Below, piece after piece: positions 1 to 64,000 of a stretch of DNA of 64,000 bases. Each line of letters begins with the position of its first letter. The first letter of the stretch is position 1. A model generated the notes under the pieces. The model was not told where the DNA came from. It saw only the letters and a list, made by a program, of their open reading frames with translations, and did not search any database. Source of the DNA: Ignavibacteriota bacterium (GTDB lineage Bacteria; Bacteroidota; Ignavibacteria; UBA10030); contig CAVSHO010000001.1 in NCBI GenBank assembly GCA_963727825.1, forward strand, positions 128,001 through 192,000, written 5' to 3'. Position numbers and translations under genes: made by a program.

Positions 1-896
1 GGTTTGAGCATACTTGCGGTGTGATGCAAAATGAAGAAGCGCTTGAACGCGTAGCGTATGAAACATTGGAAGACATGAAAAAAGATGGGGTTGTGTACAT
101 CGAATCACGGTTCGCGCCAGTGTTTCATACCAGCAAGGGGCTTGATCCGAACAAAGTGGTGATGGCAGTACTGCGCGGTTTTGAACGTGGAAAAAAAGAT
201 TTTGGAGTTCATTACGGTCTGATCATTTGCGCGATGCGGCACATGGATCCATCCGTTTCGCTAGAGATGGCGGAGTTGGCGGTCGATTTCCGGAATCGCG
301 GAGTGGTGGGATTCGATCTTGCAGGTGAAGAAGGCGGCTATCCTCCGAAGAAACATGTGGATGCGTTTGAATATATCCAACGTGAAAATTTTAATATTAC
401 CGTTCATGCAGGCGAAGCATTTGGCAAAGAATCCATCTGGCAAGCGATTCAATGGTGTGGTGCACATCGCATTGGACATGCAACGCGGCTTATAGAAGAT
501 ATGCGTGTGAAAAAAGGCGAAGTGTTGAATATGGGAACGCTTGCACAATATGTATTAGACAAACGAATCCCGCTTGAAATTTGCCTTACCAGCAATGTGC
601 ACACAGGTGCGGTGCAGAGCATGGAAGAACATCCGTTCGGCATTCTCTATCGTTATAAGTTTCGTTGCACGCTTAACACCGACGATCGCCTTATGAGCAA
701 TATCACACTCACAGATGAATATTGCAAGGCAGCAGAAATATTCAGCTTGAAATTTGAAGATCTGGAAAAGCTGACTATCAATGCGATGAAGAGCGCATTC
801 ATGCCGTACAAGCAGCGCATCGCATTAATTTACGATGTTTTAAAGCCTGGATTTGCAAAAGCGAAAGAGAAACAACGAAGGAGAATTAAACAATGA
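1..896 (+). CDS. add: Adenosine deaminase (5' truncated by window edge)
   Basis: Motifs GFDLAGEE, TVHAGE, RIGH, EICLTSN and NTDD; the frame is open back to the window start. Confidence 0.92.
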   Translation, partial: FEHTCGVMQNEEALERVAYETLEDMKKDGVVYIESRFAPVFHTSKGLDPNKVVMAVLRGFERGKKDFGVHYGLIICAMRHMDPSVSLEMAELAVDFRNRGVVGFDLAGEEGGYPPKKHVDAFEYIQRENFNITVHAGEAFGKESIWQAIQWCGAHRIGHATRLIEDMRVKKGEVLNMGTLAQYVLDKRIPLEICLTSNVHTGAVQSMEEHPFGILYRYKFRCTLNTDDRLMSNITLTDEYCKAAEIFSLKFEDLEKLTINAMKSAFMPYKQRIALIYDVLKPGFAKAKEKQRRRIKQ

Positions 897-940
897 CTTG
901 GATTATATCTTTCCTTTCTATATTACTCATTGGAGGACAT

Positions 941-1564
941 ATGGAAACAAATAACATTCATTGGTTTGGACAATCTGCATTTCGCATCGAAGACGAAACC
1001 ATGCAAATTTATATTGATCCATTCAAACTTCCGGCAAACCTGCCCAAAGCGGATATCATTTTTATTACGCATGCTCACTTTGATCACTTTTCAATGGAAG
1101 ATATTGCCAAGATTAGAACAGAGCATACAATTATCGTCGCTCCAAAAGATGTTGCATCTAAATTTGGAGATTCAGCCATTGCTGTCGTTCCGGGGAAAGG
1201 TTACACTATCGGCAAGTTGAAAGTGACAACGGTACCAGCGTACAATATAGATAAGAAATTTCATCCCAAATCAAACGGATGGGTGGGTTATATTATAACA
1301 TTGTCGAATGGTCAGAAGATTTATCACGCAGGTGACACGGATTTTATTCCAGAGATGAGGGAGATTATTACAGACATTGCAATGCTGCCGTGCGGCGGCA
1401 CTTATACAATGACGGCAAAACAAGCTGCTGAAGCTGCGAATGTATTTAAACCAAAACTGCTTATTCCGATGCATTACGGTAGCATTGTCGGTTCTAATGC
1501 AGATGCAGATACAGTAAAGAAATTGTTCAAAGGTGAAACGAAAATACTTGCTCCCGAACGATAA
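941..1564 (+). CDS. MBL-fold metallo-hydrolase (UPF0173/UlaG-like)
   Basis: THAHFDH, YHAGDT and PMHYG motifs; GGAGG at 932-936 favours ATG 941 over 893. Confidence 0.85.
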   Translation: METNNIHWFGQSAFRIEDETMQIYIDPFKLPANLPKADIIFITHAHFDHFSMEDIAKIRTEHTIIVAPKDVASKFGDSAIAVVPGKGYTIGKLKVTTVPAYNIDKKFHPKSNGWVGYIITLSNGQKIYHAGDTDFIPEMREIITDIAMLPCGGTYTMTAKQAAEAANVFKPKLLIPMHYGSIVGSNADADTVKKLFKGETKILAPER

Positions 1565-1604
1565 TCTTTCATCTGATTGTTGAGATGCAATGAACAGACG
1601 AAGA

Positions 1605-3146
1605 TCAGTTCACCATAAATAAACGTCCTTTATATTGAACATTGTGCTGGCATTTATAGAGCCGCCATTGCCCGGTTGTTATGATGGGTTTCAAGATAGG
1701 CATAGCAGGAGATGAAATAAAGGAATGAAAGACATCCAGTGCATTGATGAGTGCATAATCAAATGCCTGACAATCTTCTGCGCGAACATCTTCCGCCATC
1801 CATTCTAATCCCTGTGTCCATGGATTCTTCGTATTGGTAATAATAATACCATTTTGGTGTTCGGCAAACGAAAAATTTATTTTGCTGTTATGAAGAACCT
1901 GTGCGTATGCAAAGGTTTGCATATACGGCCGCCCGCAGATGATTACGCTGCCTTTCATATAATCCAATCCAAGGACGCTTGCCTGGTCCGGAATTGCATC
2001 CAACGCCTCGGTCAATCCGGCATTCTCAAGATTTTCAAATTCAAACCACAGAAATCCTGTTGTACAAAAGAAAATCGTTGCAAACAATAACGGAAAGGTT
2101 GTCCGATAGATAGAAGGAATTTTCGGCTCGGGCAAAGCCAGTAAAAAAAATGTCAGGGCGATAGGCATCCAACGGGAGGCAAAGGAGATCGTATTCATAT
2201 ATTTATCCGGCGCAAAAAACCCGATTGCTGTAAAAAACAAACCCGTCCAGAGAAAATTAAAATGAATACCAGTGCGTATATTGCCGCGATTGGTAAATAA
2301 AGCAATATAACACCACGCGCCAATACCGATGAGCACCAGCAATTCCAATGGTCCATGCAGTCCGCCAAGAATGGCATCGATAAGCCATTTCGGATTCAAC
2401 CGGTCATATGGAAGAGTGTACCAATGCGGAGCAATATCGAACTGAAGAGAAGACCGCATAGTGGAAAAACCAATGTACCACAAGAAGCTATACATAAGAA
2501 TCGGAACTAATGCAATGCTATCACGAATGATGTGTTGAAATGTGCGATGCCGTCGAAGGTCTTCGATACCGAGATACACTATTCCTACCACCAACCAGAT
2601 TGCATGCGCTAAGAATAATAGAACACTGAATAGAATCACCATGATAATATGATGCGTTGATTTCTGTTCTTCACTTTGGTCAACCACATAAAGATACCAT
2701 CCGATAAAAACTGGAAAGCCGATAATAAAATTAATGAACCCCCAATAGAAACTTGCATTGAATACTAGTATACTTGCAAGTACCGCGGATTCCACGGTAC
2801 GATGTTGTCGCTTTGCTAAAATAAACACAGCAAGAACCCACATGCAAACAAGTTCCAGCATAAGCACCTTACCCGCGGCAATTGGTGAAAACACAAACCA
2901 GTCGATTCCTAGCAGTATATATACCAGAGAATTTGCACCTGACCAATTGATAGAATACTCCTGCATTGCTTTTGGATGCGAAAAGTGCTCAATGAAAAGT
3001 TTAATCTGGCCAAGATGTTGCGGAAGATCTGTCGCAGGAACATACCGTACAAAGAAAAATGGCAGACATACCATAAAGCAAGTAAGAAGCCAAAAGAACC
3101 AATTTCGTTTTGATAACTGTGTAAACAGTGACAAATTCATATACAA
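1605..3146 (-). CDS. Polytopic membrane protein, possibly GT-C glycosyltransferase-like
   Basis: 513-aa ORF with about 10-12 hydrophobic segments, DLPQH loop motif after the first TM and a soluble C-terminal domain; function uncertain. Confidence 0.55.
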   Translation of the reverse strand: MYMNLSLFTQLSKRNWFFWLLTCFMVCLPFFFVRYVPATDLPQHLGQIKLFIEHFSHPKAMQEYSINWSGANSLVYILLGIDWFVFSPIAAGKVLMLELVCMWVLAVFILAKRQHRTVESAVLASILVFNASFYWGFINFIIGFPVFIGWYLYVVDQSEEQKSTHHIIMVILFSVLLFLAHAIWLVVGIVYLGIEDLRRHRTFQHIIRDSIALVPILMYSFLWYIGFSTMRSSLQFDIAPHWYTLPYDRLNPKWLIDAILGGLHGPLELLVLIGIGAWCYIALFTNRGNIRTGIHFNFLWTGLFFTAIGFFAPDKYMNTISFASRWMPIALTFFLLALPEPKIPSIYRTTFPLLFATIFFCTTGFLWFEFENLENAGLTEALDAIPDQASVLGLDYMKGSVIICGRPYMQTFAYAQVLHNSKINFSFAEHQNGIIITNTKNPWTQGLEWMAEDVRAEDCQAFDYALINALDVFHSFISSPAMPILKPIITTGQWRLYKCQHNVQYKGRLFMVN

Positions 3147-3259
3147 TTATTCTCCAAATATGTTTAAAAGTATAAACGATACACGTATTGCTAAAGTTTT
3201 TAACCAGCTCTTTTATTGCACCCTGTATTTAATCAGTACAATCAGAGAAATGCGTAAAG

Positions 3260-4519
3260 TCATTTTACCATCTGCAAAAACCTTTCTTTATCTCTCCTAT
3301 GAATCCGGATTTTCATTTTTACCTTTCCTTCTTCATAAGTTCGTTCTAATACTTCACCTACGTCATGCAGTTGTGCAATAATTTTTTGTTTTGAGTCAGA
3401 CAGTACAATTTCTTCAATCATAAATTCTTTTTCTAACATTTGCGCAACTGCTTCTTTGAATCCGAGAATATTTATTCCTCTGACTGCGGAGATGAACACA
3501 CAGTTAGGATGCTTTTCGGATAACGTCGGCAAGACACTTCGATCTTGAAGCATGTCAATTTTATTGAAGACAACCAATGTAGGTGTATCGCCAGCACCAA
3601 GGTCTTCTAATGTTTCTTGCACAACATTGATTTGATCTTCGAAGTAAGGACTCGATATATCCACCACATGGAGAAGAATGTCGGCTTCCGTTATTTCCTC
3701 CAACGTACTCTTGAACGATGCAACAAGATGATGCGGCAATTTGCGGATGAAACCGACGGTGTCCGTCATAAGAATTGATACGGCGGAATCAAGCGGGACG
3801 AGCCGCGTTGTCGGATCGAGTGTCGCAAAAAGCCGGTTCTCGACGAAAACATCTGAACCAGCAAGCAGATTTAAAAGTGTCGATTTACCAACATTTGTGT
3901 AGCCCACAAGTGCAGTGCGAGTGTGCTTAGTACGACCTTGGCGTTGTGTTACACGTTGTTTAGATATACGTTCAAGCTTTTCTTTTAAAGTACTAATGCG
4001 TGTTCGGATCAGCCGGCGGTCTGTTTCGATTTGCGTTTCGCCAGGACCTTTTGTGCCGATACCACCGAATTGTTTTGACAAATGCGTCCATTGGCGCGTG
4101 AGGCGCGGCAGAAGATACTCAAGCTGAGCAAGTTCCACTTGCGTTTTCGCTTCACTGGACTTTGCGCGCGATGCAAAAATGTCGAGGATTAATCCGCTGC
4201 GGTCGAGCACCTTACATTCCATTAGGCGCTCAAGATTTCGTACCTGCGCAGGCGAGAGATCGTCATCAAAAATTACAAGTGGAATAGTTTCGTTCTTCAA
4301 TCGCTGATGCAATTCTTCAACCTTCCCTTTACCGATGTACGTGGCCGGCTCAGGATGATCGCGATCCTGTGTTATTCTTCCAACAACTTCTGCTCCCGCT
4401 GTGTCTGCGAGTAATGCAAGCTCGGTGAGTGACTCGTCAACCTCAGCTTTCAAATTCAAACGCGTCGGCACTCCAACGAGAATACACTTTTCTTTTCCAG
4501 TTTGAGCTAATTCAATCAT
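3260..4519 (-). CDS. hflX: GTPase HflX
   Basis: GPGETQIETDRR, GYTNVGKST, LFATLD, DTVGFI and NKID motifs. Confidence 0.96.
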   Translation of the reverse strand: MIELAQTGKEKCILVGVPTRLNLKAEVDESLTELALLADTAGAEVVGRITQDRDHPEPATYIGKGKVEELHQRLKNETIPLVIFDDDLSPAQVRNLERLMECKVLDRSGLILDIFASRAKSSEAKTQVELAQLEYLLPRLTRQWTHLSKQFGGIGTKGPGETQIETDRRLIRTRISTLKEKLERISKQRVTQRQGRTKHTRTALVGYTNVGKSTLLNLLAGSDVFVENRLFATLDPTTRLVPLDSAVSILMTDTVGFIRKLPHHLVASFKSTLEEITEADILLHVVDISSPYFEDQINVVQETLEDLGAGDTPTLVVFNKIDMLQDRSVLPTLSEKHPNCVFISAVRGINILGFKEAVAQMLEKEFMIEEIVLSDSKQKIIAQLHDVGEVLERTYEEGKVKMKIRIHRRDKERFLQMVK

Positions 4520-4537
4520 ATTGATTCTTTCATACTA

Positions 4538-6720
4538 TTATATTTGCTTCACTGCCGAAGAGTGATAATGTTTGTTATCTCGTGCTACGAACATTTCGAT
4601 AATAGCAATAAGCAGTGCGGCGATAAGGAATTGTTTCCAAAGTTCAGTACCAAAACGTGATTCTGTGATAATGCGCTGCACCTCTTGCATCTGATTCACC
4701 TTGTGTATTGAGTGGTCCACAATACCGATCCGGTTAAACATGTTAAATATATGTTTCTCGTCTGAAGGCATTGTGTTTGATTCGTCCGGATCAACATTAA
4801 CGACAAACTTGTCTAATATCAAGTTATCAGATGCTATGGTATAGAATCCCGGTAAGTCATTATCGGAAAACCGAACACTTCTTTCTGCCGCAACTTGCTG
4901 AGGGTTTATAAAGATTTGCGTGCCGCCCGGTTTTGTAATTGTGAGTTTTAGCGGAATGGTTGTGCGAAGATGAATAACTGCTTCTTCGTCAATTAATAAC
5001 GAATGTTCCATTGCTGATTTTTGCACAAGATACGCGAGTGAACGATGCACTAACAGAACGAACAATCCTTTCAGCGGCAAATCCGACCACTCGGTATTAG
5101 CAGCAACACTGAACAATAATACACGTCCTCTGCCAACTTGTTCTTCTATCAAGAATGGATGCCCGTTTGTAAGTGTAATAATGGATTGTGATTTCGATGT
5201 CGTAGAAAAAAAAGATGATTTACTAATATGCGGAGATTCTAGTACACGCTGCCGATCTGATGTTCCCGACGATGGTTTTACTTTGGCTTCTTCAAACATT
5301 CCAGTAAATAGCGGATGGTGTAAATCGACTTTGTCGAATTCAATGAATGAATTGGCTGATTGCAATTTTACATCATCTGCTGATGTCGCAGCAGTTGAGA
5401 TACCAAGCGGTACAGCTATGGTGGTATTAAATGCGTTGTTAGTTGTTTGTGTGCCTGGGAAGAAAATCATCCCACCGCCATTTTGAAGGTATATTTTTAG
5501 TGCGAGAGATTGGTCATGCGTTAGTTCATGCGGATTGGAAAGGATGACGACATCGGTATTGTTCAAATGGGATGATGAAAAACGGTCACACGTTATTTGA
5601 TTTATATTTAAACTCACACTGCTATCAGTGAGTCGGGTGGCAAGTGCAATGCGAAGATAAGTAGAGGTCGGATGTGCTGCCGACAAGAAGAACATGAAGT
5701 ATTTCTGGAATATGTACCTGTGAAAAACCGTGTGTTGTCAAATTCAAGATCGTCATCTTCCAATTCAATTTTTCCCTCGATGAATCCTGGATGATTTGGA
5801 ACAAACGTGAACTCTGTTTCCACTGATTGTCCAGCATGGATATCAATCCCTTTTTGTCCCACGCGGCTTCCATCTTGATAGACACTTACAATATGATTCT
5901 GCAGGTTTGAAGTGCCATGGTTTATCAGCTTCGCTTTCACGGTAAAGGGTTTGTTCACTTCAAAAATTGTGCTCGGTATTGCTATCGATTCTATTGAAAC
6001 ATTTTGTAATTCGCGTTTGCCAAGAGGAATGAGAAAGAATTGTATCGTCTGCGCGAATAGTTTCTCGTTGGTTTTTACCGCGTGTGTTTTGGATTCAAGT
6101 GATCCAGATTGGAAGTCGGATATAAGATAGACTTCTTTATTAAAGTTTTGAGATGAGGCAAGTAAGCGAGAGGAAAAGCGAAGTGCATCTTCAATCGTAC
6201 GATGGACATATGATGGCTTGATTTCATTGATAGCGCTTCGGATTGCAGGAAAGTTTTGCTGGGCAGAAGGAATTTCGGATGTTCCTTCGACTGGAACATC
6301 GGAAAGTTTAAGAAGAAAAACTTCGTCGCCATCCTTTAAAAGGTCCAACACCGCGCTTGCAGCGTTTTTTGCTTGGTGAAGTAATTCTCCCTGTTCATCG
6401 CTCGCGGTCATACTTTGCGAATCATCAAATACAATAACTGCAGTTGTCTTTGCCTGTTCGGCAAGACCACCAGGGAGCGAACCTTTTAATGTCGGGCGAG
6501 AGAATGCGAATACGACAAGGACAACTAACAAAGTGCGAAGAACCAGCAAGAGCAATTGACGAAGTTTAAGCCGGCGGATTTTTGTTTTCTGTAATTCCTT
6601 TAGGAATGAGAGCGTGCTGAATTCAATTGTTTTTAACTTGCGCAGATTGAAAATGTGCAGCAGAATGGGAATGCCGGCTGCAAGAAGTCCAATCAGTACT
6701 ATGGGGTTAAGAAAAGTCAA
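4538..6720 (-). CDS. BatA-domain/vWA/CARDB-like membrane protein, frameshifted near 5660-5725
   Basis: TTG start gives MTFLNP..PILLH (BatA N-terminus); vWA DDSQSM and LISDFQ; C-terminal ELWKQFL TM; continuous across three frames. Confidence 0.8.
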
Positions 6721-6833
6721 TGTGCGTTCTATTCTGATAGATAATCTATAGTAACTTAATCTGAAGATGTGCGAAAAGCAAGAAGGCAAAAATATCAAAT
6801 ATTTTGTATCTTGTAAACAAAAAGGAAAATATC

Positions 6834-7616
6834 ATGCTGCAAGTTGCAATTGAAGCCGCACTCGAAGCGGGAAAATTTCTAAAAATGAATGTTGGGAAAA
6901 TTCGTCATATTGAACATAAAGGCGGACAGAAAACCAATCTCGTAACCGAAATAGATAAGAAGTCGGAACAAATGATCATCAGTAAAATCAAGCAGCATTT
7001 TCCGCATCACGATTTTCTTTGTGAGGAATCCGGTGCCGCAGAAGTGAAATCCGAATACCGGTGGATCATTGATCCTTTAGACGGGACAGTGAACTACACT
7101 CATGCTTTGCCTATCTATACTGTGTCTATCGGTTTGGAATACAAAGGAGAGATTATTTTGGGTGTTGTCTACGATCCAAGTTTAGATGAATTGTATACCG
7201 CTGAAAAAGGTAAGGGTGCGTGGTTAAATAAGAAGCGTATAGAAGTTACTAAGACAACGAAGTTGATTGAAAGTCTCGTTGTTACCGGATTTGCGTATGA
7301 TGTGAACGAGCGTCCTGAACCTTCGGTCACGCACTTCAGAAATTTTCTTGCGGAAGCACAGGCAATTCGGCGGCTGGGATCGGCTGCGCTTGATTTATGC
7401 TATGTTGCCGCAGGACGATTCGAAGGTTTTTGGGAAGGGGTGATTCGTCCATGGGATATGGCAGCAGGAGTATTGATTGTAATGGAAGCGGGCGGAAAAT
7501 GGACTGATTTCCGTGGTTTTCCATCAAGTATTTATAAAGAAGAAATGCTCGCAACGAACGGATTGATTCACGAACAAATGATTGCAGTACTGAAGAAGGG
7601 AATGAAAAATAAATAA
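6834..7616 (+). CDS. suhB: Inositol monophosphatase
   Basis: WIIDPLDGT, RRLGSAALDL and WDMAAG motifs. Confidence 0.93.
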   Translation: MLQVAIEAALEAGKFLKMNVGKIRHIEHKGGQKTNLVTEIDKKSEQMIISKIKQHFPHHDFLCEESGAAEVKSEYRWIIDPLDGTVNYTHALPIYTVSIGLEYKGEIILGVVYDPSLDELYTAEKGKGAWLNKKRIEVTKTTKLIESLVVTGFAYDVNERPEPSVTHFRNFLAEAQAIRRLGSAALDLCYVAAGRFEGFWEGVIRPWDMAAGVLIVMEAGGKWTDFRGFPSSIYKEEMLATNGLIHEQMIAVLKKGMKNK

Positions 7617-7620
7617 GAGT

Positions 7621-7729
7621 TATCTAAAAATATATTATTACAATCAGACTGAGCTTGTCGAAGTTTGGTGACAGAATGTTTTGATATATTTCGACAAGCT
7701 CAACGTAATTTCAAGTCATTTCTTAGATA
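7621..7729. repeat. Long imperfect inverted repeat (REP/REPIN-like) between convergent suhB and pdp
   Basis: TGAGCTTGTCGAA (7650-7662) / TTCGACAAGCTCA (7690-7702) is a perfect 13-bp stem; outer TATCTAAAAA/TTCTTAGATA pairs 9/10. Confidence 0.75.
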
Positions 7730-7763
7730 GGTTATAGTTAAATGAAGACGTGGTTAAAAACTC

Positions 7764-9128
7764 TTAGAAAGTTACCGCACTAACCTGTTTCCACTTTTTC
7801 ACGCCGTTTTTATCCACAACATCTAAAATCATCGGCTTGTGTTCTGGTTTCGTAGAAGAGAATGAAAATGCTTCTGCAATCCGTTTGCGTGTAGAGGCAA
7901 GAACATTTTCGCGATCAGTATAGAAGACGACGAGTGAATCTCCAATATCTACTGTGTCGCCAACCTTCTTCTTCAATAAAATTCCTGCTTTCATGTCGAT
8001 CACATCGTCGATCTTCTCGCGGCCCGCACCAAGAGAAATGCTTGTCAATCCTAATTCGAAAGAATCTATTTTATCGACATATCCTTTCTCACTCGATTTT
8101 ACTTCCATAGCAAATTTTGGCAACGGATATTTTTCCAAATTTTCAAGGGCTTCAACACTACCTCCTTGTGCACGGACAAGATCGAGAAGTTTATGATATG
8201 CCGATCCGTTCTCAATTGTCTTTCTACATTTCTCAATTCCTTCTTCAATCGACTTCGCTTTCTTGCCGAGATATACCATTGTGCCTGAAAGCACGTATGT
8301 AACTTCCATTAAATCGCTTGAAGCGTCGTTATTTCCAACAGCACCACGCAGGCATTCGACTGATTCAATAACTTCCAACCAATTGCCGATAGCAACTCCA
8401 AGCGGCTGGTTCATATTCGTTATATAGCCGATGGTTTCTTTTCCAAATCCGTTTCCTATGCCGACGAGCGTCTTGGCCAATTCAAGTGAGTGCTCGTAGG
8501 TTTGCATAAATGCCCCCCGCCCGGTTTTCACATCGAGTACTAACGCATCGATGCCTTCTGCTAATTTTTTGCTCATAATGCTTCCGGCAATGAGCGGAAT
8601 ACATTCGACGGTTGAGGTGACATCGCGCAGGGCGTACATTTTTTTGTCGGCAGGAGCGATTTCTTTCGTTTGACCGATCATCACCACACCAATTTCGCTA
8701 ATGACTCGCTTGTATTCGGCAATTGAAAGATCAGTCCGAAAGCCGGGAATGGATTCTAATTTATCGAGTGTGCCGCCGGTATGTCCGAGTCCGCGCCCGG
8801 AGATCATTGGCACTGGAACGTCGCATGCGGCAACCATTGGTGCGAGAATGAGTGATACTTTATCGCCTACTCCGCCGGTAGAATGTTTATCTACTTTAAT
8901 GCCGGGAATTTCAGAAAGGCCAATCACTTCGCCGGAGTGAAGCATCAATTTTGTGAATGTGAGCGTTTCCTCGCTGCTCATTCCACGGAAGTAACATGCC
9001 ATTAGGAATGCAGACATCTGATAGTCCGGCACTTTGCCCTCGACGTATCCCGTGATGAGGAATCGGAATTCTTCTTCGGTGAGTGAATCGCCCTCGCGTT
9101 TCTTGCGAATCAAATCAACAATATTCAT
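7764..9128 (-). CDS. pdp: Thymidine/pyrimidine-nucleoside phosphorylase
   Basis: DKHSTGGVGDK, SGRGLGHTGGTLDKLESIPG and SIMSKK motifs; likely start MNIVDLIRKKR. Confidence 0.93.
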   Translation of the reverse strand: MNIVDLIRKKREGDSLTEEEFRFLITGYVEGKVPDYQMSAFLMACYFRGMSSEETLTFTKLMLHSGEVIGLSEIPGIKVDKHSTGGVGDKVSLILAPMVAACDVPVPMISGRGLGHTGGTLDKLESIPGFRTDLSIAEYKRVISEIGVVMIGQTKEIAPADKKMYALRDVTSTVECIPLIAGSIMSKKLAEGIDALVLDVKTGRGAFMQTYEHSLELAKTLVGIGNGFGKETIGYITNMNQPLGVAIGNWLEVIESVECLRGAVGNNDASSDLMEVTYVLSGTMVYLGKKAKSIEEGIEKCRKTIENGSAYHKLLDLVRAQGGSVEALENLEKYPLPKFAMEVKSSEKGYVDKIDSFELGLTSISLGAGREKIDDVIDMKAGILLKKKVGDTVDIGDSLVVFYTDRENVLASTRKRIAEAFSFSSTKPEHKPMILDVVDKNGVKKWKQVSAVTF

Positions 9129-9138
9129 AGCAATTTTC

Positions 9139-9218
9139 AGTGATGAGTGAAGAGTGGTCAATGATAAGCGATAAGCGAGTGTAATAAAGTTTGAAGTAAA
9201 AATTCGTCACTCGTCACT
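9139..9218. repeat. Inverted pair of 7-nt periodic arrays (AGTGAnn) with empty spacer
   Basis: AGTGATG AGTGAAG AGTGGTC AATGATA AGCGATA AGCGAGT, then TCGTCAC TCGTCAC T in the opposite orientation. Confidence 0.75.
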
Positions 9219-9771
9219 ATCCATTAATCTTTGATTTTAGTTTTCGTTCAGTCAATAAAATTCCGGCGATGGTTTTGCTATCCCCAATTTCGCCGCGCGC
9301 GATCATTTCTACGGCCGTGAAAAATGGAATATATTCAACCGTAAGACTTTGTTCGCCTTCATCAAGGTTTTGTCCGTGTTCGGATTTTTTCAGTCCGGTA
9401 GCAAGATATATATGAAGTACTTCGTTGCAGAACCCCGGTGTAGTGAACATTGTAGTAAGTTTTTCATACTTATCTGCTATGTAGCCGGTTTCTTCCTGTA
9501 GTTCACGTTGAGCAGCTATAAGCGGATCTTCATTGGGTTCAAGCTTTCCAGCAGGAACTTCCAAAATGAATTTTTTGTGTGGATATCGGTACTGCCGAAC
9601 AAAAATCAAATTGCCGTTGTCGAGCAACGGTACGATAACACTTCCACCCGGGTGGCTTACAATTTCACGTTTACGGATGTTGCCGGAAACATCTTTGACC
9701 TCTTCGATAATTAAATCGATGATGCGGCCGTGATACAATCTTTCTGACTTAACTATTTTAGGGAGTGACAT
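9217..9771 (-). CDS. nudF: NUDIX hydrolase, ADP-ribose pyrophosphatase family
   Basis: Nudix box GKLEPNEDPLIAAQRELQEETG; RQYRYP and TPGF motifs. Confidence 0.88.
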   Translation of the reverse strand: MSLPKIVKSERLYHGRIIDLIIEEVKDVSGNIRKREIVSHPGGSVIVPLLDNGNLIFVRQYRYPHKKFILEVPAGKLEPNEDPLIAAQRELQEETGYIADKYEKLTTMFTTPGFCNEVLHIYLATGLKKSEHGQNLDEGEQSLTVEYIPFFTAVEMIARGEIGDSKTIAGILLTERKLKSKING

Positions 9772-10870
9772 TAGTGTTTGGTGATGAAAGTTGAACGACA
9801 TGCTGTGCAATGCCGGATGAAATTCCTTCCTTCATGAAAGCAGTATATATTTGTTCGCGTAAAGCATTCTCGGCACGGCCTTTTTTCTTCCAATCGTCGG
9901 TGCGTCCAATTAACTGAAGCGTGCATGATGATTCGCCCATTGCACTGAAAAATACATTCGGTTCCGGTTGTTTAAGCAGATCGGAATTCTGACAGGCGAT
10001 AGTCCAGCATGATTTCTCTTAGCACGCTCAATGGATGTACCGTATGCCACATTTACTTCAACGAGAACACGAATATCGTTTCTGGGATATGAATAATTGA
10101 TGACTTTGGTTTTAGTCAACTCAGAGTTTGGGCTAATAATGAGATTATTGTCAAAGTCGAGAATCTTTGTACTGCGAAGGCCAATTTCGTACACATCACC
10201 AATTTCACCTGTTGGAAGTTTTATCCGATCGCCGAGACGAAAGGGTCGATCCAGCATAATAATGAAACCGGCAATCATATTAGCAAGAGTTTCCTGTGCC
10301 GCAAGGGCGATAGCTACCGAGCCGCCGCCAAGGAAGACGAGCAAACTGCTGACATCAACGCCAAAATGTCCAAGAGAAATTACTACTGCAATGAAGAGAA
10401 TCAAAATCATAACCAACCTATTCAAGATTGGGAAAACTGCTTCATTGATCGTCGATTCTGTTTTCTTCGCATGCGTTTCCATAGCATGTTTCAACAGCGT
10501 GTCGATGAAGACGTATTATCAACGCGGTGACAAGCCAAACGAATGCGATGTAAATGATACCTTCCGAGTATTGAATCAATTCTTCGCCGATCTTATCGGT
10601 ATGGGAAATGCCTTTGGCAATTTGTTCTGCGGCGAGATACAAACCAATGACGATTGCAAGCCATTTGACGCGGGGGAGAATAACATTAAAAAGTTTATCG
10701 TCTAATTCAGTATCCGTCTTGGCAATAAGTTTGCGACCAAGGGTGTTGAGAGAGTATTTGAAGAAAAATCCAATGACCATAACGGCGACAAACGCTATAA
10801 AACCGTTCCACAGGTGAAGAGTGAATCCGTTGCCGATAAATTGCTGTATATGTTGGAATAAATCACTCAT
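9758..10870 (-). CDS. mscS: MscS-family mechanosensitive channel, frameshifted
   Basis: ALAAQETLANMIAG, DRPFRLGD and IGLRST motifs; split over ORFs 10442-10870, 9910-10494 and 9758-9940. Confidence 0.85.
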
Positions 10871-10871
10871 T

Positions 10872-11453
10872 CTAATAATTTCCTCTGCTGCCGGGTTTTA
10901 CGGCTACGCTGCCGGATTTGCACATTGGGCAATCCGCCGGCTGATGTGCGACGACCTCCATCTGTAGGACTGCAAATTGTTTTGTATCAAATTGCACTTT
11001 GCCGTTGCTTCGATCGACAATACAGCCGGCACCAATGAGATTGCCTTTTGCATTGTTCACTAATTCAATGACTTCTTTTGTAGAACCTCCGGTCGTGACA
11101 ACATCTTCCACTACGAGTACACGTTCGCCTGGAAGAATTTCAAATCCGCGGCGCAATTCCATTTTGCCATCTTTCCGTTCGGCAAAGATAGTGCGCGCGC
11201 CTAACATTCTGCCGACTTCTGTTCCAACCACAATTCCCCCGATAGCGGGAGAGAGAACGACTTCCACTTCATTATATCCAAAGTGGCGAGCAATTTCTCC
11301 GGATAGCAGGTGGAGATATTTTGGAAATTGCAATACGCGGGCGCATTGAAAATACTGCGGACTATGCAAACCGGAAGTGAGTTGGAAATGTCCTTCGAGG
11401 AGTGCTTTTGTTTCCCGGAAGATTTCAAGAATTTGTTCTTTGGGCAGTTTCAT
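10872..11453 (-). CDS. pyrE: Orotate phosphoribosyltransferase
   Basis: GHFQLTSGLHS motif; PRPP motif VVEDVVTTGGS; KPGSR C-terminus. Confidence 0.95.
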   Translation of the reverse strand: MKLPKEQILEIFRETKALLEGHFQLTSGLHSPQYFQCARVLQFPKYLHLLSGEIARHFGYNEVEVVLSPAIGGIVVGTEVGRMLGARTIFAERKDGKMELRRGFEILPGERVLVVEDVVTTGGSTKEVIELVNNAKGNLIGAGCIVDRSNGKVQFDTKQFAVLQMEVVAHQPADCPMCKSGSVAVKPGSRGNY

Positions 11454-11597
11454 GTCCAGATATTTCTTTTTGTTAAAGTGATAAAAAGATACTAAGAACT
11501 AGTTTGATGCGCAATTTTGGGTTGAAAAATGTATTGGTCCTGCCACTTATGTTACTGTTTTGTTGTGCGCAAATACTCTTTAAGGTTCAGCATTGTC

Positions 11598-12409
11598 TTA
11601 ACTTAAAAAACCCTCCACTCTGTGAACTTTGCCAAGTTTCGTTCCGAGGAAGCGTTCTCCAATTTCCGTAAACTTGTGCGGTACATCGCTGACAAAAAAT
11701 TGCAGGTTCGGTTTTTGGGTACTGATGTTGCTTCAATTTCAAGTCCATAAGCATATTCTTGACAACTAATGCAGTTGATTCTCCAGAATCAATCAAAGTA
11801 ACGCTCTGGTGAAGCACCTTGTTGATGACGTTTCGTAAAATAGGATAATGTGTACAACCAAGAACTAAGTGTATCAATCTTCTCGAGTGTCAAAGGGAAA
11901 AGATATTCTTTGGCGATCAACTCAGTTGCTTTGTGATCAATCCATCCTTCTTCGGCAAGCGGAACGAAAAGAGGGCATGGCTGTCCAAATACTTTGATGT
12001 CAGGATCAAGCTGACGAATGGCGTTTGTGTAAGCATTACTGAAAATGGTTCCAACTGTTCCGGCAATACCAATGCGCTTATTTTTTGTTGCCCGTACCGC
12101 AGCCTCTGCTCCCGGAATGATTACACCGATAACCGGCACTTTCGCCCGTTTTTGCACAACATCAAGAGCGACGGCAGATACTGTATTGCAAGCGATGACG
12201 ATGAGTTTGACATCATGTTGAAGCAGCACGTCTGTGTCTTGCAGGGCATATTCACGTACTACCTGTTGTGATTTTGGCCCATATGGTACACGCGCCGTAT
12301 CGCCAAAATAGATAATATTTTCATGCGGTAAATGGTGCATCAATGCGCGTACTACAGTCATTCCGCCAATACCGGAATCAAAAACGCCAATGGGCTGTGC
12401 GTTATTCAT
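11598..12409 (-). CDS. murI: Glutamate racemase, frameshifted (about 11870 and about 11730)
   Basis: FDSGIGG, PYGPKS, IACNT and, in another frame, LGCTHYP. Confidence 0.9.
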
Positions 12410-12791
12410 AATAACTCGCGAATTATTTTTTTTGCAATATATCTCTATTCGGATATATTCTGAATCGCTGCGAGAATTTCTCGCTTTGCCGCTTCTCGTT
12501 ATACTATATTATCTAACTTTTTTTTAATGGGCATTTAAAAACAGATAATGGCAACACTATTAATATAATCATTTTTAATGTTCAGTGCGAAATACTATAA
12601 GTTCTCAAATCATTATCATCACTGCCGTTATGGATTTTTTCGGGAAGAAGAAATACGTCAGATAACCTTGTTGGATAAAAAGCTGTATGGCTCATCCACT
12701 TACCACAGCAGTTGCAAACAAGCTAAGGGTTTGGTAGATTATCGAAGCATTCCTTTCGGGTTTCAATAATGCTTCCATTGAAGAGGTTATA

Positions 12792-14867
12792 ATGACAAAG
12801 AGTCGGATTGAAACGATACTAAAAGACAGCAATTACCAACTTTTCCTTTTTTCAGTTAAAGATATAAAAGCGTTAGAAGAGCGAATAGTTGAAAAGAACA
12901 AAAAGCTTTATGTCAATTGTATTATCCGAGAAAAAGAAATTCAGTTAAAACCTGAAGAGATCGTTCGCCAACTTTATGCAATGAAGTTGATGAATATCTA
13001 TAATTACCCCAAAAATAGAATTCGCTTTGAACATGCAGTGCAATTTGGCAGAGAAACCAAGTCTTCCGATATTGTTGTATTCGATAAAGACAGGCCAACA
13101 GTTGAATATATTATCGTTGAAGTAAAGAAACCGAGGCTGAAAGATGGAAAAGAGCAATTGAGAAGCTACTGCAACGCAACCGGTGCGCCGATAGGTGTGT
13201 GGACAAACGGCGGACAAATATCACACTACAATAGAAAAGATCCAAACTTTTTTGAAGACATCACCGATATTCCCAACTCCGATCAGACTCTTGAAGACAT
13301 ATTAAAAGAGCGTTTCACTTGGCGTGATCTTATAATTAAGGACAAAATCCCCAACGAAGGGAAATCTTTAAAAACTATTATCACCGAGATGGAAGATGAG
13401 GTTCTTGCCAATGCAGGAGTCGATGTCTTTGAAGAAGTTTTCAAATTAATATTCACAAAATTATATGATGAGCAAAAAAGCCAGAAAGATAGAGACGTCG
13501 TCAATTATTTTTTAAAGAAGAAAAATCTTCCAATGGTAGCAGAAAAGAAAGCAACCTATGGAAATCAATATGAAGGGTCGACGTTCGATGAAGTTAAAAA
13601 GGTGGTTAGTGATGTTGATGATACTTCGTTCCGGATTTTGGAATTTAGAAACACAGGTCAATCGGAGGGTGATCTGAAGAAAAAGATTCAAAAGCTATTT
13701 GATGAAGCAAAGAATAAATGGCCCGGTGTTTTTCCCGATGAGAGTAAAATTGATCTTTCACCTTCCCATCTTTCGGTTTGCATCTCCAGCTTGCAAGATG
13801 TAAAGCTCTTCAATTCCAATTTGCAAGTTATTGATGAAGCATTTGAATACCTCGTTAGCAAATCATCCAAAGGCGAAAAAGGTCAATATTTTACTCCACG
13901 CCATGTTATCGATATGTGCGTTAAAATGCTCAACCCCCAAAAGGGTGAGTATATGATTGATTCGGCTGCAGGATCATGCGGCTTTACCGTGCACACTATT
14001 TTCCACCTGACGGGACATCTTTTTGAGAACACAGAAATATCGCAGGAAGAAAAAGAAGATGTATTAAAAGTTTTCGGTATTGATTTCGACGAAAAGGTTG
14101 TGCGCGTAGCACGAACATTAAACCTCATCGCTGGAGACGGCGAAACAAACGTCCTGCATCTTAATACACTTGATTATGATCGCTGGAATGAAACGGTGAA
14201 TAATGCAGAATGGCGCGATACCTACGGAAGCGGTTTCAAGCGTTTGGAATCTTTAAAGAAAGATCCAAATGCTTTTAAGGAATTTCGTTTTGATGTTCTT
14301 ATGGCAAACCCGCCTTTTGCCGGAGATATTAAAGAATCCCGCATCATTCATAAATATGAGCTTGGATATAACGATAAAAACAAACCCAAACAGAAAGTAG
14401 GACGCGATATTCTCTTTATCGAGCGTAACCTCGACTTCATCAAACCCGGCGGGCGACTGGCGATTGTATTACCGCAAGGAAGATATAATAATACCTCCGA
14501 CAAAGATATTAGAGAATTCATAGCCGATAAAGCCCGCATACTGGCAGTTGTGGGACTGCAGGTTAATACGTTTAAACCGCACACTGGAACAAAAACAAGT
14601 GTGTTATTCTTGCAGAAATGGGATGATAAGCTTTGCCTAAAGAAAGAGGACTATCCTATTTTCTTCGCCGTATCGGAAAAATCGGGCAAGGATAATTCTG
14701 GTGAATATGTGTATGTAAAGAATGGCGATGGCAAGCCGAAGTTAGATAAGTACGGTCACTTTGTTGTTGATCACGACTTGCACAATCACAGTGGCGAATT
14801 GCCTGATGGTGTTGCCGAAGCATTTATTGAGTGGGCAAAGAAAGAAAAACTGAGTTTTTGGAAATAA
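12792..14867 (+). CDS. Fused restriction endonuclease (HSDR_N-like PD-ExK) / N6-adenine DNA methyltransferase
   Basis: N-terminal PEEIVRQ..SDIVVF..IVEVKK; GQYFTPR, DSAAGSCGF (motif I) and NPPF (motif IV). Confidence 0.9.
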   Translation: MTKSRIETILKDSNYQLFLFSVKDIKALEERIVEKNKKLYVNCIIREKEIQLKPEEIVRQLYAMKLMNIYNYPKNRIRFEHAVQFGRETKSSDIVVFDKDRPTVEYIIVEVKKPRLKDGKEQLRSYCNATGAPIGVWTNGGQISHYNRKDPNFFEDITDIPNSDQTLEDILKERFTWRDLIIKDKIPNEGKSLKTIITEMEDEVLANAGVDVFEEVFKLIFTKLYDEQKSQKDRDVVNYFLKKKNLPMVAEKKATYGNQYEGSTFDEVKKVVSDVDDTSFRILEFRNTGQSEGDLKKKIQKLFDEAKNKWPGVFPDESKIDLSPSHLSVCISSLQDVKLFNSNLQVIDEAFEYLVSKSSKGEKGQYFTPRHVIDMCVKMLNPQKGEYMIDSAAGSCGFTVHTIFHLTGHLFENTEISQEEKEDVLKVFGIDFDEKVVRVARTLNLIAGDGETNVLHLNTLDYDRWNETVNNAEWRDTYGSGFKRLESLKKDPNAFKEFRFDVLMANPPFAGDIKESRIIHKYELGYNDKNKPKQKVGRDILFIERNLDFIKPGGRLAIVLPQGRYNNTSDKDIREFIADKARILAVVGLQVNTFKPHTGTKTSVLFLQKWDDKLCLKKEDYPIFFAVSEKSGKDNSGEYVYVKNGDGKPKLDKYGHFVVDHDLHNHSGELPDGVAEAFIEWAKKEKLSFWK
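14832..14864 (+). repeat. 33-bp direct repeat, copy 1 (3' end of the R-M gene)
   Basis: TGGGCAAAGAAAGAAAAACTGAGTTTTTGGAAA, 29/33 identical to 15892-15924. Confidence 0.85.
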
Positions 14868-14879
14868 GGATATTTTGAA

Positions 14880-15890
14880 ATGAAATTAACAAAGCGATTT
14901 GATAAACAATTTTCTGAAGTCGTAAACATGATCCATCAAGCCCGGTATAATGCCATCAAAAGCGTGAATGCCGAGCTGGTAAAATTGTATTGGAACATTG
15001 GCGAATATATCAGCAAAAAAATTGCAGATGCTGAATGGGGCGATGCTGTTGTGGATCAGCTTGCCGATTATATTCAAAACAGCCATCCTGAATTTAAAGG
15101 TTTTACGCGCCGAGGGCTGTATCGGATGCGACAATTTTATGAGGTGTACCGGGATAATAAATTTGTGTCAGCGCTGCTGACACAAATTAGCTGGACAAAT
15201 CACATGCTGATCCTTTCTAAAACCAAATCAAAAGAAGAGCGTAAATTTTATTTAATGCTTTCATTTAAAGAAAAGTATAGCTCGCGTGAATTAGAACGCC
15301 AAATTGACAGCGGTTATTATGAACGGGTAATGCTTACAAAGAAAAAAGTGTCACCACCGGTGACACAAAGTAAAAAAGATATTACCACGGTGTTTAAAGA
15401 CACCTATGTCCTGGATTTTTTAAACCTGCCTGAACTTCACAGCGAAAAAGATTTGCAGAAAAGTATTGTTGCAAATCTAAGAGATTTTATACTTGAGTTC
15501 GGAAAAGATTTTACTTTCATAGGACAAGAATATCGAATTCAGGTGGGTAATAATGATTATTTTATTGATCTGCTTTTCTTTCATCGCGGTATTAGATGCC
15601 TTGTCATGGTAGAGCTTAAAATCACAGATTTCAAGCCGGAGTATCTGGGGAAAATGAATTTCTATCTTGAAGCGCTGGATAGAGACGTTAGAAAAGAAGG
15701 TGAAAATCCAAGTGTCGGCATTATATTATGTAAGTCGAAAGATGATGAGGTAGTGGAGTACGCCCTAAGCCGTCATCTTTCACCTACACTCGTAGCCGAA
15801 TATAAAACAAAATTAATACCCAAGAAAATATTACAGAAGAAACTGCATGAACTGTTTCTTTTGCAAGGTAAGAAAAGCGATGAAAACTAA
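14880..15890 (+). CDS. YhcG/DUF1016 PDDEXK nuclease-domain protein
   Basis: YWNIG, WG, SWT, KDTYVLDFL, IDLLFFH, VELK, GKMNFYL and GIILC pattern typical of DUF1016. Confidence 0.92.
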   Translation: MKLTKRFDKQFSEVVNMIHQARYNAIKSVNAELVKLYWNIGEYISKKIADAEWGDAVVDQLADYIQNSHPEFKGFTRRGLYRMRQFYEVYRDNKFVSALLTQISWTNHMLILSKTKSKEERKFYLMLSFKEKYSSRELERQIDSGYYERVMLTKKKVSPPVTQSKKDITTVFKDTYVLDFLNLPELHSEKDLQKSIVANLRDFILEFGKDFTFIGQEYRIQVGNNDYFIDLLFFHRGIRCLVMVELKITDFKPEYLGKMNFYLEALDRDVRKEGENPSVGIILCKSKDDEVVEYALSRHLSPTLVAEYKTKLIPKKILQKKLHELFLLQGKKSDEN

Positions 15891-15891
15891 T

Positions 15892-15924
15892 TGGGTAGAG
15901 AAAGATAAATTGAGTTTTTGGAAA
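15892..15924 (+). repeat. 33-bp direct repeat, copy 2
   Basis: TGGGTAGAGAAAGATAAATTGAGTTTTTGGAAA immediately after the DUF1016 stop. Confidence 0.85.
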
Positions 15925-15930
15925 AAAGAA

Positions 15931-17372
15931 ATGCAAACCTCCGTTGTAAATTAGCTAAAGACTTAAACTTTGAATTTCGGTTCGATGCCGAGTATTACAG
16001 GGCTGAAATCCTAAAGAATATCAGATTGCTAGATAAAAAAGAAAACGCTGTACTAAGCTGATCTTGCATATTTTGTAATAGGGCCTTTCGGTTCTACCGT
16101 AACAGTAGATCAGTATGTGCCAGTCTCAAATTATAGATATGTAAGAAATAGGGATATAAATGATTTTCAAATCAAGCGATAATGAACAAGCTTTTATACC
16201 TGAGCAAGTTTACAGGGCACTACCTCAATTCCACATTAAAGAAAATGACTTGTTAATTACAGTTGTTGGTATCTTTGGGTAAAGTGGCTATCGCTACACA
16301 AAAAAATGATTCATCAATATTCAGCTGTAAAAGCACGATCATCCGAATTAAAAGGATCGATCCGCTTTATCTACTTGTCTATTTAAATTCAAACGTAGGA
16401 CAGTTATTTGCTTTGCGTGGTGTAAGGGGTGCCATTCAACAAGGATTGAATCTGTCAGATTTGAAGGGAATCAAAGTCATTTATTCCGTCGGAAGATTTC
16501 CAAAAGACTATCCGAGCAAATGTTTCTAAGGCGTTTGTTATTAAACCGCGGAGGCAGAAAATCTTGAAGAATATAGCTCAAGCCGAGCAAATACTTCTTT
16601 CCGAATCTTGGTCTTTTATACTGGAACCCAAAACATCGTCTTTCATTTATCAAGAATTTCTCCGACGCGCAGACCAGCAAGCGCATCGATGCCGAATATT
16701 TCCAGCCGATGTATGAGGAAGTGGTCAAATCGATCAAAGCATCAAAAAACCATTCCAAGTTGGGCGACATTGTTTCAATTAAAAAGTGCATTGAGCCGGG
16801 GAGCGAAGCATATCAAGATAGCGGTATTCCATTTTTAAGAGTTAGCAATATTTCTAAGTTCGGAATTAATAATGACAATCAGCAATACGTTTCCGAGTTA
16901 TTATACGAAAGTCTCAAAACGTACCAGCCAAAGAAAGGCGAAATTCTCTTATCAAAGGATGCTACGCCGGGAATTGCATATTACTTAAAAGATGCGCCGG
17001 GAAAAACGATTCCATCCGGCGGAATACTAAGGGTAACAGTAAAAGATACAAACTATGTTTATCGTGAATATCTTCACTTTAGTCTTGAATTCAACTATTG
17101 TTCAAAAACAAATCGAACGCGATGCGGGCGGATCAATAATCAATCACTGGCTTGTTGATCAAGTGAAAGATACTTTAATCCCAATTCTTCCCATATCAGT
17201 GCAAAAGAAGATTGCGGAAAAAGTTGATCAATCATTTTCTGATCGTAAGCAATCAAAGCAACTTCTTGACATCGCCAAGCGAGGTGTAGAAATTGCCATC
17301 GAGAAAAGCGAGGCAGAAGCAGAAAAGTGGATGAAGGCAGAAGAGAAAAAGATTGTAGAAGGAAAAGCCTAA
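15931..17372 (+). pseudogene. Restriction specificity (S) subunit with two TRDs, multiply frameshifted
   Basis: RFDAEYY and RIDAEYFQP repeats, GPFGS, PFLRVSNI, C-terminal LIPILP..QKKIAE..AKRGVEIAIE; many frame changes (true decay or read errors). Confidence 0.8.
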
Positions 17373-17581
17373 TTGTCCAGTCACACTTAAATTCCACTCT
17401 CACATGAAGTATTATTGCAAATGGCACTTTGTGAAAATATTTTATCTGGGGCTTTATGAATATTTGTTTTTCAGATTTTCTTTAAAAAACATGGTATTTG
17501 TCTTCTGAATTTCTCTCAAAAAATCAGTAAGTTATACACACTGAAAATTATTCTAGAGTTTTATATGAAAGGACTGGCGCT

Positions 17582-19138
17582 ATGGCGCACGAACCTTTTA
17601 AGAATGAACCGCTAACCGATTTTTCCAAACCGGCAAATCAGAAAGCGATGGAAACAGCATTAGCCAAAGTAAAGGCGATGCTTGGAAAAGAATATCATCT
17701 TGTTATCGGTAGTGAAGAAATCTGCACTGACGACAAATTGAAATCTATAAATCCATCTCGGCCAAGCGAAGTGGTTGGAGTGTTCTCGAAAGCGAATCCT
17801 GATCTTGCAAATAAAGCGATCGAGACTGCCACTGGAAAGTTTGAGGAATGGAAATGGACTGATCCGAAAAAGCGTGCCGATTACCTCTTCAAAGCCGCAA
17901 AGTTGATGCGCCAGCGGAAGCATGAATTCAGCGCGGTAATGATTTACGAAGTCGGCAAGACGTGGCCTGAAGCCGATGCTGATACTGCGGAAGCAATCGA
18001 CTTCCTCGAGTTTTATGCGCGAGAGATGCTGCGCTATTCCGGTAAGCAGCCAATTACAAAGATTCCTGGTGAAAAAAGTGAAATGTGGTACATTCCGCTG
18101 GGAGTGGGTGTTATATTGCCGCCATGGAATTTTGCGCTCGCAATTCTTACAGGTATGACATCAGCCGCTATCGTTACCGGCAATACCGTAGTACTAAAGA
18201 CATCCAGCGATTCGCCGCTTACAGGTTGGATGTTTTTCAACTTGATGCGTGAGGTTGGATTACCCGCTGGTGTGATCAACTTTATGACTGGTTCCGGCGC
18301 TTCTATCGGTGACGTGCTTGTTGCGCATCCGAAAACGCGTTTCATTTCGTTCACAGGATCGAAGGAAGTCGGTATTCATATCAATGAACTTGCGGCAAAG
18401 GTTCAACCCGGACAAAAATGGCTCAAGCGCGTCATTGCAGAGATGGGCGGGAAAGATTCTATCATTATTGACAATCAAACTGATCTCAATGCGGCAGCAC
18501 AAGCATCTCTTGTTTCGGCATTTGGTTTTCAGGGGCAAAAATGTTCAGCCGCTTCCCGCGCAATAGTAGTTGAGAAAGTTTACGATAAGTTTCTCGATAT
18601 ATTAAAAATAAAAGTTGATGAACTAAAAACCGGTCAATCGGATGATCCGGCAAATTATATGGGCCCGGTAGTCAATAAAGGTTCAGAAGAGAAAATTCTC
18701 TCGTACATCCAAAAAGGAATTCAAGAAGGCGGCCGGTTGATCTGCGGAGGCGGTAAAGCCGAAGGAGACGGATTTTTCATCAATCCGACAGTTATTGCCG
18801 ATGTCGATCCTATTGGGACGATTTCGCAGGAAGAAATATTTGGCCCAGTACTTGCAGTTATTAAAGTTAAAGATTTCAATCAAGCCCTTGAAGTGGCAAA
18901 CAATACAGAATTCGGTCTCACCGGCGGCGTCTGGACGAGGAATAGAAAAAAAATTGAAAAAGCGAAGGAGGTATTTCACGTTGGGAATTTTTATGTGAAT
19001 CGAAAAATTACCGGAGCACTTGTTGGCGTGCATCCCTTCGGCGGATTTAATATGTCCGGTACGGATTCAAAAGCTGGCGGACGTGATTACTTATTGCTGC
19101 TTATGCAAGCAAAGGCTTTATCGGAAAAGATCAGATAA
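17582..19138 (+). CDS. pruA: L-glutamate gamma-semialdehyde (P5C) dehydrogenase
   Basis: FKNEP, PPWNF, FTGS, EMGGK, FQGQKCSA, EEIFGP and PFGGFNMSGTDSKAGG motifs. Confidence 0.93.
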   Translation: MAHEPFKNEPLTDFSKPANQKAMETALAKVKAMLGKEYHLVIGSEEICTDDKLKSINPSRPSEVVGVFSKANPDLANKAIETATGKFEEWKWTDPKKRADYLFKAAKLMRQRKHEFSAVMIYEVGKTWPEADADTAEAIDFLEFYAREMLRYSGKQPITKIPGEKSEMWYIPLGVGVILPPWNFALAILTGMTSAAIVTGNTVVLKTSSDSPLTGWMFFNLMREVGLPAGVINFMTGSGASIGDVLVAHPKTRFISFTGSKEVGIHINELAAKVQPGQKWLKRVIAEMGGKDSIIIDNQTDLNAAAQASLVSAFGFQGQKCSAASRAIVVEKVYDKFLDILKIKVDELKTGQSDDPANYMGPVVNKGSEEKILSYIQKGIQEGGRLICGGGKAEGDGFFINPTVIADVDPIGTISQEEIFGPVLAVIKVKDFNQALEVANNTEFGLTGGVWTRNRKKIEKAKEVFHVGNFYVNRKITGALVGVHPFGGFNMSGTDSKAGGRDYLLLLMQAKALSEKIR

Positions 19139-19139
19139 T

Positions 19140-19216
19140 ATTTGTCGATTTTCGATCTTGTGATTTAGTGATCGAGAAGAATAAATCAGTAATTGTAAAT
19201 TGGAAATAACTAAAAA
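19140..19216. repeat. Inverted pair of 7-8-nt periodic GATT/AAT arrays with empty spacer
   Basis: GAT at 19147/54/62/70, then AAT at 19184/91/98/205 (7-nt period), between the pruA stop and the next ATG. Confidence 0.55.
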
Positions 19217-19732
19217 ATGCCTGAATACATAAAATGTGCTTACTGTAGTGAAGAAATAACGGCAGATAGCGATTTCTGTCCGCATTGTGGTACTTTGTTT
19301 GCGAAAGCCGGTACTGTGTTTTGTGATTTGCATCCGCTGGAACACGGAGCAGGTATTTGTATTATCTGCCGCAAACTTTGTTGCGAAGAATGCGGTGCTA
19401 AGGTTCACGGACGGTTTTTATGTTCAGCACATCGAAAAGTTAGAGTGGAACAAGATTGGGTAGAAGTTTTTCGTTCGACAGAAATTTCCGATGCAGAGCT
19501 GGTGAAATCAGTTTTAGAATCAGCCGGGCATAAAGTGTTGGTGCAGAATTTTAATTCTATCGGATTTATCTGGGATGGCGGAGGTGATTCGCCAATCTCG
19601 CGCAGTAACATCAATAAGCCGGCGAAAGTATTTGTGCCAATTCCTGAATATTTGGATGCGATAGAAGAAATTGTGGATTGGAAATCATCGGAAACTAATA
19701 TTGATGAAGTAGAATCTGGGCACCAGGATTGA
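19217..19732 (+). CDS. Zinc-ribbon/B-box-like plus DUF2007-like protein
   Basis: CAYC..CPHC, CDLHP..CIIC..CCEEC..CSAH; C-terminal AELVKSVLESAG..VFVP. Confidence 0.65.
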   Translation: MPEYIKCAYCSEEITADSDFCPHCGTLFAKAGTVFCDLHPLEHGAGICIICRKLCCEECGAKVHGRFLCSAHRKVRVEQDWVEVFRSTEISDAELVKSVLESAGHKVLVQNFNSIGFIWDGGGDSPISRSNINKPAKVFVPIPEYLDAIEEIVDWKSSETNIDEVESGHQD

Positions 19733-19750
19733 ACATAAGAGGAATTCACC

Positions 19751-20914
19751 ATGAAGATTCACGAATATCAAGGAAAAGAAGTCCTAAGAAAGTTTGGAGT
19801 TCCTGTTCCCAAAGGAGAAGTGGCATTCACGATTGATGATGCTGTGAAAGCGGCTGAGAAAATCGGCGGAAGCATATGGGTTGTCAAAGCGCAAATTCAA
19901 GCTGGCGGACGCGGCAAAGGCGGCGGTGTTAAAATAGCTCGAAGTTTAGAAGAAGTTCGCGAGCGCGCCGGTGAAATTCTCGGCATGCGCCTCATTACGC
20001 ATCAAACAGGACCGGAAGGGCGCATCGTCCGTCGCTTACTTGTTGAGCAAGGGATGAATATTGCAAAGGAAATGTATGTAGGCATTACGCTGGATCGTCA
20101 GCGCTCGCAAAATGTTGTCATGGTCTCGACGGAAGGCGGAGTGGAGATTGAAAAGGTCGCTGTCGAAGCGCCGGATAAAATATTGAAAGAAACAATCAAT
20201 CCTGTAATCGGATTTCAACAGTTTCAAGCTCGGACACTTTGCTTCGGCCTCGGGCTAACAGGCGATGCATTTAAAAACGGAGTCAAATTTTTATTAGCTC
20301 TCTACAAAGCATATGAAGCTACCGATGCGTCTTTGGCTGAAATTAATCCGCTCGTCATTACGCAGGAAGGGCATGTCGTTGCGCTCGATGCTAAAATCAA
20401 CTTTGATGACAACGCGCTTTTCCGCCATCCGGAATACGAGCAATTGCGCGATATTGATGAAGAAGAACCCCTTGAAGTGGAAGCCGCTGCATCCAATCTT
20501 AATTATATAAAACTCGATGGCAATGTCGGCTGTATGGTTAATGGTGCCGGGCTTGCAATGGCGACAATGGATATTATCAAGCTTGCGGGCGGAATGCCTG
20601 CGAACTTTCTTGATGTAGGCGGCGGCGCAAGCGCAGAGACGGTGGAAGCCGGATTTAAAATTATTTTGAAAGATGAGAATGTTAAAGCCATTCTTATTAA
20701 TATTTTTGGTGGTATTGTACGTTGCGATCGTGTTGCGACTGGGGTTGTAGAAGCTGCGAAAAATATCGATGTGCAAGTTCCTATCGTCGTACGTCTCGCC
20801 GGAACGAACGCCGAACTCGCAGCTGAGATTTTGAAAAGCTCTGGATTAAAATTTCTTGTCGCTGGAACGTTAAAAGAAGCAGCAGAGAAAGTAACAAGTG
20901 CTATTGCGGCGTGA
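19751..20914 (+). CDS. sucC: Succinyl-CoA ligase beta subunit
   Basis: MKIHEYQGK, GGRGKGGGV, GAGLAMATMD and NIFGGIVRCD motifs. Confidence 0.97.
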   Translation: MKIHEYQGKEVLRKFGVPVPKGEVAFTIDDAVKAAEKIGGSIWVVKAQIQAGGRGKGGGVKIARSLEEVRERAGEILGMRLITHQTGPEGRIVRRLLVEQGMNIAKEMYVGITLDRQRSQNVVMVSTEGGVEIEKVAVEAPDKILKETINPVIGFQQFQARTLCFGLGLTGDAFKNGVKFLLALYKAYEATDASLAEINPLVITQEGHVVALDAKINFDDNALFRHPEYEQLRDIDEEEPLEVEAAASNLNYIKLDGNVGCMVNGAGLAMATMDIIKLAGGMPANFLDVGGGASAETVEAGFKIILKDENVKAILINIFGGIVRCDRVATGVVEAAKNIDVQVPIVVRLAGTNAELAAEILKSSGLKFLVAGTLKEAAEKVTSAIAA

Positions 20915-20918
20915 AGAA

Positions 20919-20946
20919 AGTTATGAGTGACCAGTGATGAGTGATC
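20919..20946 (+). repeat. 7-nt periodic array (AGTGAnn)
   Basis: AGTTATG AGTGACC AGTGATG AGTGATC just after the sucC stop. Confidence 0.7.
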
Positions 20947-20962
20947 ATTGGATAAAAGTGAA

Positions 20963-21166
20963 ATGATGAAACGATCTATAAAAACGGTTGTTCATAAATA
21001 TCAATTAGGCAAAGAACCGAATAATTTTTCCTATTGGCGGAGACAGAGAGTTTCGCGTCGACTTTCCACCGCAGAGGAACTACGTAATTTATTTATCACA
21101 ATGAATTATGGAACTCGACCAAAATTTCAAAGAGTTTGTCGAATTATTAAACCGAAACAGAGTTGA
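20963..21166 (+). CDS. Small basic protein, partner of the downstream nucleotidyltransferase (TA-like pair)
   Basis: YW...RL..AEELR...FQRV pattern; overlaps the next gene. Confidence 0.55.
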   Translation: MMKRSIKTVVHKYQLGKEPNNFSYWRRQRVSRRLSTAEELRNLFITMNYGTRPKFQRVCRIIKPKQS

Positions 21167-21570
21167 ATATTTAATCGTTGGCGGTTATGCAGTTATTGCA
21201 CATGGTTACCCAAGGTCTACCGGTGATCTCGATGTATGGGTAAATCCGACACAATCGAACGCAAAAAAAGTTCTTCATGTATTAAAAGAGTTTGGCTTTG
21301 AAAAATTAAAAACAACTGAAAAAGACTTATTCACAAAAAGGAACAATTCTACAGTTTGGATATGTACCGTTAAGGATTGACATTCTTACCGGTATTGATG
21401 GAGTTGAATTTGAAGAAGCTTTTCCCGAAAAGTTTTAAAAGAAGTATTATGGTATTTTAATCAATTTTATAGGTAAAGAGGCGCTCAAAAAAAAATAAAA
21501 TTAGCGCTGGTAGGAATAGAGATTTGGCAGATTTAGAAGAACTAAAAGAAAAAAACGAAAGAAATAATTT
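21108..21570 (+). CDS. Nucleotidyltransferase-family protein, frameshifted (end approximate)
   Basis: YLIVGGYAV..HGYPRSTGDLDVW; later frames RIDILTGIDGV and GRNRDLADLEEL. Confidence 0.75.
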
Positions 21571-21577
21571 TTATCTC

Positions 21578-21656
21578 TCTACTCAATGACTCATAGACTC
21601 AACTACTTAAATACTTTTTTCCTTTTTCATTTGATACTTTTGCATTGAATACTATG
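21578..21656. repeat. 8-nt periodic array (nnnACTCA) followed by a T-rich 7-nt array ending at the gatB ATG
   Basis: TCTACTCA ATGACTCA TAGACTCA ACTACTTA; then TTTTTCA TTTGATA CTTTTGC ATTGAAT ACTATG. Confidence 0.7.
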
Positions 21657-23111
21657 CCCTGGAATGAAAATTACGAACCTGTTATTGGACTTGAAGTCCA
21701 TGCAGAATTATTAACCAAGTCGAAAGCATTCTGCAGTTGTTCGACAAAATTTGGAAGTGATCCGAACTCTAACGTTTGTCCGGTCTGCCTTGGTATGCCG
21801 GGAGTGCTTCCTGTTTTGAACAAAAACCTTGTTGAGTTCATTATGAGGATGGGTTTGGCGACAAACTGTACCATCGCGCCTAAATCTATCTTTGCCAGAA
21901 AAAATTATTTTTATCCGGATTTGCCAAAAGGTTATCAGATATCGCAGTATGAAGAACCGATATGTGCAAACGGTTGGCTGGATGTTGAACTGAAGGATGG
22001 AACGATAAGGCGAATCGGCATAACACGAATTCATATGGAAGAAGATGCTGGCAAATCGATTCACGATCAGGACACAGATACTCTTGTGGATGTGAACCGG
22101 TGCGGCGTTCCACTTATCGAGATCGTTAGTGAACCCGATATGCATACGCCGCATGAGGCATATCAGTATCTTTATATGATTCGCCAGATCGTTACATATC
22201 TTGGCATCTGTGATGGCAATATGGAAGAAGGAAGTCTTCGGTGCGATGCGAATGTTTCTGTCCGAAAAAAAGGCGAAACAAAATTAGGAACAAAACTTGA
22301 AGTAAAGAATTTGAATTCTTTTCGCTTTGTTGAGAAAGCGCTCGAATATGAAATCAATCGTCAAATAGAGGCACTTGAAAATGGAGAACAGATAATTCAA
22401 CAGACATTACTCTGGGATGCCGATAAAGGAGTTTGCGTTCCGATGCGCATGAAAGAGGAAGCACATGATTATCGCTACTTCCCCGATCCTGATTTAGTGC
22501 CCGTGCTGGTAAATCAAGAGTGGATAGATGATGTGAAAGCAAAGCTGCCGGAGCTCCCGATTGTTCGGCGCGATCGCTACATCAGAGAATTCAAATTACC
22601 AAAGTACGATGCCGATATTATTACCACAGAGCGCGAACTGGCGGACTATTTTGATGGGATCATTGAAAACCTAAAAAAGAAGGATGAAGAATCATACAAG
22701 ATCGCAAGCAATTGGACGATGGGAGACGTTTTGCGTGTAGTTAATGATCAGCATATTGCGGTTTCAGATTTCCCGATTACGCCGAAGAATCTCTCCGATA
22801 TGATCAATCTTATTATTGATAGCACTATCAGCGGCAAGATTGCCAAAGATATCTTTGAGGAAATGCTGAAAACAAAAGAATCGCCCAAAGCGATTGTCGA
22901 GAAGAAGGGCTTAGTGCAAGTAAGTGATGTTTCTGCAATCGAAAAAGTAATTGATGAAATTCTCGCGAACAACCAGGGACAGGTTGAGCAATATAAAAGT
23001 GGGAAGCAGCAGGTCTTCGGTTTCTTTGTTGGACAAACAATGAAGGCAATGAAGGGGAAAGCAAATCCGAAAGTGGTAAATGAGGTGTTACAGCGGAAGC
23101 TGAGTCTATGA
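21654..23111 (+). CDS. gatB: Asp-tRNA(Asn)/Glu-tRNA(Gln) amidotransferase subunit B
   Basis: [35 protein letters not shown] and YRYFPDPDL motifs. Confidence 0.97.
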
Positions 23112-23148
23112 GTCGTTGAGTTTTTGAGTCATTGAGTTGTTGAGGTAA
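23101..23148 (+). repeat. 8-nt periodic array (TGAGTnnn x6), left of the four-helix-bundle gene
   Basis: TGAGTCTA TGAGTCGT TGAGTTTT TGAGTCAT TGAGTTGT TGAGGTAA; contains the gatB stop. Confidence 0.9.
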
Positions 23149-23170
23149 GATATTAAAGTGAATAGATAGA

Positions 23171-23524
23171 ATGAATCGGTTTAAGAATTTAAGAGTTTAT
23201 GAGAAAGCACTTGACTATTCATTTGCTGTTCGTCAATGTGTAAGGAAATTTCCGAAGGAAGAAATGTTTGGATTAATCTCTCAATGGCGAAGAGCAGCAG
23301 ACTCAATTGTTTTAAATATTGCAGAAGGCGCAGGAAATTCATCAAAATTGGAATATGCCAGGTTCTTGGATATTGCTATTCGTTCCGGGTTTGAATGTTT
23401 AGCTTGTTTAGATATCGCGATTCGGAGTAAATATGTAGATAAAATAAATTATGACGAACTCTCTTCTCAGACAAATGAAATTATTGCCATGCTGGATGGA
23501 TTGAAAAAAGCAATCAAGAAATAA
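23171..23524 (+). CDS. Four-helix-bundle protein (23S rRNA IVP / TIGR02436-like family)
   Basis: FKNLRVYEKA, FPKEEMFGLISQ.RRAA.S..LNIAEG and FLDIAIRS..E motifs. Confidence 0.93.
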   Translation: MNRFKNLRVYEKALDYSFAVRQCVRKFPKEEMFGLISQWRRAADSIVLNIAEGAGNSSKLEYARFLDIAIRSGFECLACLDIAIRSKYVDKINYDELSSQTNEIIAMLDGLKKAIKK

Positions 23525-23561
23525 TACTCATAGACTCAACGACTAATTACTCAAAGACATA
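23523..23561 (-). repeat. Inverted 8-nt periodic array, right of the four-helix-bundle gene
   Basis: AATACTCA TAGACTCA ACGACTAA TTACTCA AAGACATA, the reverse complement of TGAGT units. Confidence 0.85.
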
Positions 23562-23576
23562 AATAAAGGATTAACA

Positions 23577-24335
23577 ATGCGAAACAAAGTAATTGCAGGT
23601 AACTGGAAAATGTACAAAGATCTAAATGAATCAACAGAACTTTTAAACGGTCTTAAAACGAAACTTACTGTGCTGCCAAACGGTGTGAAGGCGATTGTGT
23701 GCCCGCCTTATGTCTCGCTTGCATTTGCGCAAAAATTGCTCGAAGGCAGTCCAATCGCGCTCGGTGCACAGAATATGTATCACGAGGATGAAGGCGCTTT
23801 CACGGGTGAAGTCTCGCCGAAAATGTTGAAATCTGCCGGATGCCAATATGTAATCATCGGACATTCAGAGAGACGGCAGTATTTCAAAGAGACGAATGAA
23901 TTTATCAACAAGAAAGCCAAGAAAGCTCTTGCCTCCGGATTGATTCCAATAATTTGCGTGGGCGAAACATTGGATGAACGCGAAAAGAATATTACCGATC
24001 AGATTGTAAGCGTGCAGGTGAAAGGATGTTTGAAAGATATTCCGGCCGCTGATGTCGAGAAGCTGATCATCGCATACGAGCCGGTGTGGGCAATTGGTAC
24101 CGGTAAAGTCGCAACTCCGCAGCAAGCGCAGGAAGTGCACCAGCTTATTCGCAAACTCATCGGGCAAATATATAGCTGGGCAACTGCCGAGAAAGTTATT
24201 CTTCAATACGGCGGCAGCGTGAAACCGGAAAACGCAAAAGAATTGTTGCATCAACCAGACATCGACGGCGCACTTGTCGGCGGTGCTTGCCTAAAAGCAG
24301 ATTCGTTTGCAGCGATTGTGCAGGCAGCAGTTTAA
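23577..24335 (+). CDS. tpiA: Triosephosphate isomerase
   Basis: AGNWKM, GHSERR, AYEPVWAIGTG and YGGSV motifs. Confidence 0.97.
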   Translation: MRNKVIAGNWKMYKDLNESTELLNGLKTKLTVLPNGVKAIVCPPYVSLAFAQKLLEGSPIALGAQNMYHEDEGAFTGEVSPKMLKSAGCQYVIIGHSERRQYFKETNEFINKKAKKALASGLIPIICVGETLDEREKNITDQIVSVQVKGCLKDIPAADVEKLIIAYEPVWAIGTGKVATPQQAQEVHQLIRKLIGQIYSWATAEKVILQYGGSVKPENAKELLHQPDIDGALVGGACLKADSFAAIVQAAV

Positions 24336-24363
24336 TCTTTCGTTTTACGTAATAGTACTAAAT

Positions 24364-24400
24364 GGCAACTTTCATAGCAGGGGAGTTGCCTTTTGTTTTT
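24364..24400 (+). terminator. Rho-independent terminator after tpiA
   Basis: GGCAACT...AGTTGCC stem followed by TTTTGTTTTT. Confidence 0.7.
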
Positions 24401-24460
24401 CTCTACTAATCAGTAAATTGAATTATAAACAACCTATAACACATCTCGTGAGGTGCCGCT

Positions 24461-27400
24461 ATGACACGCCGCTTCGTTCTGTTTTTTTCATGTTTGCTAT
24501 TTATTCTCTACAGCATGTTCGCGCAGGAGTCGCGTTTACTCCGGTTTCCTGCTATCCATGGAAATCAAATTGTATTTACCTACGCCGGTGATCTCTACGC
24601 GGTCGCGGCAACAGGAGGTGTTGCCCGTAAATTGACAAACGATGTCGGTTTTGAAATGTTTGCTCATTTTTCGCCCGATGGAAAACAAATCGCTTTTACA
24701 GGTCAATACGACGGGAACACTGAAGTGTATCTCATGCCAGCAGAAGGTGGAGTGCCGAAACGACTAACATTTACCGCGACACTCGGCCGCGATGATGTTT
24801 CCGATCGTATGGGACCAAACAATATTGTCATGGGCTGGAAAGATGATAAACACGTTGTCTTTCGTTCGCGGTGGACCGAGTTTAATGATTTTAAAGGACA
24901 ATTGTACCTCGCATCGGTCGAGGGAGGAATTCCTGAACAACTCCCGCTGCCGCGCGGCGGATTTTGTTCCTACTCTCCCGATGGAAAAAAACTTGCCTAC
25001 AACCGGGTGTTCCGTGAATTCAGAACGTGGAAGCGATATCGCGGCGGTCAGGCCGACGATATCTGGATCTATGATTTTGAAACCAAACAGACGATCAACA
25101 TCACCAATAATCCTGCACAGGATATTTTCCCGATGTGGAGCGGGAATATGATATATTTTATTTCTGATCGCGACGAGAACAAGAGGATGAACCTTTACTC
25201 GTACGATTTGAATACGAAGGAGACAAAGAAGCTTACAGATTTCACAGAGTATGATGTCAAGTTTCCGTCGCTCGGCGATCATGCGATCGTATTCGAAAAT
25301 GGCGGCTTCATCTATACATATGATTTCGCAAGCGGAAAAACAGAAAAGGTCACGATCTCCATTAATGATGATTTCGACGGTGGCCGCGGCGGATTGGTGG
25401 ATGTAAGTAAGAATATTACAAATTACGAAATTGCTCCCGACGGCAGCCGGGCATTATTCGGTGCACGGGGCGATATCTTTACCGTACCAGTGAAGTACGG
25501 CAACGTCCGCAATTTGACGAAAACCCCTGGCGTCCATGAGCGTAATTCCAAATGGTCGCCGGATGGTAAATCGATTGCGTACATCTCCGATGCAAGTGGA
25601 GAAGATGAGATTTATGTGATGCCGCAAGACGGAAACGGAACACCGACCCAGATTACTACAAAAGGCGATGTCTATAAATATTACCTTCTCTGGTCTCCGG
25701 ATTCGAAAAAAATACTGTGGGCGGATAAGCAGCAGAGGCTGCAATATATTGATCTTGAGTCGAAGAAAGTGACGCTGATAATGCAGTCGAGGGTGTGGGA
25801 GTTCACTGATTATGCGTGGTCGCCCGACAGCAAGTGGATTGCATTCGCAAAGCCGGAAGAAGAAGTCATGACGAAACTTTGTTTGTATTCCCTAGAAACT
25901 CAGCAAGTGATCGAAGTAACGGATGGTTGGTTCTCATCCTATGAACCCGCATTCAGCTCGGATGGAAAGTACATCTTTTTTGTATCCAACCGGACATTTA
26001 ACCCATCATACAGTCAAACAGAATGGAATCACGCCTACTTCGATATGGCGAAGATATATTTGCTGACGCTGTCGAAGGAGACAAAATCGCCATTCGAGCC
26101 GAAGAGCGATGAAGTGAAGATGCGGGAAGATAAGTCCGGGAAGTCGGAAGAAAAATCCGACAAAAAGAAGGATGAGAAAAAAGAAGTAGTTGTAAAAGTA
26201 GATGTAGATGGAATTCAGGGGCGCGTAACTGTGCTGCCTATTATCGGTTCGCGCTATCAGAATATCCAATCGGTGGAAGAAAAAGTTTATTATATCAGGC
26301 ACGGTATAAAAGATGAGAAATCAAAATTGTTCCTTTATGACTTGGACAAGCAAAAGGAAACCGAACTTGGCGATATAAATGGGTTTGAAATTTCAGCCGA
26401 CGGAAAAAAGATGCTTGTGGGACAGGAAAAATCTTACGCGATTATCGATCTCCCGACAGCGAAGTTAGAGATCAAGGAAAAACTGGACCTTTCCGACATG
26501 AAGGTAAAACTTGATCATCATGCGGAATGGATGCAAATCTATAACGAGTGCTGGCGGCAAATGCGTGATTTCTTCTTTGCCCCAAATATGAATGGCGTCG
26601 ATTGGGCAGGTATAAAAAAGAAATACGAAGTGCTGGTACCGTTTGTTAATCATCGGGCCGATCTTACATATATTATAGGTGAAATGATTGGTGAACTAAA
26701 TTCTGGACACACATATGTTGGTGGCGGGGATATGCCGAAAGCAGAACGCATCCAAACCGGATTGCTAGGCGCAAAAATTGAACGTGATGCGAAATCGGGT
26801 TACTACCGTATCGTTAAAATTTTGAAAGGCCAGAACTGGGATCAACAAGTTCGCTCGCCGTTGACAGAAATCGGCGTGAGCGCAAAAGAAGGCGACTATA
26901 TACTCGCCGTGGATGGCAAGCCGACAAACCAGATGACGGACATATATGAATCACTTGTCAATACCGTCGGGAAACAGGTGAAGTTGAAACTTAATACCGA
27001 ACCTAAAGACGCTGGCGCTCATGAGACAACCGTTATTCCAACTGGGAATGAACAACCGCTCTATTATTACAACTGGGTTCAGACGAACATCGAAAAAGTT
27101 TCCAAGGCAACGGACGGCAAAATAGGATATGTTCATGTGCCGGATATGGGAGTGCCGGGTCTCAATGAATTTGTGAAGTACTATTATCCACAGCTCCGTA
27201 AAGAAGGTCTCATTATTGATTGCCGCGGGAACGGCGGTGGTAATGTATCGCCGCAAATCATCGAACGGTTGCAGCGTAACATCGCTATGATTGATATTGC
27301 ACGCAACGGCTCTCCTGAGATCGATCCGGACGGAACAGTGCTCGGTCCGAAAGTTTTACTAATCGATGAATTCTCCGCATCCGATGGCGATATTGTTAGT

Positions 27401-27724
27401 TATCGCTTCCGGCAAGCAAAGCTGGGAAAGATAATCGGGAAACGCTCGTGGGGCGGTGTGGTGGGAATACGAGGGACGTTGCCGCTGCTCGACGGTGGGT
27501 TTATAAATAAACCGGAGTTCTCTCGTTACGATATCGAAGGCAAGGAATGGATTATGGAGGGTCACGGCGTCGATCCTGATATTGTCGTTGACAACGATCC
27601 CGCAAAGGAATTTGCGGGCGAAGATGAGCAACTAAACCGTGCCATTCAGCAGGCTCTGGATGAAATGAAGACGAAGCCGGCAAAACTCGCGCCGCCGCCG
27701 CCATATCCAGATAAGAGCAAATGA
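24461..27724 (+). CDS. Tricorn protease homolog (S41B), secreted
   Basis: Signal peptide, WD40/PD40 SPDG repeats, PDZ, RGNGGG, SASDGD catalytic Ser and WGGVVG. Confidence 0.93.
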   Translation: MTRRFVLFFSCLLFILYSMFAQESRLLRFPAIHGNQIVFTYAGDLYAVAATGGVARKLTNDVGFEMFAHFSPDGKQIAFTGQYDGNTEVYLMPAEGGVPKRLTFTATLGRDDVSDRMGPNNIVMGWKDDKHVVFRSRWTEFNDFKGQLYLASVEGGIPEQLPLPRGGFCSYSPDGKKLAYNRVFREFRTWKRYRGGQADDIWIYDFETKQTINITNNPAQDIFPMWSGNMIYFISDRDENKRMNLYSYDLNTKETKKLTDFTEYDVKFPSLGDHAIVFENGGFIYTYDFASGKTEKVTISINDDFDGGRGGLVDVSKNITNYEIAPDGSRALFGARGDIFTVPVKYGNVRNLTKTPGVHERNSKWSPDGKSIAYISDASGEDEIYVMPQDGNGTPTQITTKGDVYKYYLLWSPDSKKILWADKQQRLQYIDLESKKVTLIMQSRVWEFTDYAWSPDSKWIAFAKPEEEVMTKLCLYSLETQQVIEVTDGWFSSYEPAFSSDGKYIFFVSNRTFNPSYSQTEWNHAYFDMAKIYLLTLSKETKSPFEPKSDEVKMREDKSGKSEEKSDKKKDEKKEVVVKVDVDGIQGRVTVLPIIGSRYQNIQSVEEKVYYIRHGIKDEKSKLFLYDLDKQKETELGDINGFEISADGKKMLVGQEKSYAIIDLPTAKLEIKEKLDLSDMKVKLDHHAEWMQIYNECWRQMRDFFFAPNMNGVDWAGIKKKYEVLVPFVNHRADLTYIIGEMIGELNSGHTYVGGGDMPKAERIQTGLLGAKIERDAKSGYYRIVKILKGQNWDQQVRSPLTEIGVSAKEGDYILAVDGKPTNQMTDIYESLVNTVGKQVKLKLNTEPKDAGAHETTVIPTGNEQPLYYYNWVQTNIEKVSKATDGKIGYVHVPDMGVPGLNEFVKYYYPQLRKEGLIIDCRGNGGGNVSPQIIERLQRNIAMIDIARNGSPEIDPDGTVLGPKVLLIDEFSASDGDIVSYRFRQAKLGKIIGKRSWGGVVGIRGTLPLLDGGFINKPEFSRYDIEGKEWIMEGHGVDPDIVVDNDPAKEFAGEDEQLNRAIQQALDEMKTKPAKLAPPPPYPDKSK

Positions 27725-27740
27725 CAATTTTTAAAATTTT

Positions 27741-27785
27741 GAGGTCTATCCGAACAGCAGGTAGATAAACCTCGAGGATTTTTTT
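27741..27785 (+). terminator. Hairpin plus T-tract after the tricorn gene
   Basis: GAGGTCTATC/GATAAACCTC 9/10 stem followed by a T run. Confidence 0.45.
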
Positions 27786-27832
27786 GTGATAAATCTGTCT
27801 CCAGTAAGCAAATGAATGGAACTTTTCGTATA

Positions 27833-27861
27833 TTTCGACTGTTTTACTGATATAGTCGAAA
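27833..27861. promoter_or_regulatory. Candidate TetR operator
   Basis: TTTCGACT-N13-AGTCGAAA palindrome just upstream of the probable GTG start (27870) of the TetR-efflux operon. Confidence 0.5.
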
Positions 27862-27869
27862 GGACGAAT

Positions 27870-28490
27870 GTGGACGAAAAGCTTACGAGGGACAAAGAAG
27901 AACTTATTTTACAGGCTGCACAGCACCGCTTTGCTCTCTACGGTTATACGAAAGCAACGATGGACGAGATTGCCGAAGATATTGGTATGGCAAAGGCTTC
28001 TCTCTATTATTACTTCCCGACAAAAGAAACAATCTTCCGCTCTGTTGTTCAGCACGAACAGGCAGAATTTCTTTCCCATATACAAACGGTGATAGAAGAT
28101 AAATTTTTAGCCAGTCAAAAATTTTTAGAATACATCCGGCTTCGGGTCAAATTGACTGAGCAGTTAAATAATCTCAGTCCCATGCATCAACAAGGGTGGA
28201 ACGAAGTGCGGCCGATTTTTAAAGATATCTTTGCGGATTTTATCCAGCAGGAACTTCGCCGGATCACACAAATATTGCAAGAGGGAAAGAAGAATAATGA
28301 ATTTCAACTCGATCATCCGCAAAAAATTGCATTGATGATTCTGCATATACTTCAAGGACTGCATCTGAGGTTTTTCCGCGGATATGAGCATCAAGCAATC
28401 AATGATACTGATCGTCTGACCTATGAACACGACACACTTCTTTTTGCCGAGACCATACTACAGGGTCTTTGCAGGAAGTCAAAACATTAA
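27870..28490 (+). CDS. TetR/AcrR-family regulator
   Basis: ILQAA..F...GY..ATMDEIA..IGMAKASLYYYFPTKE HTH. Confidence 0.92.
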   Translation: MDEKLTRDKEELILQAAQHRFALYGYTKATMDEIAEDIGMAKASLYYYFPTKETIFRSVVQHEQAEFLSHIQTVIEDKFLASQKFLEYIRLRVKLTEQLNNLSPMHQQGWNEVRPIFKDIFADFIQQELRRITQILQEGKKNNEFQLDHPQKIALMILHILQGLHLRFFRGYEHQAINDTDRLTYEHDTLLFAETILQGLCRKSKH

Positions 28491-28512
28491 TTCAATATAA
28501 GGATATTCTTTC

Positions 28513-29526
28513 ATGCCACAACAAAACGACAAATCCCAAAAACAAAAGCCTCAATTATCCGATCAACGTGAAATCAATACCGCGAACGGAAACGATGCAA
28601 CGCCAATTGAATCGGTACCGCTTTATAGAAACGTGAAAGTTGTTATCCCGCTTTTTCTTGTCGTGCTGGCGATCGCCATTTTTGCATGGCAGTACTATAT
28701 TAAACTGCGCGATTTTGTCTCGACGGACGATGCATACATCGACGCCGATAGAGTCTCTGTTAGCACAAAAATATTAGGTAGGATAAATCAACTGACAGCC
28801 GACGAAGGAGACTCGGTTCGGCAAGGACAAATTCTAGTAAGGCTGGATGACAGCGATTTGCGTGCACAGGAAGCGCAAGCGAAAGCTTCACTCGCATTTG
28901 CCAGTGAAAACATATCGCTTGCAAAAGTCAATCTAGAAAAAGCACAGACAGATTTTCAACGGGCAGCGTCTCAGTTTAACCAGAATATTATCCCTAAAGA
29001 ACAATACGACCATGCACAAAGCGAATTTGAATCTACCAAAGCGAGGCTCAATATTGCCAATGCGCAGACAGTCGCCGCACAGGCACAGCTTGGTGTGATA
29101 CAAACACAATTGACGAATACCGTCATCGAATCGCCGATGACAGGTGTTGTTTCGAAGCGCTGGGTTCTAACAGGCGACGTTGTGCAACCCGGTCAAGCTA
29201 TTTTCACGATCTATAATGTAAAAGACATCTGGGTGACGGCAAATTTGGAAGAGACAAGTCTGTCTAATTTACGTCTTGGCGACAAAGTGGATATTAGCGT
29301 AGACACCTATCCAAAAATAAAATTTATCGGCACTATTCTTCGCCTCGGTTCCAATACTGCATCGCAGTTTTCTTTAATTCCCCCTAATAATGCATCCGGG
29401 AATTTTACAAAGGTCACCCAGCGTGTACCGATAAAAATATCGGTCGAACAGGCTGACAGCATCCATCTTCAACATGTAAATTTATTGCCAGGCATGTCCG
29501 TTGAAGTCAAAGTGAAAGTTCGTTGA
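28513..29526 (+). CDS. EmrA/HlyD-family membrane fusion protein
   Basis: STDDAY and FSLIPPNNASGNFTKVTQRVP motifs. Confidence 0.93.
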   Translation: MPQQNDKSQKQKPQLSDQREINTANGNDATPIESVPLYRNVKVVIPLFLVVLAIAIFAWQYYIKLRDFVSTDDAYIDADRVSVSTKILGRINQLTADEGDSVRQGQILVRLDDSDLRAQEAQAKASLAFASENISLAKVNLEKAQTDFQRAASQFNQNIIPKEQYDHAQSEFESTKARLNIANAQTVAAQAQLGVIQTQLTNTVIESPMTGVVSKRWVLTGDVVQPGQAIFTIYNVKDIWVTANLEETSLSNLRLGDKVDISVDTYPKIKFIGTILRLGSNTASQFSLIPPNNASGNFTKVTQRVPIKISVEQADSIHLQHVNLLPGMSVEVKVKVR

Positions 29527-31148
29527 CCATGTTTGGAGGAATAACAAATCGTTTGAAACGAGGATTTACTAATCGTGTGCCTTCGCTTCATCATGAACAC
29601 GACTCGTACCGCTGGTGGGTTTTGGCGAACGTGATGATCGGAACATTTATGGCAGTGCTTGATGCCACGATCGTAGATGTTTCCTTGTCGAAAATTATGG
29701 CGTCATTCGGAATTACTGTCGATAAAGCCGAATGGGTGATCACCGCATACATGCTGGTCTTTGCAGTTATGCTCCCGACATCCGGATGGATAGCAGATCA
29801 CTTCGGATACAAGAGAACATATTTTTTAGCATTGTCATTATTTACCTTAGGATCATTTCTCTGCGGGCAAGCCTGGAATGAAAATATGCTTATCCTATTC
29901 CGAATTGTTCAGGCAAGCGGTGCGGGATTGCTGATGCCGACCGGGATGGCTATTGTAACACGTGAGTTTCCGGCGCGGCAGCGCGGACTTGCACTCGGAT
30001 TCTGGGCCATTGCAGCGGCGGCATCCGTATCACTCGGCCCGATGATAGGCGGATATCTTATAGATAATATCAATTGGAATGCAATCTTTAATGTAAACGT
30101 ACCGGTTGGCATAGTGGGTTTATTTGCAACGATGGTCATTCAGCGTGAATATAAAACAGAACGTACAAGATCGTTTGACGTGATTGGATTCGTATCGATG
30201 GCGACGTTTCTCTGTGCGCTTCTACTGGCACTAACGGATGGTAATGCTTCTTGGAATACCGGCGGATGGACGTCGCCGTTTATCATTTCGTGTTTTATCA
30301 TATCAGGGTGTGCGTTTATCGTATTTTTGGTGACGGAGCTTACTATTGAACATCCGCTCATCGACCTGAGTCTGCTCAAGGATTTTAATTTTAGCATGGC
30401 AAACGGTGTTCTCTTTATTTTCGGATTTGGGATGTTTGGCAGCACATTTTTGCTTCCATTGTATCTTCAATTGTCGATGGGATATACAGCATTTCAAGCA
30501 GGCTCGCTATTTTTACCCGTCGGCATTCTTCAAGCAATCACAGCTCCTATTTCCGGATTTCTATCTGATAAGGTAAATCCAAAAATTCCTGCTGTCATCG
30601 GTATTACATTATTGGCATTCAGCCTTTTCATCAACAGTTCATTGTCAATGTATTCGGAGCATCATCAGATTATGCTTGCATTGTATATCCGCGGGTTTGC
30701 TATGGGATTGATGTTCACACCTTTATCAATGACAGCGCTTTCGAATATTCCGCGTCACAAAATCGGCCAGGCATCCGGGTTGTTTAATGTTATCCGACAA
30801 TTAGGTGGGAGCTTCGGCATTGCATTTATGAGCACAATGCTGCTGCGCCGTACCATTTATCATACTGCAACATACGGCCAGGTTGTGAGTCAGCAATCGG
30901 ATACATTTCGTCAGGTTGCACAGCATTTGACGCGTTTTAGTATGAATGCAATTGGAGGAAATCAATCTCTTGCGGCAATGCGTGCGAACGCTCTAATTGC
31001 GTCGCACATTTCTACCCAGGCGTTTATCAGTGCTGTGTGCGACGACTTTTTAGTGGCATCAATAATCACTATTGCCGCGCTTGTTCCCATTTTATTCCTT
31101 CGTGTACGAAAGCGAAATAAATCTGAACATGTATCGGTCATGGAATAA
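29523..31148 (+). CDS. DHA2/EmrB-family MFS efflux permease
   Basis: GTFMAVLDATIV, WVITAY, FNVNVPVG motifs; about 14 TMs. Confidence 0.93.
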   Translation: MTMFGGITNRLKRGFTNRVPSLHHEHDSYRWWVLANVMIGTFMAVLDATIVDVSLSKIMASFGITVDKAEWVITAYMLVFAVMLPTSGWIADHFGYKRTYFLALSLFTLGSFLCGQAWNENMLILFRIVQASGAGLLMPTGMAIVTREFPARQRGLALGFWAIAAAASVSLGPMIGGYLIDNINWNAIFNVNVPVGIVGLFATMVIQREYKTERTRSFDVIGFVSMATFLCALLLALTDGNASWNTGGWTSPFIISCFIISGCAFIVFLVTELTIEHPLIDLSLLKDFNFSMANGVLFIFGFGMFGSTFLLPLYLQLSMGYTAFQAGSLFLPVGILQAITAPISGFLSDKVNPKIPAVIGITLLAFSLFINSSLSMYSEHHQIMLALYIRGFAMGLMFTPLSMTALSNIPRHKIGQASGLFNVIRQLGGSFGIAFMSTMLLRRTIYHTATYGQVVSQQSDTFRQVAQHLTRFSMNAIGGNQSLAAMRANALIASHISTQAFISAVCDDFLVASIITIAALVPILFLRVRKRNKSEHVSVME

Positions 31149-31192
31149 AAATATTTAATGGTACAGATAGAGTCATACAAGGACTGAGAAAT

Positions 31193-32485
31193 ATGAATAG
31201 AATGAAAATAATTTTATCGGCAGTATTTTTTCTCGCCGGCGCTGCGGCAGGACAAGATTCGATGACAGTCGAGCAAGCTGTTCAACGTGTTCTCCAAATC
31301 CATCCGGCAATAGAACAAGCATTGGCAAATACCCGTGCAGCGGAAGCGCGCGTTCAGCAAACATCAAGTGCACGTTTGCCAGAATCAGATATTGAAGCTT
31401 CATATACTTACCTCGGTCCGCCTATTCCTTTTTATTTCGGAGTTTTGGGGCCATTTCAGTTTTATCCGAACAATAATTATGACGCTCATATCGGAGCCGG
31501 TTATATGCTGTACGATTTCGGGAAGACAAGTGCCACTATCGACGTAGCACAATCTCACGTTGAATCTGCGCAAAATACAGTTGATTTAATAAAGAACGGA
31601 TTGGGTTATCAGACCATTCGAACATTTTATACTATCTTGTTTCTTCAAAAATCAATTCATGTAGCGGATGAGCAAATTGAAACATTCGACGAGCACCTTT
31701 CTCTTACTAAGAAAAAGGTCGATGTAGGAACTGCGACAAGCTTCGATGTCCTTACGACTGAAGTTCGTGTCGCCTCGGCCCAAAATCGAAAAGTAGAGTT
31801 GGAAAACTCATTGCACAAACAGGAATCTATATTGCGCCAGTTGCTTGGTGAGAAAGAAGGGATTCCAATTACACTTGTCGGCGAATTTACGATGGTTCCT
31901 GTAAAGCTGAATGCTGATTCACTTGTTGAGCAAGCATTCGCAAAACGTATAGAATTGAAACTTGATCATAATGCCCAGATGACTGCCGACCTCCAGTATA
32001 AGATGACATCCCGTGGCAATATGCCGTCACTCCATATCAGCGGAGAATACGGTGTAAAGAACGGGCTCTATTTTCCCGACCTTAACATCATTCGCGGTAA
32101 TTGGGCCCTTAGTGCACAATTACGCGTGCCTGTATTCGACGGCTATCGAGTCGATCATATGGAACAAGAAGCACAAGCGGCAATAAATGCGGAGCAGGCA
32201 CATACACAAAACACTGAACGGCAAATTCGATCAGATGTTGAACAAACTCTTGCTGACTTTCAAGCATCAGCGAGAAAAGTGGAAATTACAAAAGTGCAGC
32301 TTCAGCAGGCACACGAAGCTGTTGCAATTGCACGAACTCGTTACGAAACCGGTTCTAGCACCAATTTGGATTTACTGGATGCAGAGACTGCAGAGTCGGA
32401 AGCTAAGTTAATGAACTTGGAAGCAATGTATCGCTTGGTCATTAGCAAATACGAACTTGATCGTGCTGTTGGAGTATCGTTTTAG
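31193..32485 (+). CDS. TolC-family outer membrane efflux protein
   Basis: Signal peptide, LYDFG, P.FDG and RYETG...LDLLDA motifs. Confidence 0.9.
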   Translation: MNRMKIILSAVFFLAGAAAGQDSMTVEQAVQRVLQIHPAIEQALANTRAAEARVQQTSSARLPESDIEASYTYLGPPIPFYFGVLGPFQFYPNNNYDAHIGAGYMLYDFGKTSATIDVAQSHVESAQNTVDLIKNGLGYQTIRTFYTILFLQKSIHVADEQIETFDEHLSLTKKKVDVGTATSFDVLTTEVRVASAQNRKVELENSLHKQESILRQLLGEKEGIPITLVGEFTMVPVKLNADSLVEQAFAKRIELKLDHNAQMTADLQYKMTSRGNMPSLHISGEYGVKNGLYFPDLNIIRGNWALSAQLRVPVFDGYRVDHMEQEAQAAINAEQAHTQNTERQIRSDVEQTLADFQASARKVEITKVQLQQAHEAVAIARTRYETGSSTNLDLLDAETAESEAKLMNLEAMYRLVISKYELDRAVGVSF

Positions 32486-32516
32486 AATTATTGATGTATG
32501 GGTTAAAGTGAATAGC

Positions 32517-33983
32517 TTATAATTCGAACCACTGTCGGACAGTTTTCAAATTGGATTCCTTAAATAACTTGTGCGAGAATTCGTTGCTATGCACATTATA
32601 TCTGTAATCTTTTTCCCACTTCCCGATATTTTTTTGTAATGACCGTAATGCATCAAGGATATTCGCAACCTCATCATCTGTTGTTGTTGGATGAATGGAC
32701 AGCCGAATCCATCCGGGTTTCGTTGAAAAATCACCATGGTCGATGCGGTTTGTGATCTCATTTGAATGTTGCGGATCAACATGAAGTAAATAATGTCCAT
32801 ATGTACCCGCACAATCGCACCCGCCACGCACCTGAATGCCAAAACGGTCATTGAGAATTTTAACCGCAAGGTTGTAATGAATATTTTCGAAGAAAAATGA
32901 AATAATACCAAGCCGATGAGCAATATTGTCTGCAAGAATATGCAGGCCGGATATTGTACGCATTTCTTTTAAAGGTACAGGGACAATTTCTTTCTCACGT
33001 TTGAGCATCTGTTTCACACCCATTTGTTCTTTTAATTCTACGGCCAGCGCGGATCGAACGGCCTGTAAAAATCCTGGTGTGCCGCCGTCTTCACGTTCTT
33101 CGATGTCAGGTTTGTAACGATATGTTCCCCATGGATTTGTCCAGAGGATGGTACCGCCACCGGGTTGATCTGGAGATTTAAGATGATATAGTTCCGAATC
33201 GAATACCATCACACCAGACGAACCAGGGCCCCCTAAAAATTTGTGCGGTGAGAAAAAAATTGCATCCAATCGCTCCAAGGGATCGGCAGGATGCATGTTG
33301 ATGTTTACGTATGGCGCAGATGCAGCAAAATCGATGAAGCAAATTCCGCCATGTTCATGCATAATTTTTGCCAGTTCATGATAGGACGTTTGAATACCGG
33401 TTACGTTGGAACAACCAGTAAATGAGCCGATTTTCAAGGGACGATTTTTATATTGCTCTAAGGATTCCCTGAGACTGTCTGTATTGACGAGTCCTTCTTG
33501 TGTCGGCGGAATGACACATACATCGGCAATTGTCTCATACCATGATGTATGGTTTGAGTGATGCTCCATATGTGTTATGAAAACGACAGGTTTCTTATCA
33601 GATGGAATAGTAATAAACTGATTTAGCTGGTCCGGGTATTTCAACCCTAACATTCTTTGGAACTTGACCAGCGCGGCGGTCATACCAAATCCGACATTCA
33701 ATAAAGCATCTTTCGGTCCTGCGTTAACATGATGTTTTATTACTTCGTGAGCATGATAATACGCTTGCGTCATCATTGTACCGGTGATATTTGTTTCCGT
33801 GTGTGTGTTACCGACGAACGGGCCGAACACTTTATGCATCTTCTCTTCAATAGGAGCATACAATCTTCCGCTGGCTGTCCAATCTGCGTATGTGATTTTC
33901 TTCGTACCGTACGGCGAACGAAAAGTTTGTTTTATTCCAACAATGTTTTTACGGAATTGCGAAAAATATTTTTCTATGTTCAT
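32517..33983 (-). CDS. Class V PLP aminotransferase (cysteine desulfurase/selenocysteine lyase-like)
   Basis: YADWTASGR, EHHSN, SPHKFLGG, GGTP and RGGCDCAG motifs. Confidence 0.88.
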   Translation of the reverse strand: MNIEKYFSQFRKNIVGIKQTFRSPYGTKKITYADWTASGRLYAPIEEKMHKVFGPFVGNTHTETNITGTMMTQAYYHAHEVIKHHVNAGPKDALLNVGFGMTAALVKFQRMLGLKYPDQLNQFITIPSDKKPVVFITHMEHHSNHTSWYETIADVCVIPPTQEGLVNTDSLRESLEQYKNRPLKIGSFTGCSNVTGIQTSYHELAKIMHEHGGICFIDFAASAPYVNINMHPADPLERLDAIFFSPHKFLGGPGSSGVMVFDSELYHLKSPDQPGGGTILWTNPWGTYRYKPDIEEREDGGTPGFLQAVRSALAVELKEQMGVKQMLKREKEIVPVPLKEMRTISGLHILADNIAHRLGIISFFFENIHYNLAVKILNDRFGIQVRGGCDCAGTYGHYLLHVDPQHSNEITNRIDHGDFSTKPGWIRLSIHPTTTDDEVANILDALRSLQKNIGKWEKDYRYNVHSNEFSHKLFKESNLKTVRQWFEL

Positions 33984-34010
33984 ATTATTGCTTCTCTAAT
34001 ATTCAATCAG

Positions 34011-34062
34011 GTAGAGGCGTTCAATTTTTATCCGCCGTCTTTGTGGCGGAGAACGCCTCTAC
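34011..34062. repeat. GTAG-type REP with a second hairpin nested in its loop
   Basis: GTAGAGGCGTTC...GAACGCCTCTAC 12-bp perfect stem enclosing TCCGCC-N8-GGCGGA. Confidence 0.8.
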
Positions 34063-34071
34063 AACGTAAAA

Positions 34072-35344
34072 TTATATTTGTGATAATGCCTGATCCAAAT
34101 CCCAAATAATATCTTCTGCCGCTTCGACTCCTACAGAAAGACGTAGCAAGTTATCAGTAATGCCAAATTCTTCTCGCTTATGCGGTTCTACGGCAGAGTG
34201 CGTCATTGCTGCCGGATGTTCGGCAAGCGATTCTGTCCCGCCAAGACTGACTGCGAGCTTTACCATTTTAAGTGAATCCAGAAATCGGAATGAAGCTTGT
34301 TCATCACCCTTAATAATAAAACTGATCATTGCTCCGGGTGACAGGCATTGCTTTTTGTAGATAGTATACTGTGGATCGCCTTCCTTAAGTAATCCAAGAT
34401 ACAGCACCTTCTCAACTTTAGGATGTGTGGAAAGCCATTCGGCAATTTCTTGTGCACTTTCCGCTGAAGTGGTCATCCGCATCTTGAGTGTTTCAAGACT
34501 CCGCAGAAGTAACCAGCCGGTCAATGGACTTGCCACTGAACCGAAAGCAACGCGCAGTGATTTGATACGGTTAATAAGTTCTTTGGAACCAAGGCATGCA
34601 CCGGCGACGACGTCACTGTGGCCGCCTATATATTTTGTTGCTGAATAGAGAACAAGGTCAACACCATGCTTGATGGGGTGTTGGAAGACAGGCCCGAGAA
34701 ATGTATTGTCCACTGCTGTATAGACTTTGCGTTCTTTTGTTGAAAAGTGTTTTGCAATATCCACACACATTTCAATATCGATTAAGCAATTAGTCGGATT
34801 TGCCGGCGTTTCAAAGAAGATCATCCGAAGTTTATCTGCAGCACCCGCCTGTTCCACCATATCGATGATCTGTTGTTTAGTGTGTTGTACGCCAAAGTCT
34901 ATAGTTTTAATGCAAAACTTTGTTAGTACGGATTCGAAGAGATATTCTGTGCCGCCATAAATAGGTTCACTGCTTAAAAGAACATCTCCCGGCTTTAATA
35001 GTTCGAGTACAGTCGGTACTGATAGCTGCCATACCGCTATCAAAAACTGCGCAAGCTTCAGCTTCATCCCAAATAGTCAGGCGGTCTTCGAGAATTTCCA
35101 GATCCGGATTATTAATACGGCTGTAGATGAGTCCGGCGCCATGCTTGCCCGGTTCACGCACGCCATGCGCCATCTCAAAAAACTCTTTTCCATCATTGGC
35201 ATTTTCAAAGACGAAAGTTGAAGTTTGAAAAATAGGGCACTTTACAGCACCTTCCGACCATTCCGGTTTATAGGCATAGCCCATCATCAGAGTTTCGGGT
35301 TTAAGCGTTTTCTTTTTTCCGTTAGCGATGAGTTCTTTATCCAT
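34072..35344 (-). CDS. Cys/Met metabolism PLP enzyme (methionine gamma-lyase/cystathionine gamma-synthase family), frameshifted near 35015
   Basis: PIFQTSTF, YSR, SGMAAI; ETPANP, DNTF, SATKYIGGHSD and SLGGTESL motifs. Confidence 0.88.
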
Positions 35345-35498
35345 AAAAGTACCTCATTGAATAGTGGTGGGAAATTTGTTGTGGAGGAAGGTACGAGAAT
35401 ATTTTTGAAAGTCAATTATGCACATTGAAACAGAAACAATTACTAAGGCAAAAAATATTGTTGCTAAAACGATCCAATATATAGTATCAAAAATAGAT

Positions 35499-35532
35499 CA
35501 GCCCTCCAAAGAAGTGTATCTTCGGAGGGCTG
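35499..35532 (-). terminator. Probable terminator downstream of serC
   Basis: CAGCCCTCC...GGAGGGCTG stem followed by ATCTATTTTT on the minus strand. Confidence 0.6.
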
Positions 35533-35551
35533 TGTATATTCGATCCAAAAA

Positions 35552-35642
35552 GTGCTGTGGAAAGTTTTTTCTCTCAACAAGCCATATTTAACCGGCAGAA
35601 TACCTGCCTAAAAATCGGCGGATATAAAAGTCTCAACAGCAC
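35552..35642. repeat. 91-bp element with 17-bp imperfect terminal inverted repeats (MITE/REPIN-like)
   Basis: GTGCTGTGGAAAGTTTT ... AAAAGTCTCAACAGCAC (14/17) with internal GC-rich mini-hairpins. Confidence 0.5.
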
Positions 35643-35651
35643 AGATATATT

Positions 35652-36737
35652 TTATCCTTTATTTGCCTTATAAAATTCTTCCATATGTTTAGCCAATAAT
35701 TCCACTGATTCCATAGGGCAGGCGTTATAAATGGAAGCGCGCATGCCGCCAACAGAGCGATGGCCTTTTAGTCCGAGCATCTTCTTTGCTTTTGCCTCGG
35801 CTATAAATTTCTCTTCCAACTCCGGTGTCGGCAAATTCCAGGTAACATTCATAAGAGATCGGTCTTCTTTGTTGACAACGGAGCCCTTATAAAATTCCGG
35901 ATATGCATCGAAGATATCATAAATAAGTTTTGCTTTCTTTTGATTGCGTGCCTGAATAGCGTCTAACCCGCCTTCTTTGATAATCCATTTTAATGTTCTA
36001 CCGACCACGAATACCGGCAGGCAGGGAGGTGTGTTGAACATAGAACCCGCATCGACATGTGTTTTGTATTTCAGTATTGAAGATAAATTTTGTTTTGCTT
36101 TTGCTTCCATCCATGCTTTTTTAATTACAACCATAACAACGCCGGCAGGACCTAGGTTTTTTTGTGCACCTGCGTAAATGAGACTGTACTTTTTAAAATC
36201 ACGTTTGATACCAAGCATATCAGACGACATATCGGAAACCAAAGGCACATTGCCAACGTCGGGATCGGTTTTCCACTCAGTGCCAAAGATTGTATTATTT
36301 GTGGTGATGTGTACGTAGTCGGCGTCGCCGGAGAATTTAATATTTTTCGGTAATTGATTGAAGTTTGTCGGTTTCGACGAGGCAACTTCAATTGCATTTC
36401 CAAGAATCTTTGCTTCCTTCAGCGCTTTCGATGCCCATTCGCCAGTATTGACATAATCGGCTTTATTCTGGAGAAAGTTCATTGGCACCATTGCAAACTG
36501 CAAGCTTGCTCCGCCGCCCAGAAAGATTACTGCATATTCTTCCGCTGATAATCCCATAATACTCAGTGCATCGGCTTGAGCTTCTGCCACTACTTTATCA
36601 AAAGCTTTATCTCTGTGGCTGATTTCCATTATTGAAACGCCGATACCCGCAAAATCCATTACAGCGTCGCGTGTCTCTTCAATAACAGAAAGAGGGAGAA
36701 CAGCCGGTCCAGCGAAGAAATTATGTACACGTGCCAT
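35652..36737 (-). CDS. serC: Phosphoserine aminotransferase
   Basis: NFFAGPA, EISHR, GAQKNLGPAG, NTPP and GHRSVGGMRASIYNA motifs. Confidence 0.96.
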   Translation of the reverse strand: MARVHNFFAGPAVLPLSVIEETRDAVMDFAGIGVSIMEISHRDKAFDKVVAEAQADALSIMGLSAEEYAVIFLGGGASLQFAMVPMNFLQNKADYVNTGEWASKALKEAKILGNAIEVASSKPTNFNQLPKNIKFSGDADYVHITTNNTIFGTEWKTDPDVGNVPLVSDMSSDMLGIKRDFKKYSLIYAGAQKNLGPAGVVMVVIKKAWMEAKAKQNLSSILKYKTHVDAGSMFNTPPCLPVFVVGRTLKWIIKEGGLDAIQARNQKKAKLIYDIFDAYPEFYKGSVVNKEDRSLMNVTWNLPTPELEEKFIAEAKAKKMLGLKGHRSVGGMRASIYNACPMESVELLAKHMEEFYKANKG

Positions 36738-37017
36738 AGGTTTTATCCTTTCTAAGTTTAATTTGCAATAACAGCGGGAGTTCTTTCGATCACTTTAACA
36801 TACTAATATTTTTATAAACTGTCTACATCAATTTATTAGATATATGAAAATAATTTTTCCAATTGAGAATACAATGTTGCTGGTTATGAAATTTTTTGGT
36901 ATAATCTGTACAGAATAATTCACCAGGTAATTTTTCCTTCGGCATTCGTAGCCCCTCGGTAATCAAACAGAATGATTGCCTTAGGAATTTAACTATAATA
37001 ATCCCATGGAGTTTACT

Positions 37018-37926
37018 ATGAATATTCTCGTATCTGATGGAATCACGCAAGAAGGCGCAAAAATTCTTACCGATGCCGGTCACAAGGTAGATAAACTCAA
37101 GCTGACACCAGAAGAGTTGCTAAAGAAGATCGGTGACTATGATTGCATCATTGTTAGGTCTGCAACAAAAGTAACAAAGGAAGTGATAGAAGCTGGAACA
37201 AAACTCAAGGTGATTGGACGTGGCGGTGTCGGACTTGATAATATAGACGTGGCTTTTGCGCAAAGTAAAGGGATAAAAGTTTTAAACACGCCTGCTGCTG
37301 CATCGGTATCCGTTGCAGAGCTTGCCATTGGGCACATGTTCGCTGTATCGCGTTTCTTGTATATAAGTTCAATGGAAATGCGGCAAGGCAAATGGCCGAA
37401 GAAAGAATATGGAGAGGGAAAAGAACTTTTCAAGAAAAATCTTGGCGTACTCGGATTCGGCAATATTGGCAAAGAAGTTGGACGCCGTGGGAATGCGTTG
37501 GGAATGCATGTGATGGCATATGATCCGATTGTCAACACTGTCGATTTTCCAGTTGAGATGACTACTAAAGAAAAAATTCTTGCCGATTCCGACTTTATCA
37601 CTCTTCATCTCCCATTGAATAAAAAAGAAGGACCGGTTATTGGGAAAAAAGAGTTTGATATGATGAAACAGGGAGTTGTGATTATCAATTGCGCACGCGG
37701 CGGCGTTGTAGATGAAGCTGCATTGCTTGAAGCTTTGAATTCAGGCAAAGTTGCGGCAGCTGGAATAGATGTATTTGCAAATGAACCACCAACCGATGCG
37801 CAGAAAGCTCTAATCAATCACCCGCATGTTAGTGTTACACCGCATATTGGTGCCTCTACAGTCGAAGGACAGGAGCGGGTTGGTGCGGAGATCGCGAATA
37901 GAATAGTAAAAGCATTCAACGCTTAA
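37018..37926 (+). CDS. serA: D-3-phosphoglycerate dehydrogenase (short form, no ACT domain)
   Basis: RSATKV, GVGLDNID, GFGNIG, NCARGG and TPHIGAST motifs; divergent from serC. Confidence 0.85.
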   Translation: MNILVSDGITQEGAKILTDAGHKVDKLKLTPEELLKKIGDYDCIIVRSATKVTKEVIEAGTKLKVIGRGGVGLDNIDVAFAQSKGIKVLNTPAAASVSVAELAIGHMFAVSRFLYISSMEMRQGKWPKKEYGEGKELFKKNLGVLGFGNIGKEVGRRGNALGMHVMAYDPIVNTVDFPVEMTTKEKILADSDFITLHLPLNKKEGPVIGKKEFDMMKQGVVIINCARGGVVDEAALLEALNSGKVAAAGIDVFANEPPTDAQKALINHPHVSVTPHIGASTVEGQERVGAEIANRIVKAFNA

Positions 37927-37931
37927 AAAGC

Positions 37932-39173
37932 ATGGCAACGATCCGATCGTTTAAAGCATTTCGGCCGAAACCTGAATTCGCGGGCGAAGTCGCAGCAAGA
38001 CCTTATGATGTGCTGAACTCAGATGAAGCACGCGAAGAAGTAAAAGGACACCCGCTTTCGTTTTTGCACATCGGCAAGCCGGAGGTCGATCTCGATCCGA
38101 GTATCGACCTCCACGATAAGCGTTTGTACGAAAAAGGAAAAGAGAATCTCCAGAAACTCATTTCCCAAAATATTCTGGTTCAAGATTCTGCATCATATTT
38201 GTATGTGTATGCACAGACAATGGGCAAGCATACTCAGTACGGTCTTGTAGGTTGTGCATCGGTTGATGAATATTGGAACAATACTATCAAGAAACATGAA
38301 TTGACGCGAAAAGATAAAGAAGAAGATCGCTGCGAGCATGTGCGCGTTACAAATTCCCATTCCGGCCCGATATTCCTTACATACCGTGACAACGATGAAA
38401 TCAATAATATAGTTGCAGGCATAATAAGTAAATCGCCGGAGAATGATCACACAGCGTTAGACGGTATACGGCATCAAAGCTGGGTGATAAAAGATAAAGA
38501 GGTAATCCGGAAGATCGCCTCAATCTTTAAAACAATTCCAAACCTATATATTGCAGATGGACATCATCGTTCGGCGGCGGCAGCAAGAGTTGGAAGAGAA
38601 CGCGCGAGTGCAAATCCCAATCATCGAGGAGATGAAGAGTATAATTTTTACTTAGCTGTTTATTTCCCTGCAAGTCAGCTCCGCATTATGGATTATAATC
38701 GGTTGGTTAAAGATCTATGCGGTATGACGAAAGAGGAATTCTTTGCGAAATTGAAACCAAACTTCGATATCGATGAAGCTTTTGCACAAGTGGAGCCTGC
38801 GAAAAAAGGCGACTTCGGAATGTATCTCGAAGGTAAATGGTACACACTCTCCGCCGGCACCGCGTTACAAGGCGTTGCCGATCCGGTCCTACAGCTTGAT
38901 GTTTCAATTCTGCAAAATCATTTGCTTGACCCGATTCTCGGCATTAAAGATCCACGCGTTGATAAACGAATTGATTTTGTCGGCGGTATCCGCGGCTTAG
39001 GTGAATTGGAACGGCGCGTCAATTCAGGCGAAATGAAAATTGCTTTCAGCATGTTTCCAACTTCTGTTACCGAATTAATGGCTATTGCCGACGACGACGA
39101 ACTCATGCCGCCTAAGTCAACGTGGTTTGAGCCAAAACTCCGCGATGGATTATTTGTGCACTTCTTGGATTAA
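37932..39173 (+). CDS. DUF1015 family protein
   Basis: PYDV, KKHELT, YIADGHHR and MPPKSTWFEPKL motifs. Confidence 0.93.
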   Translation: MATIRSFKAFRPKPEFAGEVAARPYDVLNSDEAREEVKGHPLSFLHIGKPEVDLDPSIDLHDKRLYEKGKENLQKLISQNILVQDSASYLYVYAQTMGKHTQYGLVGCASVDEYWNNTIKKHELTRKDKEEDRCEHVRVTNSHSGPIFLTYRDNDEINNIVAGIISKSPENDHTALDGIRHQSWVIKDKEVIRKIASIFKTIPNLYIADGHHRSAAAARVGRERASANPNHRGDEEYNFYLAVYFPASQLRIMDYNRLVKDLCGMTKEEFFAKLKPNFDIDEAFAQVEPAKKGDFGMYLEGKWYTLSAGTALQGVADPVLQLDVSILQNHLLDPILGIKDPRVDKRIDFVGGIRGLGELERRVNSGEMKIAFSMFPTSVTELMAIADDDELMPPKSTWFEPKLRDGLFVHFLD

Positions 39174-39326
39174 TCTCGATTAGGATGTAGAGAGTATTTT
39201 TACGAACACGGGGATACCTGTTCTCACACCGCTCGTTGCTTCTCTTTCCCTTGTTTTCTAAATTGATTTCAATGATTACATCGATTTATCGCTGAGGGTA
39301 GATTAACTGATTTTACAAATTGGAGA

Positions 39327-40013
39327 TTGAAGATGGTTCGTTGGTTGTCAATTGTTCATTGTTCGTTGCTTGCTGTTTGGTGCTCGTTGTTTATTGCAGA
39401 GGCGCAACCTCGCATTGAAAGCCAATTTCGTATAGCACGCCTAAAGTACAGCGGTGGTGGCGATTGGTATAACGGTCCAACGGAAGAGGTAAATCTATTA
39501 AAATTTGTTCAACAGAACACAAATATAGATTGTGATCCTCGGTACGAGTTTGTCGATCTCTCCAGTGATAAACTTTTTTCATATCCATTCCTGTTTATGA
39601 CCGGACATGGCAACATCAACTTTTCTGATTATGAAGTGCAGCGGCTTCGCACATATCTGATACAGGGTGGATTTCTTTACGCAGATGATGATTATGGAAT
39701 GGATAAAGCTTTTCGGCGTGAAATGAAAAAGGTGTTTCCAGATCAAGAATTGATCGAGCTACCGTTTACCTATGGAATGTACAATTGTCACTTCCATTTC
39801 CCAAATGGTGTACCAAAGACGCATGAACATAACGGTAAGCCACCGCAAGGATTTGGATTGTTCCATAACGGCAGGCTGATTGTTTATTACACGTACGAAT
39901 CGAATCCTAGTGATGGCTGGGACGATCCTGACGTACATGGTGATCCTGAACCGGTGCGGCAAGAAGCGTTGCGGTTCGGAACAAATATTATTGTTTGGGT
40001 TCTGACACATTGA
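39327..40013 (+). CDS. DUF4159 family protein
   Basis: LKYSGGGDWY, FMTGHG, GGFLYADD and GTNI motifs; N-terminal signal peptide. Confidence 0.9.
   Translation: MKMVRWLSIVHCSLLAVWCSLFIAEAQPRIESQFRIARLKYSGGGDWYNGPTEEVNLLKFVQQNTNIDCDPRYEFVDLSSDKLFSYPFLFMTGHGNINFSDYEVQRLRTYLIQGGFLYADDDYGMDKAFRREMKKVFPDQELIELPFTYGMYNCHFHFPNGVPKTHEHNGKPPQGFGLFHNGRLIVYYTYESNPSDGWDDPDVHGDPEPVRQEALRFGTNIIVWVLTH
39347..39395. repeat. 7-nt periodic array (GTTCATT-like x7) inside the signal-peptide coding region
   Basis: GTCAATT GTTCATT GTTCGTT GCTTGCT GTTTGGT GCTCGTT GTTTATT. Confidence 0.75.
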
Positions 40014-40076
40014 CTGCGATTGAAAAACAGGAAGTTAATAATTAATGGTTGAGTGATTTTGCGATTGTATGAATAA

Positions 40077-43000
40077 ATGATTCAAGGATTTTCTTCAATA
40101 TTAACAATGTTGTCACATCGATTAATGTTGGTTCAAAACAAACAGAACCGCGTTGATTTGTTGTCGAATGCCATTGTCTTCCTTGCAGGTGTTATCGCAA
40201 CAGTGACTGTTTTGGTTGTTGCGGAAATGCTGTTTGAGTTTTCCCGCATTGGGCGAACGGCTGTTTCTGTCCTTTTTGTTTTCTCATTTCTTGTCGTTAG
40301 CAGTTGGATGATGGGTCGTCCGTTTCTTCGTCTCGTTGGTATGTTATCCTCGGCAACGGAAGATTTGACAGCACGCCGCATTGGCGCTTTTTTCCCTTCC
40401 ATCCGTGATCGACTTCTCAATGCACTTCAACTTGCGAAAAATGCCGCATCCGATTCCTTAATTTATTCAGATGAGTTGATTGATGAATCGCTAAAAGATT
40501 TTGCCGCAGAAATCCAACCGCTCGATTTTGCGCAATCAGTAGATATGTCTCATCTTCCTTTAAATCGCCGCTGGCTAATGATCAGCGCTGGTATAACGAT
40601 TCTGGTTGTGTGCTTATTCCCGACATCTTTCTCCGGTGCAGCATACCGGTTGATTCATTTTACGCGCGAGTTCGCACCTCCGCCAAAATATTCATTTGAA
40701 GTTTCTCCCGGTAATAAGGAAATAGTTAAAGGTGAAAATGTTGCTGTTCGAGTCAAAGTCATTTCTCTTCTTCCGCAATTCGCTCTGCGACCAACAGATA
40801 TCACTATTTACCGACAGCAAGAGGGACAGGAGAATTATGATGGAGTTAAGGTGAAGCCGGATTCGGGCGGTATATACAATACAATATTTCAAACTTTGCG
40901 CGCATCGACAGAATATTTTGCGCGAATCGCAGATGCTGAGAGCGAGCATTATAAATTGATAATGCTGGATCGGCCATTGATTCGGTCCTTCCACGTAAGG
41001 CTCGAATACCCGGCATACACCAAAATTCCACCAAGAGCAATGGATGAATTTATCGGTGATGTTACAGCATTGGCAGGAACACACGTTACGATTTCTGGCG
41101 CAGCAAGCAAATTATTGAAGCAGGCGTTTATTCAATTTGGAAACAATATAGAACTTCCGTTGATAATACATGGAGAAAAGTTCTCAGCATCATTTCTCCT
41201 TCTTTCAGACAACTCGTATCATATTTCCGTCGTTGACGAAGAAGGGTTATCGAATAGTGAACCGGTTCAATATCAAATCAAAGTCGTGCCGGATGAATAT
41301 CCCACTATCGCGATAATCGAACCAGGCCGCAATATAGATATTGCCGGCGATCAGTCGCTGAATCTTCTTTTACAGGCAAAAGATGATTTTGGATTTTCCA
41401 GTTTGCGTCTGGGGTACCGACTAATAAAATCACGATATGAACAGGCGCAGACCGAATACACATTTGTTCCTATTTCCTTTTCCACAGATGCGGTGGGACA
41501 GATTGAATTGCCGTTCATTTGGAATCTTGCCAAACTCAATCTTGTGCCGGAAGATGTCGTTGAATATTTTGCGGAAGTGTTTGATAACGATAATGTAAAA
41601 GGACCGAAAAGCGGAAGAAGCAATCTCTATCTTCTTCGTCTTCCATCGTTGGACGAAGTTTTTACAGATGTCGATAAAGAGCACGAACACTCAATAGACG
41701 ACTTGAAACAATCACTTGAGGAAGCGAAGAAATTGAAAGGCGACATCGAATCCATTAATCGCGATTTGAAGAAGAACAAAGATCCCGATTGGCAGACACA
41801 GAAGAAAATGGAAGAAATGGCAAAGCAGTACCAGCAAGTGCAGAAGAAATTGGAAGATGTGCATTCGCGTATCGAGCAAATGACACAGCAGATGCAGCAG
41901 CAAAACGTACTTTCCAAAGAAACAATGGAAAAATACCTGGAACTTCAACAATTATTCCAGCAGCTCGATGCAACCGAACTGCAGAAAGCACTACAACAAT
42001 TGCAGCATCAAATACCGAATATCAGCAAGGACCAACTTCAGCAAGCAATGCAGAACATGACATTTTCAGAAGAACAATTCCGTCAAAGCATCGAACGAAC
42101 GCTGAATCTACTCAAGCGCATTCAGATTGAGCAGAAGGTGGATGAAGTAAAAAAACGTGCGGAAGAATTGGAAAAGACAGAAAAAGAATTGCAGGAAGAA
42201 AGTTCAAAGTCTTCTGATAATCCACAAAAGCAAAAGGAGCTGTCAAAGAAACAATCAGATCTTGCGAATAAAGAACAAGCTATGGAACGTGAAACAGCCG
42301 ATCTTCAGCGGCGAATGGAAGAATTTTTTACGGAAATGCCTGCGGATAAATTACAGAAGTTGTTGGAACAGGTTCAAAAACAACAAATTGATCAGAAGAT
42401 GCAGCAAGCCTCCCGGCAAATGCAAACAGGAAATATGCAATCAGCACAACAAATGCAAAGTCAGATCAGTCAACAGTTACAGCAATTCAGAAAGCAGATG
42501 GAAGCAATGCAGCAGCAAATGCTTCAACAGCAATCGCAATATGTAGTAACAGAACTGCGTAAAGCGAGCAGCGACATGCTGGAGCTTTCAAAAGATGAAG
42601 AAGCACTGAAACAACAATCGCAAAATGCGCCACAAAACTCTCCACAACTCCGGCAGAACGCAGAAGATCAACTGCAAGCGAGTCAGGATTTGAACAATGT
42701 CATCAAAGGATTGAGTGAACTGTCGCTAAAATCTTTTGTAGTGACGCCGGAAATAGGAAAAGCAATTGGCCAAGCGCTTGCACATATGAACAACGCTTTG
42801 CGTTCTCTTGAGGTGCGTAATGGTGCCCAGGCGTCACAGGAGCAAGGACTAGCAATGGCAGCACTTAATCGTGCAGCAATGCAGGTGCAGAATGCACTGC
42901 AATCAATGATGCAGGGCGGAGGCGGCGGTGCTGGAAGTTTGATGCAGCAACTGCAGAGAATGGCAGGTCAGCAAATGGCTATCAACATGCAGACACAGCA

Positions 43001-43478
43001 AATGGGCGGAATTTCTCAGCAGCAAGCCGAAGAGGCGGCGCGTTTGGCACAAGAACAAGGTGCTGTCCGAAAATCTCTGGAAGAACTCAATCGCGAATCT
43101 CAACAGAGCGTCGAACATGAAAAATTGCTCGGCGATCTTCAGAAAATTGCGGATGAGATGAGCGAAGTCGTAAAAAATCTTGAGCAGAACAATGTTAATC
43201 CTGAGACGATAAAAAAACAAGAACGCATTCTCTCTCGTTTGCTCGATGCATCTAAATCTGTGCATGAGCATGATTACGAAAAAAAACGCAAATCGGAAAC
43301 CGGCACGCAAATAGTCCGGCAAAGTCCAAAAGAAATTGATCAGAATTTTCTAGAGGGCAAAAGTCAATTAAAGGAAGAATTGTTGAAAGCGTTAGAACAG
43401 GGATATTCAAAGGATTATCAAGAACTTATACGAAAATATTTTGAGGAATTGGAAAAGACAGAAAAGTTAGTACATTAG
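40077..43478 (+). CDS. DUF4175-like membrane-anchored coiled-coil protein
   Basis: N-terminal TMs, Ig-like middle region with DDFG and DND motifs, Q-rich coiled coil, C-terminal Y..LI..YF. Confidence 0.8.
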   Translation: MIQGFSSILTMLSHRLMLVQNKQNRVDLLSNAIVFLAGVIATVTVLVVAEMLFEFSRIGRTAVSVLFVFSFLVVSSWMMGRPFLRLVGMLSSATEDLTARRIGAFFPSIRDRLLNALQLAKNAASDSLIYSDELIDESLKDFAAEIQPLDFAQSVDMSHLPLNRRWLMISAGITILVVCLFPTSFSGAAYRLIHFTREFAPPPKYSFEVSPGNKEIVKGENVAVRVKVISLLPQFALRPTDITIYRQQEGQENYDGVKVKPDSGGIYNTIFQTLRASTEYFARIADAESEHYKLIMLDRPLIRSFHVRLEYPAYTKIPPRAMDEFIGDVTALAGTHVTISGAASKLLKQAFIQFGNNIELPLIIHGEKFSASFLLLSDNSYHISVVDEEGLSNSEPVQYQIKVVPDEYPTIAIIEPGRNIDIAGDQSLNLLLQAKDDFGFSSLRLGYRLIKSRYEQAQTEYTFVPISFSTDAVGQIELPFIWNLAKLNLVPEDVVEYFAEVFDNDNVKGPKSGRSNLYLLRLPSLDEVFTDVDKEHEHSIDDLKQSLEEAKKLKGDIESINRDLKKNKDPDWQTQKKMEEMAKQYQQVQKKLEDVHSRIEQMTQQMQQQNVLSKETMEKYLELQQLFQQLDATELQKALQQLQHQIPNISKDQLQQAMQNMTFSEEQFRQSIERTLNLLKRIQIEQKVDEVKKRAEELEKTEKELQEESSKSSDNPQKQKELSKKQSDLANKEQAMERETADLQRRMEEFFTEMPADKLQKLLEQVQKQQIDQKMQQASRQMQTGNMQSAQQMQSQISQQLQQFRKQMEAMQQQMLQQQSQYVVTELRKASSDMLELSKDEEALKQQSQNAPQNSPQLRQNAEDQLQASQDLNNVIKGLSELSLKSFVVTPEIGKAIGQALAHMNNALRSLEVRNGAQASQEQGLAMAALNRAAMQVQNALQSMMQGGGGGAGSLMQQLQRMAGQQMAINMQTQQMGGISQQQAEEAARLAQEQGAVRKSLEELNRESQQSVEHEKLLGDLQKIADEMSEVVKNLEQNNVNPETIKKQERILSRLLDASKSVHEHDYEKKRKSETGTQIVRQSPKEIDQNFLEGKSQLKEELLKALEQGYSKDYQELIRKYFEELEKTEKLVH

Positions 43479-43532
43479 GGCGCTAGTGTAATTGAACAGC
43501 GGCTATTCACATTTCAATATAAGGAGAAAGCT

Positions 43533-44111
43533 ATGAAAAAGTGGCTTGGAGAAATGTGGAGATTAATTCTGATTACATTTCTCGGTTTTGCCGGAAGTAT
43601 GATTGCCGGGCTTATGAGTTACGGGGGAGAAATATTTAGTCCGCAATCTGTAGGATTTGCGTACTACATTATGTTTGGCTTCAGCACGTCATTTATTTTT
43701 GCCTTCTACCATGTGCGCGGGCTTTCCAACACTATCACAGCGGCTGTTTCTACAGGAGCGGTAATTTTTGTTATTGCTTCATTCTGGATGCCAATATTGA
43801 ATGCAGCTATCTGGTCGTTCGGGGTTAATCTCTCTGTGGTTGTGCTGGCATTTCTTTTTGAACGGAAGCTAGCAAATTTCAAACAGTGGAAGTTTATTGT
43901 TATAGGTGTTGTCTATGGTGCTATATTTGTACTTTTAACTTTGTTTGTGGGTATTATTACAAAAGTGGCAACATTACCTCCTGCACTTTTCCAGAAAAAT
44001 TATCTTGATGGATTGTGGTTAGGTTTAAGTCTCGGTATCGGTGTAGAGATTGCAGAGTCAATTGTACACTCTGTCGATCTTCACCGGCAGACGAAACGGG
44101 AAGCATATTAA
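43533..44111 (+). CDS. Hypothetical membrane protein (about 6 TM)
   Basis: AGGAG RBS; hydrophobic 192-aa ORF. Confidence 0.7.
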   Translation: MKKWLGEMWRLILITFLGFAGSMIAGLMSYGGEIFSPQSVGFAYYIMFGFSTSFIFAFYHVRGLSNTITAAVSTGAVIFVIASFWMPILNAAIWSFGVNLSVVVLAFLFERKLANFKQWKFIVIGVVYGAIFVLLTLFVGIITKVATLPPALFQKNYLDGLWLGLSLGIGVEIAESIVHSVDLHRQTKREAY

Positions 44112-44182
44112 GAGAATATTTTACTACAACTTTTTGCTGTCAGGAGTTACGAGACTCCGGACAGCAAAATTTAAATTTGCAT

Positions 44183-44958
44183 CTACCAACTCACATGCCA
44201 GTGTTTGATTTGCCAATCGCCTTTCTCGGTTTTCATCAAGACGACGGTGTGAAATCGTATTGGCCCATTCTTTTTGATTTGAGTTTTCAAGACTATAAAT
44301 ATAGTCGTTTCATCTTGTGAACTCCTCAGCACTAAAGGAGAAAGTGTTTTGGATTCAGAACCTTCAATCAGTTTTATATTTTTATGCTCACCGTTTAAAA
44401 CACCATACAAGCTTTCGAAATATTTTCCATAGATAAGATAAGCATCAGGACTGATATACTTTTTGGCTTGCGTGATATCTGCTCCTTTAAAATATTCTCA
44501 ATGGGCGTCTTGATCGATTCGAGCTTTTCTATGCTCAACCTGAATCGGAAAGGAATAGTTACCCACACGGCAATTGGTTTCCCTTTTTGTTTTGCGGGTG
44601 TAAATTTCCATTGTGTACTTGCCTCAATGGCTGCGTTATTAAAAATCTCTCGATCACTTTTAACGATTTCTGCTTTTTTTACATCTCCTCTTTCGGTAAT
44701 CCACACTCTCACATATACATTTCCTTCTAAGCTGTCCTTTAATGCTAATTCCGGGTACTTAGGTTGAAATTTTTTGATCACTTCCGGTTCTTTGTCATAT
44801 GGAACAAAATCCTCTGGAACTTTTAAAGTATCCTGTTCAAATGCTAAAAGGTTTTGATGATTTGAACCAGTATTTTGGGCTGTTAGCAATATGCTTTGAC
44901 TAAGCAAAATAGATGACGAAAGTAATAACCCCAATAATGCTAGTACTATCTTTTTCAT
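44183..44958 (-). CDS. TonB C-terminal domain protein with a possible NTF2-like tail, frameshifted near 44480
   Basis: PKYPELA..LEGNVYV..WKFTPAKQKG..VTIPFRF; continues into ORF 44183-44410 ending WQIKHWH. Confidence 0.75.
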
Positions 44959-44968
44959 TAGTGTCTCC

Positions 44969-45417
44969 TCAATTATTATGAATAGAAGAAGGTATATATC
45001 CTTGCACTACCACTGTAGGAAGTGTTGGAACATAGACTATGGTTTCTTTTGAAGCAAAGTATGATTGATATACTAATGAAGTGAATATTGCGCTTGTAAG
45101 AATAGTGAATGCAAGAATAAAACCAACAGCCCTCAGGGACATCATTCGACCTTGCTTTATCCAATCAAAACTAAAACTTGCTGGTTTTCTAATACTTGAT
45201 GCCGTCATAATATTTGTAAGGATCTTTCTGTTTAGTGGTTCTGGAATAATTGTTGATTGCTTGTTCAATAGCTCCGTACGAAGACCCATTGTTTCTTTTA
45301 AAACCCCCGGCAATTATCACATGAGCTCAAGTGGTGAAACAAGCTGGCTTCACCTGCAGTGTTTAATTCACCATCAATAAATTGGCTTACATATTCTTGG
45401 TACTGTTCGCAATTCAT
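44969..45417 (-). CDS. zf-HC2 anti-sigma factor, frameshifted near 45305
   Basis: MNCE..FIDGEL..HLSSCDNC (HxxxCxxC), then a TM helix in the second frame. Confidence 0.8.
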
Positions 45418-45445
45418 AATACACCTCAATATTTCATCATTAGAA

Positions 45446-45838
45446 CTAATTAGGCTCACGTTTAAGTTTAGAACGATTCCATGGTTTATCTTTTGTTTCT
45501 CGCCAAGCTTTCCACCCGGCAGGCAAGTCGGAGAGTTGTTTAACGCTGTTATCAATTTTTACAATTGCTTCAAGTGTTATAAAAGTGACTTCATCTCCCG
45601 CTGATTTTTCATTAGAAAGGAATATCCATTGTCCATCAACAGAGTCACGAAATACATAGAGAATTGGACTAAGTCCATCTACTATTACTTTCTCGGTTAC
45701 AACAGTAACAGAACGTTGTTCTTTAAATGTCCAATTGTTCAAAGAGGAAGTTGCGCACCCCCAAAAGACAAATGTCATAATGATAAGAATGGAACAACAA
45801 ACATATTTCTTCGGAGGGAACTTAGCAGGATGTTTCAT
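45446..45838 (-). CDS. Small putative lipoprotein (DUF2185/Imm33-like), start uncertain
   Basis: Lipobox-like FWGC; DGQWIF..IVKIDNSV..LSDLPAGWKAWR pattern. Confidence 0.55.
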   Translation of the reverse strand: MKHPAKFPPKKYVCCSILIIMTFVFWGCATSSLNNWTFKEQRSVTVVTEKVIVDGLSPILYVFRDSVDGQWIFLSNEKSAGDEVTFITLEAIVKIDNSVKQLSDLPAGWKAWRETKDKPWNRSKLKREPN

Positions 45839-46371
45839 TATTGATAGTACTCCTTTAGTCGTCTTGTTAATGCTTTGCGTGCTTTGAATAATCGTGACTT
45901 CACAGAACTTTCTGTATCACTGGTAACCTCTGCAATTTGCGCATAGGAAAGTTGTTCGTATTCCCTCAATAAAATTACTTCGCGATATTCGCTTTTCAGA
46001 TTCTGAAGAAGTCGTTGAACAATCTCCTTGGTCTCAGTTGATACAATCAATTCGTATGGTGTCGTTTCATCCCAAACATCCTCCTCGTTTTGAACACCAT
46101 TGCGCCGTTTTCTTCGGATGTGCATCATCACTTCATTGCGAGCTATACTGAAAAGCCACGACAAAAATGATTCCGGTTTTTGTAAGAGCCTGATATTTGC
46201 ATGCATCTTGATAAAAGTTTCTTGTGTCGCATCCTCTGCCGCGTCGGAATTAGTAAGCATTCGAAGACAATAGCGATAAATCGCAGATTTGTGGAGTTCA
46301 TACAAATCGGCAAATGCTCGCCGATCACCATGGCGCAATAGTTCAATCAGTTCGGTGTCTGTTCTCACCAC
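45838..46371 (-). CDS. ECF RNA polymerase sigma factor
   Basis: AEDATQETF, SWLFSIARN, LSYAQIA and VKSRLFKAR motifs. Confidence 0.93.
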   Translation of the reverse strand: MVRTDTELIELLRHGDRRAFADLYELHKSAIYRYCLRMLTNSDAAEDATQETFIKMHANIRLLQKPESFLSWLFSIARNEVMMHIRRKRRNGVQNEEDVWDETTPYELIVSTETKEIVQRLLQNLKSEYREVILLREYEQLSYAQIAEVTSDTESSVKSRLFKARKALTRRLKEYYQ

Positions 46372-46733
46372 GCGATTCTTTCTGTACTGCAGGAGTTGTT
46401 GTCTCTGCCTGTTGATTTACATATAGAAGATGCACAAAGAGAAAGAAAGTTGCTGTAGAATTTTTGTTATTTAGCTCCCATTGGTATACTTCATCGTTGC
46501 AATCCAACGACTTATTGGCTACATTTTGGGCGAATATCGACAGGGAATATTCCAAGCGCAAACAGCACAACCTGAAAAGATCAAACAATAGAGTCGTGTG
46601 AAATATCGATTAAATCGTAGGAGAAGCAAAATTGCTGGTGAGGATGTTGTGCAATATTTATGCGTTTACGATTGAACAGATGAAAGAAATTGATGGTATT
46701 GTAAAGAGGGTTATGGGGAAGTGATTTTACTTG

Positions 46734-46761
46734 GTAAAGACGTGATGAATCACGTCTCTAC
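46734..46761. repeat. REP palindrome upstream of RAYT
   Basis: GTAAAGACGTGATGAATCACGTCTCTAC. Confidence 0.85.
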
Positions 46762-46768
46762 AGATACT

Positions 46769-47302
46769 ATGACATTATATAAAAACACATTTCGCATCGA
46801 ATCAACGCGATTAAAAGGATATGATTATTCCCAACCCGGTGAATATTTTATTACGATTTGTACACATAATCACGAATGCATTTTTGGCATACTCGCTGAA
46901 GAAGAAATGAAATTGTCACATATTGGAATGATAGCAAAAAATTGTTGGGAAAATATTCCAAATCATTTTCACAATGTTGAATTGGATGAATTTATTGTAA
47001 TGCCAAACCACATACACGGAATAATAATATGTGAAAATAATATTCGTAGAGACGCGATTAATCGCGTCTCTACAGGTGGAATAACAAAAACAAATAATCC
47101 GATGCTGTCGCATAATTCGTTATCAAACATTATTAGGCAATATAAAAGCCGTGTATCACATGAAATTCATAAAACACAACCAGATTTTGCTTGGCAACCC
47201 AGATTTTACGAGCACATCATCCGTGACGAAAGAGATTTGCAGAACACCCGAGATTATATTGTCAACAATCCAATAAAATGGTTTTATGACATCAATTCTT
47301 AA
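46769..47302 (+). mobile_element. REP-associated tyrosine transposase (RAYT, IS200-like Y1 HUH)
   Basis: STRLKGYDYS..YFITICT, MPNHIHGI (HUH), WQPRFYEHIIR and YIVNNP motifs. Confidence 0.92.
47046..47073. repeat. Perfect 28-bp REP palindrome inside the RAYT ORF
   Basis: GTAGAGACGCGATTAATCGCGTCTCTAC, read as RRDAINRVST. Confidence 0.92.
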
Positions 47303-47325
47303 ATGAAAATATTAGAAGTTAAACT

Positions 47326-50300
47326 GTGCCTTCTATTCTTTTAAACGATACCGAACTTCATTTCCCTAATTTTACTATCGTTTCTGCATCTGCAGGATCG
47401 GGTAAGACGCACACGCTCACGTTAAAAATTTTACAGCTCTTATTGTCTCCGAATGCGCCAAACAATCGGTTGAACAATGTACTTGCGATGACGTTCACTA
47501 AGAATGCCGCCGCTGAAATGCGCCAACGTGTTCTGGAGTATTTGAAGAAAGCATACCACGGTGATAAAAACATTCTTGATCAATTATGCCCTCTCGTTTC
47601 AATGGATGAAGCGGAACTCCGCACTCGAAGTGGTGAATTGATTGAAACAATATTACAGGATTACTCCGCGTTTCAGGTGCAAACGATAGACAGCTTTATG
47701 GCACGAGTGTTTCGCGCTTCTGCGTTGGAGTTTGGTTTTTCACCGACGCTTGAAATTGTTTTGAATAACCGCACAATACTTGATGCGGCTTTTGAACAAT
47801 TCGCCCGCGAACTTGCAACCGACCCGACAAAACGACATCTGCTTGAAGAGCTGACAGATATTCTTGTTGAAAGCCAGTCCCGACAAATCGGAACTTCACG
47901 GTATATTTGGAATCCATTTCAAAAACTCTCAGATGAAGTTCGCAATCTGTATAACATCTTGAGCGCACAATCAAAAGAAGTTCTGTCATTAACGGAAAAC
48001 AGTGGACAGGTGAACACACTGCGCACGGAAATTCTTGATACGTTTCGTCAGCTTCAAGCACTTGTAAGAGATTCAGGATTGGAAATAACTAAGAATTTTG
48101 AAAATGTCACTGATATCGCTAATACCGGAGATGTAGATAAGCTGATAGAATTGAAGAGTGTCAATAAACCGGTAAAAGCAGGTAAATCGAAAGCCGAAAA
48201 AGAAGAAACGGAAAAATGGAACGCACGTTTTTCACAACTGCAGGAAAAGTTCAACTCGCTTGCTGCAGAATATGTTGTGCAGCAGGCATATCAATATTAT
48301 CATCCGTATGTCGAAGCGCATAAATTGTTTCGGGGTACTATCGAACAGATTATGCGGCGCAACAATCAAATTAATCTTTCTGATGTCAACCATACGCTTC
48401 TGCATTACATTTCGGAAGAAATTGTGCCGCAAGTATATTTCTATTTGGGCGATACCGTCTACCATTATCTCATTGACGAGTTTCAGGATACTGCACCAGT
48501 GCAGTGGGAAGCAATAAAGCCGCTGTTCGCCGAGGCACTCTCAAAGCAGGGAAGTCTGTTTGTTGTCGGAGATACCAAACAATCCATTTACGCTTTCCGT
48601 CATGCCGATTGGCGCATTATGAAAAACGTAATGATGAGCAACGTCTTTCCATCGGCGCCGCCTGAAGTGCGAGAACTGGAAATAAATTACCGGAGCTTCG
48701 AACGAATACTTGATTTCAACAAAACGGTCTTTCATTCCATAGTGCCATCTGCAATAGATGGTGACGCACCGCGTGCTAGCGGGTTATCAACTTTCAAACA
48801 AGAGGTAGAAGAAAAGAATAAGAAGAAAGGATACGTTGAGATTGTCTCGTTTGAAAAAGGTGAAGGCCAAGAACAGGAACGTGCGAAGATATTGGAAATT
48901 GTAAATGGTTGTCACACGCGTGGTTATCGATATGGCGATATTACAATCCTGACACCGAAGAATGAACAGGTCGTTACTATCAGCGGATGGCTTAATAAAG
49001 AGCATATTAAGTTTATTTCGCACAGCAGTCTAGATATTCGCGGTCGTGCAATCACCGGTGATGTCATAGCACTTCTTCGCTTTCTTGATTCACCAATTGA
49101 CGACCTTGCATTCGCAACTATTTTACTGAGCGGCACATTTCATCGCGCACTTACCGCTGACAACTTGAAGTTGACGCAAGAGGAACTTCATTCGTTCATT
49201 CTTCAGGCGCGAAGAGCGGAACATCCGGTGTCGCTGTATGCATCTTTCCGCCTGCGTTATGCCGATATTTGGCAGAAATACTTTAATGAACTTTTCACAG
49301 TCGTCGGTTACTTGCCGATGTATGATCTTCTATCAGAAATTTATAAGCAATTTCGATTGTTCGAGATTGCACCCGAGGAAGAAGGCGCACTTGCAAAGCT
49401 GTTGGATGTGATGAAAAATTTTGAAGAGACCGGACAGAATAATCTAAAAGATTTTCTTGCCTTTGCCGATGATGAAGAAGATGATACAGATTGGAATATT
49501 GCTGTACCCCACGGCGAAGATGCAGTTTCTGTAATGACAATCCACAAAGCTAAAGGATTGGACAATCGTGTAGTCATTGTTTTGTTGATAGATTCTAAAT
49601 TACGATCAGATAATTTGTTTGTTGAAGAAAATAGCGACGGTGTCCGGTTAGTGCATATAACACAAAAAAATGCGGCGTTTGATAAGACGCTTATGGAACT
49701 GTACAATCAACACCGTTTTGAACGAGCAGTAGATGATCTCAATAAATTATACGTTGCTTTTACAAGAGCAAAAGAAGAGATGTACGTAATCAGCGTTAAG
49801 ACCAAATACGCCGATGAACCGTCAAAATTTCTGCCATCTTCCGGCTATGAACCGTCGATAAAGCCGGAAGTCGAAAAACAGAAACAAACACAAGAACTAG
49901 TCATGCCCCTGTATCATTCGTCAAGGCGAACACCCGTTAGCAATGCTACATCGGAGAAGTTGGCGTTGTATGAACGCCGCCGCGGCGAGGCTATTCACGA
50001 TGTATTGTCGCAAGTAAAGTTCGCAGGTGCTGATATTGAAATGCTCATATCATCCTCTATAAGGAAAACCGCGGGAAGCTGGATGCAACCAAATGATGAA
50101 GAGCGTATCAAATCGTTGACTTTGGAATTTCTGCGTTTGCCGGAAATAGCGCCATTCTTTACGTGCGTTGAAAACAGAAAAATATTGAATGAGCAAGAGT
50201 TTGTTAATCCAGATGGACGGCTGTTCCGAATGGATCGGATTGTTGTTGATGCAGACGTAGTGACGGTGCTCGATTTCAAAACGGGAGATGATAAAGATGC

Positions 50301-50415
50301 ATATTCAGATCAAGTGAAAGGATATATCAATATTCTTCAGAACTTTTATCCCGGTCGTACAATTCGCGGCGTGCTAGCATTTGTTGACCGAAAGAAATTG
50401 CGGGTGGTTGCATGA
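47326..50415 (+). CDS. addA: UvrD-type helicase-nuclease, AddA-like
   Basis: ASAGSGKT, DEFQDT, VGDTKQSIYAFR, TIHKAKGL and YVAFTRA motifs; C-terminal RMDR..LDFKTG nuclease. Confidence 0.88.
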   Translation: MPSILLNDTELHFPNFTIVSASAGSGKTHTLTLKILQLLLSPNAPNNRLNNVLAMTFTKNAAAEMRQRVLEYLKKAYHGDKNILDQLCPLVSMDEAELRTRSGELIETILQDYSAFQVQTIDSFMARVFRASALEFGFSPTLEIVLNNRTILDAAFEQFARELATDPTKRHLLEELTDILVESQSRQIGTSRYIWNPFQKLSDEVRNLYNILSAQSKEVLSLTENSGQVNTLRTEILDTFRQLQALVRDSGLEITKNFENVTDIANTGDVDKLIELKSVNKPVKAGKSKAEKEETEKWNARFSQLQEKFNSLAAEYVVQQAYQYYHPYVEAHKLFRGTIEQIMRRNNQINLSDVNHTLLHYISEEIVPQVYFYLGDTVYHYLIDEFQDTAPVQWEAIKPLFAEALSKQGSLFVVGDTKQSIYAFRHADWRIMKNVMMSNVFPSAPPEVRELEINYRSFERILDFNKTVFHSIVPSAIDGDAPRASGLSTFKQEVEEKNKKKGYVEIVSFEKGEGQEQERAKILEIVNGCHTRGYRYGDITILTPKNEQVVTISGWLNKEHIKFISHSSLDIRGRAITGDVIALLRFLDSPIDDLAFATILLSGTFHRALTADNLKLTQEELHSFILQARRAEHPVSLYASFRLRYADIWQKYFNELFTVVGYLPMYDLLSEIYKQFRLFEIAPEEEGALAKLLDVMKNFEETGQNNLKDFLAFADDEEDDTDWNIAVPHGEDAVSVMTIHKAKGLDNRVVIVLLIDSKLRSDNLFVEENSDGVRLVHITQKNAAFDKTLMELYNQHRFERAVDDLNKLYVAFTRAKEEMYVISVKTKYADEPSKFLPSSGYEPSIKPEVEKQKQTQELVMPLYHSSRRTPVSNATSEKLALYERRRGEAIHDVLSQVKFAGADIEMLISSSIRKTAGSWMQPNDEERIKSLTLEFLRLPEIAPFFTCVENRKILNEQEFVNPDGRLFRMDRIVVDADVVTVLDFKTGDDKDAYSDQVKGYINILQNFYPGRTIRGVLAFVDRKKLRVVA

Positions 50416-53198
50416 GCGAACGCATCGTCCTCAGTTCAACAGATCATCTTATTGAAACTGTTGCTTCTCATCTGGAAGCGCAAGGAAGAGATTTCTCAAC
50501 TACCGCAATTGTTTTCCCAGGAAAACGCCCTGCGCATTTCTTGCGTAAAGAGCTTGCTCATCGTGCTGGCGGCAGTATTATTCCCCCAAAATTATTTTCT
50601 GTGGATGAATTTATTATTTCGCTTTATGAGCAACTTCATCCGGAGCCCGTACACGATCTGGAATCGATTGATGCTGTCGCATTGCTTTACCTCGTACATA
50701 ACGAATTAAAAGAACGGTTAGGCGGCAACTACTTTGCATCACTTGATGCATTCATTCCAATTGGATTGAAGTTGTTTGGTGAACTGGAAGAACTCAAGCT
50801 GGCTCATCTTCCCGAAAGAAAAATAAAAGAAGTAATATCAGCACTTACATACAACCGGCTATTCTCGCTTGTTGATTATTATACAAAGTTCTACATGCTT
50901 GTTGCAGAAAAAGGTTTTACGACGCGTGCTGTCCGTTACGCAGAAGTTGCCGAAAATATCGATGAATTGGATCTCAGTGGCTTCACCCAGATTATTGTGG
51001 CAGGATTATTCAAGCTGACTCACGCCGAACAAATCATTTTTAATGATTTAGAAAAACGTTCAAACACGCTGTTTGTGTTTCAAGCGGATAAAATTGAAGA
51101 AGGAACGCCAGAACCAGAAATTCACTTCTATAAAGCATCCGATACGCACGGACAGGTCTTTGCACTTTCGGCTCTTATCAAGAAACAATTAGATAATGGC
51201 TCACAACTCGATGAACGCTCGGTGATTGTTCTGCCGACTGCCGATGCGCTCTTTCCTGTGGTACACCAAACACTTTCGCTTATGCCGCAGGAACAATATA
51301 ATATTGCGCTTGAATATCCGATGGCGCGCACACCGATTTACGGTTTTCTTAATAACCTAATGAAATTGTTATGCACGAAGCAAGGAGAACGGTACTCAGC
51401 AGCACACTATATAAAATTTATTTTGCATCCATACACTAAAAACATTCGCTTTGGAAATCGAACTGATATCACACGCATACTTTTTCATGCTATAGAATCG
51501 GAGCTGACGAAAGATAAATCTAAAATTCTGTTGACGTTAGAAGAGATAGAGCAGTCGGATGAAATCTTTACGAATATCTCATTAGCAATTTCAGATTCTG
51601 ACATTAAAGTTACATCGGAGCAAATGAGAGAACATCTTCTTGTTATACATTCAAGCACTATCCATATTCTTGAAAATATTGTCTCAGTTAAAGAATTCGC
51701 ACACAATATCATAAAAGTTCTTACTTACATTTACGATCAAAGCACCGCTTGTCTACACCCGCTGTTTCGTCCTTATGCAGAAGCATTGTTAAAAGTGTTT
51801 CTGCACTTAGAAGAGTCGTTTGTTGGAAGTGCATCGTTTCGCGATACCTCTGGGTACTTCAATTTCCTTCAGCAGTATGTAGCCCTTCAAGATGTTCCGT
51901 TCCCCGGCACACCGCTTCGTGGTTTGCAAGTGCTCGGTTTATTAGAAACGCGTAGTCTGCACTTCGATGATGTATATTTTTTAAATGTGAATGACAACGT
52001 AGTACCCGGCGGCATCGGCGGCGACATGCTTTTGCCGCAGCAACTGCGTGAAAAATTAGGATTGGAGACTAGGCGCGATCGGGATAAATTAAGCGAGTAT
52101 TATTTTTATCTGCTTGTGCGCGGAGCAAAACGGGTACATCTATTTTATTCGGAATCAGGGGAGAGTGATAAGAGCCGATTCGTTGAGCAATTGCTGTGGG
52201 AACGCCAGAAACGGGATGGTTCGAACTCATCCGACAATTACATTCAGACAGTGCGTTATCAAGTGAAACTTGCCAATGAAGCAGTTCGGCCAATTCCAAA
52301 ATCGACTGATGTGCTCGCAATGATGCATGGATTTACGTACAGCTCAAGCTCGTTAGATACGTATCTGCAATGTCCGATTAAATTCTATTACAGACACATT
52401 TTGCACATACAAGAAAAAGAAGAAGCATCGACCGACCTCGATAATCAGGATATCGGTATCTTTGTCCACGAGGTTCTAAAAAAATTCTTTGAACCATGTA
52501 TAGGAAGGAGATTAGAAACACACGATCTATTGCCTGAGCGCATGAGACAAATAGTAGATGACTTGTTCACATTGAAATTCGGAACGGATCCGGCAGGAGC
52601 GGCATATTTGCTGAAACGTCAAATTCAACGGCAATTAGAATCACTTCTCAAAGATTACCAACAGCCGGTGTCAGAGGAAAATGAAATTATTCTTAAGGGA
52701 CTTGAAGAAAAGATTTCCGTCCATACATTAGGAGCAAAGTTTGAAGGGCGCCTTGACCGTATTGAACAACGCGGCAATAAGATTTTCATTCTCGATTATA
52801 AAACTGGACCAAAACCAAGTAAGCCGCCGATTAATTTCGGCAAACTCAATCTTAATGAACGGGAAAGCTGGAGTGAAGCAGTTATGTCTTTGCAGCTGCC
52901 GATGTATCTATTGTTGTTTAGTATTTATACAAAAACTGCGATAGAAGAAATCGTTCCTGCGTACCTCTATCTTGGTAAGAACCGGCTCAGCAAGGAATGT
53001 GAAGAGGCTTTTATGGAGGGCACAGAAGAACGGGCGGCTGGTTTTGAGCAAATCAAACAGTTCATCGAGCTTTTACTGAAAGAGATAAACGACAGTGATA
53101 TTCCTTTCTTGCCGCCTGTCGATCTCAGCAAGACTTGTCCGCGTTGCCCTTATACCGGATTTTGCGGCACAGCATGGGTGCAGGGTTGGAAGGTATAA
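50412..53198 (+). CDS. addB: AddB-like PD-(D/E)XK nuclease
   Basis: ATGA overlap with addA; GLLETR, YLQCP, GRLDR..LDYKTG, LQL..Y and CPRCPYTGFC (Fe-S) motifs. Confidence 0.85.
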   Translation: MSERIVLSSTDHLIETVASHLEAQGRDFSTTAIVFPGKRPAHFLRKELAHRAGGSIIPPKLFSVDEFIISLYEQLHPEPVHDLESIDAVALLYLVHNELKERLGGNYFASLDAFIPIGLKLFGELEELKLAHLPERKIKEVISALTYNRLFSLVDYYTKFYMLVAEKGFTTRAVRYAEVAENIDELDLSGFTQIIVAGLFKLTHAEQIIFNDLEKRSNTLFVFQADKIEEGTPEPEIHFYKASDTHGQVFALSALIKKQLDNGSQLDERSVIVLPTADALFPVVHQTLSLMPQEQYNIALEYPMARTPIYGFLNNLMKLLCTKQGERYSAAHYIKFILHPYTKNIRFGNRTDITRILFHAIESELTKDKSKILLTLEEIEQSDEIFTNISLAISDSDIKVTSEQMREHLLVIHSSTIHILENIVSVKEFAHNIIKVLTYIYDQSTACLHPLFRPYAEALLKVFLHLEESFVGSASFRDTSGYFNFLQQYVALQDVPFPGTPLRGLQVLGLLETRSLHFDDVYFLNVNDNVVPGGIGGDMLLPQQLREKLGLETRRDRDKLSEYYFYLLVRGAKRVHLFYSESGESDKSRFVEQLLWERQKRDGSNSSDNYIQTVRYQVKLANEAVRPIPKSTDVLAMMHGFTYSSSSLDTYLQCPIKFYYRHILHIQEKEEASTDLDNQDIGIFVHEVLKKFFEPCIGRRLETHDLLPERMRQIVDDLFTLKFGTDPAGAAYLLKRQIQRQLESLLKDYQQPVSEENEIILKGLEEKISVHTLGAKFEGRLDRIEQRGNKIFILDYKTGPKPSKPPINFGKLNLNERESWSEAVMSLQLPMYLLLFSIYTKTAIEEIVPAYLYLGKNRLSKECEEAFMEGTEERAAGFEQIKQFIELLLKEINDSDIPFLPPVDLSKTCPRCPYTGFCGTAWVQGWKV

Positions 53199-53406
53199 GT
53201 AGAGAATAAAAAAACCTGATTGCGTAACTTTGCACAAATGCCATATCTTGAAATAGGAACAAAATACCAGCATAAAACGTTTGTACTATTAAAAGCAACA
53301 ATTATTAGCAGGTAAGATAAATATTTATAAGATATTTCAGTGTATTCCATTAAACTCATAGAGATGATGATGCATCTAATTAATAGACAATAGACTTGGA
53401 GGTAAT

Positions 53407-53859
53407 ATGAAACACAAATTAATTATACTCGCCTTCATTGTGGCAAGTGTTGGCTTTGCCGGATGTGCTGCTGAGCAATATACACAAATGCATAAAGAAC
53501 ATTCAATGAAGATAGATACGCTTCGGGCGATGAAAATGGAAGATGTGATCGCTTTATCGAAAGCCGGAGTGAGTGACAGTCTCATCATTGGAATGATGGA
53601 TGCAACAGATTCGTGGTTCCAATTAAAGACACAGGATGTTATTAATCTCAGAAACGCCGGTGTGAGTGAGAAAGTGATCGCGGCAATGATGCAGCCGCCA
53701 CCGCAGCCATCTGGCAAAACAGGCGATTCGAATGCGGTACGATATTATGCCTATCCTTCGCTTTTCTGGTATGATGGATTTTATCCGTATTGGTATTATC
53801 CTGCATTTGGATATCGTTCGTATCATCCTATGTATTTCCATAGTAGGCGATTCCATTGA
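53407..53859 (+). CDS. Hypothetical lipoprotein
   Basis: GGAGG RBS; lipobox FAGC; duplicated DVI.L..AGVS motif; Tyr/Pro-rich tail. Confidence 0.75.
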   Translation: MKHKLIILAFIVASVGFAGCAAEQYTQMHKEHSMKIDTLRAMKMEDVIALSKAGVSDSLIIGMMDATDSWFQLKTQDVINLRNAGVSEKVIAAMMQPPPQPSGKTGDSNAVRYYAYPSLFWYDGFYPYWYYPAFGYRSYHPMYFHSRRFH

Positions 53860-54070
53860 GCCATAGCTGAATGAATGTGAGAATTATAGAACCAATCGGT
53901 TGATGTGTATAATAGGGAATGAGTCGAGATTTGCGGTGCTCCACTCATTTTGGCCGCATTCACAGAGATCGAGAAATGAAATAAACAGAAATGAATTCAT
54001 AGATAATGTTATTTGATTCTATGCTTCATTTGTAATGATATTCACGTTCCGGCGCAAATTCTTTCTATCG

Positions 54071-54691
54071 CTAAACTGTCCAAATTCTCAGAAGAGCCGC
54101 CGCGATCTGACACACGCCAAGCATCGCAAGTATTATTGCTGATATAAGAATAAGTGCGCGCCTGCCGCTTGATCCCAGAAAGCGTGTTGTTCCGAAAAGG
54201 AAAATAGTACACGCCAAAACAGTGACCATCGTTGTGTAAAAGGCGATGATGAGCACAACAGCACTCGTAGAATTTTGGTGCCATGCTGCCAAGACAGCGG
54301 GTCCTAAAACCAAACTCCAGCCGAGATAAGGATTGGGGTTAAGCATATTTATTGTTGTCGCTTGCATAAGAGTACGTGGCGCCGAGTTGTTTGTATTAGA
54401 CTCTGTTTTGGTTTGTTGTTTCCATTGCTTATAACTTGCCCATGCTAAATATGCTAGAAAAATACCGCCTCCTGCTTGTAGAATCCTGCTCATTGTTTCT
54501 GGGATGCGATTGAGTACAAATAGAGTAAGAATTGCGATAGGCCCGTCACTAAGAAGTGGGGCGAAAGAGGCAGGCAATGTGCGTCGCCAGCCTTTCTGCA
54601 CAACACTGGATAAAAGAAATGCTTGCAAAGGACCGGGCTGAATAGCTGCAGCGAAAGCGAACCCACATCCGATGAGAAAATATTCGAGCAT
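54071..54691 (-). CDS. LysE-family translocator
   Basis: PGP motif, SDGP and LNPNPY motifs; about 6 TMs. Confidence 0.88.
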   Translation of the reverse strand: MLEYFLIGCGFAFAAAIQPGPLQAFLLSSVVQKGWRRTLPASFAPLLSDGPIAILTLFVLNRIPETMSRILQAGGGIFLAYLAWASYKQWKQQTKTESNTNNSAPRTLMQATTINMLNPNPYLGWSLVLGPAVLAAWHQNSTSAVVLIIAFYTTMVTVLACTIFLFGTTRFLGSSGRRALILISAIILAMLGVCQIAAALLRIWTV

Positions 54692-54822
54692 TTTTTCAGT
54701 CCTTCTTGTTAGGATTCATGTCGAGCGGAAAAATCGGGCGAAGAGCAACGAATTAGCTAACGTAATTTTTTTTTAATCATAAAAAAAATATCATACAACG
54801 ATTGATCTTACTATATGGGCCT

Positions 54823-55020
54823 TCACATTTTAAGGAATTCAAGTAATTTATACATTAAAATAGCCGGCCATACCAACGCTTTGATAAAGCCCAATACACC
54901 GTCCCAGAAGGAGGCTGAGTGTTGTATAAAGTAAACGGCTGCCCCAATAAACGCCAAACCGTAAACACTGCTAAAAGTTATATTGTTATTCGCTGCCCTT
55001 TTATTATCATAATCTTGCAT
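54823..55020 (-). CDS. Small membrane protein
   Basis: GGAG RBS; YGLAFIGAAVYFIQH..FW.GVLG..KALVWPA. Confidence 0.7.
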   Translation of the reverse strand: MQDYDNKRAANNNITFSSVYGLAFIGAAVYFIQHSASFWDGVLGFIKALVWPAILMYKLLEFLKM

Positions 55021-55296
55021 GGTTATCTCCTATAGTCGATATTGGATTATGTTACGTTTGCCAGTGGAAAAATTGCGGGTTATGCCATCACCATTTATAA
55101 ATAATTACCAAGAATTTTTCTACAAGGAATCTTTTTCTTTCATCGACAAAGGTCTATCATTTGCCATGGTTTCAGCTTTGGCAATTCTATTTTCTCATTC
55201 ACTGTTTTTCTTTACTTGAGCTTTTTGTTTACGAGTTAGTTATGAAGGTGTTTTCTGTTTCGTGCTTGAAGAATCAATCTGAATACTTTCCTACTA

Positions 55297-55785
55297 TTAA
55301 TCGAACTCCTTACGAGGCTTGGATTGCTCCAACCCAACTTTGCCGATAATGATATCAGCTTTGAAATAATTTTCACCTCTTATAGGCGCGCCTGATAAAC
55401 GTCTCAGCATAGCAAGTTGGCCAACATGCGTGAAAGCATCCGCAATCGGCCCCTGGAACAACTTATCTAATGGGCATGCGATTGGGGAATTGCTTGCCAA
55501 GTATGTATCGAACTTCTGCAAAGAATCGCAGAAACGGGCAACCTCACGATTCCAATCCTGAGGGTGGGAGTCAAGCCAAATCTCCTCTCCTTTTAACATT
55601 GAAAGCGCCCAATCAAAAAGATCGCCCATATGGGCAAGGATTTCAACTGGTGCCCGGGATTTTGTATCCACACGAAAAGTTGCGAAGGTATCGGGAACGT
55701 CACGAATCGTTTTCGTTGCTCGATAAGCCAAGCTGGCAGCAATATGCCGAAACATTTCGCGATTGTGTTCAGATTTCATTGTCAA
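55297..55785 (-). CDS. DinB/YfiT-like protein
   Basis: EILAHMGD and DAFTHVGQLAMLRR motifs. Confidence 0.75.
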   Translation of the reverse strand: MTMKSEHNREMFRHIAASLAYRATKTIRDVPDTFATFRVDTKSRAPVEILAHMGDLFDWALSMLKGEEIWLDSHPQDWNREVARFCDSLQKFDTYLASNSPIACPLDKLFQGPIADAFTHVGQLAMLRRLSGAPIRGENYFKADIIIGKVGLEQSKPRKEFD

Positions 55786-55817
55786 ACTATCCTCATGAGT
55801 CTATATAATGCAATCGC

Positions 55818-56432
55818 CTAACGCTGTTTTTGTTCTTCATGTATTGGGTGATCAGCAAACGCCAGTTTTGATGTCACGACGATCCGTTCCTGTTCGATGA
55901 CAAGGTTTTGGGCAACAGGCTTGATAAAAATCGTTTTCTTGCTTCCGTCCGGAAGCGCAACGTCGACACTTGCTTGCATCGGTTGCGGGCCCGCGAATTC
56001 GAATTCCGGCTTATAGAACCTCGCAGCATCGATGTCTGTGATATGGATTTTCTTTCCGAAAATTTTAATGTACACTTCAAAGGTAGCATGTAGAACTTTG
56101 ATCGAGATTCTGTTCGATTCCGGGTGAAAAAGGACATCTACATTCCCGGACGCTTCTGAACCATAGGATAACGGTCCGGCGTGGATGTCTGCATCTGCAA
56201 TGAATCGCGCCTGATTCGGACGCAATTCGATTCGGGCATTGCGGAGAGTCCAAGTGTAATCTCCATGCATTCCGAGTACATTATATTGATCTTTGCCACT
56301 AATGGGACCAATGGCATTAAAGAAACCGTTCAGTGTATTCTGGTGAATGATCACTGTTGCATCGGGAGGTGGTACAGGATTTCCTGTCTGAAAACAGATC
56401 AGTGTTGTAAGAATGAAAAGAGATGTTATCAT
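55818..56432 (-). CDS. Hypothetical exported protein
   Basis: AGGA RBS, N-terminal hydrophobic stretch, beta-rich 204-aa ORF. Confidence 0.65.
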   Translation of the reverse strand: MITSLFILTTLICFQTGNPVPPPDATVIIHQNTLNGFFNAIGPISGKDQYNVLGMHGDYTWTLRNARIELRPNQARFIADADIHAGPLSYGSEASGNVDVLFHPESNRISIKVLHATFEVYIKIFGKKIHITDIDAARFYKPEFEFAGPQPMQASVDVALPDGSKKTIFIKPVAQNLVIEQERIVVTSKLAFADHPIHEEQKQR

Positions 56433-56562
56433 TGTAATTCCTTTAAGATTGTACTTTTAGATTTAACAAATTGATTGCATATCTATTTCCTTGTGAGCTT
56501 CACCCGTGTAAAGGTTTGCAGTATTCCATCTTAGGCATGAGAGCCGCCAGTAAGGCAGTTCT

Positions 56563-56784
56563 TCATTCCATTATTTGTCTTAGTTTTTTCTGAAATCTTA
56601 TTTTATCAAAACCCTCTGTAAGCGTTGTTACTCCCAACATTAATAAAATTGGGTGAATGATATTGTCTCTTGAAAATAGAAATGCAGCTATGAAAGTCAA
56701 GAGGCCGAGGACTTGCAAATATATTGTTTCTTTCTTTGAAGGCATAAGTTTTTCAAGTTCCTCAATTTTTATTTCAGTTTTCAT
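56563..56784 (-). CDS. Small 2-TM hypothetical protein
   Basis: GGGGG upstream of ATG 56784; two hydrophobic segments. Confidence 0.55.
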   Translation of the reverse strand: MKTEIKIEELEKLMPSKKETIYLQVLGLLTFIAAFLFSRDNIIHPILLMLGVTTLTEGFDKIRFQKKLRQIME

Positions 56785-56898
56785 ATAACCCCCAGCGTTT
56801 AATTTAGACACTAAATTAATTTTAGTGATTGACTACATATCAGAATTATAATCTTCATTGTTTTCCTTTGCCGCCAATTGTTAACAGGGAAGGGAATT

Positions 56899-57267
56899 TC
56901 AAAACAGCAGCCATTTCCTGGCTTCATCAAAAGTACGAAATACTTTTGGTTCAAATCCCACCTCTTCTGAAAAAACGGAACCCATACGCATCAGACCATA
57001 CGGCAAATCTTTTGGAGCAACCAAAGCAATACGATTATTGAAACGTTTAGCCAGAGGTGCAAGAGAGTGTGCCATGGTTATGACATCTTCCCGAGACCTA
57101 TTATAAATACTTCGAGAATCACTCAGATTAATCAATATGAAAGGGTTGGCCGGACACATAGAATCAGCAAGCGAGTTAAGAATAATAGTGCGAATATCGT
57201 CCATTGAATATTCACCAGCCAATTCTACGACAACAATATTAGAATCGAATCGATATGCCACCGGCAT
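56899..57267 (-). CDS. STAS/SEC14 (SpoIIAA-like) domain protein
   Basis: RIALVAP..YGLMRM..VFRTFDEARKWL; AGGAGG RBS. Confidence 0.75.
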   Translation of the reverse strand: MPVAYRFDSNIVVVELAGEYSMDDIRTIILNSLADSMCPANPFILINLSDSRSIYNRSREDVITMAHSLAPLAKRFNNRIALVAPKDLPYGLMRMGSVFSEEVGFEPKVFRTFDEARKWLLF

Positions 57268-57310
57268 TCTGTTACCCCTCCTTTCTTATAATTACATATA
57301 ATCTTTTACT

Positions 57311-57363
57311 GCCTAATGGGTAATTTACTCGCCATCTTTTAGGCAGAAACGCCTCGGTTAGGC
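57311..57363 (-). other. Degenerate attC-like site
   Basis: Minus strand GCCTAAC 10 nt after the stop of 57374-57808, ending ATTAGGC; internal L boxes not recognisable. Confidence 0.45.
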
Positions 57364-57373
57364 GCTTTACTAT

Positions 57374-57808
57374 TTAATTCTGCATTACTTTAATTTTTTC
57401 AGCAGTGGATTTTAGAGTTGATATTGTATATTGTTCCTCACATTTTTTCCATTCTTCGTTGCCTGCAAATGCCATAACTCCAAACAATGGTAGGACGGTA
57501 CAAATAATCAATAAACCTATAGCAACTTTTATAGAAAGAATTAAAAGTAATAAAGTTGAAACAATTCCACCCCGCAAAAGTACATAATCGAATAGAATAA
57601 ATCTTGTTTTCCCTTGAACGCGAATCTTCTCCCAATTCAATAATCGCCTCTTATGAGCCAGTATCTCTGAATAGAAGATTAAAGCAATTATAATAAATCC
57701 GATTAGATTAAATCTAAAATTAGAAAAGCTAAATCCTTGTTTCCAATATATGATTGAAATGAATATTAGCGCAATAATAATTTGAATAATTAACGATTTC
57801 CTTTTCAT
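57374..57808 (-). CDS. Hypothetical membrane protein (eroded gene cassette)
   Basis: About 4 TMs, AT-rich; ends flanked by 14/17 complementary sequences containing an integron-like core. Confidence 0.65.
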   Translation of the reverse strand: MKRKSLIIQIIIALIFISIIYWKQGFSFSNFRFNLIGFIIIALIFYSEILAHKRRLLNWEKIRVQGKTRFILFDYVLLRGGIVSTLLLLILSIKVAIGLLIICTVLPLFGVMAFAGNEEWKKCEEQYTISTLKSTAEKIKVMQN

Positions 57809-57869
57809 AGTAGAGCGCCTGGCTATGCCAACCACCAACAAGATAATACAAACACAACGCCAAAATTAC

Positions 57870-58145
57870 TTAATGAGAATTATTATGAGAACTATCCTTT
57901 AGCCGCAGAAGAGGTCTGTCCGGAACAAAAAGTTTAAGAGTATCAGATTTGTTCGGGCTTATTTCTTTCTTAATAGATTTATGCTCTTTAAGCATCTGTT
58001 TAGGTGTTTGTTTCTTCAATTTATTTTTCTGAACACCGGTAGTATCTGAAGATGCTGGTGCGGACTTATTTTCCTGTGTGGCCTTTGCCGTTAGAATATA
58101 GAATGTGAAACCTAAAGCTAGAGTGATTATCAAAAGTTTTTTCAT
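57870..58145 (-). CDS. Small secreted Lys-rich hypothetical protein
   Basis: GGAG RBS; MKKLLI signal peptide. Confidence 0.6.
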   Translation of the reverse strand: MKKLLIITLALGFTFYILTAKATQENKSAPASSDTTGVQKNKLKKQTPKQMLKEHKSIKKEISPNKSDTLKLFVPDRPLLRLKDSSHNNSH

Positions 58146-58168
58146 AAATATTCTCCAGAATGGTAGTT

Positions 58169-58326
58169 ACCTAACGGATGGCAACTAAGCTGCGGCAACG
58201 ATAACCCGCAAGTTGCTGATAACGAAACAAGTTCATGCTGAAAAGTTTATTATTAAACATCTGAACCTCTACGCGCCATGCTTAACGTACCACGCTCATA
58301 CCGTCAGCTTGAGTTGCTGGTTAGGC
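58169..58326 (-). mobile_element. Integron attC site
   Basis: Minus strand R'' GCCTAAC-CA-GCAACT-C-AAGCTG-A-CGG ... CCG-CAGCTT-AGTTGC-CATCC-GTTAGGT R', with two unpaired bases at canonical positions. Confidence 0.88.
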
Positions 58327-59087
58327 AGCAAAATATTTGGTTTACGATAAATTCTTTTATTGTGATAATCTATATAATCTTGACAAATGGGAATCGCATC
58401 AATAGCGACATTGATTTTTCTTGGTTCAATCTGGATAGCACCGTAATCTAACTTTGCATGACAATTAGGACAAACACAGAGAATATTATCTCGTGAATCA
58501 GGTCCATTATGAGGAGTACCAAGCGGTTTGATATGATGAGATTCAGCGTATAATTGTCCATTATCGAACTCAACACGAAAACCACATACTTGGCAGCGAC
58601 ATTTATATAATTCCTTTATTTCTATAGAAAGTTTTGTATCACGAATAATTCTTCTGACCGTTATTGTTTCTCTACCTGGTTCATCTGGAGGAACCTCAAT
58701 ATCGCTAGCCTCTGAAATCTCTTCTGGTTCTGCAAATGTGAAGTTAGTATTGGCAGTTTGCGCATCATTAAAAGATCTCAAAGAAACGAATCGTTGAGAA
58801 CCATCTTTATATATATCAACAAATATTACATCGCCCACCTTGAGTGATTTGACAGGATTTATATATGGCGTATCAAAAAGAAGTTGATAATATGGCGACC
58901 AGCTAGACACAGAAGAATAGATGTGACCTATTGCCTTAGCACCATCAGGACAGATAATTGTCACATCCTGCCGCTCCTTAACGAATCCCTCCTTCTCCAT
59001 ACTTGGAAAATAACGCTTTGGGATTGTTATTGGATGCGTATGATAGTTAACAAAAGCCTCACCGATATTAAAAATAAATGTGATCAT
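58296..59087 (-). CDS. HNH endonuclease (McrA-like C-terminus) gene cassette
   Basis: CQVCG, ESHHIKPL, GPD..NILCVCPNCH motifs; the stop lies inside the attC (LPNQQLKLT). Confidence 0.9.
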   Translation of the reverse strand: MITFIFNIGEAFVNYHTHPITIPKRYFPSMEKEGFVKERQDVTIICPDGAKAIGHIYSSVSSWSPYYQLLFDTPYINPVKSLKVGDVIFVDIYKDGSQRFVSLRSFNDAQTANTNFTFAEPEEISEASDIEVPPDEPGRETITVRRIIRDTKLSIEIKELYKCRCQVCGFRVEFDNGQLYAESHHIKPLGTPHNGPDSRDNILCVCPNCHAKLDYGAIQIEPRKINVAIDAIPICQDYIDYHNKRIYRKPNILLPNQQLKLTV

Positions 59088-59108
59088 ACTTGTTTAAATG
59101 AAGTTATT

Positions 59109-59140
59109 ATATTTTGCTGCCTAACTAATGATTAGATAGA
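59109..59140 (-). other. Cassette insertion site (attI-like or secondary attG-type core)
   Basis: Minus strand TCTATCTAATCATTA-GTTAGGC; 59109-59125 is the exact reverse complement of 58320-58336; no attC arm upstream. Confidence 0.6.
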
Positions 59141-59328
59141 GTAGCTTTATAATTCTTGCATATAGTCAAAAATTATAGACAAAAAGTGAAGCAGTCTTTT
59201 TCCCCGTTCTACTTTTTAAAATGTTGTTGTTCTGTATTAACTCCCGCACCTCATAATTCAAATACTCGGCATTAATCTACTGCACTCAATGCACTTTGTC
59301 AATAAATATAAGAATCCCAAAATTTCTA

Positions 59329-64000: not shown

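Follow-up and report, generated by a model that had tools for sequence, protein, structure and literature searches.

How does a gene cassette with an intact attC site come to lie in a chromosomal region where no integrase gene is found, and did it arrive there alone or as part of an array? This question is raised by a locus in an uncultured Ignavibacteriota bacterium (Bacteroidota in GTDB), which is read here on the minus strand of the window, this name referring to the whole stretch of 64 kb that was analysed. According to the data presented below, the cassette, which carries a gene for an HNH nuclease, is interpreted with a probability of about 60% as the first cassette of a chromosomal integron-type array without an adjacent integrase. 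Under IntegronFinder-style definitions, the genome studied here holds a single attC lacking an integrase, and its relatives hold a small CALIN.

Layout of the cassette

The head of the array is a conserved non-coding leader (59308 to 59126, minus strand), delimited by alignment of the window with two related loci, L002 and L013. It is followed on the same strand by the core site GTTAGGC (59125 to 59119), where G 59125 and T 59124 flank the crossover point. From there the cassette extends over 950 bp (59124 to 58175, minus strand), with G↓TT at both ends (the arrow marks the crossover point) and a GC content of 0.375 versus 0.417 for the window. It consists of one promoterless ORF and then the attC. 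The ORF (59087 to 58296, minus strand), separated from the core site by a 37-nt untranslated stretch, encodes a protein of 263 aa with a predicted B3-like DNA-binding fold and an HNH nuclease domain, and its last 10 codons lie inside the attC. The attC itself (58326 to 58169, minus strand) measures 158 nt and comprises R'', L'', a variable part, L' and R', as delimited by the covariance model R2, a motif scanner, the predicted fold and homology with the attCs of L002.

R'' plus 10 nt (58320-58336) and the first bases of the cassette (59109-59125) form the two arms of an inverted repeat that is 100% complementary over 17 nt, in which the cassette's own first 16 bases pair with the R'' side. As the R'' side complements the cassette's own start, rather than the sequence at present located after the attC, the arrangement is the one that recombination at G↓TT predicts. 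When the excised circle was modelled, the 17 terminal pairs formed at probabilities of 0.74-1.0, and the fold of the circle gave z values of -4.9 (bottom strand) and -6.4 (top strand). An earlier sequence-only reading of this DNA had described an intact integron-type cassette with a canonical 158-bp attC bearing R''/L''/L'/R' boxes and two extrahelical bases, and a perfect 17-bp inverted repeat. All of its coordinates check out in the sequence, the boxes and extrahelical bases are also seen in the minimum free energy (MFE) fold and in the model alignment, and R2 matches the site.

Boxes, fold and stem of the attC

The terminal boxes on the minus strand, R'' GCCTAAC (58326-58320) and R' GTTAGGT (58175-58169), fit the core-site consensus RYYYAAC/GTTRRRY. 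This is also the case for class 1 attCs such as that of aadA1 from plasmid R100, with which the window shares the order of ORF and attC as well as the crossover at G↓TT. Both the model alignment and the top-strand MFE fold computed for the site without flanks show that, in the 5' arm, R'' is followed by 5 nt, a 3-bp stretch, an unpaired C, a further 6 bp, an unpaired A and then additional stem; the layout and spacing are identical to those of the aadA1 attC (window, ACTCAAGCTGACGG; aadA1, GTTCAAGCCGACGC). The extrahelical bases are thus C and A on the top strand and G and T on the bottom strand, and the latter two are presumably the bases recognised on the bottom strand. R-box pair probabilities are ~0.9 when the exact site is folded, and with 9-14 nt of flank (181 nt) the fold is not better than that of shuffles (z -0.74 and -1.41).

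The window attC deviates from class 1 sites in several respects. Its 3' spacer has 8 nt, whereas that of the aligned class 1 sites has 6; three spacer positions form extra pairs, which covary, and the complementarity extends to 17 bp; and the site is long, with 158 nt versus 58-114 nt in 12 delimited class 1 sites. In the attCs of the window and L002, which span 158-196 nt, the spacer that is unpaired in class 1 is partly paired. The stem shows covariation between both, GCAAC/GTTGC in the window versus GGCGC/GCGCC in L002, with three L-stem pairs changed on both sides. Unlike class 1 integrons, the window lacks an adjacent intI or attI1, and the host belongs to a different phylum.

The variable part of the attC holds at 58211-58230 a 75% direct repeat of the L''-R'' end (58312-58331; AGTTGCTGATAAC... 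versus AGTTGCTGGTTAGGC...), whose core TCAGCAACTTG is kept in L002 although the L stem of L002 differs. In the MFE fold, this repeat acts as an alternative pairing partner for the bottom strand. No further copies of the window attC family were found by blastn-short within the window.

Recognition of the attC by a scanner and by covariance models

A strict scanner, requiring RYYYAAC...GTTRRRY at 50-200 nt and at least 6 of 7 complementary R-box bases, with inner arms scored by local alignment, returned the window attC as the sole site in the 64 kb, with an inner-arm score of 24 compared with a maximum of 15 in 20 shuffles. A genome scan had given 46 related loci (700,647 nt), on which the window proteins were mapped, and no site reached a score of at least 16 in them. 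The scanner must be considered insensitive, since it missed real sites of L002 and L013, which have R'' GGCTAAC or a large length.

Covariance models were built from class 1 attCs of plasmid integrons, 12 of which were delimited by hand. The model R1, made from five of these sites (four of them near-identical), found nothing significant in the window, including the window attC, and missed two of the 12 delimited sites (dfrA1 and estX). The model R2 comprises eight rows (seven distinct class 1 plasmid attCs), structure-aligned using R1; MAFFT alignments were left out of the models because they misaligned the 3' arms. R2 recognises 58326 to 58169 over its full length with 27.7 bits and an E-value of 4.8e-5, the E-values of this model being rough owing to a shortened calibration. 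In a search of both strands of the 64 kb with filters off, the window attC alone fell below E 1, the next match having 10.3 bits (E 2.8). Held-out class 1 attCs (aadA1 twice, catB3, aadB, qacL, cmlA5 and cmlA1) scored 44-65 bits, and that of estX was missed. With respect to the related loci, R2 gave 23.9 bits (E 7e-4) for the first attC of L002, 15.2 bits for the half attC of the same locus and a weak 11.6 bits (E 1.6) for the first attC of L013 (122 nt), and a search of all 46 loci under default filters matched the two L002 sites only. Rfam, at gathering thresholds and at E<=10, gave no relevant match, and no attC family was among the matches.

A conserved leader and other cassettes in related loci

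The leader is flanked by a gene for a protein of 419 aa (p419) that is well conserved in uncultured Ignavibacteriae/Bacteroidota MAGs. This neighbour had been called a glycosidase, a label that is unverified because p419 is without a family assignment (no match in Pfam or NCBIfam, and a best PDB sequence match of E 0.095). The synteny GldF-GldA-p419 is kept in L001, L002, L006 and L013, and the flanks formed by p419 and the leader are 76-86% identical. At the DNA level, L002 can be aligned with the window from p419 as far as window position 59115, at the cassette junction, where the homology stops, and two separate stretches of L002 match the window attC at 77-88%.

In L002, the leader ends in ...TCTATCTAATCAGTAG↓TTAGCC and is followed by a 369-aa ORF (cassette 1), whose attC (6117-6312) has an R'' side complementary to the cassette's own first 12 bases; cassette 2 comes next, with half an attC in the record. 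L013 shows the same leader, with a T9SS-sorted gene between it and p419, and an end ...TCTATCTAATTAGTAG↓CTAGGC, in which the core GCTAGGC is mismatched at the crossover. At least three cassettes follow this junction, with attCs of two kinds (one of 122 nt) and decayed R' ends further on. The R'' of L013 cassette 3 complements the cassette start over 12 nt with one mismatch, and an L'-R' remnant matching the window attC is located after a gene for a 162-aa protein. In the window (17 nt), in L002 cassette 1 and in L013 cassette 3, R'' pairs with the start of its own cassette and not with the neighbouring bases.

Behind one and the same leader, and at one and the same junction, L002 and L013 thus have cassettes that differ from that of the window but bear related attCs, which indicates a target other than a random secondary site. 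In L006, the flanks are the same, but leader and attC are lacking, and genes for an EamA-type transporter and a GNAT acetyltransferase (10285-12170) take the place of the leader and array, identifying the locus as a variable spot in the lineage. Neither an HNH homologue nor an empty junction, for which the relatives were checked, was present in the 46 loci. The sequence-only reading had named as evidence against itself the lack of an attC-model match together with the lack of an empty-site allele or related attC in the lineage, and what was found is the R2 match and the related attCs of L002 and L013.

L013 also contains a 103-nt segment in two copies (14460-14562 and 15027-15129) that are 97% identical, bracketed by GCGCTC and placed at the same position inside the L'' arm of two neighbouring attCs. 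This segment, absent from the window and from the other 45 loci, may be a small insertion targeting attCs, or the two attCs may be paralogous.

The leaders of the window, L002 and L013 have a length of ~200 bp, a mean column identity of 77% and an invariant block at the junction, where the end at the crossover is near-invariant (...TCTATCTAAT.A.TAG↓). A promoter-like sequence, TTGACA-17 nt-TAGATT (59274..59302, minus strand), points into the cassettes; it is the best consensus match in the region (10/12), and its two hexamers are unchanged across the three aligned leaders. Evidence for a conserved RNA fold in the leader was not convincing (covariation term -0.32), and R2 does not identify the leader itself as an attC. 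Comparison with the attI1 of R100 (CTAA-AACAAAG↓TTA, versus CTAA-TCATTAG↓TTA in the window) shows CTAA, six bases and then G↓TTA in both, in agreement with the attI1 simple-site spacing that had been proposed for the upstream flank. From these similarities we infer that the leader may be an attI-like site with a putative cassette promoter, as suggested by three sequences, two from MAGs and one, L002, with an N gap.

The probable downstream array and the missing integrase

The window genes downstream of the attC occupy the position of the L002 and L013 arrays. They begin with five small ORFs on the same strand (91, 155, 122, 82 and 204 aa; 55786..58174, minus strand; GC 0.375), homologues of which were found in none of the 46 loci. 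A 162-aa ORF, a 65-aa ORF and a LysE-family gene follow (54071..55785, minus strand), the first and last of which are common to the distal array region of L013 and were found only there among the 46 loci. No attC passes the models in 55786..58174, where the five small ORFs probably represent older cassettes with attCs that would have decayed. After the 155-aa ORF, at 57309-57364, an attC-like remnant GCCTAAC ... ATTAGGC with a 7-bp palindrome (TGCCTAA/TTAGGCA) can be seen, which stays below significance (R1, 7.8 bits, E 1.7; R2, no match).

No recombinase domain was detected by Pfam in 49 of the 80 window ORFs of at least 110 aa, the other 31 being ORFs that overlap longer ones, and tblastn with IntI1 against the window and the 46 loci gave nothing better than E 2.9. 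The claim that no integrase lies nearby is upheld by both searches. An intI adjoining an attI and an array, as in a complete integron, is seen neither in the window nor in the 46 loci, which means that any integrase acts in trans or has been lost. Complete integrons have been reported in Ignavibacteriae (PMC9024848).

Given at least two attCs without intI as the measure of a CALIN, the window holds one passing attC, and L002 one full and one half site. With one passing attC, the window is by definition a SALIN, and it would be a CALIN only if decayed sites were counted. In 10.1101/2022.09.11.507474, SALIN refers to a single attC without integrase, and genome sites termed attG (GWT-type) are also described. 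According to PMC4889954, most CALIN are without a nearby intI pseudogene, and their proposed origins include insertion by an integron encoded elsewhere and rearrangement separating cassettes from intI. The locus shares with CALIN and SALIN the presence of at least one attC and the lack of a nearby integrase. Unlike those described in the parts of both sources considered (10.1101/2022.09.11.507474; PMC4889954), it shows in three species a conserved leader ahead of the cassettes, and this leader bears a promoter-like site and an attI-like junction.

Elsewhere in the window, an ORF at 46721-47302, just upstream of an AddA/AddB-like helicase-nuclease pair (47326-53198), has a weak match to an IS200-like Y1 transposase (E 9.5e-6, C-terminal part only), and a gene of the '23S rRNA intervening sequence protein' family (23171-23524) is located between gatB and tpiA.

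The nuclease encoded by the cassette

The 263-aa protein matches the Pfam families HNH and HNH_2 at residues 165-220, where C165, C168, H184, H185, N201, C206 and H210, corresponding to an intact HNH (beta-beta-alpha-metal) motif and the zinc cysteines, are invariant in 20 sequences picked for coverage of the N-terminal half from the 120 homologues listed. In NCBIfam, a phosphorothioate-dependent restriction enzyme is matched weakly, and PADLOC gives a match to mREase_IV (E 1.7e-8) restricted to the HNH part. By sequence, the protein is related to TagI (E 7.6e-19) and EcoKMcrA (E 2.4e-8), and its AlphaFold model (mean pLDDT 77) matches TagI and McrA. In this model, the pLDDT of the N-terminal domain (residues 1-110) is 63-92 per 10-residue block, all but one block having at least 75, and the fold of these 110 residues matches B3-type DNA-binding domains and the N-domain of LlaJI.R1 (TM 0.46-0.62 by target length).

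As in TagI and EcoKMcrA, which are modification-dependent HNH endonucleases, a single polypeptide would combine an N-terminal DNA reader with an HNH domain, the latter aligning at the C-terminus, and no methylase accompanies it. In contrast to the readers of TagI and McrA, the N-domain of the cassette protein is predicted to resemble a pseudobarrel of the B3 or EcoRII-N type. On the basis of sequence and model, the protein is probably a type IV (modification-dependent) restriction enzyme, and its most likely role, as a B3-like plus HNH nuclease without a methylase, would be directed against phage DNA.

Full-length homologues are few. One of them, P0001, encoded on a 7.6-kb contig, is 94% identical and ends in LPNQALKLTE, the tail encoded by the attC, in which a replacement of Q by A agrees with the L002-type stem, and more distant homologues end ~13 residues earlier.

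The first-cassette proteins of L002 (4998-6107) and L013 (12902-14041), whose attC types differ, are distant homologues of each other (24% identity over 229 aa, E 1e-5). That of L013 has a weak RiboL-PSP HEPN match, which makes these two proteins possible defence or toxin-type cargo as well. The window also includes a restriction-modification cluster (12792-17158), with a 691-aa HsdR-N-like plus N6-methylase protein, a YhcG PD-(D/E)XK nuclease and a short HsdS-like fragment.

Origin of the locus and alternative explanations

Several explanations compete with that of a first cassette in an array without an adjacent integrase. The locus could be a dead relic, in which the integrase was lost before the species split and the first cassettes differ by homologous recombination of whole arrays through the flanks after gene transfer. 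Such a history, rather unlikely on balance, would be consistent with the lack of an integrase or pseudogene nearby, the decay of most window attCs, the mutation of the L013 core to GCTAGGC and the level of identity between the p419 and leader flanks (76-86%), which could support recombination. However, homology breaks exactly at G↓TT in the window, L002 and L013 and not at variable places, neither the window attC nor its 17-bp complement shows decay, and the cassettes would still need an integrase somewhere for their building. It is improbable that a complete integron exists whose intI merely falls outside the stretch examined, at a distance of more than 4.9 kb on the far side of p419-GldAFG or at another place after a rearrangement. 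The window does end 4.9 kb past the array head, and rearrangement is among the CALIN origins proposed in PMC4889954, but the GldF-GldA-p419 order is kept in L001, L002, L006 and L013, up to 10 kb on the p419 side in L013 and L006 are without an IntI match, and none is present in the 54 kb on the other side.

A lone cassette inserted at a non-specific secondary site of the attG type, with no array, was the explanation that the sequence-only reading had favoured, and it fits the one passing attC of the window as well as the SALIN and GWT-type genome sites described in 10.1101/2022.09.11.507474. This proposal is not supported as a description of the target, which is no ordinary site unrelated to att: it shows conservation, lies ahead of cassettes in three species and is similar to the attI simple site, with other cassettes at the same junction in L002 and L013 and a remnant of the same attC family after the 162-aa gene in L013. 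A lone insertion is therefore quite improbable. Hardly any weight is given to the view that the element is not of integron type, but a palindrome due to chance, a terminator, a MITE or a homing gene of the HNH type that is self-mobile and has inverted repeats at its ends. Although the flanked folds are non-significant and 17-bp inverted repeats flank the HNH gene, an independent attC model matches the site, a third core site lies 158 nt on, the attC stem covaries, relatives swap cassettes at G↓TT, and the absence of HNH homologues from all 46 loci indicates that the gene did not spread locally.

According to the preferred reading, that of a first cassette in an integron-type array without an adjacent integrase, the cassette would have been excised elsewhere as a circle and the bottom strand of its attC would fold, allowing recombination of the circle with the attI-like ...CTAATCATTAG↓TT at the leader end by an integron integrase whose gene is located at another place in the genome or no longer exists. 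The cassette would in this way land first in the array, beside the conserved TTGACA-17-TAGATT, which would transcribe it. It was probably the last cassette to join the old, decaying array, at its head. Of the recent insertion in trans that had been suggested, the integrase acting in trans is retained as the simplest account, and a recent date is plausible, as the cassette stands first and no other attC in the window is intact.

Relation to known systems and significance

The locus is comparable to the sedentary chromosomal integrons of Vibrio and Xanthomonas (on Xanthomonas and on attC homology, 10.1101/2025.06.18.660453 and PMC8352920) in its fixed position between conserved genes, its attCs, which are related within the lineage, and its cassette sets, which differ among related species. 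It differs from them in that they carry an intI gene or pseudogene at the head, of which none remains here, and in that 1-3 attCs can be recognised per array, the arrays being short and in part decayed. The kind of element is already known, and its noteworthy parts are the conserved head without an integrase and the geometry of the attC.

These results add a well-documented cassette array from a phylum in which integrons are barely described, and they show that such sites are still recognised by a model assembled by hand from clinical class 1 attCs. They also provide another defence-type gene, a restriction-like nuclease, as an integron cassette; the storage of anti-phage systems in cassettes is reported in 10.1101/2024.07.02.601719 and PMC12614218. 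A more tentative possibility, for which the odds are clearly below even, is that the leader functions as an orphan attI, equipped with a promoter of its own, which has long been kept with no integrase next to it and is served in trans, and that Ignavibacteriota run 'split' integrons in which platform and enzyme are unlinked. If it is true that the leader is an attI served in trans, this would bear on how integrase-less attC clusters arise and stay active.
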